From NCBI GenBank assembly GCA_036398175.1, contig DASWHL010000137.1, positions 8,295 to 72,294 on the forward strand: 64,000 bases of DNA. Reading direction: 5' to 3'. Positions within the stretch are counted from its first letter, which is position 1. Each line of letters opens with the position of its first letter. Source of the stretch: Gemmatimonadales bacterium. GTDB taxonomy: Bacteria > Gemmatimonadota > Gemmatimonadetes > Gemmatimonadales > GWC2-71-9. Positions 1-64,000 of this stretch are shown here, piece by piece. The translations under genes were made by a program, and so were the position numbers. The notes under the pieces are model-generated. The model had not been told where the DNA came from. It made no database searches and worked only from the letters and a program-made list of their open reading frames with translations.

Positions 1-936
1 CAGCTCGCGTCGCTTGCCCGCGGCCCGCCCCTCGGCCTCGAGCAGCGCCAGTTCCTCCCGGAGCGCCGGGACGTCCGCCATCCGGGGCTCCAGCTCGCGC
101 AGGGCCGTCTGCGCCGCCAGCGCCTCCGCCAGCGCGCGGTCAATGCGCTCGAACTCGCGCCGCGCTTCCTGGACGCGGCTCTCCGCCACCCGGCGGTCGC
201 CGTCCAGGGCCAGCATGGACTCGCGCAGCCGGGTCATGGCCGTCCAGGCGGGGCCCTCCGCTTCGCGCCGGCGCCGTGCCGCGTCCCGCGCCGCTTCGGC
301 CGCGCCCAGCGCGGCTTCCGCCTCGGTCACGCGCTCGGCGGCGTCCGCCCGCTCCCGCGCGAGCGCCGCGGGATCGCCCAGCCCCTGCTCGATGCCGGCC
401 AGTTCCCCCTTGAGACCGGTGCGGACCTCGCGAAGCCGGGCCTGTGCCACGCGCAGGCGGTCGTAGCCCAGCAGACGCGACAGGAACCGGCCGCGCTCCG
501 CCCCGCCCAGCGACGCCATCACCGCCAGCTCTTTCTGGCCGGTGAAGTACGTATTGAAGAACTCGTCGCGCTGCATCCCGAGCAGCCGCTCCAGCCGCGC
601 GGTCACTTCCTGCCCGCTGTTGGCGACGGGGTCCGCGGCGTGATCCACGAACAGCGTCGCGTCGTACAACGTGCGCGCCACCCGGTAGTCGTGCCCGCCG
701 AGCGCGAACTCCGCCTCCACCCGCACGGGCGACCGCGGGGTGGCGCGGTTGAACCGGATGGTGTCCCGGCTGCCGCGCACCGCCGGCGACCCGTAGAACG
801 CCCAGGCCAGCGCCTCGAGCAGGGTGGTCTTCCCCGCCCCGTTCGGGCCGATGATCCCGGTGATACCCTCGCCGAACGTGAGGTCAGTGGCGGCGTGCTG
901 CCGGAAGTTGACGAGCCGGAGCCGGTGGAGCCGCAT
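1..936 (-). CDS. sbcC: SbcC/Rad50-family DNA repair ATPase, N-terminal part (runs off window start)
   Basis: Minus-strand translation from ATG at 936 gives MRLHRLRLVNFRQHAATDLTFGEGITGIIGPNGAGKTTLLEALAWAFYG (Walker A GPNGAGKT), then a long Ala/Arg/Glu coiled coil. Open to the window edge, so absent from the ORF track. The ATG shares 1 nt with the sbcD stop (TGATG). Confidence 0.85.
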   Translation of the reverse strand, partial: MRLHRLRLVNFRQHAATDLTFGEGITGIIGPNGAGKTTLLEALAWAFYGSPAVRGSRDTIRFNRATPRSPVRVEAEFALGGHDYRVARTLYDATLFVDHAADPVANSGQEVTARLERLLGMQRDEFFNTYFTGQKELAVMASLGGAERGRFLSRLLGYDRLRVAQARLREVRTGLKGELAGIEQGLGDPAALARERADAAERVTEAEAALGAAEAARDAARRRREAEGPAWTAMTRLRESMLALDGDRRVAESRVQEARREFERIDRALAEALAAQTALRELEPRMADVPALREELALLEAEGRAAGKRREL

Positions 937-2117
937 CAGCCGTCGTCCCGCTCGGTGTGCGCCACGTACTCGTTGCCGAGCGTCACGAACCGCTCGCGCG
1001 GCACGCCGGGCGGCAGCGCGCGCTGGCGCAGGTATTCCTCGACCAGCACCGGCAGCGGCTGGCGCCGGCCCCGCTCGACCACCGTGGGGCGCGCCGCCTC
1101 GGGGCGCCGGAGATCGAGACGGAAGTGGAGCGCCCGGGCCTTGGCCTCGCGGATGGCCGAGTGATCGAGGTCGCGCGCGGTCACCCGGGCCACGTTGTAC
1201 GCCACCAGGCGCACCATCTGGCCGTCAATGCCGCCCTTCACGCCGGCGAGCCGCTTCGCGATGGCGGCGTCGAGGTCGGCCGCCTCCAGGCCCGTCCCCT
1301 CGAGCGACTCGAGATCGAGCACGCGCCGCTCGAGCGCGATCGGCCGGAACCGCACCGACGGCCCGGGCGCGAGGTCCACCAGCAGCCACCCCTTCTGGCC
1401 GTCGCGTTTGGCCGCGCCGCGCTCCCGCGATTCGCCCCACGGATTGGTGGTGACGTACTCGAGCGCGCCCGCGTACCAGGCGTTCGGCTCGACCCTGGTG
1501 ACCACGTGGTAGTGCCCCAGCGCCACGTAGTCGAACGCGTCCGCATGGAGGTCCGAGCGGCGGATGGGCGGTCCGCCATACCCGAGCGCGGCGGCGGCCG
1601 CGTACGGCAGCACGCCCTCGACCTCCCGATGCGTCACGAGCACGTTGTATTTCGCGGCGGGGTCGGGCTCGAGCGCCGGCTTCACCGCCTCACTCCAGGC
1701 GTTGTGCGGCACGCCGATCAGCGCGAGGTCCAGCTCGGGGAACGTGAGGCGCCGGGGCTCGAGGGCCACCACGTGCACGCCCGGGATGGCCTCGAACAGC
1801 TTCAGGATGGACCCGGTCTCGATCGAGCGCGGCGTATCGTGGTTCCCCGACACGAGCACGACGGGCGCCCGCGGGAGCCGTGACCGCAGGTCCTGGATCC
1901 GGCGGAACGTGTCGAGGATGGTGGTGTTGGTGGGACGGACCGTGTGAAAGACGTCCCCGGCAACGATGACCAGGTCGGGCTGCTGCGCCACCACGTCGTC
2001 GAGCGCGCGCCGGAACGCCAGGGCCACATCCGCTTCGCGCTGATTGATCCCCTGGGCGTTCTGCCGCGTGTACTGGCGGTAGCCGAGGTGCGGATCCGCG
2101 AGGTGCGCGAGCTTCAC
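936..2117 (-). CDS. sbcD: SbcD/Mre11-family nuclease
   Basis: 393-aa ORF with GTG start at 2117. Calcineurin-like phosphoesterase motifs occur in order: HLADPHLG, VIVAGDVFH, VSGNHD, ALGHYH. Directly followed by sbcC. Confidence 0.9.
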   Translation of the reverse strand: MKLAHLADPHLGYRQYTRQNAQGINQREADVALAFRRALDDVVAQQPDLVIVAGDVFHTVRPTNTTILDTFRRIQDLRSRLPRAPVVLVSGNHDTPRSIETGSILKLFEAIPGVHVVALEPRRLTFPELDLALIGVPHNAWSEAVKPALEPDPAAKYNVLVTHREVEGVLPYAAAAALGYGGPPIRRSDLHADAFDYVALGHYHVVTRVEPNAWYAGALEYVTTNPWGESRERGAAKRDGQKGWLLVDLAPGPSVRFRPIALERRVLDLESLEGTGLEAADLDAAIAKRLAGVKGGIDGQMVRLVAYNVARVTARDLDHSAIREAKARALHFRLDLRRPEAARPTVVERGRRQPLPVLVEEYLRQRALPPGVPRERFVTLGNEYVAHTERDDG

Positions 2118-2121
2118 ACGG

Positions 2122-2985
2122 TCAGGGGCGGACGCGATGGACCACGGTGCGGTCCCAGGTGGCCTCAGCCGTCTCCTCGCCGCGGGGCCGCTGCGCCCGG
2201 ATCCGGCCGGTGACGCGGATCCGGACCGCGCCCGAGACGAAGGCGCCCCACTCCTCCGACCACACGAGCCGGCCCGCGAAGCCGCCCGCGAGCGCGGTGA
2301 CGACGTCGCCGTCCTCGCCCGCGACGGCCGCCGTGCGCGGGGTGAGCGTTCCCTGGAAGTGCAGGTACGCGAGCCGGTCCGGGCCGGCCTGGGCCGCGCT
2401 GTCCAGCGTCAGGGCGAGGTCGCCGAACACCACCTCGTCAATGGCGAGACCCGTGGCCCTGTCTGTGCGGACCCGGGCGCGGAGCCGCCCACCCGTCGCG
2501 AACGTCTCGCCCGCGGTCACCGGGCCCTCCGGAAACGTGAAATCGAGCCCCGCCGCGAACGCGCCGAGCGCCTGGAGGATCTCGCCGTCCCGGGGACCCG
2601 TGCTCCGGATTCCGACCACCGCGAACCGCGGAGAGATGATGGCCTGCGCGGAGCCAAGGAGGGTGGAGTCCGCGTGATCCGTCCACGGCTCGCCACCCAG
2701 CCGCACGCGGCCCCGGATCGAGTCAATCGTCACCTCCACCACCGCGCCGTCCTCGGCCATCCGCGCGACCCGCTGGGTCACACCGATCCACGTCTCCTCC
2801 TCGAAGGCCGCGCGGTCCGGGACCGCGGGGAAGCCCACGAGCGTGGTCGTGGTCTTCACCTCGGTCAGCGTGCGGGTGAGCCGGCCCAGCTCAGGCACGA
2901 ACCGCAGGACCGCCTGCCCCCGCGCCGCAGCCGGGCTTCCTCCCAGGAGAAGCAGGCCTGCCACGATGACGTCACGCGGGTGCAT
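2122..2985 (-). CDS. hypothetical exported protein
   Basis: 287-aa ORF with ATG at 2985. Signal-peptide-like N-terminus MHPRDVIVAGLLLLGGSPAAARG. Balanced, protein-like composition with no motif recognised. Start overlaps the herA stop by 14 nt; its stop lies 4 nt upstream of the sbcD start. Confidence 0.6.
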   Translation of the reverse strand: MHPRDVIVAGLLLLGGSPAAARGQAVLRFVPELGRLTRTLTEVKTTTTLVGFPAVPDRAAFEEETWIGVTQRVARMAEDGAVVEVTIDSIRGRVRLGGEPWTDHADSTLLGSAQAIISPRFAVVGIRSTGPRDGEILQALGAFAAGLDFTFPEGPVTAGETFATGGRLRARVRTDRATGLAIDEVVFGDLALTLDSAAQAGPDRLAYLHFQGTLTPRTAAVAGEDGDVVTALAGGFAGRLVWSEEWGAFVSGAVRIRVTGRIRAQRPRGEETAEATWDRTVVHRVRP

Positions 2986-4912
2986 AGGGATCCTCCACGG
3001 TACGGAGCGGCGTCACGGCGGGCCCCGCGTCGGCGGGCGCGTCCCGGACAACCGCGCGGCCCAGGCGCGCCGTGAAAAAAGCCAGGACGTCGGCCGGGCG
3101 GGCGCGCCGCGTGGCCAGCAGGGCGCGCCGGACGTCGTCCTCGCGCCGTCCCACGATCAGGTCCTTCACCCGCTGCGGCGCCACGCGCCGGTCCAGGACC
3201 GAGAGCTGCCGCACGATCGCGTCGGCAAACGGCACGTCGGCGGCGGGCGGGTAGCGCTCGATCCCCTGCCGCCCCGCGAGCGCCGCGGGCCGCGGGAACC
3301 GCAGGAACACGGGCTGGGTGAAATGCGGGTGCCGGACCATCAACTCGCCCTTGGGAAGCGTCGCGAGCTTGCTCTTGGTGGCGGGGGAGAGCGTCTGATA
3401 GCCCGGGGTCGCCAGCTCGTCACCGTCCATCCGGCCGTACACGGTGGTCCCCGCGTTGCCCACCACCCGCCGGTGCACCTGCGAGCGGAACTGCTGCGCC
3501 CCGAACAGCACGAGACCGAGATAGCGTCCCCGCTCGGAGATGTCGAGCAGCATCTTCCGCACGTAGGTCTCGGGCCCGTCGGCCGGCGCGTACTTGTTCA
3601 GCTCGTCCACGAACACGACCACGTTGTCCACGCCCAGGTCCCGCCGCTCGAGGTGCTCGCGCAGCTTGGAGACCACGCGCGTGAACACCAGGTCCTGCCC
3701 GAGCTGGTCGAGGCCCGCCACGTCCACCACGTATACCGTGCGGTCGGCAAAGGCGCCGAAGGGCAGGTCGTTGCCCGACGCCTCGTCCGTCACGAGCCCC
3801 TTGCACCGCGTGGACACGTTCATCAGGCGGTTCCGCACCTTGCGGATCGTGGCGACGTGATGCGTCCGCCACATCTCGCGGCCGCCGGCCTGCTCGAGCC
3901 CGTCGAAGATGGCGCGGAACAGGCCTTCGAGTCCGGCGAAGCTCTCGACGAGATGGTGGTTGCCCCACTCGTCCTGGAACGGCCGGCCCACCACGCGGTC
4001 GGCAAGAAAATCGAGGAACGCGTCGGCCTTGGCGTCTATGTCGTCCCGGTTGAGCAGGACCTCCGCGTAGTCGAGCACCTCGCGCAGGCCCCAGACGAGC
4101 GGCTCCACGGCATGCACCAGGTCGGGATGGGTGCGCAGGGTGTTCAGGTTCACGCCGTCCGGCTTGAACGGCGCGAAGTAGCGCACCTGGGAAAACGGCT
4201 CGGGGCGGATATCCAGCTCCGCGTACATGGCCGCGTCCTCAGGCGGCAGGTCGCTCGGCAGGTCGAGGAAGGCCAGGTCCGGCCCCTTCACGTTGAGGCA
4301 GACCGCGGCGACACTGCCCTTCCGCTTCGGGAAATGCTGGAAGATGGCGCTGAGAAAGAACAGCACCGCGCTGGTCTTGGTGGCGAGCCCGGACACGCCG
4401 GAGATGCCGAGGTGCGCCGACTCGGGCCCGAGGAGAAAATCGGCGTCCACGAACACCGGCGCGCGCGTCCCACCCGCGGCGTAGAGGCCGATGGGTATGG
4501 CGGTGCGCTCGTCGCCGCGGGCGAACGCGTCCATCCGGAGGGCGACCTCGACGTCCGCCGCGTCGGCCAGGTGGACGGCGGCGAGCGGCACGGGCTGCAT
4601 GGGCTCCGGCGGATCCTGGCGCAGCACAGCGGCCGTCCACAGCCGGATCTCGGCGCGGCGCGACGGCGGGAGCGGGGCGGCGGGATTGCCCTCGCTCGCC
4701 ACCACCTCGTGCAGCGGGGTGAGCAGGTCCGAATACGCCCGCCCGTCGGTGACCACCGCATACACCGTGCGCGTGGCCCCGTCCACCCGCACGATGGCCC
4801 CGATCCCCACCGGCGCTTCCACCGCCGTCCAGAAGTGGAACTGGTGGGGACTCGCCGGGAGGGCCTCCGTCGCGACGACGCGTCCGATGGGGTCCTGGGG
4901 CGCTGCGGTCAC
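2972..4912 (-). CDS. herA: HerA-like HAS-barrel / FtsK-type ATPase
   Basis: Track ORF 2972..5122 trimmed to the GTG at 4912, which overlaps the nurA stop (GTGA); the discarded extension is Arg/Gly-rich. HAS-barrel-like N-terminus (IGRVVATEA..FHFWTAVEAPVGIGAIVRVDG). P-loop-like GISGVSGLATKTS and Walker B VVVFVDELNKYAP. C-terminal half GRYLGLVLFGAQQFRSQV..GNAGTTVYGRM. Confidence 0.7.
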   Translation of the reverse strand: MTAAPQDPIGRVVATEALPASPHQFHFWTAVEAPVGIGAIVRVDGATRTVYAVVTDGRAYSDLLTPLHEVVASEGNPAAPLPPSRRAEIRLWTAAVLRQDPPEPMQPVPLAAVHLADAADVEVALRMDAFARGDERTAIPIGLYAAGGTRAPVFVDADFLLGPESAHLGISGVSGLATKTSAVLFFLSAIFQHFPKRKGSVAAVCLNVKGPDLAFLDLPSDLPPEDAAMYAELDIRPEPFSQVRYFAPFKPDGVNLNTLRTHPDLVHAVEPLVWGLREVLDYAEVLLNRDDIDAKADAFLDFLADRVVGRPFQDEWGNHHLVESFAGLEGLFRAIFDGLEQAGGREMWRTHHVATIRKVRNRLMNVSTRCKGLVTDEASGNDLPFGAFADRTVYVVDVAGLDQLGQDLVFTRVVSKLREHLERRDLGVDNVVVFVDELNKYAPADGPETYVRKMLLDISERGRYLGLVLFGAQQFRSQVHRRVVGNAGTTVYGRMDGDELATPGYQTLSPATKSKLATLPKGELMVRHPHFTQPVFLRFPRPAALAGRQGIERYPPAADVPFADAIVRQLSVLDRRVAPQRVKDLIVGRREDDVRRALLATRRARPADVLAFFTARLGRAVVRDAPADAGPAVTPLRTVEDPYAPA

Positions 4913-5802
4913 AGCCAACCTCCCGCCTGGGCGCGGAGCGCGGTTTCCACCTCGTGCAGGGGATAGAGCAGGCGGTCCCAGCGGGAGTCCCGTCCCGCGA
5001 TCGGGGCCCGCTCCGCCAGCAACCACCGACTCACCCGATCCGCGTCCTCCACGACCCCGTCGCCGGCGATCCGCTCCACCCGGGTCAGGCCGTGCAGGAG
5101 GTCCTCGTCCGTCCACGGCCACAGTCTAAGGTACCACGAGAGCAGGACCGTGCCGTCATCCAACTCTCGGGCGAAGACGCTCGATCGGCTCCCTGCCGGC
5201 GCCGTGAGGGCCACCTCGAGGTCCGGGCCGTCCAGGAACTGGGTCTCGTGCCGCTTGGCGATGCCGATGGCCCGCGCGGCCCCGGGCACGTCCCGCAACC
5301 CGGCAAGGCCGCCGTCCACGACCAGCATGACCTCGGGTCGGGCGTCCAGGAAGGCGCGGCATGCCTCCCGCTCGAGCGCCTCGCGACGGCGCTCCACCAC
5401 CTGGGCCACGGCCCAGCGGTCGAGATAGGGGTGCGGTCGGGACTCGCCGACGGCATCGTACACCGGGAGTCCCACACCCGAAATCGCCGCCCGTTCCCGC
5501 ACGCCCAGCCGGTCCGCCGGCACGACGAGGAACTCCTCGTCCAGCCGGATCGCGGCCCGCAGGGCGCCGCCGGCCCGCACGAGCACGCCCGCCGCGATCT
5601 GGCCCCGCGCCACGGGCACGAGCCCGAAGTGCCCTTCGATCCCCCAGCGCTGGATGCCGTCGGCGAACCCGATGCCGTCCGGCGCGGCTTCGGCCGGCCC
5701 CACGGGCACGGCCCGCACCCGGGCGCCCTCCACTACGCGGGCCGTGGCGAATGGCCGCTGCACGGGCTGGGGCGCTCCCTGGAAGGCGGTGCCGCGGGCC
5801 AC
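4909..5802 (-). CDS. nurA: NurA-like nuclease
   Basis: 297-aa ORF with GTG at 5802. Motif order as I recall for NurA: MLVVDGGLAG (acidic DG motif), IGIAKRHETQF, SWYLRLWP, LTRVERIAG, LLYPLHEVETALR. Stop overlaps the herA start. Family call is by eye only. Confidence 0.55.
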   Translation of the reverse strand: MARGTAFQGAPQPVQRPFATARVVEGARVRAVPVGPAEAAPDGIGFADGIQRWGIEGHFGLVPVARGQIAAGVLVRAGGALRAAIRLDEEFLVVPADRLGVRERAAISGVGLPVYDAVGESRPHPYLDRWAVAQVVERRREALEREACRAFLDARPEVMLVVDGGLAGLRDVPGAARAIGIAKRHETQFLDGPDLEVALTAPAGSRSSVFARELDDGTVLLSWYLRLWPWTDEDLLHGLTRVERIAGDGVVEDADRVSRWLLAERAPIAGRDSRWDRLLYPLHEVETALRAQAGGWL

Positions 5803-5849
5803 CGTCCCGCCCGCGGCGGCCAGCGCCGCGCGCAGCCGGGCGCGGACTG

Positions 5850-6491
5850 TCAGGCGCCCACCCGCACGGCCGCCAGCAGTCCGTCCCGGACCGGGATCAC
5901 GGCGGTCACGAACCGCGGGTCCTCCGCCACCAGGCGATTGAACTCGCGCATCCCGCGGAGGTCCGAGCCCTCGGCCTCCGGATCCGCGATCCGTCCGTCC
6001 ATGAACGTGTTGTCGCAGAGGAGCAGACCGCCCACCCGGAGCAGGCGCAGCGAGGCTTCGAGGTAGTCGGGGAGCGGCGCCTTGTCCGCGTCCAGGAAGA
6101 TCGCGTCGAACGGGCCCTCGAGCGTCGCCATGGTATCGAGGGCGGCGCCGCAGATCAGCTCCACGCGGTCGGCCACCCCGGCGCGGTCGAACGCCTCCCG
6201 CGCGTGGGCGGCGTGCCGCTCGTCGCCCTCGATCGTCACGAGGCGCCCGCCGGGCGGCAGCGCGCGCGCCATCCAGATCCCGCTGTAGCCGCTCAGCGTC
6301 CCGACCTCGAGCACCCGCCGCGCGCCCACCAGCCGGATCAGCATCCGGAGGATGGCACCCTCTTCCGGCGACACGTGGATCGTAGGCAGGGCCGCCTGCG
6401 TGTGACCCGCTCGGACGGCCGCAAGCGCGGGGTCCTCGCGCGCGAACAGCCCGGCAAGGTACGCGGCGAGGCGGTCGGCGTCGGCGGTCAT
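5850..6491 (-). CDS. SAM-dependent O-methyltransferase, family 3 (caffeoyl-CoA OMT-like)
   Basis: Track ORF 5850..6779 trimmed to ATG 6491 (ATGA overlap with the upstream gene). Contains VLEVGTLSGYSGIWMA, FDAIFLDADK and LLRVGGLLLCDN. Confidence 0.8.
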   Translation of the reverse strand: MTADADRLAAYLAGLFAREDPALAAVRAGHTQAALPTIHVSPEEGAILRMLIRLVGARRVLEVGTLSGYSGIWMARALPPGGRLVTIEGDERHAAHAREAFDRAGVADRVELICGAALDTMATLEGPFDAIFLDADKAPLPDYLEASLRLLRVGGLLLCDNTFMDGRIADPEAEGSDLRGMREFNRLVAEDPRFVTAVIPVRDGLLAAVRVGA

Positions 6492-6907
6492 TCCCCCTGC
6501 TCGAAGGGAGGGAGCGCGTCGAGCCAGAGCCCCCCCAGGCATCCGGCCGCGTCGAGGTCCACGATCACGTTCTCGGCGATGCGGACCGAGCGGGCGGGCG
6601 GGGTGCCGAACTTGAGCCGGATCAGCGCCTCGAGGATCACCCGTCCGGGCGCCGCCGCGTGCGGCACGGTCAGCGCGGCGCGCTCCACGTCCGGCCAGGC
6701 GACCACCTCGATACCGCCGGGCACGCCGCCTGTCGTCTCGAGGACGACTACGGCACCGGTGGGACTTTCGATCTCCCACGAGCCGGTGAAGCCGGCCGGC
6801 GCGTCAGACAGGTCCTGGCGCCCGGACAGGATCTCCGTCTCGGCGTCCCAGCGGAACGGGAACGCCGGAAGCGGCGCCGGCGCGGCGGCGGTGGTGGCCC
6901 GGATCAT
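6488..6907 (-). CDS. hypothetical protein
   Basis: 139-aa ORF with ATG at 6907. Lies 1 nt after the aminotransferase stop, and its own stop overlaps the methyltransferase start. No motif recognised. Confidence 0.5.
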   Translation of the reverse strand: MIRATTAAAPAPLPAFPFRWDAETEILSGRQDLSDAPAGFTGSWEIESPTGAVVVLETTGGVPGGIEVVAWPDVERAALTVPHAAAPGRVILEALIRLKFGTPPARSVRIAENVIVDLDAAGCLGGLWLDALPPFEQGE

Positions 6908-6908
6908 G

Positions 6909-8096
6909 TCAGCACACCCGCATGAACCGCGCGAGCCGCTCGAGCGCCCGGACGAGGTCCTCCTCCGACGCCGCGTAGCTCAGTCGCACCCACCGTGGGT
7001 CGCCGAACGCGTCGCCGGGGACGAGGGCCACGCCCTCCTTGTTCATCAGCCGCTCGCAGAAGTCCGCCGCGGAGCCGAGCCCCGCGCCGAACAGATGATC
7101 CACCCGGAAGAAGAAGTAGAAGGCGCCCACCGGATCCACGAACTCGACGCCCGGCATCTCCCGCCGGAAGTACGCCTCCACGAGATCGCGCCGCGCGCGG
7201 AACGCCTCGACCATCCGGTCCACGTCCTGCTCGATGCGGTCGTCGCCAAAGGCGGCCACGGCCGCCCACTGCGACGGCTGCGAGGCCCCGCTGGTCATGT
7301 GCCCCTGCACGCCCGCCATGGCCTTGGCCACCGGGCCGGGCGCCAGGGCCAGGCCGATCCGCCAGCCCGTCATCGCGTACGTCTTGCTGACCCCGGACAC
7401 CATCACCACGCGCTCCAGCAGCTCGTCCGGCAGGTCCAGCACGGAGGGCGCCGGGCCCGGCCCGTAGTGGATGCGACGGTAGATCTCGTCCGCGATGACC
7501 CACACCTCGTGCTTGTGCGCCCACTCGACGATGGCCTTGAGCTCGGCCCGTGTGTACACGGCCCCGGTGGGGTTGCAGGGCGACGAGAACAGGAGGCCGC
7601 GCGTGAGCGTGTCCCGCTCCCGCTCCAGGTCCTCCACGCTCACCTTCATGCTCCACTCGGGCGCGCCCGCCACGATCACCGGCTCGGCGCGCGCGAACCG
7701 GATCATCTGTGGGTAGGAGACCCAATAGGGCGCGGGGACGAGGACCTTGTCTCCGGCGCCGAACAGCACGAAGCACGCGTTGAAGAGCGACTGCTTGGCG
7801 CCGGTCGAGATCACCAGATGATCCGCGTTCACGGGCCGGCCGCCCGACAGGAGCGAGAAGTGCCGCGCGATGGCGGCGCGCAGGTCCAGCAACCCCTGAT
7901 TGGGCGGGTAGTGCGTCTTGCCCTGCTGGATGGCGCGGATGCCGGCCTCGGCCGCGATGCGCGGCGTGTCGAAATCCGGCTCGCCGGCTGAGAGGTCCAC
8001 GACGTCCTCGCCCGCCGCCCGCCGGTGCTGCGCCATCTGGTTGATGGTCAGCGTCTCGGACGGTCTGAGGTGCTCGATGTTCTTCGACAGTCTCAT
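6909..8096 (-). CDS. PLP-dependent class I aminotransferase (aspartate aminotransferase-like)
   Basis: 395 aa. Contains SSPCNPTGAVY and the PLP-lysine motif SGVSKTYAMTGWRIG, with a typical AspC-like overall layout. Confidence 0.9.
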   Translation of the reverse strand: MRLSKNIEHLRPSETLTINQMAQHRRAAGEDVVDLSAGEPDFDTPRIAAEAGIRAIQQGKTHYPPNQGLLDLRAAIARHFSLLSGGRPVNADHLVISTGAKQSLFNACFVLFGAGDKVLVPAPYWVSYPQMIRFARAEPVIVAGAPEWSMKVSVEDLERERDTLTRGLLFSSPCNPTGAVYTRAELKAIVEWAHKHEVWVIADEIYRRIHYGPGPAPSVLDLPDELLERVVMVSGVSKTYAMTGWRIGLALAPGPVAKAMAGVQGHMTSGASQPSQWAAVAAFGDDRIEQDVDRMVEAFRARRDLVEAYFRREMPGVEFVDPVGAFYFFFRVDHLFGAGLGSAADFCERLMNKEGVALVPGDAFGDPRWVRLSYAASEEDLVRALERLARFMRVC

Positions 8097-9244
8097 GGGC
8101 GGACGGCTCCGTAACGGCGCAGCACGGCGAGGGTCTCGTCGAGCGGCAGCGCCTCCACCGTACCGGCGGCGCCCCGCACCGAAGTCGCGAGCAACAGCGA
8201 ATTATATATCGCCTCCTCGGTGGCCTCGATTGTGGCCAGGAACAGCGGACTCATCGCGTCGTTCCCGAGCGGCCCCCGCCGGCCCAGCTCGGCCACCGGC
8301 ACCGTGGAGAAGGCAATCACGTAGTCGCCCGATCCGTTGGTCATGGCCGACCCGGTGCGCGCGAGCCCCGCCAGCGCCCGCCGCCCCAGCCGTTCGAGGT
8401 TTCGCGCGTCCAGCGGCGCATCCGTGGCCACGACGATCATGATGGAGCCGTCCGCCTCGTTCCCCCCGTCGCTCCCGTCGCTCCCGTCGCGCCCGTCAAT
8501 CTGTTCCCGCAGATAGTACCGCCCCAGCTCCCGCCCCACCGGCGCGCCGTTGATCGTGAGCACGCCACCGAAGTTGGTCTGGACCAGCACGCCCACCGTC
8601 CAGCCGCCCAGCGCGGGCGGCAGGCGCCGGCTGGCGCTCCCGATGCCGCCTTTCCAGCCGAACGCCACGGTGCCGCGGCCCGCGCCCACGCTCCCCTGCG
8701 CCACCGGCCCGGTGTCCGCGCGCGTGATGGCGTCGAGCACGTCGCGCTCGGTCACCGCGCGGCGCCGGATGTCGTTGAGCGAGCCGTCGTTGGTCTCGCC
8801 CACCACCACGTTCACCGACCGCACGGTCTCGTTGCCGGGGAGGCCGAGCACGTACGTGAGGGCCGCGTCGGCGACCCGCGGGACGCACAGCGTGCACGTC
8901 AGCAGAATTGGCGACTCGATTTCGCCCAGTTCCCGCACCTGGGTGCTGCCCATGAGCTTGCCGAACGCGTTCCCGAGCACCACGGCGCCGGGCACCTTCT
9001 CGCGGAACACGTTGCCGCCGTGCGGCAGGATGGCCGTGACGCCCGTATTGAGGGAGGCCCCATCCGCGATGGTCGTGTGACCCACCCGCACCCCCGCGAC
9101 ATCCGTGATGGCATTGCGCGGCCCCGGCGGCAGGATCCCCACCACCACCCCCAGCTCCCGCGCGCTGCGCCGCGCCGTCTCCTGCGCCTCCACCCCGTCG
9201 CCCACCGCCAGTACCGCCAGCACCACCATCCACCCATCTCGCAT
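8093..9244 (-). CDS. P1/S58 family peptidase (DmpA/BapA-like aminopeptidase)
   Basis: Track ORF trimmed to ATG 9244 (MRDGWMVVLAVLAVG, signal-like). Contains GPRNAITDVAGVRVGHTT, NTGVTAILP, VVGETNDGSLND and GSVGAGRGTVAFGWKGGIGSAS. Stop overlaps the aminotransferase start (ATGA). Confidence 0.8.
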   Translation of the reverse strand: MRDGWMVVLAVLAVGDGVEAQETARRSARELGVVVGILPPGPRNAITDVAGVRVGHTTIADGASLNTGVTAILPHGGNVFREKVPGAVVLGNAFGKLMGSTQVRELGEIESPILLTCTLCVPRVADAALTYVLGLPGNETVRSVNVVVGETNDGSLNDIRRRAVTERDVLDAITRADTGPVAQGSVGAGRGTVAFGWKGGIGSASRRLPPALGGWTVGVLVQTNFGGVLTINGAPVGRELGRYYLREQIDGRDGSDGSDGGNEADGSIMIVVATDAPLDARNLERLGRRALAGLARTGSAMTNGSGDYVIAFSTVPVAELGRRGPLGNDAMSPLFLATIEATEEAIYNSLLLATSVRGAAGTVEALPLDETLAVLRRYGAVRP

Positions 9245-9316
9245 GACACCACTCCTGTCGCCCGTCCACGACCGCTGGTTGACCCTGCCTCCCCACCCCA
9301 CCCCCGCAACCACCCC

Positions 9317-9351
9317 ACGCTACACGCTACACGCTACCCGCTGCACCCTGC
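9317..9351. repeat. heptanucleotide tandem repeat, 3 perfect ACGCTAC units plus 2 degenerate units
   Basis: Read directly: ACGCTAC ACGCTAC ACGCTAC CCGCTGC ACCCTGC. Located in the divergent intergenic region between the S58 peptidase and the DbpA-like gene. Confidence 0.85.
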
Positions 9352-9422
9352 ACCACCGGTTGCGCCCCGTCCCTCCCGGCGGTACGATCCGCAGCACTGT
9401 TTCTTTGACAACCGAGGCTGTC

Positions 9423-10754
9423 GTGTCCTGGGAATTCGCGCCGACCTTCGACGCCGCGCATCGCGCCGCGCTCGACGCCGGCAAACCGCTGATCTACGTG
9501 TGCCCGCCCGCCGGATGGGCGCTGGTCCCGCTGGGCGAGCGCGTGGCGCCCGCCGCGGAGGCGGGCCTGGGCACGGTGGTGCTGGTCCCCGAGCCGGCGG
9601 ACGTCGGCGACGTGGCCGGCGCGCTCGACAGCCTCGACGCCCTCCGTCCGGTGCACGGCCTCACGGGCCTGGCCCGGACCGCCCGCTTCCTCGCGGCGGG
9701 CAGCATTCGCACCCTCGTCCTCACGCCCCCGGACGCCCTGGCGCTTGCCCGGCAGTCCGTGCTGCGGCTCTCCCAGGTGCGCACGCTGGTGATCGCCTGG
9801 CCGGAGGGCATGCACGCACTCGGCCAGGGCGAGGCCCTCGACGCCATCCTGGCGGAGACGCCGGACGCGCAGCGCCTGATCGCGACCGCCGACGAGCGGC
9901 CGCCCGACATGGCCGATCTGCTGGCGCGGATCGCGCATCGCGCGCCCGTGGTGGCCGCGGCGCGGCTTCCCGAGGGGGCACCGGCCGTGCCGCTGCGCTG
10001 GATCGGAACGGACGGCGACCGGCGGGCCCAGGTGACGCGCGCCGCGCTGGACGTCCTCAACCCCGCCACCGCGGTCGTGTGGGAGCCCCTGGCCGCGCGT
10101 GGTTCCCGCTGGACGGCCGTGGCGCGCGATCCCGCCGTTCGGGTGGTGCACGTCATCCCCGACGAAGCCGTGCCGCTGATCGTGGCCGGCGACCTGCCGT
10201 CCGCCGACGCGCTCGCGGCGCTGAGCGCGGCCGCGCGGGACGTCGTGGTCCTGGTGCGCGCGTCACAGGTGGGCTACCTGGAGCGGCTGTCGGCGACGGC
10301 GCGGACGCTGCGGGTGGTGGCGGCGGCGGACGTGGCGCTGGACCGCGCGGCGGGCGTACGGCGGCGTCTGCGCGAGCGATTGGCCGAAGGGCGCCTCGAC
10401 GGGGAGCTGCACACGCTCGGGGCCCTGTTCGACGAGTACGACCCCACGCTCGTCGCCGCGGCCGCGCTGGCCCTGATCGCGACGCCGGCCGCGCCCGCGC
10501 CCGCGCCCGAGACGGCCGGATGGGCCCGCCTCGTCGTCACGGCCGGCCGGCGCGACGGCGTGCGCGCCGGCGATCTCGTCGGCGCGCTGGTGAACGAAGC
10601 CGGCCTGCCCCGCAACGCGATCGGGAAGATCGACCTGCGGGACGGCTTCACCCTCATCGAGATCCGCGCCGACGAAGCCGAGCGGGCCCAGCGCGGACTC
10701 ACCGGCGTCAGCCTCAGGGGCAAGCGCGTCAGCGCGCGGCCGGAGCGCCGCTGA
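9423..10754 (+). CDS. DbpA-like DEAD-box helicase homologue with degenerate ATPase motifs and an intact DbpA-type C-terminal RNA-binding domain
   Basis: Track ORF 9105..10754; start placed at GTG 9423 (TTG 9405 also possible). Collinear with the E. coli DbpA layout but with substituted motifs: CPPAGWAL for AKTGSGKT, PEPADV for PTRELA, LTPPD for TPGR, AWPE for DEAD, ATA for SAT. The C-terminus WARLVVTAGRRDGVRAGDLVGALVNEAGLPRNAIGKIDLRDGFTLIEI matches the DbpA domain pattern. Confidence 0.75.
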   Translation: MSWEFAPTFDAAHRAALDAGKPLIYVCPPAGWALVPLGERVAPAAEAGLGTVVLVPEPADVGDVAGALDSLDALRPVHGLTGLARTARFLAAGSIRTLVLTPPDALALARQSVLRLSQVRTLVIAWPEGMHALGQGEALDAILAETPDAQRLIATADERPPDMADLLARIAHRAPVVAAARLPEGAPAVPLRWIGTDGDRRAQVTRAALDVLNPATAVVWEPLAARGSRWTAVARDPAVRVVHVIPDEAVPLIVAGDLPSADALAALSAAARDVVVLVRASQVGYLERLSATARTLRVVAAADVALDRAAGVRRRLRERLAEGRLDGELHTLGALFDEYDPTLVAAAALALIATPAAPAPAPETAGWARLVVTAGRRDGVRAGDLVGALVNEAGLPRNAIGKIDLRDGFTLIEIRADEAERAQRGLTGVSLRGKRVSARPERR

Positions 10755-11045
10755 TCAGCGGCCCGTGTTGAGGGCGTCGCGGAGCTGCTGGCCCGGCTTG
10801 AAGGCCGGCACCACCGCGGCCGCGATGGCCACCGGATCGCCCGTCCGCGGATCCCGTCCCTGCCGCGCCGCGCGCCGCCGGGCCAGGAACGTCCCGAACC
10901 CCGTCACCTGGACTTTTTCGCCCGAGCGCAGCTCGCGCGCAATGATGCCCTCCGGCCCGAACAGCGCCTCCACGACGCGCGTCGCGTCCGGCTTGGCCAG
11001 GTCGGTGTGCCGCGCCACCTCGTCAATCAGCTGTCCCTTGTTCAT
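10755..11045 (-). CDS. hup: DNA-binding protein HU
   Basis: 96 aa: MNKGQLIDEVARHTDLAKPDATRVVEALF...GFGTF..RRRAARQGRDPRTGDPVAI..VPAFKPG. GGAGG lies 5-6 nt upstream of the ATG at 11045. It is the C-terminal part of a spurious 565-aa track ORF. Confidence 0.9.
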   Translation of the reverse strand: MNKGQLIDEVARHTDLAKPDATRVVEALFGPEGIIARELRSGEKVQVTGFGTFLARRRAARQGRDPRTGDPVAIAAAVVPAFKPGQQLRDALNTGR

Positions 11046-11156
11046 GAGCACCTCCCGTGCAGTGTGCTGGCAATATCTCCCGGCGGCGCCGAACCGCCAA
11101 CCCGCTTGTGCCGGTCCGGCCGCGCGGGTAACGTAGGGCGCTCCCGACCCCGACCG

Positions 11157-11771
11157 ATGACGCGCACCCACCACAGCTCCCACCCCGGATGGATCGAAGT
11201 CATCAGCGGCGTGATGTTCAGCGGCAAGAGCGAGGAGCTGCTGCGCCGCGTCCGCCGGGCGGTGATCGCCCGCAAGCGCGTGCAGGTGTTCAAGTCCCAT
11301 CTGGACGACCGCTACGCCGGCGTGCACCGGATCGCGACCCACGACGGCGTCATGGCCGACGCCGTGCCGGTGGACGCGGCGGGCGAGATCATGAGCCGGG
11401 TCCGGCCGGATGCCGAGGTGGTGGCCATTGACGAGGCCCAGTTCCTGGACGAGGGGGTCGTGGAGGTGGCCACCGCGCTGGCCGCCCGCGGCGTTCGTGT
11501 GATTCTCGCCGGCACCGACACCGACTTCCGGGGCGAGCCGTTCGGCGCCATGCCCCAGCTCATGGCCGTCGCGGAAGTGGTGGACAAGCTGCACGCGATC
11601 TGCGTCGTGTGCGGCGAGCCGGCCTGCCGCAACCAGCGCCTCGTGAACGGCCGGCCCGCCGTGTACGAATCGCCGACCATTCTGGTCGGTGGCAGCGAGT
11701 CGTACGAGGCCCGCTGCCGGCACTGCCACGAGGTGCCGCGCGCCGACGCCGATCAGGGCCGGCTCTGGTGA
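11157..11771 (+). CDS. tdk: thymidine kinase
   Basis: ATG at 11157. P-loop GVMFSGKSEEL, AIDEAQF, and zinc-ribbon cysteines CVVCG...CRHC. Confidence 0.9.
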   Translation: MTRTHHSSHPGWIEVISGVMFSGKSEELLRRVRRAVIARKRVQVFKSHLDDRYAGVHRIATHDGVMADAVPVDAAGEIMSRVRPDAEVVAIDEAQFLDEGVVEVATALAARGVRVILAGTDTDFRGEPFGAMPQLMAVAEVVDKLHAICVVCGEPACRNQRLVNGRPAVYESPTILVGGSESYEARCRHCHEVPRADADQGRLW

Positions 11772-11778
11772 GTCGCCA

Positions 11779-12390
11779 ATGCTCTCCGTTGCGCTGACCG
11801 GGAACGTCGCCGCCGGCAAGACCACCGTGGCCGGGTGGTGGCGCGCGTGGGGCGGCACGGTGATTGACGCCGACGCGCTGGTCCGCGAGGTGCAGGCGCC
11901 CGGCAGCCCCGTCCTCGCGCGGATCCGGGAACGCTTCGGCCCGGCCGTGATCCGCGACGACGGCACGCTGGACCGCGCGGCGCTGCGCCGCATCGTGTTC
12001 GCCGACGCCGGCGCGCGCGCCGACCTGAACGCCATCGTGCATCCCGCCGTGCAGGACCGGCGGACGGCCCTCCTGGCGGAGGCGGCGGCGCGCGGCGAGC
12101 GGATGGTCGTGAACGACATCCCGCTGCTGTTCGAGGCGCTGGACCCGGCGGCCTTCGACGTGATCGTGCTGGTGGACGCGCCGGACGACGTCCGCCGCGA
12201 ACGGCTGATCCGCGGGCGCGGCCTCCTACCGGACGAGGCCGACCGGCTGATGGCCGCCCAGCTGCCGAGCGGCCCGAAACGCGCGCGCAGCCACGTCGTG
12301 ATTGACAATGCGGGGTCGCCGGAAGCGCTGCGCACGGCCGCCGCGGAGGCCTGGCAACGGCTGCTTGACTTGGCAGAACCACCCGCGTAA
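11779..12390 (+). CDS. coaE: dephospho-CoA kinase
   Basis: ATG at 11779. MLSVALTGNVAAGKTTV P-loop, VIDADALVREV, IVHPAV, NDIPLLFE. Confidence 0.9.
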   Translation: MLSVALTGNVAAGKTTVAGWWRAWGGTVIDADALVREVQAPGSPVLARIRERFGPAVIRDDGTLDRAALRRIVFADAGARADLNAIVHPAVQDRRTALLAEAAARGERMVVNDIPLLFEALDPAAFDVIVLVDAPDDVRRERLIRGRGLLPDEADRLMAAQLPSGPKRARSHVVIDNAGSPEALRTAAAEAWQRLLDLAEPPA

Positions 12391-12435
12391 CCTACCCGCG
12401 GCTGTCGAACCTTCCTTAGCAGCCGGAGTGTGTGC

Positions 12436-12825
12436 ATGTCCAAGATTCCCACCGATCTGCATTACACCGAAGAACACGAATACGTGAAACTCACCGACGA
12501 CGCCGAGGTCGTGCAGGTCGGGATCACCGACTACGCACAGGGCGAACTGGGCGACGTCGTGTACGTGGATCTGCCCGAGGTGGGCGCCAAGTTCGGTCGC
12601 ATGGACGTGTTCGGGACCATCGAGGCCGTGAAGGCCGTCTCGGAGCTGTTCTGCCCGCTGCCGGGCGAAGTCACCGAGATCAACGAGGCGCTGGAGGCCG
12701 ATCCCAGCCTCGTGAACAAGGACCCCTATGGCGACGGCTGGATGATCAAGCTGCGCATCCGCAGTCGCGCCGATCTGGACACCCTGCTGCCGGCTTCGGA
12801 CTACCAGCAGCACATCGGCGAGTAG
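12436..12825 (+). CDS. gcvH: glycine cleavage system H protein
   Basis: [18 protein letters not shown]...; lipoyl-lysine motif [17 protein letters not shown] lies 7 nt upstream of ATG 12436. Confidence 0.95.
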
Positions 12826-12863
12826 GGCTCCGGGGCGCTCGCGCCCTCTACACTGCCGACGCG

Positions 12864-12894
12864 ACGCCTCGGGGCCTGCCCCCGGGGCGTTTCT
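12864..12894 (+). terminator. terminator/attenuator-like hairpin between gcvH and gcvP
   Basis: 11-bp stem ACGCCTCGGGG / CCCCGGGGCGT (one U-G wobble) with 5-nt loop CCTGC, followed by TTCT. Ends 14 nt before the gcvP ATG. Confidence 0.45.
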
Positions 12895-12907
12895 ACGAGA
12901 GGACCCC

Positions 12908-15784
<2,877 letters not shown>

Positions 15785-15799
15785 AGCGGCAGCGGCGGG

Positions 15800-16546
15800 A
15801 TGCACTGGCACCTCCTCCTCGACTCCGCCCCCCGCCCCGGCCCCGAAAACATGGCCGTGGACGACGCGCTCCTCCAGGCGGCGCGGGAGGGGGTCGCCGT
15901 CCTGCGGTGCTACCGCTGGTTCCCGCCCTGCCTGTCGTTCGGGCGGAACGAGCCGGCGCGCAGCCGGTACGACGCGGCCGCCATCACGGCCCGCCGGCTG
16001 GCCACGGTGCGACGGCCCACCGGCGGTCGCGCCGTCTGGCACGACGCGGAAGTCACCTACGCGGTGGCGGGGCCGGCCTCGCTGTTCGGCTCGCTGCCCG
16101 AGACCTACCGGGCCATCCACGCCGTCCTGGCCGACGGGTTGCGGACGCTGGGCGTGCCGGCCGCCCTCGCGCCGGCCGCCCTCGCGCCGGGCCCCGGGGC
16201 GGGCGCCTGCTTCGCGAGTCCCGCCGGCGGCGAGGTCACGGTCGGGGGCCGCAAGCTCGTCGGCAGCGCTCAGGCGCGCGAGCGGGGCGCGTTCCTCCAG
16301 CACGGCTCGATCCTGCTCGAGGACGGCCAGGACGTGGTGGCGCAGGTCACCCGGGGCGTCGCCCCCGTCACCCACGCCACCTCGCTTGGCGAAGTGCTCG
16401 GCCGGGACGTAACATTTGCCGAGGTGACGGAGGCCATCGTCGCCGCCGCACGCCGGGCGTGGCCCGGCACGTGGACCGCCGCCGCGCCGCCGGCCATCCT
16501 CCCGGGAACCCGGTTCGCCGACCCCGACTGGACCTGGCGCCGCTGA
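15800..16546 (+). CDS. lipoate-protein ligase / octanoyltransferase family protein (BPL_LplA_LipB domain, LplA/LipM/LipL-like)
   Basis: 248 aa. Contains ENMAVDDALL, LRCYRWFPPCLSFGRNE, RRPTGGRAVWHD and GRKLVGSAQ (catalytic-lysine context). Immediately downstream of gcvH-gcvP. Confidence 0.8.
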   Translation: MHWHLLLDSAPRPGPENMAVDDALLQAAREGVAVLRCYRWFPPCLSFGRNEPARSRYDAAAITARRLATVRRPTGGRAVWHDAEVTYAVAGPASLFGSLPETYRAIHAVLADGLRTLGVPAALAPAALAPGPGAGACFASPAGGEVTVGGRKLVGSAQARERGAFLQHGSILLEDGQDVVAQVTRGVAPVTHATSLGEVLGRDVTFAEVTEAIVAAARRAWPGTWTAAAPPAILPGTRFADPDWTWRR

Positions 16547-16562
16547 ACGCCCGCGGGAGGGC

Positions 16563-17549
16563 ATGGACACCGACCTGATCCGCTTCGTCGTCGGCCGTCT
16601 GCTGCAGGGCGTCCTCGTCGTCCTCGGCGTCGCCACGCTCGTCTTCGTGCTGCTCCACGCGGCGCCGGGCGATCCGCTGACCGTGCTCAGCGACGCGCCG
16701 CAGGTGGCCCCCGACGTGCTGCGCGAGCTGCGCCGCGACTTCGGCCTCGACCGGCCGGTCGGCGAGCAGTACGTCCGCTACCTGGCCCGGCTGGTCCAGG
16801 GCGACCTCGGCATCTCGATCACGCAGCACCGCCCCGTCACCGCCGCGCTGGCCGGCGCGGTGCCGCAGACCCTGCTGCTCGCGGCCGCCGCCCTGCTCGT
16901 GGATTTCCTGGCGGGCATCGGCATCGGCGTGGCCCAGGGCCGCCGCGCGGGCACCCGCACCGATCGCCTGCTCTCGGTCGTCACGATCACGCTTTATTCG
17001 ACCCCGGTGTTCGTCCTGGGCCTGCTCCTGCTGGGCGTGTTCGGCGAGACGCTGGGCTGGTTCCCGCTGGGCGGATCGGTGGATCCCATCCGTCACGCCG
17101 GCCTCTCCGCTGCCGGCCGCCTCCTCGACCGGATCCATCACCTCGTGCTGCCGGCCCTCACGCTCGGCCTGGTCGCGGCGGCGTACACGGCGCGGCATCA
17201 GCGATCGGCGCTGCTCGACGTGATCGGGCAGGACTTCGTGCGCGCCGCCCGCGCACGGGGCATCGCCGAGCGCGCGGTGCTCCTCCGTCACGCGCTGCGG
17301 AACGCGCTCACGCCCACCATCACGCTCGCGGGGCTCGCGTTCCCGGTCCTGCTGTCGGGCTCGGTGCTGGTGGAGTCGGTCTTCGGCTGGCCGGGCATGG
17401 GACGGCTCGCGGCCGAAGCCATCGGGCGGCGCGACTATCCGGTGGTCACGGCCGCCGCGATCCTCGCGGCCGCCATGGTGGTGGCGGGGAACCTCCTCGC
17501 GGACCTCGCGGCGCGTATGGCCGATCCGCGGCTCCGGACCGTCCGGTGA
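16563..17549 (+). CDS. ABC transporter permease, peptide/nickel (DppB/OppB-like)
   Basis: 328 aa. N-terminus FVVGRLLQGVLVVLGVATLVFVLLHAAPGDP and multiple TM segments. GGGAGG SD upstream. Confidence 0.9.
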   Translation: MDTDLIRFVVGRLLQGVLVVLGVATLVFVLLHAAPGDPLTVLSDAPQVAPDVLRELRRDFGLDRPVGEQYVRYLARLVQGDLGISITQHRPVTAALAGAVPQTLLLAAAALLVDFLAGIGIGVAQGRRAGTRTDRLLSVVTITLYSTPVFVLGLLLLGVFGETLGWFPLGGSVDPIRHAGLSAAGRLLDRIHHLVLPALTLGLVAAAYTARHQRSALLDVIGQDFVRAARARGIAERAVLLRHALRNALTPTITLAGLAFPVLLSGSVLVESVFGWPGMGRLAAEAIGRRDYPVVTAAAILAAAMVVAGNLLADLAARMADPRLRTVR

Positions 17550-18352
17550 CGCGGCTCCACGTCGGGATCGGACTGGTCGGCGGGCTGTGCCTGCTGGCCC
17601 TGCTGGCGCCCGTGCTCGCGCCGCATCCGCCGCACCTCCAGCTCGACCTGGACGCGCTCCGCAGTGCCGCGCCGTCGCTCCCGCATCCGCTCGGGACCGA
17701 CCCGTACAGCCGGGACCTCCTGAGCCGCGTCCTGCACGGCGCCCGCGTGTCGCTCGGCATTGCCGTGCTGGCGGTGCTCGTGGCCGTGGGCGTGGGCGTC
17801 ACGGTGGGCGTCGTGAGCGGCTGGGCGGGAGGGGTCGTGGACGTGGTGCTGATGCGACTCGTGGACGCGGCGCTCGCGGTGCCGCGCCTGTTCACGGTGC
17901 TCGTCCCGCTCGCGCTCTGGGAGCACGTCACGGTGCCGGCCATCGTCCTCATCCTGGGCGGCACCGGCTGGTTTGGCATGAGCCGGCTGGTGCGGGCGGA
18001 GGTCCGCGCGGCCCGGGCCCGCCCGTGGGTGGCCGCGGCGCGCGCCATCGGCGTTCCTCCCGTCCGTATCATCACGCGGCACCTGCTCCCCACCATCGCC
18101 GGGCCCGTGATCGTCGTCGCCACGATGGGCATCGGGCAGGTCGTGCTGCTGGAGGCGGGATTGTCGTATCTCGGGCTGGGCGTCCCGCAGCCGCTGCCGT
18201 CCTGGGGCAGCATCATCGCCGACGGGCAGCCCGTGCTCCGGGCGGCCCCGTGGGTGGCCGGCAGCGCCGGGCTCGCGCTGGTGGCCACCGTGCTGGCGTT
18301 CACCCTGGTGGGCGACGGGCTGCGGGAGCGGCTCGACCCGCGCGCGCCATGA
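17546..18352 (+). CDS. ABC transporter permease, peptide/nickel (DppC/OppC-like)
   Basis: 268 aa. PLGTDPYSRDLLSRVLHGARVSL motif and TM-rich sequence. Start overlaps the upstream stop. Confidence 0.9.
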   Translation: MTRLHVGIGLVGGLCLLALLAPVLAPHPPHLQLDLDALRSAAPSLPHPLGTDPYSRDLLSRVLHGARVSLGIAVLAVLVAVGVGVTVGVVSGWAGGVVDVVLMRLVDAALAVPRLFTVLVPLALWEHVTVPAIVLILGGTGWFGMSRLVRAEVRAARARPWVAAARAIGVPPVRIITRHLLPTIAGPVIVVATMGIGQVVLLEAGLSYLGLGVPQPLPSWGSIIADGQPVLRAAPWVAGSAGLALVATVLAFTLVGDGLRERLDPRAP

Positions 18353-19332
18353 CATCCCTCCTCGAGCTGGAGCACTTGTCGGTCACGTTCCCCACGCGCG
18401 CGGGCCCGGCGCGGGCCGTGGAGGACGTGTCGCTCGCCATCGCCCCGGGGGAAACGGTCGCCCTCGTCGGCGAGTCCGGCTGTGGCAAGACCGTCACCGC
18501 CCTGTCGGTGCTCCGTCTGCTCCCCGAGTCCGCGACACTGGGCCCGGAGAGCCGGATCCGGTTCGACGGCCGCGACGTGCTGGCGCTCGGCCGCGAGGAG
18601 CTGCGGCGGCTCCGTGGCGGCGCCGTCGGCATGGTGTTCCAGGAACCCGGCGCGAGCCTCAACCCGGTCCTCACCATCGGCGCGCACCTCGTCGAGACCA
18701 TTCAGGCGCACGACGCCGTGGATCGCGCCACCGCGCGGGCCCGCGCCCGCGAGCTGCTGGCCACCGTGGGGCTGCGCGATCCGGACCGGATGGTCGCGCG
18801 CTATCCGCACGAGCTGAGCGGCGGGATGCAGCAGCGCGCCTACCTGGCCATGGCGCTGGCCGCGCGGCCGCGGCTGCTGATTGCCGACGAACCGACCACG
18901 GCGCTCGACGTCACGACGCAGGCCCAAATCCTGGCGCTCCTCGCGGACCTCACCGGCCGGCTCGGGATGGCCATGCTGCTGATCACGCACAACCTCGGCA
19001 TTGCCGCCGCCGTGGCCGACCGCGTGGCGGTGATGTACGCGGGGCGCATCGTGGAGGTGGCGCCGCGCGCCGCGCTCTTTGCCCACCCGGCACATCCCTA
19101 CACGCGGGGCCTGCTCCAGGCCGCGCCGCGATTGGACGGCCCTACCCGGCCCACCCCCGCCATCCCGGGCGCCGTCCCATCGGCCACCGCGTGGCCCGAG
19201 GGTTGCCGGTTTCGGCCGCGCTGCGCGCACGCGTGGGACCGCTGCAACTCCGAGCCCACGCTGGCCGCAACGGCGCCAGACCATACGGCCCGCTGCTGGC
19301 TGGTCACGGAACCACGCGGGGGGACCGCGTGA
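18349..19332 (+). CDS. ABC transporter ATP-binding protein (DppD/OppD-like)
   Basis: ATG 18349 (ATGA overlap). Walker A GESGCGKT, signature LSGGMQQR, Walker B LLIADEPTTALD, and an oligopeptide-type C-terminal extension HPYTRGLL. Confidence 0.9.
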   Translation: MTSLLELEHLSVTFPTRAGPARAVEDVSLAIAPGETVALVGESGCGKTVTALSVLRLLPESATLGPESRIRFDGRDVLALGREELRRLRGGAVGMVFQEPGASLNPVLTIGAHLVETIQAHDAVDRATARARARELLATVGLRDPDRMVARYPHELSGGMQQRAYLAMALAARPRLLIADEPTTALDVTTQAQILALLADLTGRLGMAMLLITHNLGIAAAVADRVAVMYAGRIVEVAPRAALFAHPAHPYTRGLLQAAPRLDGPTRPTPAIPGAVPSATAWPEGCRFRPRCAHAWDRCNSEPTLAATAPDHTARCWLVTEPRGGTA

Positions 19333-20321
19333 CGGCGCCGCCCCTGCTCGTGATCGAGCATCTGGCCAAGGCGTACCGCCAGTCCCGCGGACCGCTCCGG
19401 CCGCCCGCCACGCTGGCGGCGGTCGCCGACGTGTCGCTGGCCATCCCGCGCGGCGCCACGCTGGCCCTCGTGGGAGAGAGCGGCGCCGGCAAGAGCACCG
19501 TCGCCCGATGCGTGGTCAGGCTCGAGGATCCGGATGGCGGCCGGATCCTGTATGCGGGCGAAGACATCGGGGGGCTGCGGGGTGCGGCGCTGCGCCGCTT
19601 CCGCGGGCGCGTCCAGATCGTCTTCCAGGACCCCCATGGCTCGCTGAACCCGCGGATGCGCGTCGGCACGGCGGTGCGCGAACCGCTCGAGGTTCACGGC
19701 ATCGCGCGCGGGGCCGACGCCGACGCGCGTGTGGCCGAGCTGTTCCGGGAGGTCGGGCTCGACCCCAACCACCGCGGGTCCTACCCACACCAGCTGTCGG
19801 GCGGCCAGCGCCAGCGCGTCGGGATCGCGCGCGCCCTCGCCGTCGGTCCGGAGCTGCTCGTGCTGGACGAGCCGGTCTCGGCGCTCGACGTTTCCGTCCA
19901 GGCGCAGGTGCTCGCCCTGCTGCGCGACCTTCAGGCGCGGCGCGGGCTCACGTACCTGTTCGTCGCGCACGACCTCGCGGTGGTCCGGCAGATGGCGGAC
20001 CACGTCGCGGTCATGTACCTCGGTCGGATCGTGGAGGAGGCGACGGCGGAGCGGCTGTTCGCGGACCCGCGGCACCCCTACACGCGCGCGCTCCTGGCCG
20101 CGGTGCCGACGCCGGATCCCGACGCGCCGCCGCCGCGGCTCGTGCTGCGCGACGACCCCGCACCGACCGCCGACGCGACACCGGGATGTCCCTTCCACCC
20201 CCGCTGCCCCGATCCGCGCCGCGCGGACCGGTGCCGGGTGGAGGCACCGTCGCTCCGGGACGTGGGCCCCGACCAGCGCGCCGCCTGTCATTTCGCCGAC
20301 GAGCCCGCCCCCAGCGGCTAG
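19329..20321 (+). CDS. ABC transporter ATP-binding protein (DppF/OppF-like)
   Basis: GTG 19329 (GTGA overlap). Walker [10 protein letters not shown], signature LSGGQRQR, Walker [21 protein letters not shown]. Confidence 0.9.
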
Positions 20322-20328
20322 GCCCCGC

Positions 20329-20727
20329 CTAGAACAGCTCGTTCTGCCCCGCGTCCGCCTCGGCGTGCGCGTCAACCCGCAGCACGCGCCGGATCCGCCT
20401 GAGCCACAGATCCACGTCGAACTTGGCCTCGTTGGCCAGCATGCGCCGCAACACGTCGGACATGTCGTCGAACGCATCCGCCACGTCGCTCAGGATCTCA
20501 TTCGCTTCGTGCAGCCGCATCATGTCGTCCGTGGCGACGGCCATGTCCGCCAGAATCGCCTGCTCGGACCGCGACGCCACGATCGGCTCGTCGAAGGTCG
20601 TCGTGTAGACCTCGGTGCGGCGGCCGGGGCCGCGCTCCTGCTCGATGGGCATGAGGCCGACGATCGCGTCGGAGCGCCAGTACTTGCCGTAGCCCAGATA
20701 GACCATGCGGTCCGGCTTGATGTCCAT
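20329..20727 (-). CDS. hypothetical protein, N-terminus remotely RemA/DUF370-like, acidic helical C-terminus
   Basis: 132 aa. MVYLGYGKYWRSDAIVGLMPIE...GPGRRTEVYTTTFDEPIVASRSEQAIL resembles my recollection of the RemA pattern (INIGFGN..ANR..AIVSPES....YGRRTRAV.....HVILSA.QPET), but a middle segment is missing. Confidence 0.5.
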   Translation of the reverse strand: MDIKPDRMVYLGYGKYWRSDAIVGLMPIEQERGPGRRTEVYTTTFDEPIVASRSEQAILADMAVATDDMMRLHEANEILSDVADAFDDMSDVLRRMLANEAKFDVDLWLRRIRRVLRVDAHAEADAGQNELF

Positions 20728-20731
20728 GTGC

Positions 20732-21259
20732 TTACCTGCCCATCCGGTTCTTGAGTTCGCGAAGGCGCGCCTCCGCCTCCGCCTCGCGGCCCGCCCGATC
20801 CAGCGCGGCGCCCAGCTCGCCGTCGTCCACCTCCGGCGCCGGCTGCACCCGGCTTCCGTCGGCCGGCACGCCCGCCCGCAGCTCCAGGTCCCGCAGGCGC
20901 TGCACCACCTCGTCCACGTCGCGCTGCGTGAGCGCGAGTTCCGCCTGCTGGGCGGAGAGCTTCTGCTCGAGCATGGTCACGCGCTCACCATGCCGCGCGG
21001 TGAACCGTTCGGCCACCGCCACCGTCTCCGCGTCGCCCACGTCCACCGCCAGGGTCCCGCGCCGTCTGGCGTCCTCGAGCTGGCGGCGCTCGGACGCCAG
21101 CTCCCGCTCCGACTTCGCGAGCGCGTCGCGCAGCTGGAGCAGGGCGGCACGGCCCTCCACGGCGGCCCGGTGCAGCTCGTTGCGGAGATCGCGCCAGTCG
21201 GGCGGCGGCGTCGCCGCGTCGAGGGCCGCGTTCACGGCAGCCCGCAGCCGCTCGAACAC
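20732..21259 (-). CDS. coiled-coil protein, PspA/IM30-like (short)
   Basis: 175 aa. MFERLRAAVNAALDAA... followed by heptad-like Ala/Arg/Glu/Leu helices. 4-nt gaps to both neighbouring genes. Confidence 0.5.
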   Translation of the reverse strand: MFERLRAAVNAALDAATPPPDWRDLRNELHRAAVEGRAALLQLRDALAKSERELASERRQLEDARRRGTLAVDVGDAETVAVAERFTARHGERVTMLEQKLSAQQAELALTQRDVDEVVQRLRDLELRAGVPADGSRVQPAPEVDDGELGAALDRAGREAEAEARLRELKNRMGR

Positions 21260-21263
21260 GTCG

Positions 21264-21428
21264 TCAGCTCTTCCTGGACGTCTTGGCGAAGAACGCGCCG
21301 AACACCTGCCGCACCCGCTTCGACCCGCACTTGGGACAGGCGGGCGCCCGCGACCCGTGGGCCGCCAGCGACTCGACGCGCACGAACCGTTTGCCGCACT
21401 TCTCGCAGTCGTAGCTATACGTCGGCAT
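21264..21428 (-). CDS. FmdB-family zinc-ribbon protein
   Basis: Track ORF trimmed to ATG 21428: MPTYSYDCEKCGKRFVRVESL....CPKCGSKRVRQVF, with two CxxC pairs. 54 aa. Confidence 0.75.
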   Translation of the reverse strand: MPTYSYDCEKCGKRFVRVESLAAHGSRAPACPKCGSKRVRQVFGAFFAKTSRKS

Positions 21429-21539
21429 GGCTATCCCCTCAGAAGAGTCCCCTCCCCCCCTGGAAAGGCTACAGGCCGTGAAAAACCCGGTCAAGCACGC
21501 CCTATGGCCGCGGGAGGGCCAGGTGCCCAAATTCATGGT

Positions 21540-22025
21540 ATGAGACGCTTCCCCATTCTACTGCTCCCGCTCGTGCTGGCCTGCGGGGGCGACCGCAATC
21601 CGGAGAACAGCGCCCGGTGCGGGTTTGCCGTACTGGCCGCCGGCTCGATGATCCTGGACCAGTTTCAGGGTGGCGCCACCGTCATCTCCACCGCGCCCGC
21701 CGATCTCGCCGGCACCGTGCCCGCCCGGGTCGTGGGGCGCGGAACCACGCGGGCGCTCGTCGCCCGTACGGAGGGCGGCGTCTCGCTCGGGTTCGAAGGG
21801 GAGGGGTTCCCCCAGTACCCGGGGTTCGCCCTCGTCCTGGTGGACGACTCCACCGAGGTGCTGCGCGGCGTGCTGATCTTCGAGTCGGACGGACCGGCGG
21901 ACTACCCGCAGATCGGCACGATCGCGAGTGCCACGAGCACGCTGCCGCTCTACGCCATGCGGATCACCTGGAGCCGCGTCAGCGACGAGCGCTGTCCCCT
22001 GTTCGCCCCGACGCCCGCGCCGTGA
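21540..22025 (+). CDS. putative lipoprotein
   Basis: ATG 21540: MRRFPILLLPLVLACGGD (lipobox LVLAC). 161 aa, no other motif. It is the C-terminal part of a longer track ORF. Confidence 0.6.
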   Translation: MRRFPILLLPLVLACGGDRNPENSARCGFAVLAAGSMILDQFQGGATVISTAPADLAGTVPARVVGRGTTRALVARTEGGVSLGFEGEGFPQYPGFALVLVDDSTEVLRGVLIFESDGPADYPQIGTIASATSTLPLYAMRITWSRVSDERCPLFAPTPAP

Positions 22026-22056
22026 GGCCGGCAATCCGGGCCCGGCCGCTCCGTCC

Positions 22057-24000
22057 GTGACCAGCCCGCCGCCCCCGGACGCCGCCCCCTCCGGCCGGCC
22101 GGCCGTTGCGTCCGTCGAGGCGCTCGCGGCACTCGGCCAGGTCATTGCCGACGCCCGGACCCCCGAGGAAATCGGCGCGCGCTGTCTCGAACGCCTCGAG
22201 GCCATGACCGGGGCCACCCGCGCGACCTTCGGCGTGACCGGGCCCGCGAGCACCCTGCGCATCGTGGCGCGCCGTGGCGCCGGCACGCCCGTGGACGAGC
22301 ACCTGCTCGCGCTGGCGGGCCGGGCCGGCCCGCTGGCACTGACGGTCCCGGGGCTGGCCGAGCGCGGCGTGCACCTTCCCGATCCGGCGGTGGGCTGGGT
22401 GGGCGTCCCTGTCCGGACCGGACGGACGCTCATCGGGGCCATCAGCCTGGTGGCCGACCGTTCAGGGGTGCTCGGCCAGCACGCCATGCGGACGGCGCTG
22501 GCGGTGGGCGCGCAGGCCGCCGTGGCCCTCCAGAACACGCTGCTCCTGGCCGCGCTCTCGGAGGGCAAGCGGGAGTGGGAGCAGACCGTGGACGCCATCA
22601 CGGACGGGATCTGCGTGATGGACGCCGCGGGCACCATCCGGCGGGCCAACCGCGCGTTCTGCGCCCTCGCCGACATCCCGGTGACCGCCGTGGCCGGGCG
22701 GCCCTGGGTGACGCTCGTGCCGCCGGCCTGGGCCGCCACGTTCGCGGGCGTCCTCGACAAGCCGGGGGAGACGGCGGAACTGCGGGCCGGGACCCGCCTC
22801 TTCCTGGTCACGGCGCTGCCGCTCACCGACGCCGGGGCCGCCGCCGCGGTACTGGTGGTGAGCGACCAGACCGAGCGACGCCGCCTCCAGGAGCAGCTCT
22901 TTCAGTCGGAGAAGATGTCGGCCATCGGCCAGCTGATCGCGGGCGTCGCGCACGATCTCAACAACCCGCTCGCCTCGGTGGTCGGCTTCTCCGACTACCT
23001 CGTGGAGGCCGGCGGCGGCACGCCGGAGGAGCTGCTCGAGCCGCTGCGCGCCATCCGCCAGGAGGCCGAGCGCGCCGCGAACATCGTGAAGGGCCTGCTG
23101 TCCTTCGCGCGGAAGCAGGAGGGACGCCGGGCGCCACACCCCATCAACGACATCCTGACGGCCACCCTCCAGCTCCTCCGCAACCAGCTGATGGGGGCCA
23201 AGATCGAGACCGAGGTGGACGTGGCGCCGGGAACGCCGCCGGTGCACGTGGATGCCACCCAGCTCCAGCAGGTATTCGTCAACCTGGTGAACAACGCCGC
23301 CCAGGCCATCGAAGGGAGCGGCGTCGGGGGCCGGATCGTGATCCGCGCCATGCCCTGGCTGGAGGGGGTGGCCGTGACGGTCGAAGACGACGGCCCGGGC
23401 GTGCCCGCCGGGGTCGCGCAGCGCATCTTCGAGCCGTTCTTCACGACCAAGCCCGCCGGCGAAGGCACCGGGCTCGGCCTGTCCATCTGTCAGGGGATCG
23501 TGAAGGAGCACGGCGGTCGCCTCGCGCTCGTCACGACGGGACGCCGCGGCGCCGTTTTCAAGGTGGAACTCCCGGCGGCCGAACCCCACCCGCCCGCCCC
23601 GGCTGCCGTGGCCATCGCGCCGGACCGGCGCCTGCGGCTGCTGGTGGTGGACGACGAACCGCACATCCAGCACTACATGCGGGCCACGCTCGAAGCCTGG
23701 GGCCACGAGGTCACGCTCGCCGACAACGGTCGCGAAGCGCTGGAACTCGCCACCATCACCCCGTTCGACGTGATCATCTCGGATCTCCGCATGCCGGAAC
23801 TGGGCGGCCGTGAGATGCTGGAGCGGCTCCAGGCCCTCCGGCCCGAGGCGGCCGACCGGGTGGTGTTCAGCACCGGCGACACCGTCCGCGGCGACACCCT
23901 GGCCTTCCTCGAATCGCTCGGTCGCCCCTACCTGCGCAAGCCCTTCACCCTGACCGAGCTCCGCGCCGCCCTGGCCGACGCCGTCTGGCGAACCGGATAG
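22057..24000 (+). CDS. soluble hybrid sensor histidine kinase (GAF-like + PAS + HisKA + HATPase_c + receiver)
   Basis: Start set at GTG 22057, after the lipoprotein stop. H-box AGVAHDLNNPL, N-box VNLVNNAAQA, G1 EDDGPGV, G2 GTGLGLSI. Receiver LRLLVVDDEPHI...DVIISDLRMPELGG...KP. No TM segment seen. Confidence 0.9.
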   Translation: MTSPPPPDAAPSGRPAVASVEALAALGQVIADARTPEEIGARCLERLEAMTGATRATFGVTGPASTLRIVARRGAGTPVDEHLLALAGRAGPLALTVPGLAERGVHLPDPAVGWVGVPVRTGRTLIGAISLVADRSGVLGQHAMRTALAVGAQAAVALQNTLLLAALSEGKREWEQTVDAITDGICVMDAAGTIRRANRAFCALADIPVTAVAGRPWVTLVPPAWAATFAGVLDKPGETAELRAGTRLFLVTALPLTDAGAAAAVLVVSDQTERRRLQEQLFQSEKMSAIGQLIAGVAHDLNNPLASVVGFSDYLVEAGGGTPEELLEPLRAIRQEAERAANIVKGLLSFARKQEGRRAPHPINDILTATLQLLRNQLMGAKIETEVDVAPGTPPVHVDATQLQQVFVNLVNNAAQAIEGSGVGGRIVIRAMPWLEGVAVTVEDDGPGVPAGVAQRIFEPFFTTKPAGEGTGLGLSICQGIVKEHGGRLALVTTGRRGAVFKVELPAAEPHPPAPAAVAIAPDRRLRLLVVDDEPHIQHYMRATLEAWGHEVTLADNGREALELATITPFDVIISDLRMPELGGREMLERLQALRPEAADRVVFSTGDTVRGDTLAFLESLGRPYLRKPFTLTELRAALADAVWRTG

Positions 24001-24002
24001 CC

Positions 24003-24030
24003 GGGAGGGCGGCCCTCAGAATGCCCTCCC
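24003..24030 (+). terminator. hairpin downstream of the histidine kinase
   Basis: 8-bp stem GGGAGGGC / GCCCTCCC with a 12-nt loop, starting 3 nt after the stop. No U-tract. Confidence 0.4.
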
Positions 24031-24168
24031 ACCAGCCGTTGCCGCCGCACCCACGCCCCCGCGAGATTGTGTGATTCCGGGGAACCGGGGAACTCCGGTC
24101 GCGCCATCCGGGGTACGACGTGTGCGGCATTCTGCCATCGGCATTCGACGCCCGTTTCGTAAAGGCCC

Positions 24169-24954
24169 ATGATCTACGTCTGCGTTCCCGTGAAGAACAA
24201 CGCCGCCACGGTCGGGCTGCTGTTGTGGAAGATCCGGCAGGTGTTCGGCCAGAGCACACGGGAATATCAGTTGCTCGTCACCGACGACGGCTCCTCGGAC
24301 GAGACGCCGGAGGTGCTGGAGCGCTACCAGCGCGCGTTGCCGCTCACGGTCGTCCGGCCCGAGGCGCCCGGCCCGGCGGCGGCGTACGCGGCGCTGCTGG
24401 CGGAGGCCGTCCGCCGGTCGGATCGGCTGAAGCGCGACACGGCGGTCGTGATTCCCGCGGATTTCCGCATTTCCCCCGAGGGGATTCCGGAGCTGCTCCG
24501 ACGCATCGAGTCGGGGGCGGACCTGGCCGTCGCCGATACCCCGGTGGAGGGACTGCCGCCCGCGTGGCGCCTGCTCAGCCGGCTGACGCCGTGGCTGCTC
24601 CGCCCCGGCGCCCGCGTTCCCGGTGTGCGTGACTTCCTCTCCGGATGCCTGGCGGTGCGGCTCGTGACGGCGCGGGGAGCGGTCCGGGACCGGAACGGGG
24701 GCCCGTTCCTCGCCACCGACGGCCTCACGTCCCGCGCGGAGCTGGTGGCGCGCCTCGCGGCCGCGGCGCGCCAGACGGCCGGCGTGCCGCTGCCCTGCAG
24801 GCACCCCGCCGCGCTCTCGATCTCCGCCGCCCTGACCCTGGCGCTGCGCCTGCGGCGGCTCGGACGGACCCTGCACCCCAGGATCGCCGAACCCCGGATG
24901 GCGGACGAGGCGCCCGCGCCGCCCGCGTCGCCCGCCCGGTCGAGGGCGTCGTGA
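24169..24954 (+). CDS. glycosyltransferase family 2-like
   Basis: 261 aa. MIYVCVPVKNNAATVGLLL...LLVTDDGSSDETPEVL, the GT2 N-terminal DxD-type region. Confidence 0.7.
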   Translation: MIYVCVPVKNNAATVGLLLWKIRQVFGQSTREYQLLVTDDGSSDETPEVLERYQRALPLTVVRPEAPGPAAAYAALLAEAVRRSDRLKRDTAVVIPADFRISPEGIPELLRRIESGADLAVADTPVEGLPPAWRLLSRLTPWLLRPGARVPGVRDFLSGCLAVRLVTARGAVRDRNGGPFLATDGLTSRAELVARLAAAARQTAGVPLPCRHPAALSISAALTLALRLRRLGRTLHPRIAEPRMADEAPAPPASPARSRAS

Positions 24955-25718
24955 CCGCCGCCGGCCGCTTCCTGCTCCTCACCATGATCTGGGCGGGCGT
25001 CGCGCGCGCCCAGACCACGGACGCGATGCCGCCCACCCCGCGGAACTGGGTGGGCGAGCGCCTCCAGTACGACGCCCGGTTTGGCGTCATCCCGCTCGGG
25101 GGTGCGACGCTCGAGGTCGCCGGGCTCGACACGCTCCGCGGCGCCGAAGCCCTCCACATCCGGTTCGTGGTGGACGGCGGGAGCTTCCTCTACCAGCTGT
25201 ACAACGTGTGGGACTCGTGGGTGGCCCTGGACGACTTCACCTCGCGCCGGTTCGTGCAGGACCACGAGGAGGGTCGGAAGAAATACCGCAACGTCTACGA
25301 CATCTATCCCGACTCGGGATTCTATCGGCAGGAGGGCGTGGACAGCACGATGCCTACCTCGCCGCTGCCGCTCGACGATGCCGCGTTCTTCTATTTCGTG
25401 CGCACGGTGCCGCTGGTGGAAGGCGAGCGCTACGAGTTCGACCGCTATTTCAAGCCGGACCGGAACCCGGTCGTGCTCGAGGTGATCGGGAGGGACACGG
25501 TGGACGTGCCGGCCGGACGGTTCGACTGTCTCATCGTCCGTCCCATCATCAAGGGCGGTGGCATCTTCCGGGAAAAGGCCGACGGCCAGCTGTGGATCAG
25601 CAACGACGACCGCCGGCTGGTGGTGCAGATCAAGAGCCGGTTCTACTTCGGCTCCCTCACGTTCCGGCTGACGAAGATCGGCCTCGTGCCCGCGCCCCAT
25701 CCCGCCGACAGCCCCTGA
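24951..25718 (+). CDS. DUF3108-like exported protein
   Basis: GTG 24951 (GTGA overlap with GT2). Signal-like AAGRFLLLTMIWAGVARAQ. ERLQYDARFGVIPLGGATLEV and GQLWISNDDRRLVVQIKS match my recollection of DUF3108. Confidence 0.6.
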   Translation: MTAAGRFLLLTMIWAGVARAQTTDAMPPTPRNWVGERLQYDARFGVIPLGGATLEVAGLDTLRGAEALHIRFVVDGGSFLYQLYNVWDSWVALDDFTSRRFVQDHEEGRKKYRNVYDIYPDSGFYRQEGVDSTMPTSPLPLDDAAFFYFVRTVPLVEGERYEFDRYFKPDRNPVVLEVIGRDTVDVPAGRFDCLIVRPIIKGGGIFREKADGQLWISNDDRRLVVQIKSRFYFGSLTFRLTKIGLVPAPHPADSP

Positions 25719-25726
25719 GCACAGCG

Positions 25727-25758
25727 GGCGCGCGGGGCCACCCACCACCCCGCGCGCC
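25727..25758. terminator. bidirectional terminator-like hairpin between convergent genes
   Basis: 11-bp stem GGCGCGCGGGG / CCCCGCGCGCC with a 10-nt loop. Lies between the DUF3108 stop (25718) and the small membrane protein stop (25779). Confidence 0.5.
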
Positions 25759-25778
25759 GCATCCGGCGCTCCGCGGAG

Positions 25779-25997
25779 TCAGTCGGCGTTGGAACGCTTG
25801 CCGGTGATGGCGTCGTGCACGCGCCCCGCGGCCACGGGATTCACGACCTTGAGCACCAGGTAGACCAGGAACCCCGCGCCCGCCAGCCACAGCAGGGTCC
25901 AGAACAGGCCGATCACCACGCCCACCAGCCCCAGGACTACCTTGATCGCGAAGAACGCGACGACGGCGATGACGGCGTATCCGAGCAACGTGCGCAT
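25779..25997 (-). CDS. small membrane protein (two predicted TM helices)
   Basis: 72 aa: MRTLLGYAVIAVVAFFAIKVVLGLVGVVIGLFWTLLWLAGAGFLVYLVLKVV. Confidence 0.55.
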   Translation of the reverse strand: MRTLLGYAVIAVVAFFAIKVVLGLVGVVIGLFWTLLWLAGAGFLVYLVLKVVNPVAAGRVHDAITGKRSNAD

Positions 25998-26101
25998 GAC
26001 ACCCTCCTTTGGCGCGCGGAAGCGCTCTGGCGCTTCCCGGCGGCCGACATAGTATCGTACGAACGTACGGATCCGACGGTTTCATCTCAAGGCGGACGAG
26101 C

Positions 26102-27223
26102 ATGACCACTCCGGACGTGCTGGTGGTCGGCGGCGGGATCGTGGGGGCGTCCGTGGCCCGGGCCGTGGCGGCGGCCGGCCACCGCGTCGAGATCGTGGAC
26201 AGCGGGGCGGAACCAGGCGTCGCGACGCAGGCGTCGGCGGGAATGCTGGCGCCGCTCGTCGAGGCGCACGAGAAGGACGCCCTCATCGGGCTCACGGTCC
26301 GCGGGCGGGACCTGTACCGCGAGCTGGCCCCCGTGCTCCGCGAGGAGACCGGCGTGGACGTGGGCCTCTGGCTCGACGGCGTGCTGCGCCTCGCGTTCAC
26401 CGAAGCCGAAGAAACCCAGGGACGCGGCGCGGTGGCGTGGCAGCGCCAGCGGGGCCTGAACTCCGAGTGGCTGTCCGCGGGTGAGCTGCAGAACCGCTGC
26501 CCGTGGCTCGCGCCCGATCACGTGCGGGGAGCCCTGCTGGCCCCGGAGGACGGGGCCCTGGAGCCGCTGGCCACGCTCGAGGCCATGCTGGTGAGCGCGG
26601 CCCGGCACGGCGCGCGACTCGTCCGCGGCGAGCCGGTGATCGGCGTCGAGACCGAGGAGGGTCGCGTGAGCGGCGTGCGCACCCGCTCGGGCCGCCGCCC
26701 CGCGGGGGCAGTGGTCATCGCGGCGGGCGCCTGGTCCGGGCGGATCGGCGGGTTGCCACGACCGCTCTCCGTCGAGCCCGTGCGCGGGCAGATGCTGGCC
26801 TACGCCTGGCCGCCAGACGATCCCCCGGCCATCGTCTTCGGCCGCGGCGGCTACCTCCTGCGACGCGGTGACGAGGCACTCGTCGGCTCCACCATGGAGT
26901 TCGCGGGCTTCAACGCGTCCACCACCGAGGCCGGACGCGCGCGCCTCGAGGCCACCGCCGCGGGCCTCTACCCGGCCCTCGCGCACACGGAGATCCGCCG
27001 CACCTGGGCCGGCCTCCGCCCCTGTACGCCGGACGGCTATCCCATCATCGGTCCCGACTCGGACCGGCCCAACCTCTGGTACGCAACCGGGCACGGGCGG
27101 AACGGCGTCCTGCTGGCCGCCGTGACCGGCGAGATCATTGCGCATCTAGTGAGCGGAAACCCCATGGATCAGCTCGAGATGGACCTGACCCCCGTCCGCG
27201 CGTCCCGCTTCTGGCGGTTCTAG
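26102..27223 (+). CDS. FAD-dependent oxidoreductase, glycine oxidase (ThiO)/DAO family
   Basis: ATG 26102. Dinucleotide fold DVLVVGGGIVGASVARAVAAAGHRVEIVD. 373 aa, typical DAO-family length. Confidence 0.8.
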   Translation: MTTPDVLVVGGGIVGASVARAVAAAGHRVEIVDSGAEPGVATQASAGMLAPLVEAHEKDALIGLTVRGRDLYRELAPVLREETGVDVGLWLDGVLRLAFTEAEETQGRGAVAWQRQRGLNSEWLSAGELQNRCPWLAPDHVRGALLAPEDGALEPLATLEAMLVSAARHGARLVRGEPVIGVETEEGRVSGVRTRSGRRPAGAVVIAAGAWSGRIGGLPRPLSVEPVRGQMLAYAWPPDDPPAIVFGRGGYLLRRGDEALVGSTMEFAGFNASTTEAGRARLEATAAGLYPALAHTEIRRTWAGLRPCTPDGYPIIGPDSDRPNLWYATGHGRNGVLLAAVTGEIIAHLVSGNPMDQLEMDLTPVRASRFWRF

Positions 27224-27231
27224 CGAGCCGC

Positions 27232-27286
27232 ATTCAACCAGAAGGTTGAATTCCAAGCCGTTGGCTGGCCTGCCCTTGGCAGGCCA
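27232..27286 (+). other. two tandem hairpins between the ThiO-like gene and lipA
   Basis: Hairpin 1: ATTCAACC AGAA GGTTGAAT (27232..27251). Hairpin 2: TGGCCTGC CCTTG GCAGGCCA (27266..27286). Neither has a clear U-tract. Confidence 0.35.
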
Positions 27287-27303
27287 ACTAAGTTCAGCGG
27301 TCT

Positions 27304-28227
27304 ATGGAACTCGTTCCCCTGATCTCCGGTCGCTCCGGCACCGTCCTCACGCCCGCGCCCGCCCCTGCCCGCAAACCCGCGTGGCTCAAGGTGAAGGCGC
27401 CGGGCGGTGCCACGTACGCCGACGTGAAACGCCTGATGCGGGACCTCAAGCTGAACACGGTCTGCGAGGAAGCGCATTGCCCCAACATCGGCGAATGCTG
27501 GGAGCACCGGGCCGCCACCTTCATGATCCTGGGCGACGTGTGCACGCGGAACTGCGCCTACTGCGCGGTCGCGCACGGTACGCCGGCGCCAGCCGACGCC
27601 GGGGAACCCGCGCGGCTCGCCGAGGCGGTGACGCGGATGGCGCTCCGCCACGTGGTGATCACCAGCGTGGACCGCGACGACCTGCCCAATGGCGGCGCCG
27701 AGGCGTTTGCCGGCTGCGTCACGGAGATCCGGCGGCGCCTGCCCGACACATCGGTCGAGTTGCTCATTCCCGACTTCAAGGGCTCGGATGCCGCCCTTCA
27801 GATCGTCGTGGACGCGCGCCCGGACATCCTGAACCACAACCTCGAGACGGTCGAACGTCTGTATCGCATCGCACGGCCCGGCGGGCGGTACGCCCGGGCG
27901 CTGCGGCTGCTGCGGCGCGCCCGGGAGATCGCCCCCGAGCTGCTGACCAAGTCGGGCATCATCTGCGGCCTGGGCGAGGAGTGGGATGAGCTGCTGGTGG
28001 CGATGCGCGACCTGCGCGAACAGGGCGTGGACATCCTCACCCTTGGCCAGTATCTGCGCCCGTCCGGCGGGCACCTGCCGGTGGCGCGCTTCTACACGCC
28101 GGCCGAGTTCGCCGAGCTGCGGTCCCTCGGCCGCGCCATGGGATACCGGCACGTCGAGGCGGGACCGCTGGTCCGGTCGTCCTATCACGCGTGGGAGCAG
28201 GTGCAGCACGCCGAGGCCGCGTCTTGA
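27304..28227 (+). CDS. lipA: lipoyl synthase
   Basis: 307 aa. CEEAHCPNIGECW auxiliary cluster motif and radical-SAM CTRNCAYC. Confidence 0.95.
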   Translation: MELVPLISGRSGTVLTPAPAPARKPAWLKVKAPGGATYADVKRLMRDLKLNTVCEEAHCPNIGECWEHRAATFMILGDVCTRNCAYCAVAHGTPAPADAGEPARLAEAVTRMALRHVVITSVDRDDLPNGGAEAFAGCVTEIRRRLPDTSVELLIPDFKGSDAALQIVVDARPDILNHNLETVERLYRIARPGGRYARALRLLRRAREIAPELLTKSGIICGLGEEWDELLVAMRDLREQGVDILTLGQYLRPSGGHLPVARFYTPAEFAELRSLGRAMGYRHVEAGPLVRSSYHAWEQVQHAEAAS

Positions 28228-29225
28228 GCCCGGCGCAGGACCAGGCGCGCGCCCTGGACCCCACGCGCAGCGATTTCTATCACGGGCTGCTGCGCCGCAT
28301 GGCCCTGGTTCGCCGGTTCGAGGAGCGGGCCGGCGAGGCATACGCGCAGGGGCGGATCGGCGGCTTCTGCCACCTGTACATCGGCCAGGAGGCCGTGGCC
28401 ACGGGATCGCTCGCGGCGCTCCGGCCCGACGACTACGTCTTCGCGGCGTACCGGGAGCACGCGCACGCCATTCTGCGCGGGACGGCGCCGCGCGCCGTGA
28501 TGGCCGAGCTGTACGGCAAGGCCACCGGCTGCTCCCGCGGCAAGGGCGGCTCGATGCACCTGTTCGACGCCGAACGCAACTTCCTGGGCGGGCACGGGAT
28601 CGTCGGGTCGCACATCCCCATCGCGGCGGGGGCGGGCTTTGCCATCAAGACGCGCGGCACCGACCAGGTGGCCGTGTGCTACTTCGGCGAGGCGGCCGTG
28701 AACATCGGCGCGTTCCACGAGACGCTGAACATGGCGGCCCTGTGGGAGCTGCCGACCGTCTTCATTTGCGAGAACAACCGCTACGGCATGGGGACCGCGC
28801 TGGAGCGCGCCGCGGCCGTGTACGACGTGTCGCACCGCGCCTGCTCCTACGACATGGCCTCGGAGACCGTGGACGGGATGGACGTGCTCGCCGCCTACGA
28901 GGTGATGGCCCGCGCCGTGCAGCGCGGCCGCGAGGACAAGCTCCCCACGCTCATCGAGGCCCGCACCTACCGCTACATGGGCCACTCGATGGCCGACCCC
29001 ATCCACGGCCACTACCGCACCAAGGACGAGCTGGAGGAGCAGAAGGCCCTCGATCCCATCCAGCGGCTCGAACACGCCCTGACGGAGGCGAACCTCCTCG
29101 ACGCGGACGGGCTCGCGGCCATGCGGGAGGAGATCGAGGCGGAAGTGGACGACGCGGTGCGCTTCGCCGAAGAGAGCCCGGACCCGGACGAGGCCGAGCT
29201 GTTCACCGACGTCACCCGGGACTGA
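28224..29225 (+). CDS. pdhA: pyruvate (2-oxoacid) dehydrogenase E1 alpha subunit
   Basis: GFCHLYIGQEAV and TPP region GEAAVNIGAFHETLNMAALWELPTVFICENNRYGMGT. Start uncertain: TTG 28224 (TTGA overlap with the lipA stop) or GTG 28191. Confidence 0.9.
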   Translation: MSPAQDQARALDPTRSDFYHGLLRRMALVRRFEERAGEAYAQGRIGGFCHLYIGQEAVATGSLAALRPDDYVFAAYREHAHAILRGTAPRAVMAELYGKATGCSRGKGGSMHLFDAERNFLGGHGIVGSHIPIAAGAGFAIKTRGTDQVAVCYFGEAAVNIGAFHETLNMAALWELPTVFICENNRYGMGTALERAAAVYDVSHRACSYDMASETVDGMDVLAAYEVMARAVQRGREDKLPTLIEARTYRYMGHSMADPIHGHYRTKDELEEQKALDPIQRLEHALTEANLLDADGLAAMREEIEAEVDDAVRFAEESPDPDEAELFTDVTRD

Positions 29226-29227
29226 CC

Positions 29228-30214
29228 ATGCCCACGATCACGTACCGGGACGCGCTCAACCATGCCCTGCGCGAGGAGATGCGGCGCGACCCGACGGTGT
29301 TCCTCATGGGCGAGGAAGTGGGGGTCTACCAGGGCGCGTACAAGGTGAGCCGCGGCCTGCTCGAGGAGTTCGGCCCGCAGCGGATCGTGGACACGCCCAT
29401 CGCCGAGCTGGGGTTCGCGGGCATTGGGGTGGGGGCCGCCATCGTGGGCATGCGTCCCGTGATCGAGTTCATGACGTGGAACTTCGCGCTCCTCGCCATT
29501 GACCAGGTGGTCAACTCGGCCGCCAAGATGCTGTACATGTCCGGCGGCCAGGTGCCCGTGCCCATCGTGTTCCGCGGCCCGGGCGGCGCGGCCCTTCAGC
29601 TCGGCGCCCAGCACTCACAGGCCTTCGATTCCTGGTTCGCGCACGTGCCCGGCCTCAAGGTGGTGGCCCCGGCCACCCCGTACGACGCCAAGGGCCTGCT
29701 CAAGTCGGCCATCCGGGACGACAACCCGGTCGTGTTCCTCGAAGGCGAGATGCTGTACAACATGAAGGGCGAGGTGCCGGAGGAGGAGTACACGATCCCG
29801 CTCGGCGCCGCCGACGTGAAGCGGTCGGGCTCGGACGTGACGATCGTCTGTCACTCCAAGACCGTGGCCGTGGCCCTCAAGGCCGCGGACCGCCTGGCGC
29901 GCGACCATGGACTCGAAGCCGACGTCGTGGACCTCCGCACGCTGCGTCCGCTCGACGTCCCGACGCTGCGGGAGAGCCTGCACCGCACCAACCGGTGCGT
30001 GGTGGTCGAGGAGGGCTGGCCCTTCTGCGGCATCGGCGCCCAGGTCGTGGACGATCTCCAGCGCGAGGCCTTTGACGACCTCGACGCGCCCATCCTGCGC
30101 GTCACGCAGGCGGACGTGCCCATGCCGTACAACAAACTGCTCGAGCGGGCCGCCAAGCCCACTCCCGACCAGGTGATCGCGGCCGCGCGGCGCGTCGCCT
30201 ACCTCGACCGGTGA
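29228..30214 (+). CDS. pdhB: pyruvate (2-oxoacid) dehydrogenase E1 beta subunit
   Basis: MPTITYRDALNHALREEMRRDPTVFLMGEEVG...RIVDTPIAELGFAGIGVGAA, a typical E1-beta sequence. Confidence 0.95.
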   Translation: MPTITYRDALNHALREEMRRDPTVFLMGEEVGVYQGAYKVSRGLLEEFGPQRIVDTPIAELGFAGIGVGAAIVGMRPVIEFMTWNFALLAIDQVVNSAAKMLYMSGGQVPVPIVFRGPGGAALQLGAQHSQAFDSWFAHVPGLKVVAPATPYDAKGLLKSAIRDDNPVVFLEGEMLYNMKGEVPEEEYTIPLGAADVKRSGSDVTIVCHSKTVAVALKAADRLARDHGLEADVVDLRTLRPLDVPTLRESLHRTNRCVVVEEGWPFCGIGAQVVDDLQREAFDDLDAPILRVTQADVPMPYNKLLERAAKPTPDQVIAAARRVAYLDR

Positions 30215-30221
30215 GGCGCCC

Positions 30222-31418
30222 ATGATCACCAAGGTCGTGATGGAGGCCCTCTCACCCACCATGGAAGAAGGGCGCCTCGCGCAGTGGCTCAAGAAGGAAG
30301 GCGACGCTGTGAAGACCGGTGACGTCCTGGCCGAGGTGGAGACCGACAAGGCCATCATGGAACTGCCCGCGCGCGGCGACGGTATCCTGCGCAAGATTCT
30401 GGTCGGCGACGGCGAGACGACCGAGGTCGGGAATCTGGTAGCCGTCATTGCGGGGCCGGATGACGACATTGCGGCAGTAGTGGGGCAGGACGGGCAGAGG
30501 CGGGCGAGCGAGGCCCCGGCCACGGCTGCCCGCACTGCCCCCGCGGTCAGTCCTGCCGCGGGCGGGGAGGAAGGCGCGAGGATCAAGGCCTCACCCCTGG
30601 CCCGCCGGGTGGCGGGAGAGAAGGGCCTGGACCTCCGCCGCGTGGAAGGCTCCGGTCCCGCTGGGCGCATCGTCAAGCGCGACGTAGACGCCGCCCTCCC
30701 TGCGCCCGCCGCCCTCACCGCCCCGGCCGGCGGGGCAGAAGGGTGGGAAGACGTCCGCCTTTCCCAGGTCCGCAAGACCATCGCGCGCCGGCTCACGCAG
30801 TCGCTGGCACCGATCCCGCACTTCTTCCTCACGGCCGAGGTGGACATGGAACGCGCGGCGGAGGCGCGGGACGTCCTCAACGCCGCGGGCGACGTCCGGA
30901 TCTCGTTCAACGACATCGTGGTCAAGGTCGTCGCCATGGCGCTGCGCCAGCACCGCGCGTGCAACGCGTGGTGGCAGGGGGACACCATCCGGTACTTCCA
31001 CGACGTCCACATCGGCGTCGCGGTGGCGATTGACGAGGGGTTGATCACGCCGGTGATCCGGCACGCGGACCGCAAGTCGCTGCGGGCCATCGCGGAGGAG
31101 ACCGGCCGCCTCGCCGAGCGCGCGCGCGCGCGCAAGCTCGCGCCCGAGGAATACACGGGCAGCACGTTCTCGATCTCCAACCTCGGTATGTTCGGCATCG
31201 CCGAGTTCACGGCCGTGATCAACCCGCCCGAGGCGGGCATTCTGGCCGTCGGCGCCATCACGCCGACGCCCGTGGCGCACGACGGTACGGTCACGATCCG
31301 GCGGCGCATGCGGGTCACCATGAGCTGCGATCACCGCATCATTGACGGGGCGACGGGCGCCCGGTTCCTGCAGACGGTGCGCCGGATGCTCGAGCAGCCC
31401 CTCGCCATCGTCTGGTAG
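30222..31418 (+). CDS. pdhC: dihydrolipoamide acetyltransferase E2 (single lipoyl domain)
   Basis: Lipoyl motif EVETDKA, subunit-binding ASPLARRVAGEKGLDL, catalytic DHRIIDGA. Confidence 0.95.
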   Translation: MITKVVMEALSPTMEEGRLAQWLKKEGDAVKTGDVLAEVETDKAIMELPARGDGILRKILVGDGETTEVGNLVAVIAGPDDDIAAVVGQDGQRRASEAPATAARTAPAVSPAAGGEEGARIKASPLARRVAGEKGLDLRRVEGSGPAGRIVKRDVDAALPAPAALTAPAGGAEGWEDVRLSQVRKTIARRLTQSLAPIPHFFLTAEVDMERAAEARDVLNAAGDVRISFNDIVVKVVAMALRQHRACNAWWQGDTIRYFHDVHIGVAVAIDEGLITPVIRHADRKSLRAIAEETGRLAERARARKLAPEEYTGSTFSISNLGMFGIAEFTAVINPPEAGILAVGAITPTPVAHDGTVTIRRRMRVTMSCDHRIIDGATGARFLQTVRRMLEQPLAIVW

Positions 31419-31435
31419 CAGAGACGGGGGAGACC

Positions 31436-32830
31436 GTGTCCAAGACGTTCGACGTCATCATCCTCGGCGGCGGCCCCGCCGGGTACGTGTGCGCCATTCG
31501 CTGCGCCCAGCTCGGCCTCACCACCGCCGTGGTCGAGCGCGACAAGCTGGGCGGCGTGTGCGTCAACATCGGGTGCATCCCGAGCAAGGCCCTGCTCCAC
31601 TCGGCGCGGGTCGCCAGCATCATCAAGCACGACGCCGCGGCGCTCGGCATCACCACCGGCGAGGTGAAGCTCGACTACAAGGTCGCCATGCAGCGGTCCC
31701 GCCAGGTCAGCGAGCAGAACGCCAAGGGCGTCGAGTTCCTGATGAAGAAGCACAAGGTGACCGTGATCCGCGGCTCCGGCGTCCTCCAGAAAGGGCGCAA
31801 GGTCAAGGTCGGCGACGACGTCTACACGGCCGGCAAGGCGGTGGTCCTCGCCACGGGCTCGCGCGTCAAGGGACTTCCGCAGGTGGGCCTCGAGATCAAC
31901 AAGACCACCGTGATCTCCACGGATGAGGCCCTGATGCTCGAGCAGGCGCCCGCGAGCCTCGCCATCGTCGGCGCGGGCGCGGTCGGCATGGAGTTCGCCG
32001 ACATCTTCGACGCGTTCGGCAGCGAGGTCACGCTGATCGAGGTCCTGCCCCGCATCCTGCCGCTCGAGGATGCCGAGTCGTCCGCCGCGCTGGCACGGGT
32101 CTACAAGAAGCGCGGGATCCGGGTGCTGGCCGGCGCCAGGGTGAAGGGCGCCAAGGGCGGCAAGACCGGCGTCACGCTCGAGGTCGAGGCGAACGGCAAG
32201 ACCGAATCCCTCGCGGTCGAGAAGGTGCTCATGGCGGCGGGCCGCGGGCTCAACGTCGAGGACATCGGCCTCGACGCGGCGGGCGTCACGCTCACCGACC
32301 GCGGGTTCGTCCAGGTGGACGACGCGCTGCGCACCACCGCCGACGGCGTGTTCGCGATCGGCGATATCGCCGGCCCGCCCATGCTCGCCCACAAGGGCAG
32401 CCGCGAGGGGGTGGTCGTTGCGGAGACCATCGCCGGGCACCGGCCGCATCGCATCCGGTACGACAACGTCCCGTCGGTCACCTACTGCCACCCCGAGGTG
32501 GCGAGCATCGGGCTCACGGAAGAGGCCTGCAAGGACAAGCAGCTCGCGTATCAGGTGGGCAAGTTCCCGCTCACCGCCAACGGCCGCGCCCGCGCGGCCA
32601 TCGAGACGGACGGCTTCGTCAAGATCATCCGCGACACGAAGTACGGCGAGATCCTCGGCGCCCACATCGTGGCGTCGCACGCCAGCGAGATGATCCACGA
32701 GCTGGTCGTGGCCCGCGAGAACGAGTACACGGTGGACGAGGTGGACCTCGCCATCCACGCCCACCCGACCCTGTCCGAGGCCGTGGCGGAGGCCGCGCTC
32801 GACTCGCTCGGCCGGGTGCTGCACACGTAG
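31436..32830 (+). CDS. lpdA: dihydrolipoyl dehydrogenase E3
   Basis: GTG 31436. DVIILGGGPAGY, redox disulfide GGVCVNIGCIPSK, and C-terminal HAHPTLSE. Confidence 0.95.
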   Translation: MSKTFDVIILGGGPAGYVCAIRCAQLGLTTAVVERDKLGGVCVNIGCIPSKALLHSARVASIIKHDAAALGITTGEVKLDYKVAMQRSRQVSEQNAKGVEFLMKKHKVTVIRGSGVLQKGRKVKVGDDVYTAGKAVVLATGSRVKGLPQVGLEINKTTVISTDEALMLEQAPASLAIVGAGAVGMEFADIFDAFGSEVTLIEVLPRILPLEDAESSAALARVYKKRGIRVLAGARVKGAKGGKTGVTLEVEANGKTESLAVEKVLMAAGRGLNVEDIGLDAAGVTLTDRGFVQVDDALRTTADGVFAIGDIAGPPMLAHKGSREGVVVAETIAGHRPHRIRYDNVPSVTYCHPEVASIGLTEEACKDKQLAYQVGKFPLTANGRARAAIETDGFVKIIRDTKYGEILGAHIVASHASEMIHELVVARENEYTVDEVDLAIHAHPTLSEAVAEAALDSLGRVLHT

Positions 32831-32834
32831 CGCG

Positions 32835-33218
32835 GTGCGATCGGTCGTGGCCCCCGACCTCATCGGCGTCGCGCTGGGCGCCCTGGCGGCCGGCGCCGCG
32901 GGGGGAGCGGGTGCCGTCACGCTGGCGCTCGCCGTCCTGCGCACCCGCCTCGAGTACCTCCTGCCGCTCCTCGTGTTCGGGGGTATCGTGACGGCCGCGG
33001 CGCTGGCGTGGCGGCTCGCGGCCCCCATCACCGACTGGTGGCGGCGCGGCCTCACGGCGGTCCTCGCCGTATTCGGGGCGCTGATGCTCACCGCCCTCTC
33101 CGCCCCCGCCGACCGGATCGCGGGCATCACCGGCCTGCTGGCCCTGGCCGCGGCGCTGCTCGGCGCCGCGGGGCTCGCCGCGCGGCACAGCGTCCGGAGC
33201 CGAGCGCGTGACGCCTGA
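32835..33218 (+). CDS. hypothetical membrane protein
   Basis: 127 aa, GTG start 4 nt after the lpdA stop. Four Ala/Leu/Gly-rich hydrophobic stretches. Overlaps the lipB start by 11 nt. Composition is close to the GC-bias background, so coding status is uncertain. Confidence 0.45.
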   Translation: MRSVVAPDLIGVALGALAAGAAGGAGAVTLALAVLRTRLEYLLPLLVFGGIVTAAALAWRLAAPITDWWRRGLTAVLAVFGALMLTALSAPADRIAGITGLLALAAALLGAAGLAARHSVRSRARDA

Positions 33219-33903
33219 CCTCGGGATCGTGGCCCTCGGACGGATGGCGTACGGCGAGGCCCTGGCACTCCAGCGCGACGTCGCCGCCCGGCGGATCGCC
33301 GGCACGCTCGACCACGACGTGCTGCTCCTCGTCGAGCATCCGCCGGTCATCACCCTCGGGCGTGGCTTCCAGCCCCGGAACCTGCCCATCCAGCGCGACG
33401 CGCTCGCGCGGCGCGGGATCGAAGTGCACGAGATTGACCGGGGCGGCGACGTCACGTTCCACGGGCCGGGACAGCTCGTGGGCTACCCGATCTTCGACCT
33501 GGGGGGCCATCGCCGCGACCTGCACTGGTTCCTGCGGCAGATGGAGGAGGCGCTGATCACGGCGCTCGCCGGCTTCGGGATCCCTGGCGAGCGCGCGGCG
33601 GGCTACACCGGCGTGTGGACCCGCGGCCGCAAGATCGCGAGCATCGGCATCCACGTCCGACAGTGGGTGACGTGGCACGGCTTCGCGCTCAACGTCACGA
33701 CCGATCTCTCGTACTTCGACCTCATCGTCCCCTGCGGCATCCCCGACGTCACGATGACCAGCATGCAGCGCGAGCTGGCCGAACGGTTCCCACCCAACGG
33801 CTGGAACCGAACCGTGGACAGCGTGGTGCTCGCATTCTGCGACGTCTTCGGAATGCGGCCACTCCTGGACCCGCTGGACGCCGAGTCTAGCGCGTCCCCA
33901 TGA
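33208..33903 (+). CDS. lipB: octanoyltransferase
   Basis: 231 aa. VEHPPVITLGRG, RGGDVTFHGPGQLVGYP, RKIASIGIHV, IVPCGI. Confidence 0.9.
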   Translation: MTPDLGIVALGRMAYGEALALQRDVAARRIAGTLDHDVLLLVEHPPVITLGRGFQPRNLPIQRDALARRGIEVHEIDRGGDVTFHGPGQLVGYPIFDLGGHRRDLHWFLRQMEEALITALAGFGIPGERAAGYTGVWTRGRKIASIGIHVRQWVTWHGFALNVTTDLSYFDLIVPCGIPDVTMTSMQRELAERFPPNGWNRTVDSVVLAFCDVFGMRPLLDPLDAESSASP

Positions 33904-35269
33904 GCTGGAAGAAGCGCCCGAACACCCGGACGCCCTTCCAGATCTGTTCCACACTGAGCTTCTCATCCGGCGCGTGCAGCCGATCATCCGGCAACCCGAT
34001 GCCGGAGAGAATCACGGGCGCGCCGGCCTTGCCCAGCTCGGGGACGATCGGGATGGAGCCCCCGGACCGGACCGGCACGACGCCGCGGCCCTCTACTTCC
34101 TCGAACGCGCGGCTGAGCAGCTCGATGGGCGCCGACTCGACGTCCACCACAACCGGGTCCGCACCGTGGACGAACGTGAGGGTCACGTCGGCGTACGCCG
34201 GAGACGCGGCCTTCACGGCCCTGGCGAGCAGCTTCTGCACCTTCTTCTCGGTCTGCTTCGGAACCAGCCGCAGGCTGATCTTGGCGGTGGCCTCGGCGGG
34301 AATCACCGTCTTGGCCCCCTCACCGGTGAACCCGCCCTTGATGCCGTGGATCTCCAACGTCGGGAGCGCCCAGAGTCGCTCGAACACCGAGTACTTCGTG
34401 AGCCCCGTGAGCGCCTTCGCGCCCACCTCCTCGCGCTGGAACCGCCGCTCGTTGAACGGCAGCTTGCTCCACGCGTCACGGACCTGCTTGGGCGGCCGCT
34501 CCACCAGCTCGTACAGCCCCGGGACCTTGATCCGGCCGTCCGGACCCTTGAGCGCGGCCAGGATACGAGCCAGCGCCTCGTGCGCGTTGGGCGCGGCACC
34601 CCCGTACAGCCCGGAGTGCAGGTCCGCCCGCGCCGTGCGGACCTTGAGCTCCGCGTAGCAGAGGCCCCGCAGGCCGGTCTCCACCGCGGGCCAGCCGGGC
34701 GCGTAGTACGGCGTGTCGGCAACGAGCACCGCGTCCGCCCGCACGCGCTCCGGCTCGCGGCCGAGGAGGTCGAAGAGCACCTTGCTGCCGCTTTCCTCCT
34801 GGCCCTCGATGAGGAACCGGAGATTCACGGGCGCCGCACCCTGCGCCAGCACGGCCTCGAACGCCTTGATGATCGCAAACGTCTGGCCCTTGTCGTCGGT
34901 GGCGCCGCGCGCGTAGATGTTCCCGTCCCGCACGGTCGGCTCGAACGGCGGGCTGGTCCACTCGTCCAGCGGGTCCGGCGGCTGCACGTCGTAGTGGCCG
35001 TACACGAGCACCGTCGGCTTCCCCGGCGCGGGCGGCCCCTCGGCCCAGACCACCGGATGCGTGTCGCTGGCGAGGTATTCCACTCTCGGGCAGCCGAGCG
35101 CGCGCAGGTGATTCCCCACCCACTCCGCCGCCCGGCGGCAGTCGCCGTCGTGCGCGGGATCCGTGGAGATGCTCGGAATCCGGAGCAGCGCCTTCAGCTC
35201 CTCCACCATGCGGTCGCGATGCACCGCCACGAACGATTCGAAACCCGACATGATGATGTCCTTTTGCAT
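33887..35269 (-). CDS. M20 family dipeptidase/metallohydrolase
   Basis: Real part of track ORF 33887..36631. ATG 35269 (MQKDIIMSGFESF; ATG 35251 is an alternative). YGHYDVQPPDP, ARGATDDKGQ, EGQEESGS. Confidence 0.85.
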   Translation of the reverse strand: MQKDIIMSGFESFVAVHRDRMVEELKALLRIPSISTDPAHDGDCRRAAEWVGNHLRALGCPRVEYLASDTHPVVWAEGPPAPGKPTVLVYGHYDVQPPDPLDEWTSPPFEPTVRDGNIYARGATDDKGQTFAIIKAFEAVLAQGAAPVNLRFLIEGQEESGSKVLFDLLGREPERVRADAVLVADTPYYAPGWPAVETGLRGLCYAELKVRTARADLHSGLYGGAAPNAHEALARILAALKGPDGRIKVPGLYELVERPPKQVRDAWSKLPFNERRFQREEVGAKALTGLTKYSVFERLWALPTLEIHGIKGGFTGEGAKTVIPAEATAKISLRLVPKQTEKKVQKLLARAVKAASPAYADVTLTFVHGADPVVVDVESAPIELLSRAFEEVEGRGVVPVRSGGSIPIVPELGKAGAPVILSGIGLPDDRLHAPDEKLSVEQIWKGVRVFGRFFQLMGTR

Positions 35270-35377
35270 GGTGCGGACTGACGGCCTGGTGACGCCAAAA
35301 TCTAGCCGGACGTCCCGGGACTTGCCGACTTCGCCGGCAACGCGTCTATTCGAGCCGTCCGACGGAGGAGGCCCAGC

Positions 35378-36634
35378 ATGTCCGCCATGAGATCCACGAT
35401 GGCCACCGGGGCCATCGTTCGCAGCCAGTTCGACACGGCCGCGGACCTTGCCCAGCTCGACGTCGCCCAGCGCCGCCTGCTGTGCGGGCCGTTCCGGTCC
35501 GTGACTGTGGACGTGCCCGTCCGCATGGACGATGGCCGCATCGAGGTGTACCGTGGCTACCGGATCCAGCACAGCGGCGCGCGGGGACCGTGCAAGGGCG
35601 GCATCCGGTTCCACCCCGAGGCCGACCAGGAAGAAGTGCTCGGCCTCGCCACCACCATGACCTGGAAGACCGCCCTGGCCGACGTGCCGTTCGGCGGCGC
35701 CAAGGGCGGCGTCCAGGTGGACCCGCGGGCCCTCTCCCCGCGCGAGCTGGAAGCCCTGACCCGCACCTTCACGGGACGCATCTCCCTGATGCTCGGGCCC
35801 TACCGCGACGTCCCGGCGCCCGACATGGGCACGAACCAGCAGGTCATGGCCTGGCTGCTCGACGAGTACTCGAAACGGAACGGCTACACGCCCGCCGTCG
35901 TGACCGGCAAGCCCATCGCGCTCGGCGGCTCGCTCGGCCGCGAGGAGGCCACCGCCCAGGGCGTCGTGTACGTCATGGAAGCCTACGCGGCCGACGAAGG
36001 GCTCCCCATCGAGGGCAGCCGGGTCGTCATTCAGGGATTCGGCAACGTGGGCGCGCAGACCGCCCGGCTGCTGCACGAGCGCGGCGCCCACGTCATCGCC
36101 GTGACCGACGTGGACGGCGGCCTGCACCACGACACGGGCCTCGACGTCCCCAACCTCTTCGAGCACGCGTACCGCCAGCGCCGCCCGGTGGCCGAGTTCC
36201 CCGGCGGCGATCCGCTCACCAACGACGCGCTCTGGCGGGTCCCCTGTGACTGGCTCATTCCGGCCGCCCTGGGCGGCGTCATCTGCAAGGACCGCAACGT
36301 GGACGGCCTCGAGTGCCGGGTCGTCGTGGAAGCGGCCAACGCGCCTACCACGCCAATCGCGGACAAGGAGCTGGAATCCCGCGGTATCCCGGTGCTGCCG
36401 GACTTCCTGGTCAACGCCGGCGGCGTGATCGTGAGCTACTTCGAGTGGGTGCAGAACCTCCAGCAGCATCCGTGGACCTTCGAGCGGGTCAACGAGGAGC
36501 TGCACCGCAAGATCACCCACGCCTATCGTATCGTGCGGGACCTCCGCGCCCGGACCGACGCCTCCTGGCGCACCGCCGCCTACGCCATCGCTCTCCAGCG
36601 CGTGGCCGAAGCCGAGCGCCTCCGAGGCCACTAG
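35378..36634 (+). CDS. gdhA: Glu/Leu/Phe/Val dehydrogenase (glutamate dehydrogenase)
   Basis: 418 aa. GGAGGAGG SD. KGGIRFHP, PFGGAKGG, and NAD fold QGFGNVG. Confidence 0.95.
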   Translation: MSAMRSTMATGAIVRSQFDTAADLAQLDVAQRRLLCGPFRSVTVDVPVRMDDGRIEVYRGYRIQHSGARGPCKGGIRFHPEADQEEVLGLATTMTWKTALADVPFGGAKGGVQVDPRALSPRELEALTRTFTGRISLMLGPYRDVPAPDMGTNQQVMAWLLDEYSKRNGYTPAVVTGKPIALGGSLGREEATAQGVVYVMEAYAADEGLPIEGSRVVIQGFGNVGAQTARLLHERGAHVIAVTDVDGGLHHDTGLDVPNLFEHAYRQRRPVAEFPGGDPLTNDALWRVPCDWLIPAALGGVICKDRNVDGLECRVVVEAANAPTTPIADKELESRGIPVLPDFLVNAGGVIVSYFEWVQNLQQHPWTFERVNEELHRKITHAYRIVRDLRARTDASWRTAAYAIALQRVAEAERLRGH

Positions 36635-37722
36635 GGAACGTTGATCAGCGCGTCGAGGACGGCAAACGGGTCGCGGGTCCCCGCGGTGTCGAGGGCGGCG
36701 GCCATCCGCTCCATGACCTGGCGGACACTGTTGCCGTTCTGCTGGTAAAGGGCCTCGAACCGGGCGAGCCGCGTGCGGTAGATCGTGGTCGCCACCACGG
36801 TGGCGTTATTTAGCGTGTTGGCCGCGAGCCGCGCGCCGTCGTAGCGCTCGAGCGTCCCGTCCAGGCCGCTCGCGAGCCGCGCCCGCGCGCCCCCGTAGTG
36901 GTGGGCGCGCACGGAATCCAGCGCCGGGCCCGCAGGATGCCGCGCGTACGCGGCGCGCAGCGAGTCCACCAGGGCCGCGTAGAACGCGCCCAGCCGGATC
37001 TCGTCCCGCCACACGCCCGCCACCCAGGCCACCGCGGCGGCGTCTCCCCGGGCCCGGAAGAACGCCTCCGCGCCGCGATACCCCACGAAGTGCGCCAGGC
37101 TCTCGTCGAAGGGCGTGGCGTTCGGCACGTAGAGTGTCGTGTGCGTCATCTCGTGGATCACGGTCTCGACGACGGCCGCCCGATGGCCGCGCACCGTCGT
37201 CGAGAGCAACGGGTCCTTGAACCAGCCGAGCGTCGAGAACGCCGAAGCGGGGCGGAGCGACGTGTCATACCCCCGGGCCTCGAAGTCCCGCGCCGCGGCC
37301 TCGGCGCGCGCCCGCGAAAAGAAGCCGCGGTACGGCACCGCGCCCACGATGGGGAACCACCAGCGGTGAGGATCGAGTGAGTGCTTGGGCGCGGCCGACA
37401 GCACCAACACGAGCGTGTCGCGGCCCACCTCGGCGAACGTCGTGAACGACGGGCCGGGCGTGAGCCCGAGCGCGGTGTCCGCGAAGGCGCGGGCCTCGAT
37501 CACGAGCCGCATGTTCTCGCGCCAGGCCGCCGGCAGCGTCGAATCCGCCAGGGCCTCGGTGAGGGGGCGCCGCCGCAGCATCAGCCGGCCTTGCTCGTAC
37601 GCGCCGCGCAGCACGAACCGGACATCCGAAGAGAGTGCCACGGCCAGCACGAGAACGATCACCACGGCGGCGGCCGCCCAGGCCGCGAGGCGGCGCCAGG
37701 CGCGCCACCCGGAGACCCTCAC
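36631..37722 (-). CDS. predicted zinc aminopeptidase (PF10023/DUF2265-like)
   Basis: Track ORF trimmed to GTG 37722 (GTGA overlap with the upstream stop). N-terminal TM segment. FSTLGWFKDPLLSTT, then HExxH in VIHEMTHTTLYV, then FDESLAHFVG. Confidence 0.7.
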   Translation of the reverse strand: MRVSGWRAWRRLAAWAAAAVVIVLVLAVALSSDVRFVLRGAYEQGRLMLRRRPLTEALADSTLPAAWRENMRLVIEARAFADTALGLTPGPSFTTFAEVGRDTLVLVLSAAPKHSLDPHRWWFPIVGAVPYRGFFSRARAEAAARDFEARGYDTSLRPASAFSTLGWFKDPLLSTTVRGHRAAVVETVIHEMTHTTLYVPNATPFDESLAHFVGYRGAEAFFRARGDAAAVAWVAGVWRDEIRLGAFYAALVDSLRAAYARHPAGPALDSVRAHHYGGARARLASGLDGTLERYDGARLAANTLNNATVVATTIYRTRLARFEALYQQNGNSVRQVMERMAAALDTAGTRDPFAVLDALINVP

Positions 37723-38654
37723 ACCCGGAACCGGAGCCCGATCCGCTGCTCGCCCCCGCCGAGCAGGACCGTAGGCGTGTAGGCGTAATCCACGGTGAGC
37801 GCGCCCATCGTGACGCTCAAGCCCCCCGTGAAGCGGGAGAGCGCAGCATCCGCCGGGCGCGAGCCGTACGCCCCGCGCGCCAGAACGCCCACCCCCTGCA
37901 CCACGATCCCGCCCTCCAGGCCCACGATCAGCCGCGTGGCCGCGGCCTGGGGCCACTGGAGCTCGATCGTGGACATGAGGCGAAACGTCTCGAGCGGATC
38001 CACGTAGTTCATCGTGAACCCGAGCCGCGTGAGCCGGGGAAGCGCCATGGCGCTCTCGCCGTCCCAGTTCCCGCTCACGTTCTGCACCGCAAACCCGAGC
38101 GCCGCGAGGTCGAACAGCGCGATCGCCACCCCCACGTCGCCCGAGAGGCCGTGCGCGCGCAGGTCCGCCACCCGCTGGTCCACGGTCTTGACGGTGCCCC
38201 CGAAGGCCAGCAGCCCGAGCCGATAGATCAGGGTGCCGCTCGCGAGCAGCTCCCGCGCGGCCACGCTGGCGCCGGTCGGTAGCCCCGTCACGCCACCCGT
38301 GGCCGGGTCCGGCACCAGTTCGGGCTCGCTGCCGTAGTCGAAATGCTGGAGGCCCAGCCCCAGGTTCAGCTGGCCGATCCGGATGCCCATCGCGCCGCTG
38401 GCCTGATGCGCGTCGAACGGCGCGCCGTGGTAGCCCGCCTCGAGGGCGAGGCCGCGTACCAGCGCCAGGCCGGCGGGGTTGGCGAACACGGCGCCCGCGT
38501 CCCCCATCAGCGCCGCACCGGCCCCGCCGAGCCCCGCGGCCCGCACGGTGGCCGGATTCTGGAGCAGCTGCGGCCCCAGCAGGGACTGCGCGGCCACGGC
38601 CGGGGCCAGGAGCGCCGACAGCGCCAGGGCATGTGCGCCGATGGCGGCCCGCAC
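37719..38654 (-). CDS. PorV/PorQ (UPF0164)-superfamily outer-membrane beta-barrel, short form
   Basis: 311 aa. Signal MRAAIGAHALALSALLAPAVAAQ. GGAGAALMGDAGAVFANPAGLA near the N-terminus, LTVDYAYTP near the C-terminus, alternating beta pattern, ends GLRFRV. Confidence 0.6.
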   Translation of the reverse strand: MRAAIGAHALALSALLAPAVAAQSLLGPQLLQNPATVRAAGLGGAGAALMGDAGAVFANPAGLALVRGLALEAGYHGAPFDAHQASGAMGIRIGQLNLGLGLQHFDYGSEPELVPDPATGGVTGLPTGASVAARELLASGTLIYRLGLLAFGGTVKTVDQRVADLRAHGLSGDVGVAIALFDLAALGFAVQNVSGNWDGESAMALPRLTRLGFTMNYVDPLETFRLMSTIELQWPQAAATRLIVGLEGGIVVQGVGVLARGAYGSRPADAALSRFTGGLSVTMGALTVDYAYTPTVLLGGGEQRIGLRFRV

Positions 38655-38665
38655 GACACGTACCG

Positions 38666-40864
38666 CTACCGCACCCGGATCACGTTCAGCCGGCCGACCA
38701 CGCTGGTGGGCAGCGCGGTGCCGCCGGGCTGGGTCAGGCGCAGCGTGAAGCCGCCGTCGCCCGGCGCCTGCCGCAGGCGCAGGTACTCGCCCGACCCCGC
38801 GTGCAGCGTGCCGTCCAGTTGCACGGTCAGGGGGGACGCGATCGGCGGATCAATCGGGAACGGCTTGGTGAAACGGGACGGCAGCTGGGTGTTCAGGCTG
38901 GCGTACGTCGTCCGGAATGCCCAGGTCGTGTACCGGAGCCGGGACGGCGCCGTGAACCCCGGCAGGTCCGAGACCCAGTTGGCCAGGAACCACTGCGTGA
39001 TCAGCCGGTCGAACGGCACGCCGACGACCGTGGCCACGTTGGTCGCCCCGGTCAGGGAGGTTTCGACGAGACGCCGGGTGGCCCCCGGTCCGTACTGGTC
39101 GAGCAGCCAGCGCAGGAACAGCCACGCCGCCCCCCGCTCCTCCAGCGTCCCGGTCCCGGCCAGCGGCAGCGCGAACGACGCTCCCGGATTGCTGAGATAG
39201 AGGTAGCCGTTGTAGAGGTCGCCGATCGCGAACCGCGAGAACAACGTGTCCTGCCCCTTCGCCTCGAAGTGCAGGCCCGCCAGCTCCTCCGAGATGTGCG
39301 ACAGCCCTTCGTTCAGCCAGAGGACTTCCGACGACGCGTTCCGCACCAGCACGTGCTGGTAGTAGCTGATCATGTGCTGGAACTCGTGGATGAACGTCAC
39401 CGGCACCAGTCGGCGCACGCCGTCCGAGCTGAGCGTGCACGTCACCGTGCCCGCGGGATCCGGCGCGACGGCGTAGAACACCTCGCCGCGATTCGAGCGC
39501 GGGTCCGTCTGGAACGCCGGATCAATGTCAATCCCGAAGAAATAGCCCGTGATGACCGACGACGCGCACTGCTCCGTGGGCGTCAGGCGGTTGACCTCCG
39601 GCGAGAACAGCACGATCACCACGCCGTTCCGGTCCGCGTCCGACTCCGAGCCGAACGCCGTCGTCGCCACGCCGTACAGGTCCGAGTCGAACAGCGCCCC
39701 GAGCGCCTGGTAATCGGTGGCGGTGAACCCGCCGGCGGGCGCCGCCTGGTCCACGAACAGCGCCGCGTGCGCGCCGACGTACTCCGCCCGCCCCGACACG
39801 GTCGCGAAATCGTTCACGCTCGAGCAGGGGATGTTGTTGCACACCTCGAACGACCGCGTGTCGCCCACCTTCACGGTGGGCGTCTCGACGGGCGAGAGCT
39901 GCACGGCCGCCAGCGCGGACCGTGGACGCAGCGCGGCGTCCGCCTCCTGGCGGCGCAGCTCGTCGTGGAAGCGGGCGGCAAACGGCAGCGGCGTCTGGCC
40001 GGCCCCCGCGCTGCGCTGCTGCACCACCACCACCACCGCCGGGTCGCCCGAAAGCCGGAACGCCGAAGACACGCCCGCCACGCCGGAGGCCGACTGCGGC
40101 GCCACGAGGTACTCCACCGTGTCCGCGCCGGCCGAGGGGAAGGTCACGCATCCCGGCAGCTGGCCCGGATCAACGGCCGCATACTCGCCTGCCCCGAGCG
40201 TCACCGGTGCGAGCGTGCTCGCGTACGTGCCCGACAGCGCGTTGGACTCGGCGCCGGCCGCCCGGGCGCGAATCTGCACGATCCCCGGCACCAGGCAGGG
40301 CGGCACCACTACCGTGAGCGACGTCGCCAGCCCCGACACGACGTGGGCCGGCGCGCCGGCGATGTGCACCTCCGCCCCCGTGAGCGCGCTGCCCGCGAGC
40401 ACCACGGTATCCCCGGCCGTGAAGTCGCTCGGTGTCACCGACGTGAGCTGCGGGGGCGCCGTCGCCGTAGCCGTGAGGACCACCGTGGCGTTCGGCGCGT
40501 CCGCGGGGGAGGCCTGCACGCGGTACGTCCCCGCCACCGGCCCGAGCCGCAGGGCCACTTCGGCGCGGCCGTTCCCGTCCGCCACGGTCGCCGTGTCCGA
40601 CAGGACTGCCCCGCTGCCCTCGATCACCTGCCACCGCACCCGCGCGCGCGGCACCGCGTCGTTGGACGTGGCCCGCGCGACCACCGCCAGCGCCGCGGGC
40701 AACGGCGCGCCCGCCGGCGCGCTCTGCCCGTCCGAGCTGGCCACGACATCGAGCGACGCCGCACTCGGCAACGGGTCGCTGCCGCCGCAGGCGGCCGCCA
40801 CGGTCACCCCGGCAAGGAAGAGCCACCGGGCGCCCCGGGGCTCGCGAACGGCGGTCATCGTCAT
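38666..40864 (-). CDS. secreted HExxH metalloprotease with Ig-like (Big/IPT) domains, M30(hyicolysin)-like
   Basis: ATG 40864: MTMTAVREPRGARWLFLAGVTVAAACGG (signal, possible lipobox). IPT-like PQLTSVTPSDFTAGDTVVLAGSAL. Catalytic FIHEFQHMISYYQH...WLNEGLSHISEE. C-terminal beta segment SGEYLRLRQ...GRLNVIRVR. Confidence 0.7.
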   Translation of the reverse strand: MTMTAVREPRGARWLFLAGVTVAAACGGSDPLPSAASLDVVASSDGQSAPAGAPLPAALAVVARATSNDAVPRARVRWQVIEGSGAVLSDTATVADGNGRAEVALRLGPVAGTYRVQASPADAPNATVVLTATATAPPQLTSVTPSDFTAGDTVVLAGSALTGAEVHIAGAPAHVVSGLATSLTVVVPPCLVPGIVQIRARAAGAESNALSGTYASTLAPVTLGAGEYAAVDPGQLPGCVTFPSAGADTVEYLVAPQSASGVAGVSSAFRLSGDPAVVVVVQQRSAGAGQTPLPFAARFHDELRRQEADAALRPRSALAAVQLSPVETPTVKVGDTRSFEVCNNIPCSSVNDFATVSGRAEYVGAHAALFVDQAAPAGGFTATDYQALGALFDSDLYGVATTAFGSESDADRNGVVIVLFSPEVNRLTPTEQCASSVITGYFFGIDIDPAFQTDPRSNRGEVFYAVAPDPAGTVTCTLSSDGVRRLVPVTFIHEFQHMISYYQHVLVRNASSEVLWLNEGLSHISEELAGLHFEAKGQDTLFSRFAIGDLYNGYLYLSNPGASFALPLAGTGTLEERGAAWLFLRWLLDQYGPGATRRLVETSLTGATNVATVVGVPFDRLITQWFLANWVSDLPGFTAPSRLRYTTWAFRTTYASLNTQLPSRFTKPFPIDPPIASPLTVQLDGTLHAGSGEYLRLRQAPGDGGFTLRLTQPGGTALPTSVVGRLNVIRVR

Positions 40865-40965
40865 GGAAACCCTCGGGTAGCGAGCAGGTTCGCCGGGCCG
40901 TCCCGGTAGGCGCAAAAACGCGCTAACTCAATATTCTACAAGGAAATAGCAACGTTTGGGCCGCT

Positions 40966-40995
40966 TTGACAAGGGCGGCGCTCCACGTGTAGTTT
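40966..40995 (+). promoter_or_regulatory. candidate sigma70-type promoter for dnaE
   Basis: TTGACA (40966..40971), 18-nt spacer, TAGTTT (40990..40995), preceded by an AT-rich stretch. The -10 ends 9 nt before the dnaE ATG. Confidence 0.4.
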
Positions 40996-41004
40996 ACCCA
41001 ACCC

Positions 41005-44000
41005 ATGGCGTTCGCTCACCTTCACACGCACTCCGAGTACTCCCTCCTCGACGGCGCCAACCGTATCCCGGACCTGGTGGCGCGCGTGAAGGAACTCGGC
41101 ATGGACAGTCTGGCCATCACCGACCATGGCAATCTCCACGCCGCGTGGTCGTTCTACGAGGCGGCCAAGGCGGGGGGCATCCGTCCGATCATCGGCTGCG
41201 AGGCGTACGTCGCCTTCGGGTCGCGCCTCGCACGCGAGAAACCCGCGGACGCGCCGGCGCAGTACTCGCACCTCGTGCTCCTCGCCCGGAACCGCGCGGG
41301 CTACCGGAATCTCGTCAAGCTCTCCTCCATCGGCTATCTGGAGGGCTTCTACCGGCGGCCGCGCATTGACAGGGAAGTCCTGTTCGAGCACCGCGAGGGC
41401 CTGATCGGTCTCGCCGCCTGCCTTTCGGGCGAGATCGCGCTCTATCTCCGGCAGCAACAGTACGACCGCGCCCGCCGGTCCGCCGCGTGGTTCGCCGAGA
41501 CGTTCGGGCCGGACGGCTTCTGGCTCGAGGTGCAGGACCACGGCATTCCCGAGGAACGCATCGTCCGGGAGGGCATGTTCCAGCTCGCCGAGGACCTCGG
41601 CCTGCCGGTCGTCGCCACCAACGACGCCCACTACCTGCGGCGCGAGGACCACGAGGCGCACGACTGCCTGCTGGCCATCGGCACGGGCAAGGACCTCGAC
41701 GATCCGAACCGGTTCCGGTTCACCGGCGAGGAGAGCTACATCAAGACGGAAGACGAGATGCGCGCGCTCTTCCCCGACCGGCCCGACGTGCTCGCCAACA
41801 CCCAGCGGGTGGCGGACCTGTGCGAGTTCGACTTCGAGAAGCGCTACTACCTCCCCAGGTTCCCGCTGCCGGAAGGCTACGACTCCGACAACGCGCTGCT
41901 CGTGGAGCTGGCGACCCGCGGGGCCGAGCGCCGGTACGGCACGCCGCTCCCCGAGCGGGTGGCCGAGCGCCTGCGCTACGAGCTCGACGTGATCGTGACG
42001 ACCGGGTACGCCGGCTACTTCCTGATCGTTCAGGACTTCATTCAGGCGGCGCGCGACCGCGGCATCCCGGTCGGGCCCGGGCGCGGCTCGGCCGCCGGCT
42101 CGCTCGTGGCCTACGGGCTCGGGATCACCAACGTGGACCCGCTCCGGTTCGATCTGCTCTTCGAGCGGTTCCTGAACCCCGAGCGGATCTCCATGCCGGA
42201 CATTGACGTGGACTTCTGCTTCGAGCGGCGGGGCGAGGTCATTGACTACGTCCGCGAGCGCTACGGCCGGTCGAGCGTCGGCCAGATCATCACGTTCGGC
42301 ACGCTCAAGGCGCGGGCCGCCCTGCGGGACATCGCGCGCGTGCTCCGCGTGCCTCCCGCCGACGCCGACCGCATGGCCAAGCTCGTGCCGTCCGGCGCCG
42401 CGTTCGCGCTGTCGGTGGCCGACGCGGTGGACAAGGTGCCGGAGTTGCGCGAGCTGGTCCGGACCGACGCCACGGCCGCGCGGGTCGTGGACCTGGCGCA
42501 GCGGATCGAAGGGCTGGCCCGCCATGCCTCGGTGCACGCCGCGGGCATCGTGATCGCTCCGGGCCCCCTCGACGAGTACGTGCCGGTCTGCACCCAGCCG
42601 CAGCAGCGTGGCGCGGACGACGACGACGTCCGCATCACGCAGTTCGACATGATCGGCCTCGAGAAGGTCGGCATGCTGAAGATGGACTTCCTGGGCCTCC
42701 GCACGCTCACGGTGATCCACGACGCCGTGGCCATGATCGCGGAGCGTCGCGGCATCACCGTGGACGTGGACGCGCTGGACCTCGACGACCCGGACGTGTA
42801 CGCCTTGCTCCGGACGGGGCGCACGGCCGGCGTCTTCCAGTTCGAGTCGCCGCTCGCCACCGACATGCTCCGCCAGATGCGCTGCGACCGGTTCGACGAC
42901 CTCGTGGTCACCAACGCGCTCATGCGGCCGGGCCCGCTCGATTCGGGCATGCACCTGGTGTTCATCCGGCGCAAGCGCGGCGAGGAGCCGGTCCGCTATC
43001 CGCACCCCGCCCTCGAGGACGCGCTCCAACCCACGTTCGGCGTCATCGTGTACCAGGAACAGGTCATGCGGATCGCCAACCTGCTCGCGGGCTTCTCCCT
43101 CGCCGAGGCGGACGTGCTTCGCAAGGCCGTGGGCAAGAAAGACCCCGAGCTGATCCGCAGGGAGCTGACCCGGTTCAGCGACCGGGCCGCGGCCCTGGGG
43201 CACGACCCCCGGGTCATCCAGGACCTGGCGGCCCAGATCGAGACGTTCGGCCGCTACGGATTCCCCAAGGCGCACAGCGTCGCCTACTCCGTCATCTCGT
43301 TCCAGACGGCCTGGCTCAAGGCGCACTATCCGGCCGAGTTCATGGCCGCGCTGCTTTCCTCGGAAATCGGCAACACCGACAAGGTCGTCGCCTACATCAA
43401 CGAAGCGCGCGAGCTGGGACTGCGCGTCCTCCCGCCCTCCGTGAACGAGTCCGGCTGGAAGTTCACGGTGACCGGCGACACCGAGATGCGCTTCGGGCTC
43501 GGCGCTGTCCGGAACGTGGGGCGCGGCGCCATCGAGTCCATCCTGGAGGCGCGCGGCGCGGACGGCCCGTTCACCGGCCTCGCGGACCTCTGCGACCGGA
43601 TAGATCTCCGGCTCGGCAACAAGCGCGTCCTGGAGTCGCTCATCGCGGCCGGCGCGCTGGACCAGCTCGGCGGGCATCGCGCGCAGCTGCTCGCGGCCCT
43701 CGACACGGCGTTGCGGGAGGCGCAGCTCCGCCAGGCGGAGCGGGAGGCCGGCCAGGGCACGCTGTTCGGCGATGGCGGCACCGTGTCCGGGCCGGTGGCC
43801 CCCGTCCCCCTGCCGGAGGTGCCGGCCTGGTCCGAGACCGAACGGCTGGCCAGGGAAAAGGAGGTCGTCGGCTTCTTCATTTCCGGCCACCCGCTCGATC
43901 GGTTCCGCGAGGAGGTGGCGCTGTTCGGGACGCGTACCACCGGCACGCTGGGGCAATGGAGCGAGCACCAGGTAACGGCCGCGGTCGTGGTGACGGGCGT

Positions 44001-44484
44001 GAAGCGCCAGATCAGCAAGAAGACCGGCGCGGAGTACGCCCGCCTCGTGCTCGAGGACTTCCATGGGACCGCCGAAGCCCTGGTGTTCCCGGAGGCGTGG
44101 AGCAAGCTTTCCCAGGTCGTCCTCCCGGACGCCCTGCTCCTCCTCACGGGCGGCTACAGCCCGCGCGACCGTGGCGAGGAGCACGCGCCGTTCATCGTGG
44201 ACGACGCGGTCCCGCTGGGCGAGTTGCGCGAACGGGGCGTCGTGGGGCTGGAGCTGACCTGGCGGGCCGGCGCGGCGCCGGAGCCCGGCGCGATCCGCGC
44301 CGCGGCGGCTCTCTGTGCCGCCCACCCGGGCCCCTCCCCCGTGTTCGTCGCCTGGAGCGACGGGAACGGCAGCAAGGCGCGGCTCCGGGCCCGCCACCTC
44401 CGGGTGGACGTGAACGAAGAGCTGGTCCACGCGCTCCGCGACGTGCTCGGCACGGAGCGGGTGCGGCTGACGAAGGCGAGGTGA
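41005..44484 (+). CDS. dnaE: DNA polymerase III alpha subunit
   Basis: 1159 aa. PHP domain FAHLHTHSEYSLLDG, polymerase core GRGSAAGSLVAY and PDIDVDF, and an OB-fold region. Confidence 0.97.
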   Translation: MAFAHLHTHSEYSLLDGANRIPDLVARVKELGMDSLAITDHGNLHAAWSFYEAAKAGGIRPIIGCEAYVAFGSRLAREKPADAPAQYSHLVLLARNRAGYRNLVKLSSIGYLEGFYRRPRIDREVLFEHREGLIGLAACLSGEIALYLRQQQYDRARRSAAWFAETFGPDGFWLEVQDHGIPEERIVREGMFQLAEDLGLPVVATNDAHYLRREDHEAHDCLLAIGTGKDLDDPNRFRFTGEESYIKTEDEMRALFPDRPDVLANTQRVADLCEFDFEKRYYLPRFPLPEGYDSDNALLVELATRGAERRYGTPLPERVAERLRYELDVIVTTGYAGYFLIVQDFIQAARDRGIPVGPGRGSAAGSLVAYGLGITNVDPLRFDLLFERFLNPERISMPDIDVDFCFERRGEVIDYVRERYGRSSVGQIITFGTLKARAALRDIARVLRVPPADADRMAKLVPSGAAFALSVADAVDKVPELRELVRTDATAARVVDLAQRIEGLARHASVHAAGIVIAPGPLDEYVPVCTQPQQRGADDDDVRITQFDMIGLEKVGMLKMDFLGLRTLTVIHDAVAMIAERRGITVDVDALDLDDPDVYALLRTGRTAGVFQFESPLATDMLRQMRCDRFDDLVVTNALMRPGPLDSGMHLVFIRRKRGEEPVRYPHPALEDALQPTFGVIVYQEQVMRIANLLAGFSLAEADVLRKAVGKKDPELIRRELTRFSDRAAALGHDPRVIQDLAAQIETFGRYGFPKAHSVAYSVISFQTAWLKAHYPAEFMAALLSSEIGNTDKVVAYINEARELGLRVLPPSVNESGWKFTVTGDTEMRFGLGAVRNVGRGAIESILEARGADGPFTGLADLCDRIDLRLGNKRVLESLIAAGALDQLGGHRAQLLAALDTALREAQLRQAEREAGQGTLFGDGGTVSGPVAPVPLPEVPAWSETERLAREKEVVGFFISGHPLDRFREEVALFGTRTTGTLGQWSEHQVTAAVVVTGVKRQISKKTGAEYARLVLEDFHGTAEALVFPEAWSKLSQVVLPDALLLLTGGYSPRDRGEEHAPFIVDDAVPLGELRERGVVGLELTWRAGAAPEPGAIRAAAALCAAHPGPSPVFVAWSDGNGSKARLRARHLRVDVNEELVHALRDVLGTERVRLTKAR

Positions 44485-44488
44485 TCGC

Positions 44489-45445
44489 ATGGCGTTCGAG
44501 CTGGAATTCGAAAAGCCCCTGCTCGACCTGGAACGCCAGATCGCCCACCTGAAGCGACTGGCCGAGGACCAGCGGCTGGACGTGGACGCGGAGATCGAGC
44601 CGCTCACGCAGCGGCTCACCGAGCTGCGCCGGGACATCTACCGCGAGCTGACCCCCATGCAGCGGGTCCAGGTGGCACGCCACCCGCGGCGTCCCTACCC
44701 GCTGGACTACATCCGCGCCGCGTTCACCGAGTTCACGGAGCTGCGCGGCGACCGCCTGTTCCGCGACGATCCCGCCGTCGTGGGCGGGTGGGCGCGGCTC
44801 GATGGCCGGCCGGTGGTCGTGATCGGCCAGCAGAAGGGCCGCGACACCAAGGAGAACCTCTACCGCAACTTCGGCATGCCCCATCCGGAAGGGTACCGCA
44901 AGGCGCTCCGCCTGATGCACTTGGCGGAACGGTTCGGCGCGCCGGTGATCACCCTGATAGACACGCCGGGCGCCTACCCCGGGCTGGGAGCCGAGGAACG
45001 CGGCCAGGCCGAGGCGATCGCGCGGAATCTCGAGGAGATGGCCCGGCTCCGGACCCCGCTCGTGGCCGCGGTGATCGGCGAAGGGGGCTCGGGCGGCGCG
45101 CTCGCCCTGGGCCTCGCCGACCACGTCCTGATGTTCGAGAACGCCGTGTATTCCGTCATTTCCCCCGAAGGGTGCGCGGCCATCCTCTGGAAGGACGCCA
45201 CGCAGAAGGAGCGCGCCGCGCGGGCCCTGCGGCTCACCGCCGGCGACCTCCTCGCCCTCGGCATCGTGGACACGATCATTGACGAGCCCGCGGGCGGCGC
45301 CCACGCCAGCCCCAAGCGCGCGGCCGTCATGCTGCGCGCGGCCCTCGTGGCCGCCGTGAACGGACTCGTGGACCTGTCGCCGGACGACCTCCCGGCCCGC
45401 CGCGCCGAGAAGTTCCTCCGCATGGGCCGGTTCGGGGAAGGCTGA
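44489..45445 (+). CDS. accA: acetyl-CoA carboxylase carboxyltransferase alpha subunit
   Basis: 318 aa. FRDDPAVVGGWARLDGRPVVVIGQQKG, IDTPGAYPGLGAEERGQ, GEGGSGGALA. Confidence 0.95.
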   Translation: MAFELEFEKPLLDLERQIAHLKRLAEDQRLDVDAEIEPLTQRLTELRRDIYRELTPMQRVQVARHPRRPYPLDYIRAAFTEFTELRGDRLFRDDPAVVGGWARLDGRPVVVIGQQKGRDTKENLYRNFGMPHPEGYRKALRLMHLAERFGAPVITLIDTPGAYPGLGAEERGQAEAIARNLEEMARLRTPLVAAVIGEGGSGGALALGLADHVLMFENAVYSVISPEGCAAILWKDATQKERAARALRLTAGDLLALGIVDTIIDEPAGGAHASPKRAAVMLRAALVAAVNGLVDLSPDDLPARRAEKFLRMGRFGEG

Positions 45446-45449
45446 TCCG

Positions 45450-46565
45450 ATGCCGGCGCTCGTCGAAGTCCGGTTCAAGGGCAACCGGAAGGACTACTTC
45501 ACCTGGGACCAGTCGGATCCCCTGGCCGCCGGCCAGTCGGTGATCGTGGCGGTGGATCGGGGCGAGGACTACGGCACCGTGTCCGCGGTCGGACCGGCCG
45601 CCGAGCGCAAGTGCGGCGTCGGCTGTTCCGGCTGCGCGGTGGGTGCCGCCGCGCCCGAGCCGCGCGGCGCCGTCATGCGCGCGGCCACCACCGAGGATGC
45701 GCACCTCGCGGGCGAGCTGCGCAAGGCCGAAGACGACGTGCGGCGCACCGTCATGCAGCGCGCCGCCACGTACCGCCTCGGCATGAAGATCTCGGACGCG
45801 GAGTGGCAGTGGGACCGCCGCAAGCTCACCGTCTACTTCACGGCCGAGCAGCGGGTGGACTTCCGGGCGCTCGTGCGGGACCTGGCCGGCCTCTTCCGGA
45901 CCCGCATCGAATTGCGCCAGATCGGCGCGCGGGACGAGGCCAAGCGCCTCGAGGGCGTCGGCCGGTGCGGGCGGGAGTACTGCTGCTCGTCCTGGCTGCC
46001 GGAGCTCCGGCCCGTGAGCCTGGCGCTGGCCAAGGACCAGCGCCTGTCCCTGAACCCCTCCCAGATCTCGGGCGGCTGCGGACGCCTGCTCTGCTGCCTG
46101 CGCTACGAGCACGAGTTCTACGTCGGCAGCCGCAAGCGCTTCCCCAAGGAGGGGAAGTTCCTGACGACCTCGCGCGGCCAGGAACGGGTCCAGGCCGTGG
46201 ACATCTTCCGGGAGCGTGTTCACCTCCGCGGGGCCGACGGCGCCAGCCGCACGGTCACCCTGGCCGAGCTCAAGGACGAGCTGGCCGGCGCGCCGCCCGC
46301 GCCGGCGCCCCCGGCAACCGACCCGCTGCCGCCCGCCCAACTCGTCACCTTCGACGAGGGCTCGAGCGACGTGACCCCCGAGCGCACCCTCGACGCCGTG
46401 GCGCCGGGCCAGAAGCGCGGCAAGCGCCGGCGCCGCCGCGGCCGCCGCGGTGGCCGCCACCGTACGTCGGGCGAGCAGACCGGTGACGGAGCCGCGCCGC
46501 CGGACCCCGGCGACGCCGCGCCGGACGCCGCGGACGACGCCGGGAACCCCGATGACGGGGAGTAG
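45450..46565 (+). CDS. PSP1 domain protein (YaaT/RicT-like)
   Basis: 371 aa. LVEVRFKGNRKDYF, KLTVYFTAEQRVDFRALVRDLAGLFRTRIELRQIGARD, and Cys cluster CGREYCCSSW..GGCGRLLCCL. Basic then acidic low-complexity tail. Confidence 0.85.
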   Translation: MPALVEVRFKGNRKDYFTWDQSDPLAAGQSVIVAVDRGEDYGTVSAVGPAAERKCGVGCSGCAVGAAAPEPRGAVMRAATTEDAHLAGELRKAEDDVRRTVMQRAATYRLGMKISDAEWQWDRRKLTVYFTAEQRVDFRALVRDLAGLFRTRIELRQIGARDEAKRLEGVGRCGREYCCSSWLPELRPVSLALAKDQRLSLNPSQISGGCGRLLCCLRYEHEFYVGSRKRFPKEGKFLTTSRGQERVQAVDIFRERVHLRGADGASRTVTLAELKDELAGAPPAPAPPATDPLPPAQLVTFDEGSSDVTPERTLDAVAPGQKRGKRRRRRGRRGGRHRTSGEQTGDGAAPPDPGDAAPDAADDAGNPDDGE

Positions 46566-48051
46566 GTTCTACCTCACCACCGCCATTGATTACGCGAACG
46601 GCGAGCCCCACCTCGGGCACGCGTTCGAGAAGATCGGGGCGGACTGCATTGCCCGCTACCGCCGCCTGCGCGGCGACCAGGTCCACTTCGTGATCGGCAT
46701 GGACGAGCACGGCCAGAAGGTGGCCCAGGCCGCCGAGGAGGCCGGCGTCGCGCCCCAGGCCTGGGTGGACGATATCGCGGCCCGCTTCACCGCCACGTGG
46801 GCCGAGCTGGCCATCAGCCACGACGACTTCATCCGCACCACCGAGCCCCGGCACCGCCGCACCGTCCAGGAGCTGTTCCGCCGCATCCAGGCCAACGGCC
46901 ACATCTACGAAGGCATCTACCGCGGCTACTACTGCGTGGGCTGCGAGGGCTTCAAGCTGGAAAAGGACCTCGACGCCGAGGGCCGCTGTCCGATTCACCC
47001 CACGCGCGAGATCAAGTGGGTCGAGGAGCCCAACTTCTTCTTCCGCCTCTCGGCATTCGGGCCGTGGCTGCTCGAACGCTACGACGCGGATCCATCGTTC
47101 GTCCGCCCCAGGGCCAAGATGAACGAGATCCGGAACGTCGTGGCCGACGGGCTCCAGGACATCTCGGTGAGCCGCGCCCGCGTCCCGTGGGGCATCCCCT
47201 GGCCGGGTGACGAGTCCCACACCGTCTACGTCTGGTTCGAGGCCCTGATCAACTACCTCTCGGCCACCGGGTTTCCCGACCCCGCGTACACCGCGCTCTG
47301 GCCCGCCAACCTGCACGTGATCGGGCCGGACATCGTCCGCTTCCATGCCGCCATGTGGCCCGCCATGCTCCACGCCGCGGGCCTCGAGCCCCCGCGCGGT
47401 GTGTGGTCGCACGGGTGGATCAACACGCAGGGCGAGCGGTTTTCCAAGAGCGCGGGAGTGCGCGTGAGCCTGCGGGAGATCGTGGACCGCCGCGGCCCGG
47501 ATCCGCTGCGCTACTTCCTGCTGCGCGAAGTGCCCTGGGACGGCGATGGCAACTTCTCGTTCGACCGCTTCGACGCGCGCTACACGTCGGATCTGGCCGA
47601 TGGCTATGGCAACCTCGTGAGCCGCGTCCTCGCCATGCTCGTGCGGTATCTCGACGCCGCCGTTCCCGGGCGCGGCGCGCTGACCCCGCTGGACCAGGCC
47701 ACGACCGCCGCCTGGACACGCTACACCGACGCCATGGACCGGTATCTCCTGCATGAGGGCGCGGCCGCCGCGATGGCGCTCGTCGCCGAGGCGAACGGGT
47801 TCATCGAAACGCGCGCGCCGTGGGCCATGGCCAAACAGGGAAACCGCGCTGCGCTCGCCGACACGCTCGGCGCGCTCGCCGATACCGTGCAGGTTCTCAC
47901 GCTGATGCTCTCGCCGTTCCTCCCGGCCAAGACCGCCATCGTGTGGCACGCCCTCGGCAATCGCGCCGACGTGATACCCGTCACCGGAGAGCTTCCCTCG
48001 CCTGCCGGCCAACGTGTCGAAAAGATCACTCCCCTGTTCCCGAAGCCATAG
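46552..48051 (+). CDS. metG: methionine-tRNA ligase (short form)
   Basis: ATG 46552 (14-nt overlap with PSP1). AIDYANGEPHLGHAFE (HIGH), zinc knuckle CVGCEGF..CPIH, RFSKSAG (KMSKS). Confidence 0.95.
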   Translation: MTGSRFYLTTAIDYANGEPHLGHAFEKIGADCIARYRRLRGDQVHFVIGMDEHGQKVAQAAEEAGVAPQAWVDDIAARFTATWAELAISHDDFIRTTEPRHRRTVQELFRRIQANGHIYEGIYRGYYCVGCEGFKLEKDLDAEGRCPIHPTREIKWVEEPNFFFRLSAFGPWLLERYDADPSFVRPRAKMNEIRNVVADGLQDISVSRARVPWGIPWPGDESHTVYVWFEALINYLSATGFPDPAYTALWPANLHVIGPDIVRFHAAMWPAMLHAAGLEPPRGVWSHGWINTQGERFSKSAGVRVSLREIVDRRGPDPLRYFLLREVPWDGDGNFSFDRFDARYTSDLADGYGNLVSRVLAMLVRYLDAAVPGRGALTPLDQATTAAWTRYTDAMDRYLLHEGAAAAMALVAEANGFIETRAPWAMAKQGNRAALADTLGALADTVQVLTLMLSPFLPAKTAIVWHALGNRADVIPVTGELPSPAGQRVEKITPLFPKP

Positions 48052-48066
48052 CCGACGCTATAACTC

Positions 48067-48082
48067 GTTGTTTTATAACAAC
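48067..48082. promoter_or_regulatory. AT-rich inverted repeat GTTGTT-TTAT-AACAAC downstream of metG / upstream of M23 gene
   Basis: Read directly. Flanked by two TATAAC hexamers (48059 and 48074) and followed by GAAGGAGG (48085..48092). Confidence 0.3.
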
Positions 48083-48102
48083 TTGAAGGAGGCCCGCCAG
48101 GG

Positions 48103-49140
48103 TTGACAGGTCCGGAACCTGACGGTATGTTCGAACGCCGCCCACCACCGGTTTCGGGCGCGCGCCGTGCCCGGGTGTCACTACAGCTCAACAACGGCGA
48201 GGTCGTCGTGGCGCCAAAACGACGCTGGACCATCCTTCTGGTGCCGCCAGGCGCGGGGGCGTCGCGCAGCGTGGACGTGCCGGCGCGCGCGTTCGGATGG
48301 ACGGTGGGCGTGGGCAGCGTGCTGGCGGTGGGCCTCCTGATCTTCGCCGGCATCACGACAACCAAGTCCATCAACCTGACCCGGCTCGATCGTCTCGAGC
48401 GCACCAACGCGCTCCTCGGACAGGAGCTCGACATCGCACGCGGGCAGCTCGCGCAGTTCCAGGACACCATCGCCGCCATCTCGCGGCGGGACCGCCAGGT
48501 CCGGCTCCTCGCCGGCCTCGAGCCACTCGACGCCGACGTGCAGCTCGCGGGCATCGGTGGACCGGTGGGCGACTGGTCGGAGCGGGAGCAGCTGCTCGCC
48601 GAGGGAGAAGTGGGCCGGGCGGCCCTCGACCTCCGCCTCGATCTCGACGGCCTGATCCGGCGCGCGAGCCTCGTGGCGGGCTCCTTCACGGAAGCGGCCG
48701 AGAGCCTCACCTCCCATAACGACCGCCTGTCGCGCACGCCGTCCATCATGCCCACGGCCGGGTACCTCTCGAGCCGGTTCGCCCACGCCCGCCTGCACCC
48801 CATCTTCCACGAGGAGCGGCCGCATCCGGGCATTGACATCTCGGCGCCCATGGGCACGCCCATCCTCGCCTCGGCCGGCGGGACCGTCATCCAGGTCGGC
48901 ACCGGCACCGGCTACGGCATGATGGTCACCATCGAGCACGGCTACGGCCTGGTGACCCGCTACGCGCACCTTTCGAAGGCGCTCGTGCGCGTGGGCCAGC
49001 GCATCCAGCGCGGCACCGAGATCGCCCTCGTGGGGAACACGGGAATCGTGACGGCCCCGCACCTCCACTACGAAGTGATCGTAAACGGGAAGCAGCAGGA
49101 TCCCCTCAAGTACGTGTTCCCCGAGACGATCGTGGATTGA
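48103..49140 (+). CDS. M23 family metallopeptidase with coiled-coil N-terminal region
   Basis: TTG 48103 lies 10 nt after AGGAGG (ATG 48127 is an alternative). HPGIDISAPMGTPILASAGG and NTGIVTAPHLHYEV. Confidence 0.85.
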   Translation: MTGPEPDGMFERRPPPVSGARRARVSLQLNNGEVVVAPKRRWTILLVPPGAGASRSVDVPARAFGWTVGVGSVLAVGLLIFAGITTTKSINLTRLDRLERTNALLGQELDIARGQLAQFQDTIAAISRRDRQVRLLAGLEPLDADVQLAGIGGPVGDWSEREQLLAEGEVGRAALDLRLDLDGLIRRASLVAGSFTEAAESLTSHNDRLSRTPSIMPTAGYLSSRFAHARLHPIFHEERPHPGIDISAPMGTPILASAGGTVIQVGTGTGYGMMVTIEHGYGLVTRYAHLSKALVRVGQRIQRGTEIALVGNTGIVTAPHLHYEVIVNGKQQDPLKYVFPETIVD

Positions 49141-49919
49141 GGCAGACCGGCCCCTCTCTGAAAACCAGCCGACCCCTGTGCCCGGCGCTCATGCTCGCGG
49201 GGGCGCTTGGCGCGTGTACGGACGCCCCGGTGCCCGTCCGGATCCGCGTGACGCTGGACGGCGCGCCCGTTCCCGGCGTCGAGGTCACGGCCTTCCCCTA
49301 CCATCCGTCCCGCCTGCTCGACTCGCTGGCCGCCGCCCACGACGTGCCCCGGCCCGCCTTCGACAGCCTGGAGCGCGTGCTGCTGGCCTTTACGATCGCC
49401 GCCCCCGCCCCGGAGGACACCGTGGACGGAAACCTCCGGGCCACGCGCGACAGTGTGGCGGCGCTCGCGGACTCCCTCCGGGCCGCCGACCGCCGGTCGC
49501 GCGGCTATCCGGAGGCCTATCGCCGCTTCCGCCAGCTCTACGGCAGGCTGGTGCAGCGGTCGGCCGCGCGCGACGCCGCGCGGCGCGGTGACCGGGACCC
49601 GCTTCGGGCCCTGGCGCTGCGCGTGGGCAGGGCGGCGGATTCGGTCCGCGCGTGGGAGCATGGGGCCTACGTGGCCTTCGATTCCGCGGCCGCCCTCGCG
49701 GAGGTTCGCGTGGGCCGGCCACCGGCCGCCGGTGTGACCGACGCGGAAGGCTGGGTGACGCTGGCGTTGGGCCCGGGAGCCTGGTGGCTCGACGCGCGCC
49801 GGGACCACCCGGAGAATCCCTTCGCCGAATACGTGTGGGAACAGGCCGTCGTGGCGGCCGGGCTCCCGTTCCGCGTCCCACTCTCGGAACACACGGCGCG
49901 CCTGACCTGGCGCCACTAG
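49137..49919 (+). CDS. putative lipoprotein
   Basis: TTG 49137 (TTGA overlap). Signal RQTGPSLKTSRPLCPALMLAGALGAC (lipobox). 260 aa, no further motif. Confidence 0.55.
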   Translation: MRQTGPSLKTSRPLCPALMLAGALGACTDAPVPVRIRVTLDGAPVPGVEVTAFPYHPSRLLDSLAAAHDVPRPAFDSLERVLLAFTIAAPAPEDTVDGNLRATRDSVAALADSLRAADRRSRGYPEAYRRFRQLYGRLVQRSAARDAARRGDRDPLRALALRVGRAADSVRAWEHGAYVAFDSAAALAEVRVGRPPAAGVTDAEGWVTLALGPGAWWLDARRDHPENPFAEYVWEQAVVAAGLPFRVPLSEHTARLTWRH

Positions 49920-49987
49920 GACATCGGCGCCCACCGCGACGCGGCGACGGCATTACGTCGTTGGTGAAGCGCGCGACCGAAACGCAA

Positions 49988-50022
49988 CAGTGCCCCGAGA
50001 ACCGCAGTCCCCGGGGCACTGT
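49988..50022. terminator. bidirectional terminator-like hairpin between convergent operons
   Basis: 11-bp stem ACAGTGCCCCG / CGGGGCACTGT with a 13-nt loop. It is the only strong structure in the 139-nt convergent gap 49920..50058. Confidence 0.6.
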
Positions 50023-50058
50023 CACCATTCGGCGGGCACGACCGGCCCGGCGTACGAC

Positions 50059-51150
50059 CTACCGATAGACGCCCACGCCCTTCCGAACCGCCTCGGGCAC
50101 CACGGCGCTCCACACCACGTTCGGACCGAAGCCCGTGGTGGCTTTCGGACTCAAGGTCACCACGAACGACGCGAACCCCCGGTACGCCGACGAATCCGCC
50201 GACGCCGTGAGCGCGAGCGTGCACGTCCCCGCCACGTCGGAACCCGACACGCAATTCCGGATCTGCGCCGGTACGACGGTCTGATCGCGACGCGGATCGA
50301 ACCCGATGAGCACGCGCGCGTCGTCAGTGTCCACGTCGGTCAGGTCCGCGCGCTCGGGATACGTGGTGCGCAACACGTCCACCATGGTCCCGGCGTCGTT
50401 GTCGTCCACAAGGTACCCCTGATACACGAAGCCCTCGGGCGGACGGCCGAGCCCCTGGAGCTCCACCGAGACTTCGTCCCCGCGGAACCCACCGACCAGC
50501 CGCGAGCTGACGATCGTGAACACGAAGTCGTCATCCGCGGCGGACGCGATCGTATCCGTGACCAGCGTCCCCTCACCGGCCGGGCCGCCGAAGTTGCCGA
50601 AGAACAAAGCGCCGGCCCCCTCAACCTCGAAGCGGCGCCACAGGAACTGCCCGGTCCCGCTGCCGTCGAGGCTCACCACGGCCGAGTTGAGGCCCGTGGC
50701 GCCCGTCGAGGCCATCCGCGCCACCACCGAGAACACGGCGGGATCGGTGGGTCCGGCATAGGTGTCCACGTTCGCGATCACCGTGGTGTCCTGAACCTGG
50801 ATCACCTCCTCGGTGACCGGGTCGGGCACCGGGACGCCGGCATCCAGCGAGTCACGCAGGAAAATCTCGAGCACGTTGCCGGTCAGCTTGACGTATCCCG
50901 TCGCGCTCGTGTCCGCGGCCCAGAACGTGTAGCCGCCGCTCGCCAGCGCCGCCAGGTTGCGAAGCGTGAATGCCACGGTGTCCGCGCCGACGGTCGCGAC
51001 GCTCCCTCCCGGAATCAGGCCGAGGGCCGCGAAGGCGCGGAAGTCATAGGAGGGTGGGCCGATCGGCGCCGTCACGTAGGCCCGGTCCTCCTGGCACGCC
51101 GCGAGACCGGCGAGCCCCGCGGCGATCAGCATGCTAGAGCGAATCCGCAT
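50059..51150 (-). CDS. putative lipoprotein (last gene of outer-membrane operon)
   Basis: Track ORF trimmed to ATG 51150: MRIRSSMLIAAGLAGLAACQED (lipobox). 363 aa, beta-rich, no motif recognised. Lies 1 nt after the upstream stop. Confidence 0.6.
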   Translation of the reverse strand: MRIRSSMLIAAGLAGLAACQEDRAYVTAPIGPPSYDFRAFAALGLIPGGSVATVGADTVAFTLRNLAALASGGYTFWAADTSATGYVKLTGNVLEIFLRDSLDAGVPVPDPVTEEVIQVQDTTVIANVDTYAGPTDPAVFSVVARMASTGATGLNSAVVSLDGSGTGQFLWRRFEVEGAGALFFGNFGGPAGEGTLVTDTIASAADDDFVFTIVSSRLVGGFRGDEVSVELQGLGRPPEGFVYQGYLVDDNDAGTMVDVLRTTYPERADLTDVDTDDARVLIGFDPRRDQTVVPAQIRNCVSGSDVAGTCTLALTASADSSAYRGFASFVVTLSPKATTGFGPNVVWSAVVPEAVRKGVGVYR

Positions 51151-51151
51151 C

Positions 51152-51880
51152 TCAGCGCCCTCCCGGCGTGAAGGTGAAGCCGAGCACGACCTGGATGTTG
51201 TGCGCGGTTCCGCTGAAGGGCTCCTGGGACGGGAGGACTTCGGGGAACCGAACCGGCTGGTTGAAGCTGCCGGAGGACACGGTCCAGTCATACGCGAGGG
51301 CCTGCACTTCCAGGTTCGCACGGTCGTAGCGCGTGAAGATGAAGTCGCGCGCCTCGAGCCGCACGGACGTCGCGGAGCCAGCCTGGAAATCGAACCCCGC
51401 GCCGGCACTGAATGCCCAGTTCGTGAAATGCGTGTTGCCCCTGGCCGCTTGCGGGTCGAGATACATCGTATAGGCACCCGCGCTGCCGCTGAAGAACGGC
51501 TGGAACCGATTCCCAAACCGGAACTCGGCCAGCAAGTGGTATTGGGCGACCGTCACCGGATACTGCACGCCGAAGATGAACGTCTCACCCTCGGGATTGA
51601 GGTCCGACGAGGATCCGCCAAACGACATCTCGACCGGGAAGTAGCTCGAGTCGGTCTGCGGGCGCGCGAAGTCCACCAGCAGTCCGATCCCGAGGTTCTT
51701 GGTGACAGAGTAGACCGCGTCCATCCCGAATCCCACCCCGGGCTTCAAACCGGTCGCGTCCTTGTACATCGTGTACCCGGCGCGCGGCCCGACGCGGAAG
51801 CTTCCAGAGCCGTCCTGCGCGACCGCGGGGCCCGCGGTCAGCGCCAGAGCGGCGGCTCCCAGCACCAGTTTACGCAGCAT
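51152..51880 (-). CDS. small outer-membrane beta-barrel protein
   Basis: ATG 51880: MLRKLVLGAAALALTAGPAVAQ signal. 242 aa with alternating aromatic/Gly beta-strand pattern (GFGMDAVYSV, GIGLLVDFA, WAFSAGAGFDF, VVLGFTFT). Confidence 0.65.
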   Translation of the reverse strand: MLRKLVLGAAALALTAGPAVAQDGSGSFRVGPRAGYTMYKDATGLKPGVGFGMDAVYSVTKNLGIGLLVDFARPQTDSSYFPVEMSFGGSSSDLNPEGETFIFGVQYPVTVAQYHLLAEFRFGNRFQPFFSGSAGAYTMYLDPQAARGNTHFTNWAFSAGAGFDFQAGSATSVRLEARDFIFTRYDRANLEVQALAYDWTVSSGSFNQPVRFPEVLPSQEPFSGTAHNIQVVLGFTFTPGGR

Positions 51881-51908
51881 CAGCCAATCTCCGATGCGTT
51901 CTGAGCCC

Positions 51909-51944
51909 GGGGGGTGGGGCGCCGAGGGTGGCACCCCACCCCCC
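51909..51944 (-). other. intercistronic GC hairpin between PorV-like and small-barrel genes
   Basis: 11-bp stem GGGGGGTGGGG / CCCCACCCCCC with a 14-nt loop, in the 73-nt gap. No U-tract. Confidence 0.5.
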
Positions 51945-51953
51945 CCGCTCTGG

Positions 51954-53060
51954 TCAGTTACCACCCAACTCGAACGAGAAGACCTGCACGTTCTGCAATT
52001 CGCCCATGCTGGTGTACGCGTAGTCGAAGCTCAACGCGCGCCCGAAGACCGGCAGGCGCAAACCGCCGCCGAACGCCATCCCGTGGCTGAAGCTGCGGAA
52101 GTCCTCGTCGCTGCGCTCGTTCACGAACTTCTTGCCCGCCCGGAGAAACACGAACTGCCGGACGTTCACTTCGAGCCCGACCATGGACTGGAGATCCGTG
52201 TCCACGGCATCGTTCAGATCCACCGCGAGCTTCATCCCGACGCTGCTGCCGGGAGAGAAGAGGGCGTCGGGCGCCCCCATCAGATCGCTCACCACCGAGA
52301 ACCGGAACGTCATCGGGAGCTGGTAGCTCTGGACGGCGTAGTTCACCGGCTGGGCAACCGGGAAGGCCTCGGGCGTCGTAACGCGCCGCTTGGTGAGCGC
52401 CCCGGTCATGGCCGCCGAGTTGCCGATGTTCTGGAGCGACGCCCCGATGGACAACCCGTACAGGCCCGTATTGAACATCGTACCGAAATCCACGGCCCAC
52501 CACGACGCCTGGGCGTCCGTGAGCCCCTCCTGGATGACCTTGCCGCTCGCGCCAACCATGAGGCGGTCGGTCAGGCGGCGGCCGTAGTGCAGACCGAGGA
52601 CGGTGCCCGTGTAGTCGAACACCGGGCCGAACGTCGGGCTGTCACCGGCCGGGAAGTCCTCGGAGGTCCGGAAGATGTCGCCGGACGAGAAGTTGATGTA
52701 GGACACGCCCAGCGCCCCGCCGAAGACCGGAATGGCCACGGCGGCGTAGGTGTGTTTGATGTCCAGGTCGGCGTACAGCGGCGAGTACGAGAACGCCACG
52801 ACGAGGCCGTCGGTGGAGCCGATGCCCGCCGGGTTCCAATACATCGCCGTCGCCCCGGACGCGAGGCCCGTGTAGGCCCCGGCGAGCGCCTGCGCGCGCG
52901 CCCCGACGCCGATCTCGAGGAAGTTGGCGCCGCGCGCCGCCACCCGCGTGGTACCCTCGTCCACCTGTGGAATGAGGAAACTACCCTGCGTCTGGGCGGA
53001 CAACCCGCCGCCGCAGAGGAGCGTCAACGCTACGATGGCCGTAATAGGTCGCATCTTCAT
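51954..53060 (-). CDS. PorV-like (PorV/UPF0164 family) outer-membrane beta-barrel
   Basis: 368 aa. Signal MKMRPITAIVALTLLCGGGLSAQ. GARAQALAGAYTGLASGATAMYWNPAGIG near the N-terminus, LSFDYAYTSMGEL..VFSFEL near the C-terminus. Confidence 0.75.
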   Translation of the reverse strand: MKMRPITAIVALTLLCGGGLSAQTQGSFLIPQVDEGTTRVAARGANFLEIGVGARAQALAGAYTGLASGATAMYWNPAGIGSTDGLVVAFSYSPLYADLDIKHTYAAVAIPVFGGALGVSYINFSSGDIFRTSEDFPAGDSPTFGPVFDYTGTVLGLHYGRRLTDRLMVGASGKVIQEGLTDAQASWWAVDFGTMFNTGLYGLSIGASLQNIGNSAAMTGALTKRRVTTPEAFPVAQPVNYAVQSYQLPMTFRFSVVSDLMGAPDALFSPGSSVGMKLAVDLNDAVDTDLQSMVGLEVNVRQFVFLRAGKKFVNERSDEDFRSFSHGMAFGGGLRLPVFGRALSFDYAYTSMGELQNVQVFSFELGGN

Positions 53061-53067
53061 GCCCCCC

Positions 53068-56000
53068 TTATCGCGACTGACCGCGGATGACGACGAACTT
53101 GCCGCGGGCCGTCACCGGTGCGCTGGTGGGGTCCGTCGGATTCGACGGGGCCGTTATGACCCAGATATAGAGGCCGCTGGCGATATCAATGTCCTCGCGC
53201 GACTTCAGGTTCCAGAACAGATCCCCCGTCCCGGTGAGGTCGTCCGCGGTCCACGAGATCTGCTGGACGAACTGGCCAGCGACCGTGTACACCCGGAGCG
53301 CACCCGTGGGAGGCACGTTGGTGAACAGCACCCGTGAATCGGCGATGGTCGTCTGATAGCTCGAAAACACGACGAACGGGTTCGGCACGACGCGCACGGC
53401 GGCGAGCGTGGAGTCCGTCACCTCCGTGATTTCCGTGCCCGCCACGGGGGCCGTCAGGTCGAACACCCAGCGGTCCGTCGGGCTGAAGCCGAGGTTGTAC
53501 TCGAACTGGACGCTGTCCCCGGCACTGGTCGCGAGCCAGCCCGACGAGCCCAGGATGTTGGGGCCGAGCGGATTGCAGAACGGCGGGTTCGGCTGGTTGC
53601 AGCCGATCGTGGCGCCCGTGAACGTTACCTGGGGGTTGGTCACCCTCAGGGGTTGCAACGAGCCGTCGAGCACGACGTTCGCGCCCTCCGTCGAGTCGCG
53701 GGTGACCGTTTCGATGAAGTACAGTAGATCACCGGGCACCCACTCGTCCGCGGGAATCCCGACGCGGAGCGTGTCCGCGTTCCGGCCGAGCCGGTAGGTG
53801 TTGGCGACGCTCGCACCCTGCGTCATCGTCCGCCGCACCATGGCGATGGACACGTCCCGCCCGAACGTCGTGTTGCGGATCGTGAACGGCGCCTTGACCG
53901 CGACCAGGTCCTGCTGGGTCACGACCCCGGCCGCCAGCCCGGCATCGCTGAGCAACGTTGCGGTGGCCGCGTCGGTCAAGCCCGTGGACGCCACCGGCCG
54001 CCCCTGGAGCGCGGCCGTCAGCTCGGCCTCGGAACTCGCCCCGAGCGACGAGAGGCCGCGCGGCAAGCCGAACGCGTCCCCAGCCCATGAGATCATGTAC
54101 TGACCGACCCCAAACGGGCCGCGGACGGAGTTCTGTTCACGCCACTGCGCCATGAACCGGTCCACGTTGCCGCGCGGGATCACGACCGCCGTGTCGGGCA
54201 GCCCCAGCAGTTGTCTCGTGGCGGCCCCTCGGTACGCCCGCTCCGTCGCCGAGTTGAAGGCCCCGGCGGTGGCATTGTTCGCCGCCACCGTGAAGCCCGG
54301 GAAATCCGCCAGCGCGAACACCCCGGTGGGCGTCGCGGCGTTCCCCGTGAGCGTGCGGCTCGCGAAAATCGGCGTCGAACCCGCCGCCACCACGAAGCCG
54401 AGTGCGTCGTACACGGTTTGCAGCCGGCGGAAGTTCCCCACCGTCGTGGCCGCTGAACTGCTGGCCGCTCCGGACACCGGGAACTCGTCCGCCCCGTCGC
54501 GGAACAACGTGTCGCGCCGCACCACGGTGGACGTCCCGCCCGGCGCCGCGTTCACGACGCGCGCCAGGATGACCCGCGTGCCGCACACCGTCCCCGCAGG
54601 GCCGCAGGCATCGTCCGCGATGATGCTGTCCCGCTCGACCGTGATCCGGTTGCCGAACGCGATCTGATAGTTGCCCGGCGTCGGGGCGTCGCTCACGCCC
54701 ACCGACAGCGGTACGGTCGCCTCCCCCAGAGCGGAGAACGAGATCTGCGCCGCCCGGTAGCCCGCGGCGCGGCTGGCCGGGATGTACACCGACAGCACGT
54801 TCGGGTCCGACGAAGACGAGCTGAGCGTGTTGCGGATGGTCGGCGCGAACGAGATGACCGTGGGCCGGTCGTCCTCGTCAATCACCTGAAACTCGGCGCC
54901 ACGGCTCTTGCCCACGACCGTGTAGACGTACGAGCGGCCGGGCGTGACCGTGTTGTCCGTGAACACGTTCGGCACGTCGCCGCTGTTGGCGTCCACGTCG
55001 AAGATGGCGTACGCCTGCCAGCCCAGACCGATGGATTGCCCGTTGACGTCCGTGACCGGATCCCCGACGCAGTTCCCGTCGCCGGTCCACGTGTTGCCCC
55101 CGTTGCACGACTTGTAGATCTCGATGGCCTCGAGGTTATCCGCGGCGCGCGCGGCCATCTCGTCGGCCAGGCCCGGGTTCTTGGCCCGCAGCGTCGCGAA
55201 GGACGGGCTCGTTCGGACGTCCTCCGAGAGCTTCAGGAGGAACTGGTCCACCCACCGCTCCGGCGCGTCGTCGAAGAAGAACGTGACCTCCGGATCCTCA
55301 CCCAGTTCCCCGATCGTCCCGGCCGTCACCTGCGTGGACGCGATCGTGACCGGCGGCGGGGCCTCGGGTGACAGGAAGAAGTTCATGTAGAGATCAATGG
55401 CGGCGTTGATGGACGCCCAGGTGCGGACCGAGTCGGCATCGCCCACGAACGCCACGAACCACGACGTCGAGTCCCCCGCCGCCAGCGGGAACGGCCCGGC
55501 CGCGAGGATCCCACCCACGTTGCCGTAGGCGTTTTTCTGCCCGCCGGGGAACGTATCCGCCGACGCCACGACGCACCCCTGATCCGCGCACGAGTCGTAG
55601 TACAGCGTGTCGGGGGTCCCGTCCTTGTTGTAGTCCCACGTCGCCGCCGGCGGTCCCTGCTCGCCCGGCACGTACTTGTTGAACTTGCCCCGCTCCGTCG
55701 GGAAACCCTTGTTGCGGAACGTGATGAACGCCTCCCCGGGCGTGAGCGCCGCGGGATCGCGCCCGTCCAGCACGTTGGCCTCGGTGGAGGAGATCATCCC
55801 GAACGAGCGCTTGTCGTTCACGTTGTGCGTGGTCGCCCAGCAGCTGCCGAAGCCGCACTGGTGCCCGTGATTGAACGTGATCGTGTCGCCCACCAGCGGA
55901 TGGCCCGTGTTGTAGAACGGCGACGCCGGGTTGGAGAAGTGCTTGTTGCGGAGGTCGCCGATCGGGCTCTTGAGCACGATGATGGCGTTCCCGCCGTTGT

Positions 56001-57246
56001 TCATCCCCATGCCCGCGCTGGCGGTGCACCCCGGAACCCCGGCCGGTTGCCGCGCGCCCTCCGAGCACGGCCCCCCCACCGTCACGTGGCTCTGGTGGTA
56101 CAGGGCCGTGGAGATCTCCGGCATGTAGTAATTGGAAAACGCCTGCCCACCACCAGGGCCCGCGCCGCCGGTCCCCGGCATGAAGCCGAGGTAGAGCGAG
56201 TCGTAGTCGAGCCCCACACCATAGACGTCCTCGGACCGGTTGATGACGGTCGCGCGGATGAACACGGTGCTCGCATACGTCGGGACGCCGAAGTTGAACG
56301 CCTCGAACCGCCAGACGAGTCCCATGGGCCAGCCGGTCACCGTTGGGTCTCCCGATCCACCCGGGATCACCGACCCGTACGAGCCCAGCACCTCGGTGAA
56401 GTGGTCGGAGGTCTCGCCGTACGTGCTGAAGTTGGTCCCCATGAAGGGACCGGCCCGTTTCAGGCTGTCCGGCACCTGCCAGAAGTCGAACCGGAACTCC
56501 GTGGGATCGGCATCGAAGAGGGCCTGGTACCCTTCGAGCGCGGTGGTCCGATCGCCACCCCAGACGGGCGCCGCCGGGGCCCCCGGCCACGTGTCGGGGC
56601 AGTTGCTGGAGGCCAGCAGCGGCGCGCCGGACGCAAAGTTCCCGAAGTTCCCGTTGCCGAAGCCCCGGTGGTCGCGGCAACTGCCGTCGGACACCGCCGT
56701 AACGCCGCTGAACAGCTTCGACAGCGTCCCGTCGCGTGGGCCCCACTCGTACCGGCCCGAGAACAGGCCGAAATTGCTCAGATAGGTGTACCCGCCGCCC
56801 CTGGCGTTGGCGAGGGACGGGACGGCTTTCCGCGCCCTGGCCCAATCCGAGGCCGGGGCACCCGCCGCGAACAGCACCTCGAAGAACTGGAACGTGATCG
56901 TACCGCCGCCGCGCGCCGCCCGCACGTTCCAGTAGCAGAACCCGGAGAGCGGGTTGTCGCACGGCGAGTAGTTGTCGAGCGCGTACCCCAAGTTGCCGGA
57001 CGCGTGCATGCCGGCGCCGGCGCCGTCGGCCCCGCCGAACAGACGGAATCCCCGCTCCCGCCGCGCCTGGGAAACATTGAAGTCTCCACCCGGCGCCCCG
57101 GCGGCGTCGAGGATCACGTCGCCGGTCAGGTCGCCCCGGCGCTGTGCCACCGCGTCGCCGAACGACAGGACGGAGAGCGCCCCGACGCCCAGCGCAAGCC
57201 CGGCCCGCCGGACGCGCTGCATCCACGATCGAATTCGCATAGTCAT
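53068..57246 (-). CDS. giant secreted protein (1392 aa) with T9SS type-A CTD / FlgD-Ig-like C-terminal domain
   Basis: ATG 57246 with AGGAG 6 nt upstream. Signal MTMRIRSWMQRVRRAGLALGVGALSVLSFGDAVAQ. 16 Cys arranged as 8 close pairs. One Asp-box-like SCNGGNTW. C-terminus VRVVPNPFVVFS..LRVYTVAGQFVQQI..ASGLYIWVITA..ARGKFVVIRGQSR. Confidence 0.8.
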   Translation of the reverse strand: MTMRIRSWMQRVRRAGLALGVGALSVLSFGDAVAQRRGDLTGDVILDAAGAPGGDFNVSQARRERGFRLFGGADGAGAGMHASGNLGYALDNYSPCDNPLSGFCYWNVRAARGGGTITFQFFEVLFAAGAPASDWARARKAVPSLANARGGGYTYLSNFGLFSGRYEWGPRDGTLSKLFSGVTAVSDGSCRDHRGFGNGNFGNFASGAPLLASSNCPDTWPGAPAAPVWGGDRTTALEGYQALFDADPTEFRFDFWQVPDSLKRAGPFMGTNFSTYGETSDHFTEVLGSYGSVIPGGSGDPTVTGWPMGLVWRFEAFNFGVPTYASTVFIRATVINRSEDVYGVGLDYDSLYLGFMPGTGGAGPGGGQAFSNYYMPEISTALYHQSHVTVGGPCSEGARQPAGVPGCTASAGMGMNNGGNAIIVLKSPIGDLRNKHFSNPASPFYNTGHPLVGDTITFNHGHQCGFGSCWATTHNVNDKRSFGMISSTEANVLDGRDPAALTPGEAFITFRNKGFPTERGKFNKYVPGEQGPPAATWDYNKDGTPDTLYYDSCADQGCVVASADTFPGGQKNAYGNVGGILAAGPFPLAAGDSTSWFVAFVGDADSVRTWASINAAIDLYMNFFLSPEAPPPVTIASTQVTAGTIGELGEDPEVTFFFDDAPERWVDQFLLKLSEDVRTSPSFATLRAKNPGLADEMAARAADNLEAIEIYKSCNGGNTWTGDGNCVGDPVTDVNGQSIGLGWQAYAIFDVDANSGDVPNVFTDNTVTPGRSYVYTVVGKSRGAEFQVIDEDDRPTVISFAPTIRNTLSSSSSDPNVLSVYIPASRAAGYRAAQISFSALGEATVPLSVGVSDAPTPGNYQIAFGNRITVERDSIIADDACGPAGTVCGTRVILARVVNAAPGGTSTVVRRDTLFRDGADEFPVSGAASSSAATTVGNFRRLQTVYDALGFVVAAGSTPIFASRTLTGNAATPTGVFALADFPGFTVAANNATAGAFNSATERAYRGAATRQLLGLPDTAVVIPRGNVDRFMAQWREQNSVRGPFGVGQYMISWAGDAFGLPRGLSSLGASSEAELTAALQGRPVASTGLTDAATATLLSDAGLAAGVVTQQDLVAVKAPFTIRNTTFGRDVSIAMVRRTMTQGASVANTYRLGRNADTLRVGIPADEWVPGDLLYFIETVTRDSTEGANVVLDGSLQPLRVTNPQVTFTGATIGCNQPNPPFCNPLGPNILGSSGWLATSAGDSVQFEYNLGFSPTDRWVFDLTAPVAGTEITEVTDSTLAAVRVVPNPFVVFSSYQTTIADSRVLFTNVPPTGALRVYTVAGQFVQQISWTADDLTGTGDLFWNLKSREDIDIASGLYIWVITAPSNPTDPTSAPVTARGKFVVIRGQSR

Positions 57247-57278
57247 GACTGCTCCTATGAATTCTCGGTCTGGGAGCG

Positions 57279-57302
57279 GGGGCGGCCCCACGCGGCCGCC
57301 CC
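57279..57302 (-). other. intercistronic GC hairpin between TonB-dependent barrel and giant cargo gene
   Basis: 9-bp stem GGGGCGGCC / GGCCGCCCC with a 6-nt loop, in the 69-nt gap. No U-tract. Confidence 0.5.
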
Positions 57303-57315
57303 TGCCCGTGACGTC

Positions 57316-60300
57316 CTAGAAGCTCATCCGCACGCCGAAGTTGAAGCTCCGCCGCGCTCCATAGTAGCCCGCGCGATCGAAGTACGTCGTCGTCGTGCCC
57401 GGTCCGGCGGCGTTGCCCTGCCGGTTGCGGCTCTGGTCCACGGTCCCCGCGTCGCAGCGACCCGTCGTCGTGAACACCTGCTGGCAGTTGAGCTGATCCA
57501 GCAGGTTGTTGACGCGGAGGAACGCGCCGAGGCGCAGGTTGGTCAATGTGAAGTCCTTCGACAGGAAGGTATTGATCCGGAACGTCCCCGGGGCCCGCCC
57601 GCTGTTCTGCTCGAGCTGGTCGTTGCCGGCGCCGCCGAACGACGTGGTCGGCGTGTAGGGGAATCCGCTCGCCGCCTGCAACGTGAACGTCAGCGACCCG
57701 TTCCGGATGAGGGCGTCGAGGATGCTCTGGTTGAACACGTCTTCGTTCGCCACACGGAAGAACACCGAGGCATTGAACACGTGCGGCTGGTCAACCTCGG
57801 AGGTCAACTCCTGGAAGTTGACCGGGTCGCCCTCTTCGGACGTCCGCTGGAAGGCGTTGTCCGGCGCCGCGGCGTTGGTCGTCGCCTGCGCGAACGTGTA
57901 GTTGAGATTGAAGCCCCAGAAGTTGAAGAGCCGGCGCCGCAGGGAGATCTCAAAGCCGCGCACGGTCTGGAAGTCCTGGTTCACGATCACCGAATAGTTG
58001 TACTGCGCGTTTCCATACGTCGTCCCGACGTCGAAGACGTTCGTGCCGTCGGCCAGCCGTCCACCCTGGCGCACCCCGGAGAGCCCGAACTGGTCCTTCG
58101 AGAAGGCCAGGATCTGGAGGGCGAAGTTGTCGGCGATCTCCGTCGCGAAGCCGAGCTCGTAGGAGGTCGTCTTCTCGATCAGGAGGCTCGGATTCCCGAG
58201 GAACGACAGCGTGTACGTGTCGTTGAAGATGATCGGGTGGCACTGGTTCGTGCCCGGCACGACCGCATCCTCATCGCAGACGTTGCTCTGGTCGTCGTCG
58301 TAGCCGGCGACCGTCCCGATGCCCGAGTTCTGGTAGATGTTGTTGTACAGGGGGTTCTGGCTGTACCGGCCGAAGTTGAAGAACACCTGCGACCGCTCGG
58401 TGAGCGGGAAGCTCACGCCGATGCGTGGGCTGAACTGGGTGCGCGTCTTGCTCTCGGCGAAGTCGTCGAACTGCGCTTGCGTCGCCGCGCTGTCGAGCAG
58501 CACGCGATTCGCCGCGCACGCGGGGAACCCGGTGAGCGTCTGCGTCGGGTCGTCGGGATTGGGCGTCGTGTACGCGGCGATGCCCGCGACGTCTCCGGAG
58601 CACACCTCGCGGGCCGTGGTCCCGTTGGTCGGGTCCAGCGGATTCGCGAAGAACTGGCCGCCGGCCGCGCCGAAGTCGTACCGCAGCCCCAGCTTCACCG
58701 TCAGGAAGTCGTACTCGATCCGGTCCTGAATGTAGACCGCGCCGTCCCACGGCTGGGCCTTGTAGAAGGCCGGGACCACGAACACGTCGTTCGTGCCCTG
58801 GTTCCGGAACTCGCTGTACACCAGCCGGTGCGTCTGATAGAAGGCGCCCACCTGGACGTTGTGATGGTCGGTGGCCTGTCCCTGCACGTCCACCCGCCCG
58901 ACGTAGGTGTCGAGCTTTTCGCCGCCGAAGAACTCGTCGGTGCCGCCCGCCGGGTGGCCCGAGCTGATCCCCGAGCCGATGAACTGGTCGCCCGTGAAGT
59001 TCGGGTCGGAAAACTTGCTCCCGAGACAGATCCCCTGGAAGAAATTGCACGTCTCACGGCTCTGCCCGAACCAGCCCCCGGCGAGCTTGTAGAACCAGCG
59101 ACCGCCGATGGTGTGGTCCCACTTCCCCGTGAGCATGTCCCGCTTGACCTTGATCGAGCCCGGGATCACCGTTTCGAACCGGCCCGGCGAGAGCAGGTCG
59201 CCACCGCTCACCGCCAGCGAGTCTTCGAAGTTCTGGATGGCCGGTGCCTGGAGCTGGTTGAAATTGGTCAGCAGGTAGTCGAAGTCGAACGGCAGCCGCT
59301 GTCGCCGGTAGCTGATGTACTGGCCCGACAGTTTCATGGTCGGCTGGAAATAGTACGTCAGCTTGCTGGTGACGTCCGACAGGTTGTCATACCCGAACGA
59401 GCGCCATCCGGGGAACAGGTCCAGCCCGTTCTCGTTCCCGCCCGGATTCGAGTAATTGGTGACCAGCGTGTCGAACTCGAGCACGCGGTCCGCGCCGGTC
59501 TGGTTCCGGCCCGCCACCATGAAGCGGAGCGCGTTCCCGGTCCCGGGAATCGAGCCCGAGATGTAGCCCTGGTACAGATCGAAATCGGACAGCTCGTCCG
59601 GCCGGTTGCCGAGCGCGCCGCCGAGCGCCGAGGTCTGGATGCTCACCGCGCCGGCCAGATTCGTGCCGCCCTCGCGGGTCGCGATGTTGATGATGCCCGA
59701 GAGCGCGTTGCCGTACTGCGGTTCGAAGCCGCCGCGCTGGAAGTCCACCTGCTCGACCGCCTCGTTCGTGATGTCGAACGCCGGACCGCCGAACACGAAG
59801 TTGTTGATGGGAATGTTGTCAATGAGCGTCAGGGTCTCCCCATTGCGCCCCCCGCGGATGCGGACCGGGGTCTGGGGATTCCGCCGGGTGTCCGTGAACG
59901 AGATGATATCCGTGTTCTGCGGCACCTCGAGGAAGCCCTGTTGCAGCGCGAGGACGCCCTGGATGTTCGTCACCGGGAGTGCCTCGATTTCCTCGGAGCG
60001 GATGTTCGTGGCCGAGCCGGTCACACCCGGCTCCAGCAACGGCACTTCGTCCGCCGAGACCACGATCTCCTCGACGCCGATCGCGCCGGTGGGCGACAGC
60101 TCGGCATCCAGGGTGCGGGTCACGTCAATCTGGATGAACACGTTCCGGACTTCGGCGGTGTTGTACCCGATCCGCCGCACCAGCACGGTGTACGTGCCGG
60201 GGGGAACGTTCACCAGGAAGTACCGGCCGTTGGACGAGGTGAGGGCCGTGATCCCGGTACCCTGCAAGATCAACTGCGCACCCTCGAGGGGCGCGCCGGA

Positions 60301-60417
60301 CTGCGCGTCCGTGACGGTGCCGGTGAGCTTGCCGGTCTGTGCCTCCGCGGCCGGAACGGCCACCGCGAACAGCACGAACACCGCAAGCCCAGCCAAAAGG
60401 CGGGACATTGCGTGCAT
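57316..60417 (-). CDS. TonB-dependent outer-membrane barrel with N-terminal carboxypeptidase-regulatory-like domain (Oar/SusC-type)
   Basis: ATG 60417 (AAGGAG 8-9 nt upstream). Signal MHAMSRLLAGLAVFVLFAVAVPAAEAQ. GKLTGTVTDAQSGAPLEGAQLILQGT..SNGRYFLVNVPPGTYTVLVRRIGY. Plug region IEALPVTNIQGVLALQQGF..RIRGGR. About 1033 aa, ending FNFGVRMSF. Confidence 0.9.
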   Translation of the reverse strand: MHAMSRLLAGLAVFVLFAVAVPAAEAQTGKLTGTVTDAQSGAPLEGAQLILQGTGITALTSSNGRYFLVNVPPGTYTVLVRRIGYNTAEVRNVFIQIDVTRTLDAELSPTGAIGVEEIVVSADEVPLLEPGVTGSATNIRSEEIEALPVTNIQGVLALQQGFLEVPQNTDIISFTDTRRNPQTPVRIRGGRNGETLTLIDNIPINNFVFGGPAFDITNEAVEQVDFQRGGFEPQYGNALSGIINIATREGGTNLAGAVSIQTSALGGALGNRPDELSDFDLYQGYISGSIPGTGNALRFMVAGRNQTGADRVLEFDTLVTNYSNPGGNENGLDLFPGWRSFGYDNLSDVTSKLTYYFQPTMKLSGQYISYRRQRLPFDFDYLLTNFNQLQAPAIQNFEDSLAVSGGDLLSPGRFETVIPGSIKVKRDMLTGKWDHTIGGRWFYKLAGGWFGQSRETCNFFQGICLGSKFSDPNFTGDQFIGSGISSGHPAGGTDEFFGGEKLDTYVGRVDVQGQATDHHNVQVGAFYQTHRLVYSEFRNQGTNDVFVVPAFYKAQPWDGAVYIQDRIEYDFLTVKLGLRYDFGAAGGQFFANPLDPTNGTTAREVCSGDVAGIAAYTTPNPDDPTQTLTGFPACAANRVLLDSAATQAQFDDFAESKTRTQFSPRIGVSFPLTERSQVFFNFGRYSQNPLYNNIYQNSGIGTVAGYDDDQSNVCDEDAVVPGTNQCHPIIFNDTYTLSFLGNPSLLIEKTTSYELGFATEIADNFALQILAFSKDQFGLSGVRQGGRLADGTNVFDVGTTYGNAQYNYSVIVNQDFQTVRGFEISLRRRLFNFWGFNLNYTFAQATTNAAAPDNAFQRTSEEGDPVNFQELTSEVDQPHVFNASVFFRVANEDVFNQSILDALIRNGSLTFTLQAASGFPYTPTTSFGGAGNDQLEQNSGRAPGTFRINTFLSKDFTLTNLRLGAFLRVNNLLDQLNCQQVFTTTGRCDAGTVDQSRNRQGNAAGPGTTTTYFDRAGYYGARRSFNFGVRMSF

Positions 60418-60655
60418 CAGAAGTTTCTCCTTAAAAGGAACACAGGAGACGGTGGAAGGCCGACAACCAGGAATCGCTAAGCCCCTCCTTCCGAACGCAG
60501 GGCGCCGGCCGGCCGGCCGACGCGACGACACCGCGAACTCCATTCCGACTACCCGCCCGGCGCGGAACGCTGCCGAACAGGCTCACGGAACTGACGTTCG
60601 TATCATGCAGTGGCGCGAAGCGCCACGTTCTGGTCCCGCCAGGAAGGGTCGGTGC

Positions 60656-60789
60656 GGCCGGCGCCATGACGGCGCCATGGACCCATGCCGGCCAACCTAC
60701 GGGTCTCTCCGCCAGACCGCAAGAGGTCGGCAATCCCAGCCTCCGGTTTACTACGGATTGGTGCGGAGCGCCGGACCATGGCGCCGGCC
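60656..60789. other. 13-bp perfect long-range inverted repeat in the 400-nt divergent intergenic region
   Basis: GGCCGGCGCCATG (60656..60668) and CATGGCGCCGGCC (60777..60789). A second GGCGCCATGG copy at 60671..60680 could pair alternatively. Confidence 0.4.
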
Positions 60790-60814
60790 TCCGGGGCGCG
60801 CTATAGTGCCTGCG

Positions 60815-63043
60815 ATGGCCGGAGTTCGCAAGACCCCAGTATCGGCCGCCTGGCTGTTCGCCCTGTTCCCCCTGGCAAGCCCCGGGGGCCTGCCGGCGCA
60901 GCGGGCCGATGACGCGGTGGCCCGCGCGAGCCGGCTGGTCGCCGACGCGCTCCAGCTGGCCCGGTACGGAGATACCGCGGCGGCGCTCGCCCGCCTGGAG
61001 GAAGCCACCCGCCTGGCGCCGAACCTCGCGGACGCCCACTACCGGCGCGGCATGCTCCTGGCCCGGCAGGCGGGCACCGAGATCACGGACATGTTCAAGC
61101 GGCGCGCGGCGGCCGGGGCCCTCGAGCGGGCCATCCGGATCGAGCGGAACAACCCCGCCTACTATCTGGAGTTCGGCCGCCTGCGCCTCAAACAGGGGAT
61201 CGGCCGGCTGGACGCGCAGCGGTTCTTCGACCGCGCCCTGGCGGCCGCCCGGCAGCGGGGGGACCCGGCCCTCGTGGCGGAAATCGAGGCCGAGCTGGGG
61301 GACATCCACCACCGCCGCTTCCAGGCGCAGGACGGCCGCCGTTTCCTCACCGGGGACGCCGTCCAGTTCGATCCCGACGAGGCCGTCAATAATCCGCACT
61401 ACGCCAAGGACTTCCTGGCCCAACGCACCGCGGAGATCGCGGACGCCGGCGAGCTGGACCTGCGGCGGGCGGAGGCGCACTACTGGAGCGGCGTCAACGC
61501 CTGGCCCGCCCACGACCGCGCCAATGCGGGCCTGCTCGGGATCCTCCTGGACGAACAGCGCCTGGAGGAGTTCAACGAGCAGGTCCGGCGGTTCGTCGCC
61601 GCGGCCCCGCGGAACCCCCGGGCCCAACTCTTCTTTGGCCTGGGCCTGTGGCGACTGGGGCGGGCGGCGGAGGCCACGCGGGCGTTCGACCGGGCCCTTG
61701 CCGGACTGACCCCCGGCGAACGGAGCCAGCTGACGGATCTTTCCGTCATCCTCCGCCGAAGCGATGCGGACGCCTACCGGGCCCTGACCGCGGCCCAGCG
61801 CGCCGAGTTCGACCGAATCTACTGGGCGGCCGGCGATCCGTTGAAACTGACACCGGAGAACGAGCACCTGCTGGAGCACCTCGCCCGCGCCGCCTACGCC
61901 GATCTCCGCTTCTCGGCCCCCGAGCTTCACCTGCGGGGCTGGGATACGGACCGGGGCGTGATCTACATCCGCTACGGACCGCCCCCGGTCGTCGCCTCGT
62001 TCGCCCCCGAAACCGACGGACGCGCCCCGGACGTCATGGCCGTGGGCAAGATCACCACGGTCTGGTTCTACCCCGAGCGGAACCTCCGCTTCGTGTTCTA
62101 CGGGCCGCCGGGCTACAACTTCGCGCGGTTCGCCGGGGAGTTTCAGGCCTACGCCGAGGATACCCGGTACCGGCTGCCGGTGAAGTACGACAACGTGCCG
62201 GTGACCGAGGCGATGGACTCGATCCCGGTTCAGGTGGCGGCGTTCCGCGGCGCCGGCCCGGGGGACGCGACCGAGCTGGTGTTCTACGCGGGTCTGCCCC
62301 TGGCGCAGATGGCCGAGGGCGTGGACCTGGCCGAGGGCCCGATCGAGCACGGCCTGTTCATCACCGACCCCCTCGAGCGCGAGGTCACGGTGGAGCGCCG
62401 GCAGGAGACGATGCGCTTCCGCTCCGAAACCCAGTTCGAGCAGCGGACGTTCACCAGTGCCCTGGCCGCCGGCCAGTACCGGTTCCGGGTCGAGGCCCGC
62501 CAGCCGACGACGCGGCGCGCGGCGCGCGGCGCCGACCGCTTGGACGTGGACGACTTCAACCGCTCCGCGCTCATGCTGAGCGACGTCGTGATGGCGGACC
62601 GGGTGGCCCCGCGGACCGCCGCCCTGACCGGACGCCGGGACTTCCTGCTGGATCCCAACCCCGCGATGCGCTTCACACCCGGCGGCGAGGTCCACCTGTT
62701 CTGGGAAACGTACAACCTGACGCTCGACAGCCTCGGCACCTTCTGGTATGACGCGGAGATCGTGCTCCGGGTGCAGTCCATCGAGCGGCGCGGGTTCGCC
62801 GCCCGCGTCGTGGGCGGGATGCTCGACGCGATCGGGACGACCGCCAAGGGCGACGACCAGGTCTCCGTCCGGTACGAGGTGCGGGAGACACTCGGCGAGC
62901 GCGACCGCGTGCCCGGCTGGCTCGCGGTGGATCTGGAGGACGCCCCCAACGGCACGTACGTCCTGGAGCTCGTCCTCACCGACCGGCTCTCCGGCCAGAG
63001 TGCCGTCCGCCGGCGGGTGTTCACCGTCAGCGACGTGCCATGA
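60815..63043 (+). CDS. GWxTD domain protein with TPR-like N-terminal region
   Basis: Real part of track ORF 59606..63043, ATG 60815. Signal MAGVRKTPVSAAWLFALFPLASPGGLPAQ. TPR-like helices. Motif LRGWDTDRGVIYIRYGPP. Confidence 0.8.
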   Translation: MAGVRKTPVSAAWLFALFPLASPGGLPAQRADDAVARASRLVADALQLARYGDTAAALARLEEATRLAPNLADAHYRRGMLLARQAGTEITDMFKRRAAAGALERAIRIERNNPAYYLEFGRLRLKQGIGRLDAQRFFDRALAAARQRGDPALVAEIEAELGDIHHRRFQAQDGRRFLTGDAVQFDPDEAVNNPHYAKDFLAQRTAEIADAGELDLRRAEAHYWSGVNAWPAHDRANAGLLGILLDEQRLEEFNEQVRRFVAAAPRNPRAQLFFGLGLWRLGRAAEATRAFDRALAGLTPGERSQLTDLSVILRRSDADAYRALTAAQRAEFDRIYWAAGDPLKLTPENEHLLEHLARAAYADLRFSAPELHLRGWDTDRGVIYIRYGPPPVVASFAPETDGRAPDVMAVGKITTVWFYPERNLRFVFYGPPGYNFARFAGEFQAYAEDTRYRLPVKYDNVPVTEAMDSIPVQVAAFRGAGPGDATELVFYAGLPLAQMAEGVDLAEGPIEHGLFITDPLEREVTVERRQETMRFRSETQFEQRTFTSALAAGQYRFRVEARQPTTRRAARGADRLDVDDFNRSALMLSDVVMADRVAPRTAALTGRRDFLLDPNPAMRFTPGGEVHLFWETYNLTLDSLGTFWYDAEIVLRVQSIERRGFAARVVGGMLDAIGTTAKGDDQVSVRYEVRETLGERDRVPGWLAVDLEDAPNGTYVLELVLTDRLSGQSAVRRRVFTVSDVP

Positions 63044-64000
63044 CGCGGGCGCTCTGCGTCGCCCTGGCGCTCACGGTGACCACGGCGCCGCTCCAGGCGC
63101 AGGGTGGCCGCATCCCTCGGAAATGGTTCATGGCCGGGGTCGGCGCCCTCCTGACCGGCACGATGGCGGCCGGGTATGCCCTCGCCTTCGACCGAGACGT
63201 GGGCGGCTGCTCGCGGGTGGCGTGCGTCACCCCGATCAGCGTGGCGCTCGGCGGCCTCGTCGGCTTCATGATCGGCAAGGAGATGGACGACCTCTACGCC
63301 GTGCGCTACAGTCACGCGCCTCCGATCAAGCTGCGCGGCCGCGAGCTGCCGCTCAGCCTGATCCCGAACGACGTGAGCGTCCACGACAGCACCATCCTGA
63401 TCACCGGGGCCGACGGCGTCGAGCTGGTCCAGGTCGGGCCCGCCCTGGAGCGGCTCGGGCTGCGGGCACGGGGGCTGCGTGGCATCGGCGCGGTGATGGC
63501 CCATGACCGCCGGAACCTGCTGCTGGTGGGCTCCGCGGTGGGCCTGTACCGCTTTCCGCTCCGCGGCGAGGACCCCGGGACCTTGGCGTATCAGGGGGAA
63601 ATCTCGGCCGTCGGGGGGCAGGGCTCTGCTCTGCTGCTGGGACTCGGGCTCGGCGTGCAGCTCGCGCGCGTCCGCGACTCGGTCGAGGTGATGGGACCGA
63701 GCCTCGCCGAACACGCCCGGGTCGTGGACGTGGCATGGCAGGACCCGCAGACCGTCTGGGTGCTCACGGAGGAACGGCTCGCCGCGTACTCCGTGGACGG
63801 AGACTCCCTCGCGTTGCGCGGGACGCTCGAGTTTCCGTTCCTGGGGCGCCGCGTGACCATCGCCGGGTCCACGGCGCTCGTCTCCGCGGGATCGGGCGGC
63901 CTGTACGCGATTGACATCCGCAACCCGGACGCGCCGGCCGAGATCGCCAATTGGAGCGGCGCCCGGTTCGTCTACGATGCCGCGTGGCGGGACGGCACGG
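63040..64000 (+). CDS. membrane-anchored beta-propeller-like protein (LVIVD-repeat-like), partial, runs off window end
   Basis: ATG 63040 (ATGA overlap with the GWxTD stop). My own translation is open to the window end: MTRALCVALALTVTTAPLQAQG, two hydrophobic helices, later GGLYAIDIRNPDAPAEIANW. Absent from the ORF track because it is open-ended. Confidence 0.6.
   Translation, partial: MTRALCVALALTVTTAPLQAQGGRIPRKWFMAGVGALLTGTMAAGYALAFDRDVGGCSRVACVTPISVALGGLVGFMIGKEMDDLYAVRYSHAPPIKLRGRELPLSLIPNDVSVHDSTILITGADGVELVQVGPALERLGLRARGLRGIGAVMAHDRRNLLLVGSAVGLYRFPLRGEDPGTLAYQGEISAVGGQGSALLLGLGLGVQLARVRDSVEVMGPSLAEHARVVDVAWQDPQTVWVLTEERLAAYSVDGDSLALRGTLEFPFLGRRVTIAGSTALVSAGSGGLYAIDIRNPDAPAEIANWSGARFVYDAAWRDGT

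Follow-up and report, generated by a model that had tools for sequence, protein, structure and literature searches.

A nurA-herA-mre11-rad50 operon conserved across Gemmatimonadota, probably for the processing of double-strand-break ends

The presence of four break-processing genes in one operon is best known from heat-loving archaea, and Constantinesco 2004 and Hopkins and Paull 2008 are reportedly the works cited for this herA-mre11-rad50-nurA arrangement. In Sulfolobus and Pyrococcus, the operon, whose genes are functionally linked, encodes the same four protein families as the bacterial locus described here (PMC3326311). One bacterial system for comparison is the NurA-HerA pair of Deinococcus radiodurans (DR0836/DR0837; 7F6D; PMC9960219), which provides the nearest solved homologues of both proteins, is also encoded by an operon with nurA followed by herA, and resects DNA ends in vitro (PMC9960219). 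Unlike in the present locus, this pair is not linked to sbcCD, and the SbcCD connection has been left open (PMC4663267). The pair contributes little to radiation resistance and apparently has other or regulatory roles (PMC4663267), and thus homology alone does not guarantee a primary role in resection. Another example, compared here by its published description, is the nurA-hepA-sbcD-sbcC cluster of Oceanithermus profundus (Blesa et al. 2017, PMC5448004), which has the same gene order as our locus and has been explicitly read as an archaeal-like double-strand-break repair architecture (PMC5448004). However, O. profundus is a thermophile of another phylum (Deinococcota, Thermales), and the cluster is described for a single genus, as a secondary recruitment, whereas the arrangement reported here is kept across the 80 Gemmatimonadota species genomes examined and also occurs in uncultured lineages. 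A reading of the present locus made from the sequence alone (hereafter, the sequence-only reading) had considered the pair to be unlinked to SbcCD in the bacteria where NurA-HerA has been studied (Deinococcus-Thermus); this holds for D. radiodurans and Thermus, but not for O. profundus (PMC5448004) or the uncultured lineages. The SIR2-HerA/Nezha and DUF4297-HerA systems likewise feature a HerA-family hexameric ATPase beside a nuclease or toxic effector.

The window (the whole stretch of DNA analysed, 64,000 nucleotides) originates from a soil bacterium of the Gemmatimonadota, of a mesophilic type and with a high GC content. The open reading frame list and direct reading of the minus strand reveal five co-directional, tightly packed genes in the order nurA-herA-X-mre11-rad50, as follows.

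Positions 5803 to 5853, minus strand: possible N-terminal extension of nurA; open frame, 17 codons matching the N-termini of relatives
Positions 4909 to 5802, minus strand: nurA, from GTG 5802 to TGA 4909; 297 aa; predicted bacterial-type NurA nuclease
Positions 2972 to 4912, minus strand: herA, from GTG 4912 to TGA 2972; 646 aa; predicted bacterial-type HerA translocase/ATPase
Positions 2122 to 2985, minus strand: X, from ATG 2985 to TGA 2122; 287 aa; predicted exported, all-beta protein
Positions 936 to 2117, minus strand: mre11/sbcD, from GTG 2117 to TGA 936; 393 aa; Mre11-type phosphoesterase
Positions 1 to 936, minus strand: rad50/sbcC, ATG at 936-934; first 312 codons, the gene continuing past the start of the window

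All four junctions, read directly on the minus strand, are exactly as the sequence-only reading had them: the nurA stop and the herA start have GTGA in common, herA and X overlap by 14 nt (2972-2985), X and mre11 are separated by 4 nt (2118-2121), and the end of mre11 and the start of rad50 have TGATG in common, a 1-nt overlap. The called genes of relatives, whose NurA identities are between 47 and 85%, show the same overlaps or gaps of no more than 4 nt, and, as these junctions recur and the gene order is kept, the tight coupling is not a chance property of the window. Promoter or terminator signals were looked for at the operon, and none were found. A co-directional O-methyltransferase gene precedes nurA by approximately 47 nt, but the two genes may instead overlap. 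The nurA frame is open upstream of GTG 5802, and the 17 codons in question (LTVRARLRAALAAAGGT), when translated and compared with the NurA family alignment (A1), are homologous to the N-termini of relatives, suggesting that the start may be located further upstream. This extension contains no ATG, GTG or TTG start, and the real start may be, for example, CTG 5853, this codon (5853-5851) overlapping the TGA (5852-5850) of the O-methyltransferase gene.

The sequence-only reading had proposed profile searches to identify NurA (PF09376) and HerA (DUF87), and Pfam returned no match for either protein, even at E<=10; nor is either recognised by the NCBIfam models, and X has no match in Pfam (E<=10), NCBIfam or PADLOC. 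As NurA, HerA and X lack Pfam matches, their identities were sought by sequence search of the PDB, profile search and structure prediction, and the assignments of NurA and HerA come from these. The precomputed Pfam field is blank for all 120 NurA homologues. However, a profile of the NurA family matches D. radiodurans NurA (DrNurA; 7f6d_H, E=1e-3) and, less strongly, Thermotoga maritima TM1739 (1zup, E=0.044), and the failure of Pfam is thus one of model coverage of a divergent bacterial clade. The AlphaFold2 model of the 297-aa protein (pLDDT 86.9, pTM 0.86) has NurA structures as its three best Foldseek matches in the PDB, these being 7f6d_G (DrNurA, 5e-12), 1zup (TM1739, 9e-10) and 2ygk (Sulfolobus solfataricus NurA, 4e-7), followed by Argonaute PIWI domains at 4e-3 or weaker. 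The predicted fold is that of an RNase H-like NurA nuclease, in agreement with the sequence-only reading. Identity to DrNurA is 18% in the structural alignment. Over 34 family members, D48-G49 (within FxDGIQR), E144, D163-G164 (within VVDG), K183 and H185 are invariant (A1), and the profile alignment matches two segments, VVDG and GxVKxHxT, to both DrNurA and TM1739, so that D48, E144, D163 and H185 are candidate catalytic residues of the RNase H-like core.

The longest herA frame starts at 5122 and amounts to 716 aa, but the 646-aa form from GTG 4912 is supported by an identical database protein of 646 aa from a Gemmatimonadales MAG (P0155; 100% identity, 100% coverage) and by the alignment with D. 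radiodurans HerA (DrHerA) from residue 5. That protein (7f6d_B) is the sole PDB match in a phmmer search (6e-42, residues 5-300 and 358-551), with an identity of roughly 30-35%, as estimated by eye from the alignment. A family profile (A3) matches DrHerA at 1.4e-107 over positions 4-542, versus 1.1e-3 for S. solfataricus HerA (4d2i) and 1.8e-7 to 0.28 for the HerAs of defence systems, with no other FtsK-like ATPase scoring better than 1.8e-10. The protein thus groups with NurA-partnered DrHerA and not with defence HerAs or other FtsK-like ATPases, and the grouping with unrelated FtsK-like ATPases that would have refuted the sequence-only reading is not seen. In the N-terminal region, the alignment covers the HAS barrel of DrHerA, and the Walker A (GVSGLATKTS, K179) and Walker B (VDELNKYAP, D436, E437) motifs are invariant in an alignment of 28 sequences with a mean column identity of 29%; these residues align with K175 and D487/E488 of DrHerA, all required for its activity (PMC9960219). 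On these sequence comparisons, the 646-aa protein is assigned to the NurA-associated clade of HerA, with a predicted role of a hexameric translocase, and the lack of recognition by Pfam and NCBIfam is an annotation gap for this bacterial clade, not evidence against homology.

For Mre11, the Pfam Metallophos model (PF00149) matches above its cut-off (3.4e-12), and all five nuclease motifs, as read from the translation, are intact (D8-x-H10, G54-D55-xx-H58, G91-N92-H93-D94, H163 and G201-H202-x-H204). The best NCBIfam model is Mre11_Sulfo (1.8e-22), ahead of the sbcd models, with scores below the equivalog cut-offs in both cases (80 bits versus 500 for Mre11_Sulfo and 64.8 versus 77.65 for TIGR00619 sbcd), and the models thus place the protein outside both of the curated, lineage-specific equivalogs, that for archaeal Mre11 and that for bacterial SbcD. 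Its PDB matches are solely Mre11 and SbcD, the best being Mre11 of Pyrococcus furiosus and Methanocaldococcus jannaschii, and no chain with an E. coli entry code is among the matches listed. The part of Rad50 encoded in the window comprises the Walker A motif (GPNGAGKTT) and the first stretch of the coiled coil, with a match to Pfam AAA_23 (5e-19), and its best NCBIfam models are those of archaeal Rad50. A full-length orthologue from a lineage of 85% identity (L001:13991-16417) is 808 aa long and possesses a CPTC zinc hook at 413-416, the SGGE signature and a Walker B motif (LLVLDE), its PDB matches being the Rad50 heads of P. furiosus, M. jannaschii and T. maritima.

By sequence scores, Mre11 and Rad50 of the locus are closest to their archaeal counterparts, in models as well as structures, and the Rad50 orthologue, which carries a CxxC hook, is of a short type, its 808 aa being close to the 872-895 positions of the archaeal models. 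In contrast, HerA and NurA are of a bacterial (Deinococcus/Thermotoga-like) type: HerA matches DrHerA at 1.4e-107 but S. solfataricus HerA at approximately 1e-3, while for NurA both DrNurA and TM1739 outrank the S. solfataricus protein. Also unlike in the archaeal operon, the order is nurA-herA-(X)-mre11-rad50, the host is a high-GC bacterium of mesophilic type, and there are additional genes, one for an exported protein and one, downstream, for a GNAT acetyltransferase.

Relatives do keep these genes together, as the sequence-only reading had expected. Of the loci that could be assessed in 80 Gemmatimonadota species genomes, 70 of 74 have nurA upstream of herA and 69 of 72 have mre11-rad50 downstream of it, the order being kept in approximately 95% of the genomes. 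The same order is found in metagenomes in three further divergent HerA clades, four clades in total, the four-gene linkage thereby extending to several uncultured bacterial lineages. Some variation is present: seven loci have an insert of approximately 1.7 kb between nurA and herA, with a glpD-like gene in some, and many relatives possess nurA-herA pairs without mre11-rad50. The surroundings are conserved as well, with the same housekeeping neighbours flanking the cluster across Gemmatimonadota, including an upstream aminotransferase (44 of 52 loci) and a 139-aa protein (41 of 52). The GNAT gene is outside the window; 50 of 55 loci show an overlap between it and the end of rad50, and its product may serve the machine as an accessory or regulator. 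More distant NurA-HerA pairs (27-43% identity) are encoded on 19 viral or proviral contigs of IMG/VR, nurA lying upstream of herA in all 19, and in one mobile-element-like region (L089).

As to gene X, its translational coupling on both sides, its location in the herA-mre11 slot in every case examined and its persistence, as one or two copies, in approximately 38% of Gemmatimonadota species could be taken to suggest that X works in the machine as a fifth subunit or an accessory factor. This we consider hardly credible. The family is lineage-specific (34 homologues), and X carries a Sec-type signal peptide (MHPRD-VIVAGLLLLGG-SPAAA|RGQ) ahead of an all-beta body, the signal-peptide pattern with its AxA|Q cleavage motif being conserved in 31 of 31 family sequences, so that X would be expected to function extracytoplasmically and thus away from DNA. 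The AlphaFold2 model (pLDDT 88.9) has no PDB match above a TM-score of 0.47, none of them DNA-related. The slot holds zero, one or two tandem copies; in 33 of 69 Gemmatimonadota species X is absent and herA directly adjoins mre11, while in other clades unrelated small genes, such as ASCH or BTAD, are found in its place. Most likely, X is not a core component but a passenger, predicted to be exported, in a slot that tolerates insertions. By its junctions, X does belong to the coupled block described in the sequence-only reading, but it is not to be counted as a fifth component.

Two further explanations concern the role of the block as a whole. HerA-family ATPases partner with effectors in defence systems, and distant kin of our HerA are detected among these (8xau, 9c1m, 8ziq, 8wiv and 8j4u); along with the pairs on the IMG/VR contigs and in the mobile-element-like region, and with speculation in the literature that archaeal HerA-NurA degrades foreign DNA (PMC3326311), this would be in line with an anti-phage or anti-plasmid module in which HerA drives NurA against foreign linear DNA, with the assistance of SbcCD, in analogy to SIR2-HerA, DUF4297-HerA or RecBCD, which acts in both repair and defence. 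Such a module seems highly unlikely, and repair remains favoured over defence, as in the sequence-only reading. PADLOC returned no system-level match, HerA giving just a weak match to mad8 (2e-5) and NurA and X none; the effector has a NurA fold and not that of SIR2 or DUF4297; and HerA is approximately 100 orders of magnitude nearer to repair-associated DrHerA than to any of the defence HerAs. The locus, rather than being part of a variable defence island, is fixed in the same housekeeping surroundings in dozens of species and is near-universal in the lineage, while defence genes are typically patchy in their distribution. In addition, the pairs on viral contigs all lack mre11-rad50. Alternatively, NurA-HerA may perform DNA work other than break resection (replication-fork processing, growth regulation via RecJ, as has been proposed for D. 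radiodurans, or DNA transfer or segregation, as has been discussed for Thermus HepA), its linkage with mre11-rad50 reflecting shared regulation only. The D. radiodurans nurA and herA mutants are hardly radiation-sensitive, and HerA modulates RecJ (PMC4663267); Thermus HepA has pleiotropic roles (PMC5448004); many relatives have nurA-herA with mre11-rad50 missing beside them; and the operon tolerates unrelated genes. However, without functional coupling it is difficult to account for the specific placement next to mre11-rad50, with stop and start codons that overlap, being seen again and again in four divergent HerA clades, and in Archaea the same four proteins reportedly cooperate biochemically, with Mre11 binding HerA (PMC3326311, PMC2288612). 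We therefore consider this explanation unlikely, if somewhat less so than a role in defence.

The best explanation, to which we assign a probability of roughly three in four, is that of a chromosomal, vertically inherited operon for a four-component machine processing the ends of double-strand breaks, and the four-component machine suggested in the sequence-only reading is thus supported. The gene identities, the intact catalytic and ATPase motifs, the tight coupling and the kept gene order are established. By analogy with the archaeal and D. radiodurans systems, the proteins would form a physical complex in which Mre11-Rad50 passes the DNA end on to HerA-NurA, and would serve in recombinational repair. 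Mre11-Rad50 would recognise, tether and trim the broken end; a HerA hexamer would load on the duplex and, driven by ATP, push this DNA along the central channel of the hexamer and into a NurA dimer bound at the HAS-barrel face, where the strands would separate and the 5' strand would be preferentially degraded, leaving a 3' tail as required by RecA for homologous recombination. The resection mechanism of HerA6-NurA2 would presumably be the same as in D. radiodurans. Translational coupling would keep the subunits co-expressed, but, given that the operon tolerates unrelated inserts (X and the glpD-like gene), co-transcription is no proof of functional partnership.

In conclusion, this is a genuine arrangement that has been conserved, but a bacterial precedent is already present in the literature, and the locus extends a known system rather than representing a new one. 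A bolder proposal, which we view as speculative and rather doubtful, is that in Gemmatimonadota and several uncultured soil lineages an archaeal-style Mre11-Rad50/HerA-NurA system is the main resection pathway, replacing RecBCD, AddAB or AdnAB, with lineage-specific partners such as the rad50-coupled GNAT, perhaps acetylating the complex, or, less likely, the exported X. If true, these bacteria would provide a bacterial model for how Mre11-Rad50 passes a DNA end to HerA-NurA.

Five consecutive genes fill positions 1-5802 of the minus strand, according to both ORF calling and a direct reading of the strand, and all four junctions between them (GTGA, a 14-nt overlap, a 4-nt gap, and TGATG), as read from the sequence, match the translational coupling claimed by the sequence-only reading. 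A tight co-directional array (5850-9313, minus strand) extends the block upstream, so that transcription may cover more than the five genes initially flagged. The genes are as follows, in the direction of transcription.

8093-9313, minus strand, S58 peptidase, member of the upstream array
6909-8096, minus strand, aminotransferase, overlapping the S58 peptidase gene by 4 nt
6488-6907, minus strand, unknown protein of 139 aa, 1-nt gap to the aminotransferase gene
to 5850, minus strand, O-methyltransferase, directly before nurA
GTG 5802 to TGA 4909, minus strand, nurA, 297 aa, sharing GTGA with herA
GTG 4912 to TGA 2972, minus strand, herA, 646 aa, overlapping X by 14 nt
ATG 2985 to TGA 2122, minus strand, X, 287 aa, ending 4 nt before mre11
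GTG 2117 to TGA 936, minus strand, mre11/sbcD, 393 aa, sharing TGATG with rad50
from ATG 936, minus strand, rad50/sbcC, exiting the window, 312 codons within it

The longest ORF for herA, of 716 aa, starting at 5122, was ruled out, as the 646-aa form corresponds to database proteins end to end, and the alignment with the Deinococcus radiodurans HerA (DrHerA), beginning at residue 5, backs the shorter form. A Gemmatimonadales metagenome-assembled genome encodes a HerA-like sequence (P0155) that matches it at 100% identity. The GC content is approximately 72-76% over the first 12 kb of the window, and the block shows no compositional break. A promoter scan produced no promoter-like site, and a terminator scan produced matches solely inside coding sequence, both scans being uninformative for the host phylum; neither tRNA genes (tRNA scan) nor Rfam families at gathering threshold (Rfam scan) were detected anywhere in the 64-kb window (1-64000).

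Of the five products, NurA, HerA, and X escape Pfam, even at E<=10, and NCBIfam; PADLOC has no match for NurA or X, and for HerA nothing beyond a weak one to mad8 (2e-5). The Pfam searches by which the sequence-only reading had hoped to recognize NurA and HerA thus came back empty. As a single-sequence search of the PDB with NurA also found nothing, its identification needed a family profile and structure prediction. An AlphaFold2 model built from an alignment of 34 family members (pLDDT 86.9, pTM 0.86) has as its three best PDB matches NurA proteins, those of D. radiodurans (5e-12), Thermotoga maritima (TM1739, 9e-10), and Sulfolobus solfataricus (4e-7), followed by Argonaute PIWI domains, which have an RNase H-like fold in common with NurA, at 4e-3 or weaker. 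The family profile reaches the D. radiodurans NurA (E=1e-3), and residues D48, E144, D163, and H185, positioned in the NurA-type motifs FxDG, VVDG, and GxVKxHxT, are invariant across the 34-member alignment. The model and the profile match bear out the earlier assignment of the 297-aa protein as a predicted NurA-fold nuclease. For HerA, the sole PDB match in a sequence search is DrHerA in the HerA-NurA complex (7f6d, 6e-42), spanning the HerA N-terminal region and the ATPase. A profile built from 28 diverse relatives, in which the Walker A lysine and the Walker B Asp-Glu are invariant, scores DrHerA at 1.4e-107, the S. solfataricus HerA at 1.1e-3, and the HerA proteins of defence complexes at 1.8e-7 to 0.28, placing the HerA-like protein with HerA, as claimed, with DrHerA far ahead of the defence proteins. 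Mre11 possesses a Metallophos domain (Pfam) and, as read from the translation, all five phosphoesterase motifs. The in-window fragment of Rad50 carries Walker A; Walker B, the signature motif, and a CPTC hook in the middle of the protein are present in the full-length orthologue of a close relative (L001, 808 aa). For both Mre11 and Rad50 archaeal models and structures outscore the bacterial SbcCD ones, with scores below every curated equivalog cut-off. In one complete-chromosome MAG (L004, CP070792.1) the gene after mre11 (15778-16731) is called at 318 aa, corresponding to the Rad50 N-terminal head, with a peptidase gene directly after it; this Rad50 looks truncated, or the region misassembled. 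As Pfam and NCBIfam miss both the NurA and the HerA of this bacterial clade, and as some NurA homologues (P0001, P0005) carry the source label "PAS domain-containing protein," routine annotation overlooks the system.

The start of nurA deserves a comment. The frame is open 5' of GTG 5802, the first canonical start (minus strand, 5803-5853), and the 17 codons in question, LTVRARLRAALAAAGGT, are homologous to the NurA N-termini of relatives, some of which begin with GTG where the window has CTG (5853-5851), overlapping the TGA that closes the preceding O-methyltransferase gene. Because this upstream frame is open and homologous, and no canonical start codon is present within the 17 codons, the nurA start is uncertain by this length: either a non-canonical start would be used, or NurA here would be devoid of the conserved N-terminal segment. 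This matters, since the N-terminus of the D. radiodurans NurA contains a pin motif and a dimerisation strand.

Conservation was assessed by scanning one genome per species with a deliberately diverse HerA alignment, the best 80 loci all belonging to Gemmatimonadota, in which ORFs were called and compared both with the proteins encoded in the window and with profiles of their families. The linkage is kept in these relatives: of the 74 loci that could be assessed, 70 have nurA upstream of herA and co-directional with it (directly adjacent in 61), and mre11 followed by rad50 is downstream of herA in 69 of 72. Seven species possess inserts between nurA and herA, of ~1.7 kb (L026, L029, L041, L042, L066, and L072) or ~1 kb (L063). 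The one in L026 (8296-9969, same strand) is a glpD-like FAD oxidoreductase (glycerol-3-phosphate-dehydrogenase-like; DAO plus DAO_C), showing that the operon tolerates unrelated passengers, and the candidate ORFs from L042, L063, and L072 have no Pfam match. Beyond the window start, rad50 overlaps at its 3' end with a gene for a 325-aa GNAT acetyltransferase in 50 of the 55 species that could be assessed, by ~13-20 nt in most; this gene is thus a conserved sixth member of the cluster (in L001, 16398-17375, with PF00583 at residues 73-144 and an unassigned C-terminal half). Upstream, the class I/II aminotransferase is kept in 44 of 52 loci and the 139-aa protein in 41 of 52, the S58 peptidase and the O-methyltransferase being less constant. 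Rather than a variable island, the nurA-rad50 block occupies a fixed position among housekeeping genes.

The gap between herA and mre11 is variable. The two genes abut directly in 33 species, are separated by 150-700 nt in 7, and by inserts of ~0.87 kb in 16, ~1.7 kb in 10, and larger in 3. In iterated searches, an X-family gene was found in 15 of the 16 inserts of ~0.87 kb (none detected in L080), and two tandem paralogues in 9 of the 10 of ~1.7 kb (none in L065). Across the 80 species loci (slots in L004-L020 and L025-L081) X is seen solely in this position, in 0, 1, or 2 tandem copies, and is therefore the occupant of a variable slot and not a core component. All 31 aligned homologues start with a basic segment, followed by a hydrophobic stretch of variable sequence and a conserved AAA|Q motif; this arrangement is that of Sec signal peptides, and X is thus predicted to be exported. 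The family is fast-evolving. Its predicted structure (AlphaFold2) is confident and all-beta, with no convincing structural relative in the PDB (best TM 0.47, to lipovitellin/ApoB/MTP beta-sheet shells). A DNA-binding subunit was considered for X and rejected, given the conserved signal peptide and its absence from about half of the species, and a role as a subunit or accessory factor of the resection machine is very improbable. A gene for a predicted exported protein is thus translationally coupled to its neighbours inside a probable DNA-repair operon.

Beyond the phylum, among HerA representatives at 35-46% identity, three loci carry the nurA-herA pair alone, one carries herA with ssb, and one carries nurA-herA, then a Metallophos gene, and a last gene truncated at the contig edge. 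Another of these representatives (P0316, L087:8001-11111, 1036 aa), at 35% identity, is a solitary fusion with an FHA phosphopeptide-binding domain, nurA, mre11, and rad50 being absent from its surroundings. A further one (P0322, L089) belongs to a nurA-herA pair in a mobile-element-like region with IstB, HTH_17, PRiA4_ORF3, and an N6/N4 methylase, and all 19 IMG/VR viral or proviral contigs with relatives (L092-L110) carry such pairs. HerA identity in these distant pairs is 27-43%, and mre11-rad50 is absent from L089 and all 19 contigs. In other lineages the pair also occurs as a mobile module. A metagenome scan anchored on a distant HerA homologue linked to a downstream Metallophos gene revealed that the arrangement nurA-herA-(gap)-mre11-rad50 is not confined to the Gemmatimonadota-like HerA clade but recurs in three others: mre11 is downstream of herA in 11/12 assessable loci of clade A, 9/12 of clade B (truncated contigs counted), 6/10 of clade C, and 12/16 of clade D (Gemmatimonadota-like). 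Overall, nurA-herA is the universal core, with mre11-rad50 frequently, though not always, fused to it in bacterial lineages.

The best-supported reading, to which we assign a probability of about 0.75, is that of a chromosomal, vertically inherited, four-component operon for double-strand-break end resection. In archaea, both the four-gene operon and cooperative resection by its products are established (PMC3326311), and the D. radiodurans NurA-HerA, whose structure has been solved, resects ends and possesses a pin motif and an ionic interface specific to bacteria (PMC9960219); by analogy, the resection mechanism would be carried over from these systems. The first interpretation of the block as an end-resection operon is thus well supported, but it extends a known system. 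Its premise that NurA-HerA is unlinked to SbcCD in Deinococcus-Thermus stands for D. radiodurans and Thermus, but not for Oceanithermus profundus, in which sbcD and sbcC are downstream of nurA-hepA, a cluster taken as an archaeal-like repair architecture (Blesa et al. 2017, PMC5448004). Unlike the archaeal operon, the one described here combines archaeal-like Mre11 and Rad50 with bacterial-type HerA and NurA; the latter, along with GC content uniform with the flanks, led us to reject a recently transferred archaeal operon.

One alternative is that NurA-HerA has a role other than resection, with only regulation in common with mre11-rad50. The Deinococcus and Thermus phenotypes speak for it, the former being mild (PMC4663267), and we consider it unlikely. 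A defence module appears less probable still, a possibility weakened by the PADLOC result, by the affinity of HerA to DrHerA and not to defence HerA proteins, by the NurA fold of its partner, by the conserved housekeeping locus, and by near-universal presence in the lineage.

Archaeal operons and one bacterial precedent are already known, and no paper on Gemmatimonadota HerA was found in a literature search. What is new here is modest: conservation over the best 80 Gemmatimonadota species genomes and occurrence in several uncultured lineages, the mixed archaeal-like and bacterial-type composition, the coupled GNAT, the insertion slot for an exported protein, and the annotation blind spot. The findings bear on a question raised for Archaea, how the broken end moves from Mre11-Rad50 on to the apparatus for long-range resection, and on one left open for Deinococcus (PMC4663267), a connection between SbcCD and NurA-HerA in Bacteria. 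Stable coupled operons in the Gemmatimonadota genomes examined and in several other bacterial lineages lend comparative-genomic support to a functional link, and cultured Gemmatimonas offer mesophilic, potentially tractable systems for testing the link between Mre11-Rad50 and NurA-HerA.

Follow-up and report, generated by a model that had tools for sequence, protein, structure and literature searches.

A dnaE-linked gene cluster of Gemmatimonadales encodes a predicted M30-type lipoprotein protease, a divergent PorV/PorQ-family barrel and a PF10023 peptidase

Results

Organization of the locus

The 64,000-nucleotide stretch of Gemmatimonadales DNA analysed here (the window) carries three adjoining genes, all on the minus strand, and an ORF check confirmed them at the positions given by the first-pass annotation (Table 1). 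As read from the DNA, the TAG stop codon of the protease gene is followed after 11 nt (cggtacgtgtc) by the GTG start codon of the barrel gene, while the TGA of the barrel (37721-37719) shares a GTGA overlap with the GTG start of the PF10023 gene (37722-37720), so that the gene order and spacing first described hold. The protease strings FIHEFQHMI, WLNEGLSH, SGEYLRLRQ and GRLNVIRVR and the barrel strings ANPAGLA and DYAYTP, all reported earlier, were recovered in the translations, the latter pair in the 311 aa read from 38654 to 37719. The protease ORF itself is also as described, with a length of 732 aa from the ATG rather than 733 aa. The program's ORF list begins this gene farther upstream, at TTG 40915.

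Because GC at the third codon position is 0.87-0.93 in the three gene frames and conserved homologues of each protein number in the hundreds, we regard these as genuine genes and not chance ORFs. Long plus-strand ORFs over the region (e.g., 38633-40909) were rejected as antisense artefacts of 72% GC. A scan of the locus for promoters and terminators gave nothing informative.

Table 1. Features of the locus and of the second protein-barrel pair, in window coordinates.
Feature	Position	Strand	Description	Basis
PF10023 gene	36631..37722	-	363 aa; HExxH metallopeptidase (DUF2265, "putative aminopeptidase") with N-terminal membrane anchor or signal	
Barrel gene	37719..38654	-	311 aa; type I signal peptide; divergent PorV/PorQ-family 14-stranded outer-membrane barrel	
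Hatch-like motif of barrel, N-terminal	38457..38549	-	VRAAGLGGAGAAL-GDAGAVFANPAGLA; most conserved stretch of the barrel	Alignment
Protease gene	38666..40864	-	ATG at 40864, stop at 38666-38668; 732 aa; predicted lipoprotein, M30-like (lugdulysin/hyicolysin-type) zinc metalloendopeptidase	
C-terminal beta segment of protease	38669..38863	-	aa 668-732, ends RLNVIRVR	No detectable CTD
Zinc site of protease	39308..39388	-	H493-E-F-Q-H497 and E519 of WLNEG	Alignment A2 and lugdulysin match
Two Ig-like domains of protease	40253..40693	-	Big_1, ~aa 58-131; IPT/TIG, ~aa 138-204	Pfam and Foldseek
Signal peptide of protease with terminal lipobox	40787..40864	-	TVAAA-C26-GGS	Sequence ...LAGVTVAAAC/GGS
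Divergent intergenic region	40865..41004	.	A+T-richer, shared with dnaE	Sequence
dnaE	41005-44484	+	Divergently upstream of the protease, as in nearly all related loci	
Second pair	51954..57291	-	1407-aa secreted protein, then PorV_fam barrel	Profile scores

The protease

When the protease family profile was compared with PDB sequences, lugdulysin (7bb8) was matched at E 7.1e-32, and a Foldseek search with the AF2 model (mean pLDDT 89.6) returned 7bb9/7bb8 at E 1e-14, with TM-scores normalised to the target (TMt) of 0.66-0.69. Alignment A2 shows no variation at H493, E494, H497, W516, L517 and E519, and the zinc residues line up with the HEYQH...WLNEALS site of lugdulysin. The Pfam M30 model (PF10460) does not match the window protease and matches 1 of 28 family members (E 0.0019). 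On the strength of the lugdulysin matches we assign the protein as a divergent M30 (lugdulysin-like) zinc endopeptidase, which is more specific than the earlier "HExxH protease" and flags an M30-like clade outside the coverage of current Pfam models.

The Big_1 and TIG matches of the window protease fall under the Pfam thresholds; at E<=0.01, Big_1 is found in 24/28 and TIG in 18/28 members of the family, and by Foldseek the Ig-like region resembles intimin and the Bacteroides SGBP-B surface lipoproteins. Cys26 is kept in at least 90% of 28 diverse homologues (alignment A2) and a lipobox-like motif is present in 66 of 78 genome loci. The protease is thus a predicted N-terminal lipoprotein and, because of this conserved cysteine, not a classical T9SS cargo: its signal is of the lipoprotein type and not the Sec type I expected of T9SS CTD cargo.

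The C-terminal beta segment, previously thought reminiscent of a CTD, is itself well conserved, the ending [PA]RLNV[IV]R[IL][RK] being near-invariant among 78 loci and R730 invariant in alignment A2. Pfam gives nothing for the isolated tail even at E<=10, NCBIfam nothing for the whole protease at E<=1, and hhalign of the tail against the two CTD-like tails of this analysis yields probabilities of 0.2% and 1%. Against PDB sequences, the tail profile matched no CTD structure and the profile of the C-terminal half matched nothing. By these searches the protease has no detectable T9SS CTD, which, together with the lipobox cysteine, speaks against the earlier reading. DSSP assigns four strands to the last 65 residues, with further strands at residues 228-273 of the AF2 model, whereas a T9SS CTD is described as a seven-stranded 3+4 sandwich (PMC11285876). 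The terminal strand and its invariant arginine are retained in homologues where no barrel adjoins (L081-L083, L086 and L088), and we accordingly discarded the RLNVIRIR strand as a barrel-recognition signal.

The barrel and the PF10023 peptidase

The placement of the barrel in the PorV/PorQ/UPF0164 (FadL-fold) superfamily, which the first-pass annotation had suggested, is borne out at several levels. The window barrel matches NCBIfam PorV_fam (NF033709) at E 3.5e-13 with 49.8 bits, under the curated cut-off of 90, and PorQ at E 5e-8; its positional orthologues score 84-111 bits against PorV_fam, and all 50 of the next-nearest relatives match both models (best PorV_fam E 3.3e-64). UPF0164 matches 7 of 23 relatives and TIGR03519 (PorP/SprF-like) matches 2 of 50, weakly, while Pfam Toluene_X does not match the window barrel. 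The AF2 model (pLDDT 77) has 14 strands, and its best Foldseek match is 8gl6_F from a T9SS substrate-bound complex (E 9e-9; TM-score normalised to the query, TMq, 0.68), followed at lower TM-scores by TodX/FadL. Model and Foldseek together give a FadL-fold 14-stranded barrel with an N-terminal plug segment, and we assign the protein, from profile scores and the predicted structure, as a divergent PorV/PorQ-family member with a FadL/PorV-type barrel. In its hatch-like motif A45, A48, G51, A53, F57, P60 and A64 are invariant; AF2 renders this stretch as short helices at low confidence, and we take it to correspond to the NPA-containing hatch of FadL-family barrels.

The downstream gene, annotated earlier as a DUF2265-type peptidase, is clearly one by its match to Pfam Aminopep (PF10023; E 9.5e-79, 265.5 bits against a cut-off of 25, profile positions 2-309 of 322), and its product carries an HEMTH motif; "aminopeptidase" is a predicted name, and we found no solved relative.

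In the second pair of the window, the barrel (51954-53060) clears the PorV_fam cut-off with 130.7 bits against 90, and the tail of the 1407-aa protein is weakly CTD-like (PorZ-CTD E 4.7e-4, PorU-CTD 1.2e-3, TIGR04183 8e-3). Aligned as the first-pass annotation had proposed, the two window barrels prove to be remote homologues (BLASTP E 6e-4; hhalign 90%, E 1.7e-6). Among 23 window ORF products scanned with Pfam and/or NCBIfam, none matched a core T9SS component.

Conservation and gene neighbourhood

From 196 relatives, 80 Gemmatimonadales loci were retained. Within this set the protease lies directly before the barrel in 78/78 loci that cover the upstream side, with a median of 88 nt (range -4 to 184) separating the protease stop from the first barrel codon in the alignment. 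Aminopep follows the barrel in 62/80 loci; 14 lack it there, and 4 could not be read at this point. The protease-barrel pair adjoins dnaE in about 80 Gemmatimonadales genomes, and the neighbourhood of dnaE, gdh, an M20 peptidase and lipB is syntenic over the order.

At about 30-35% identity, one locus (L092) has M30, barrel, Aminopep and Tricorn-like genes in succession, with called coordinates that overlap by 4 nt per junction, and another at similar identity (L090) has the same gene order. The pairing of protease and barrel is not obligate; L091 has the barrel and Aminopep without the protease, and L086 and L088 have the protease and Aminopep without the barrel. On two other contigs (L089 and P0195) an S8 subtilase stands directly before the barrel, which is therefore repeatedly sited beside envelope proteases; the tail of the L089 subtilase is a borderline T9SS type-A match (TIGR04183 22.7 bits against a cut-off of 23; FlgD_ig E 3e-5). 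A TonB-dependent receptor, likewise a plugged barrel for import, comes after a pair of M30 lipoprotein paralogues in a single distant lineage.

In a mirror-tree/partial Mantel analysis that regressed out dnaE, the residual covariation of distances was highest for barrel and protease (partial r 0.39-0.43). The gdh housekeeping control reached a partial r of 0.29 with p 5e-4, the same p as for barrel and protease, and since this control responds as well we do not use covariation as a specific barrel-protease link.

Discussion

The identities of the three genes, the lipobox of the protease, the fold and family of the barrel and the tight packing and conservation of the operon are established. We propose, with a probability of roughly 0.42, that the cluster is an envelope-proteolysis operon conserved in Gemmatimonadota, divergent from dnaE, whose barrel docks one or more proteases at the outer membrane. 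The first gene would supply a lipid-anchored M30-type zinc endopeptidase in which the two Ig-like domains lie between the anchor and the catalytic domain. The small divergent PorV/PorQ-family barrel would serve the protease(s) of the operon as a cognate dock in the outer membrane, keeping or presenting them on the cell surface as in PorQ-PorZ, PorV-PorU and BamG-BamH, and the membrane-anchored PF10023 metallopeptidase would trim peptides in the periplasm. That barrel and protease touch, that the protease is exposed at the surface and that degradation proceeds in this order are our inferences. FadL-fold barrels that hold surface proteins or lipoproteins have precedents (PMC12578637, PMC10202324, PMC9143113). 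The protein-degradation theme raised in the first-pass annotation suits the conserved gene context, in which S8 and Tricorn-like peptidases are inserted in the clusters of relatives. Counted against docking are the adjacency, which is partly inherited gene order (the dnaE, gdh, M20 peptidase and lipB synteny), and the dispensability of each gene (L091, L086, L088 and the 14 loci without Aminopep). We know of no lipoprotein export signal defined for Gemmatimonadota.

The barrel could instead act as a FadL-type channel that imports the products of an endopeptidase working outside, to be finished by the periplasmic PF10023 enzyme and, in relatives, the Tricorn-like one. In favour are the gene order, which parallels such an outside-to-inside pathway, the FadL/TodX transporters that rank next in the structural comparison, and the hatch-like motif with the NPA, where conservation in the barrel is strongest. 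That motif, however, is common to the whole superfamily and therefore cannot discriminate between docking and uptake, and the TonB-dependent receptor that follows the two M30 lipoprotein paralogues, which also suits import, is limited to one lineage. Further, the closest sequence affinity of the barrel is to PorV/PorQ, proteins known to bind other proteins and not as channels, and known FadL channels carry hydrophobic small molecules rather than peptides. On balance, we consider peptide uptake unlikely.

A second alternative, that the C-terminal beta segment of the protease is a CTD and the barrel its private PorV-type shuttle, appears decidedly improbable. It draws on the PorV/PorQ affinity of the barrel and its best structural match to a chain of a T9SS substrate-bound complex, on relatives in which the orthologous barrel is directly preceded by an S8 protease whose tail is a borderline type-A CTD, on the second pair of a CTD-like protein and a PorV_fam barrel within the window, and on the GxY...V-I-R ending of the tail, which superficially looks like a CTD end. 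Nevertheless, the tail is unmatched by CTD models, by the CTDs of the PDB or by hhalign, and its four strands fall short of seven, with packing against residues 228-273 possible. The lipobox cysteine points to an N-terminal lipoprotein, and the terminal strand with its arginine persists in homologues not flanked by a barrel. As for the secretion system itself, Gemmatimonadetes are mentioned in passing as a group that "may" possess a T9SS (PMC11285876); in an earlier survey the system was not found beyond Bacteroidetes (PMC4793230). Of the cargo-specific PorV paralogues once suggested for this window, the barrel family and the second, remotely homologous barrel stand, but the undetected CTD, the lipobox and the non-obligate pairing speak against the idea.

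A neighbourhood that reflects nothing more than ancestral dnaE-proximal gene order in Gemmatimonadota, with no functional link among the three genes, as the wider synteny, the independent loss of each gene and the unspecific covariation test might suggest, is very improbable given that same-strand placement with 0-25-nt gaps or start/stop overlaps recurs in lineages down to about 30% identity and that the inserted cluster genes are again envelope peptidases (S8, Tricorn-like).

Work on PorV/PorQ-type barrels has dealt almost wholly with those of Bacteroidota, where they belong to the T9SS. Gemmatimonadota are widespread in soils and sediments. The operon sets a divergent member of this barrel family beside a lipoprotein protease throughout another lineage of the FCB superphylum, and we found no published description of a protease-barrel-aminopeptidase operon. 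If the barrel docks the protease as we propose, the notion of a cognate PorV-like barrel would carry over to lipoproteins, and the locus would offer a handle on surface-enzyme display in non-Bacteroidota diderms and an operon that marks protein scavenging in this phylum. A broader and doubtful extension is a phylum-wide module, new to the literature, in which divergent PorV/PorQ-type barrels are outer-membrane partners dedicated to surface proteases: the M30 enzyme with its N-terminal lipid and, for certain lineages, a CTD-tailed S8 subtilase. If true, PorV-like barrels would anchor or export cognate lipoproteins and not CTD proteins alone, and would do so outside Bacteroidota, perhaps in the absence of a complete T9SS. 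The T9SS literature already considers that individual surface proteins may have PorV-like barrels of their own (PMC10202324, PMC9143113). The concept is thus not new, and "CTD cargo plus private PorV shuttle" is only partly supported for this protease.

Comparison with known systems

In the Slam translocons of Neisseria, as in the window, the gene for a 14-stranded outer-membrane barrel lies beside that for a surface lipoprotein, there the substrate; Slam differs from the window barrel in belonging to the DUF560 barrels and in bearing a TPR domain in the periplasm, and the likeness is one of gene arrangement. The staphylococcal M30 enzymes lugdulysin and hyicolysin are secreted Gram-positive proteases. 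Their catalytic domain (PDB 7BB8, 7BB9) is homologous to that of the window protease, both having HExxH and the downstream glutamate of WLNE(A/G)LS, but the window protease differs in having a lipobox, a pair of Ig-like domains and an additional beta segment at the C-terminus. The FadL/TodX channels for hydrophobic compounds share with the window barrel the fold and the N-terminal hatch-like NPA segment, yet their TM-scores lie under that of the T9SS chain and the Toluene_X Pfam model misses the window barrel.

PorP/SprF-like barrels beside type-B CTD proteins (PG1035-PorP, SprB-SprF; PMC9143113) follow the same genomic logic, a cognate barrel adjoining the gene for a surface protein, although the window barrel is of another family and the window protease is without a type-B CTD. 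In the T9SS attachment complex of Porphyromonas gingivalis, PorQ-PorZ and PorV-PorU resemble the window pair in their FadL-fold 14-stranded PorV/PorQ-family barrel and in the proposed role, a surface protein or peptidase being held at the outer membrane. The window barrel differs in scoring under the family cut-off (49.8 against 90 bits) and in being shorter (311 aa against 367 aa, 8gl6_F), and its candidate partner is an N-terminal lipoprotein with no CTD detected, from Gemmatimonadota, where T9SS is not established. The BAM complex of Bacteroidota offers a further parallel. BamG is part of BAM and probably essential, whereas for the window barrel no link to BamA was seen and the sequence is nearer to PorV/PorQ than to FadL/Toluene_X; even so, BamG is a FadL-homologous 14-stranded barrel that binds the surface lipoprotein BamH via its extracellular loops, with the lipid anchor of BamH packed against the barrel (PMC12578637).

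Results

Three collinear genes on the minus strand at 36631-40864 encode an M30-like protease, a PorV/PorQ-like barrel and a PF10023 (Aminopep) peptidase. The protease stop codon is separated by 11 nt from the GTG of the barrel gene, whose TGA shares bases with the GTG of the PF10023 gene in a GTGA overlap. This layout, and the peptide strings quoted in the first-pass annotation, were all found in the sequence. The three ORFs are real genes, as shown by GC at the third codon position of 0.87-0.93 in their frames and by homologues of their products that number in the hundreds. Opposite real genes run antisense ORFs as long as 758 aa (38633-40909 (+), 37635-38282 (+) and others), which were rejected as artefacts of the 72% G+C of the window. 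The 3' ends of the glutamate dehydrogenase and PF10023 genes overlap by 4 nt at 36631-36634. The window holds many amino-acid and peptide metabolism genes (12746-17549, 33887-36634, 48103-49140: glycine cleavage P protein, Opp-type permease, cytoplasmic M20 peptidase, glutamate dehydrogenase, M23 peptidase), a richness that fits a proteolytic lifestyle, though the genes are housekeeping-like.

Features of the locus, of a second outer-membrane cluster (50059-60543) and of related loci; positions refer to the window unless a locus (L) is named
Feature	Position	Strand	Remarks
Protease	ATG 40864 to TAG 38668-38666	-	732 aa; read directly in DNA
Barrel	GTG 38654 to TGA 37721-37719	-	read directly in DNA
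PF10023 peptidase	36631-37722	-	start GTG at 37722; read directly in DNA
Glutamate dehydrogenase	35378-36634	+	
TonB-dependent-receptor-like protein	57316-60543	-	CarboxypepD_reg and Plug domains
1407-aa secreted protein	53068-57291	-	no Pfam domain; tail weakly CTD-like
PorV_fam barrel (second barrel)	51954-53060	-	above family cut-off
Small OMP_b-brl protein	51152-51964	-	
485-aa unknown protein	50059-51516	-	
Large TPR protein	~60600-63043	+	weak GWxTD-domain match
S8 subtilase, L089	3263-6001		
S8 subtilase, L087	3428-5989		truncated at contig edge
Tricorn-N/PD40 beta-propeller and amidohydrolase protein, L090	8013-11054		~1000 aa
Tricorn-N/PD40 beta-propeller and amidohydrolase protein, L092	6022-9108		~1000 aa
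Region of the tandem M30-like lipoprotein paralogues, L082	4244-10702		unclassified bacterium
Tandem M30-like lipoprotein paralogues, L083	4247-8322		unclassified bacterium

A profile of 28 protease homologues matches lugdulysin, the M30 zinc peptidase of Staphylococcus lugdunensis (E 7e-32), with the HExxH and WLNE(G/A)LS sites aligned, and the AlphaFold2 model of the protease (pLDDT 89.6) matched 7bb8/7bb9 at E 1e-14 with a target-normalised TM-score of 0.66-0.69. H493, E494, H497 and E519 are invariant in the homologues. The Pfam M30 model matches only 1 of the 28 family members, so the clade is a divergent M30 group that Pfam does not cover. The catalytic domain is preceded by the Ig-like domains Big_1 and IPT/TIG, similar in Foldseek to intimin and to Bacteroides surface glycan-binding lipoproteins. 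The signal peptide ends ...VAAAC, before GGS. This lipobox cysteine is shared by 90% or more of a diverse set of homologues, and 66 of 78 genome loci show a lipobox-like motif; the protease is therefore predicted to be an N-terminal lipoprotein.

The first-pass annotation had described the protease C-terminus as resembling a type IX secretion (T9SS) C-terminal sorting domain (CTD), a description that was not supported. No CTD model matched the isolated tail in Pfam at E<=10 or the whole protein in NCBIfam at E<=1, no CTD structure was found with the tail profile among PDB sequences, and hhalign against two CTD-like tails of this study gave probabilities of 0.2% and 1%. DSSP assigned four strands to the last 65 residues of the model; the CTD, by published description, is a sandwich of seven strands (PMC11285876). 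The protein ending, [PA]RLNV[IV]R[IL][RK], is strikingly conserved. A role for this strand as a barrel-recognition signal was rejected, since homologues that lack a neighbouring barrel (L081-L083, L086, L088) retain it too, invariant Arg included; the strand is better understood as a component of the protease clade's own fold.

The 311-aa barrel gave no match in Pfam; in NCBIfam it matched the PorQ model at 5e-8 and the PorV/PorQ family model (PorV_fam) at E 3.5e-13. The latter score, 49.8 bits, falls short of the curated cut-off of 90, so strict membership of that family by score does not hold. The AlphaFold2 model, built from an alignment of 23 homologues (pLDDT 77), has 14 strands preceded by a poorly modelled N-terminal segment, which holds the most conserved family motif, G-AGAAL-GDA-AVF-NPAGLA. 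Its top Foldseek match is chain F of 8gl6, a substrate-bound T9SS complex (E 9e-9, query-normalised TM-score 0.68), followed by TodX and FadL. Searching 1.84 billion representatives with a profile returned 6165 relatives at E<=1e-3; just beyond the orthologous group, the PorV_fam and PorQ models match 50 of 50 full-length relatives, and Pfam UPF0164 matches 7 of the 23 orthologues. Taken together, the NCBIfam, Foldseek and relatives' matches uphold the assignment of the barrel to the PorV/PorQ/UPF0164 superfamily proposed earlier. Residues ~96-146 (window ~38217-38369) form a hairpin of two unusually long strands, whose tip carries a conserved loop, EPE-VPDPATGG-G-PTG, with a 6-residue deletion in a subset of orthologues; this tip could be a partner-binding site.

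The third product was correctly recognized as DUF2265-type: it is a clear member of PF10023 (DUF2265, "putative aminopeptidase"; 265.5 bits in Pfam), with an HEMTH motif and a hydrophobic N-terminal anchor. A search for a solved relative found none.

Scanning one genome per species yielded 196 barrel relatives, of which 80 loci were kept, all from Gemmatimonadota and mostly labelled Gemmatimonadales. The protease lies directly 5' of the barrel in all 78 loci covering the upstream side. Nearly all related loci have a divergent dnaE further upstream. Next after the barrel, 62 of the 80 loci carry the PF10023 gene; at that position 14 lack it and 4 were unreadable. Synteny extends to gdh, an M20 peptidase gene and lipB. 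Complete Gemmatimonadales chromosomes with this locus include CP070792.1, OZ252291.1 and CP070716.1, and metagenomes provide hundreds of protease-barrel pairs. More divergent relatives beside dnaE are positional orthologues in which the cluster is modular: protease and PF10023 gene occur without the barrel in L086 and L088, and barrel and PF10023 gene without the protease in L091, a Gemmatimonadaceae genome. In L090 and L092 the order is M30, barrel, Aminopep and a Tricorn-like PD40/amidohydrolase gene, which extends the peptidase operon; in L092 the called coordinates overlap by 4 nt at each junction, including that of the Tricorn-like gene with its predecessor.

An S8 subtilase gene stands between protease and barrel in divergent Gemmatimonadota (L089, L087 and the P0195 contig), with Aminopep following in L089 and P0195. 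In L089 its stop codon overlaps the barrel start, and its tail, the one scored for T9SS type-A/FlgD-Ig-like character, is borderline for TIGR04183 (22.7 bits, cut-off 23) and matches FlgD_ig at E 3e-5. The tandem M30-like paralogues of L082 and L083 overlap by 1 base, and one of them has no Ig domains; in L082 a TonB-dependent receptor follows in place of the barrel.

The second barrel, at 130.7 bits, exceeds the PorV_fam cut-off. The pairwise alignment proposed in the first-pass annotation showed the two barrels to be homologous, but only remotely (25% identity, E 6e-4 in BLASTP; hhalign probability 90%, E 1.7e-6). The pair at 51954-57291 is a better fit to the pattern of CTD protein plus PorV-like barrel than the protease-barrel pair. 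For the nearby TPR protein, the mechanical ORF start at 59567 runs into the TonB-receptor gene, and the true start is therefore later.

Discussion

What is robust is a tightly packed, conserved operon of envelope peptidases and a divergent PorV/PorQ-type barrel. In the reading we favour, the barrel would dock the operon's protease(s) at the outer membrane, by analogy with the PorQ-PorZ, PorV-PorU and BamG-BamH precedents (PMC10202324, PMC12578637). The M30 endopeptidase would be held at the surface by the barrel, and the PF10023 enzyme would then trim in the periplasm, downstream of it. In a distance covariation test the barrel-protease residual correlation was highest (0.39-0.43); this is not relied upon, since the housekeeping control gdh gave 0.29 at an equal p value.

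Other readings compete with docking. First, the barrel could be a FadL-type uptake channel for the products of proteolysis, FadL and TodX being among its structural matches, behind 8gl6 chain F. Second, the three genes could be neighbours through inherited synteny, without function; the locus shares its conserved surroundings with dnaE, gdh and lipB, and its members are found in differing combinations in divergent relatives. Finally, there is the earlier model of the protease as CTD cargo with the barrel as its private shuttle; the lipobox and the lack of any CTD match make it less likely.

For Gemmatimonadetes, one paper goes no further than saying that a T9SS "may" occur (PMC11285876), and in a previous survey the system was confined to Bacteroidetes (PMC4793230). 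The concept of a PorV-like barrel dedicated to a particular surface protein is already in the literature, both for PorQ/PorZ and for PorP/SprF, whose partners are type-B CTD proteins (PMC9143113, PMC10202324). Each component of the operon is of a known kind, and it is the phylum-wide coupling of a PorV-like barrel with an M30 lipoprotein and a PF10023 peptidase that looks previously undescribed.
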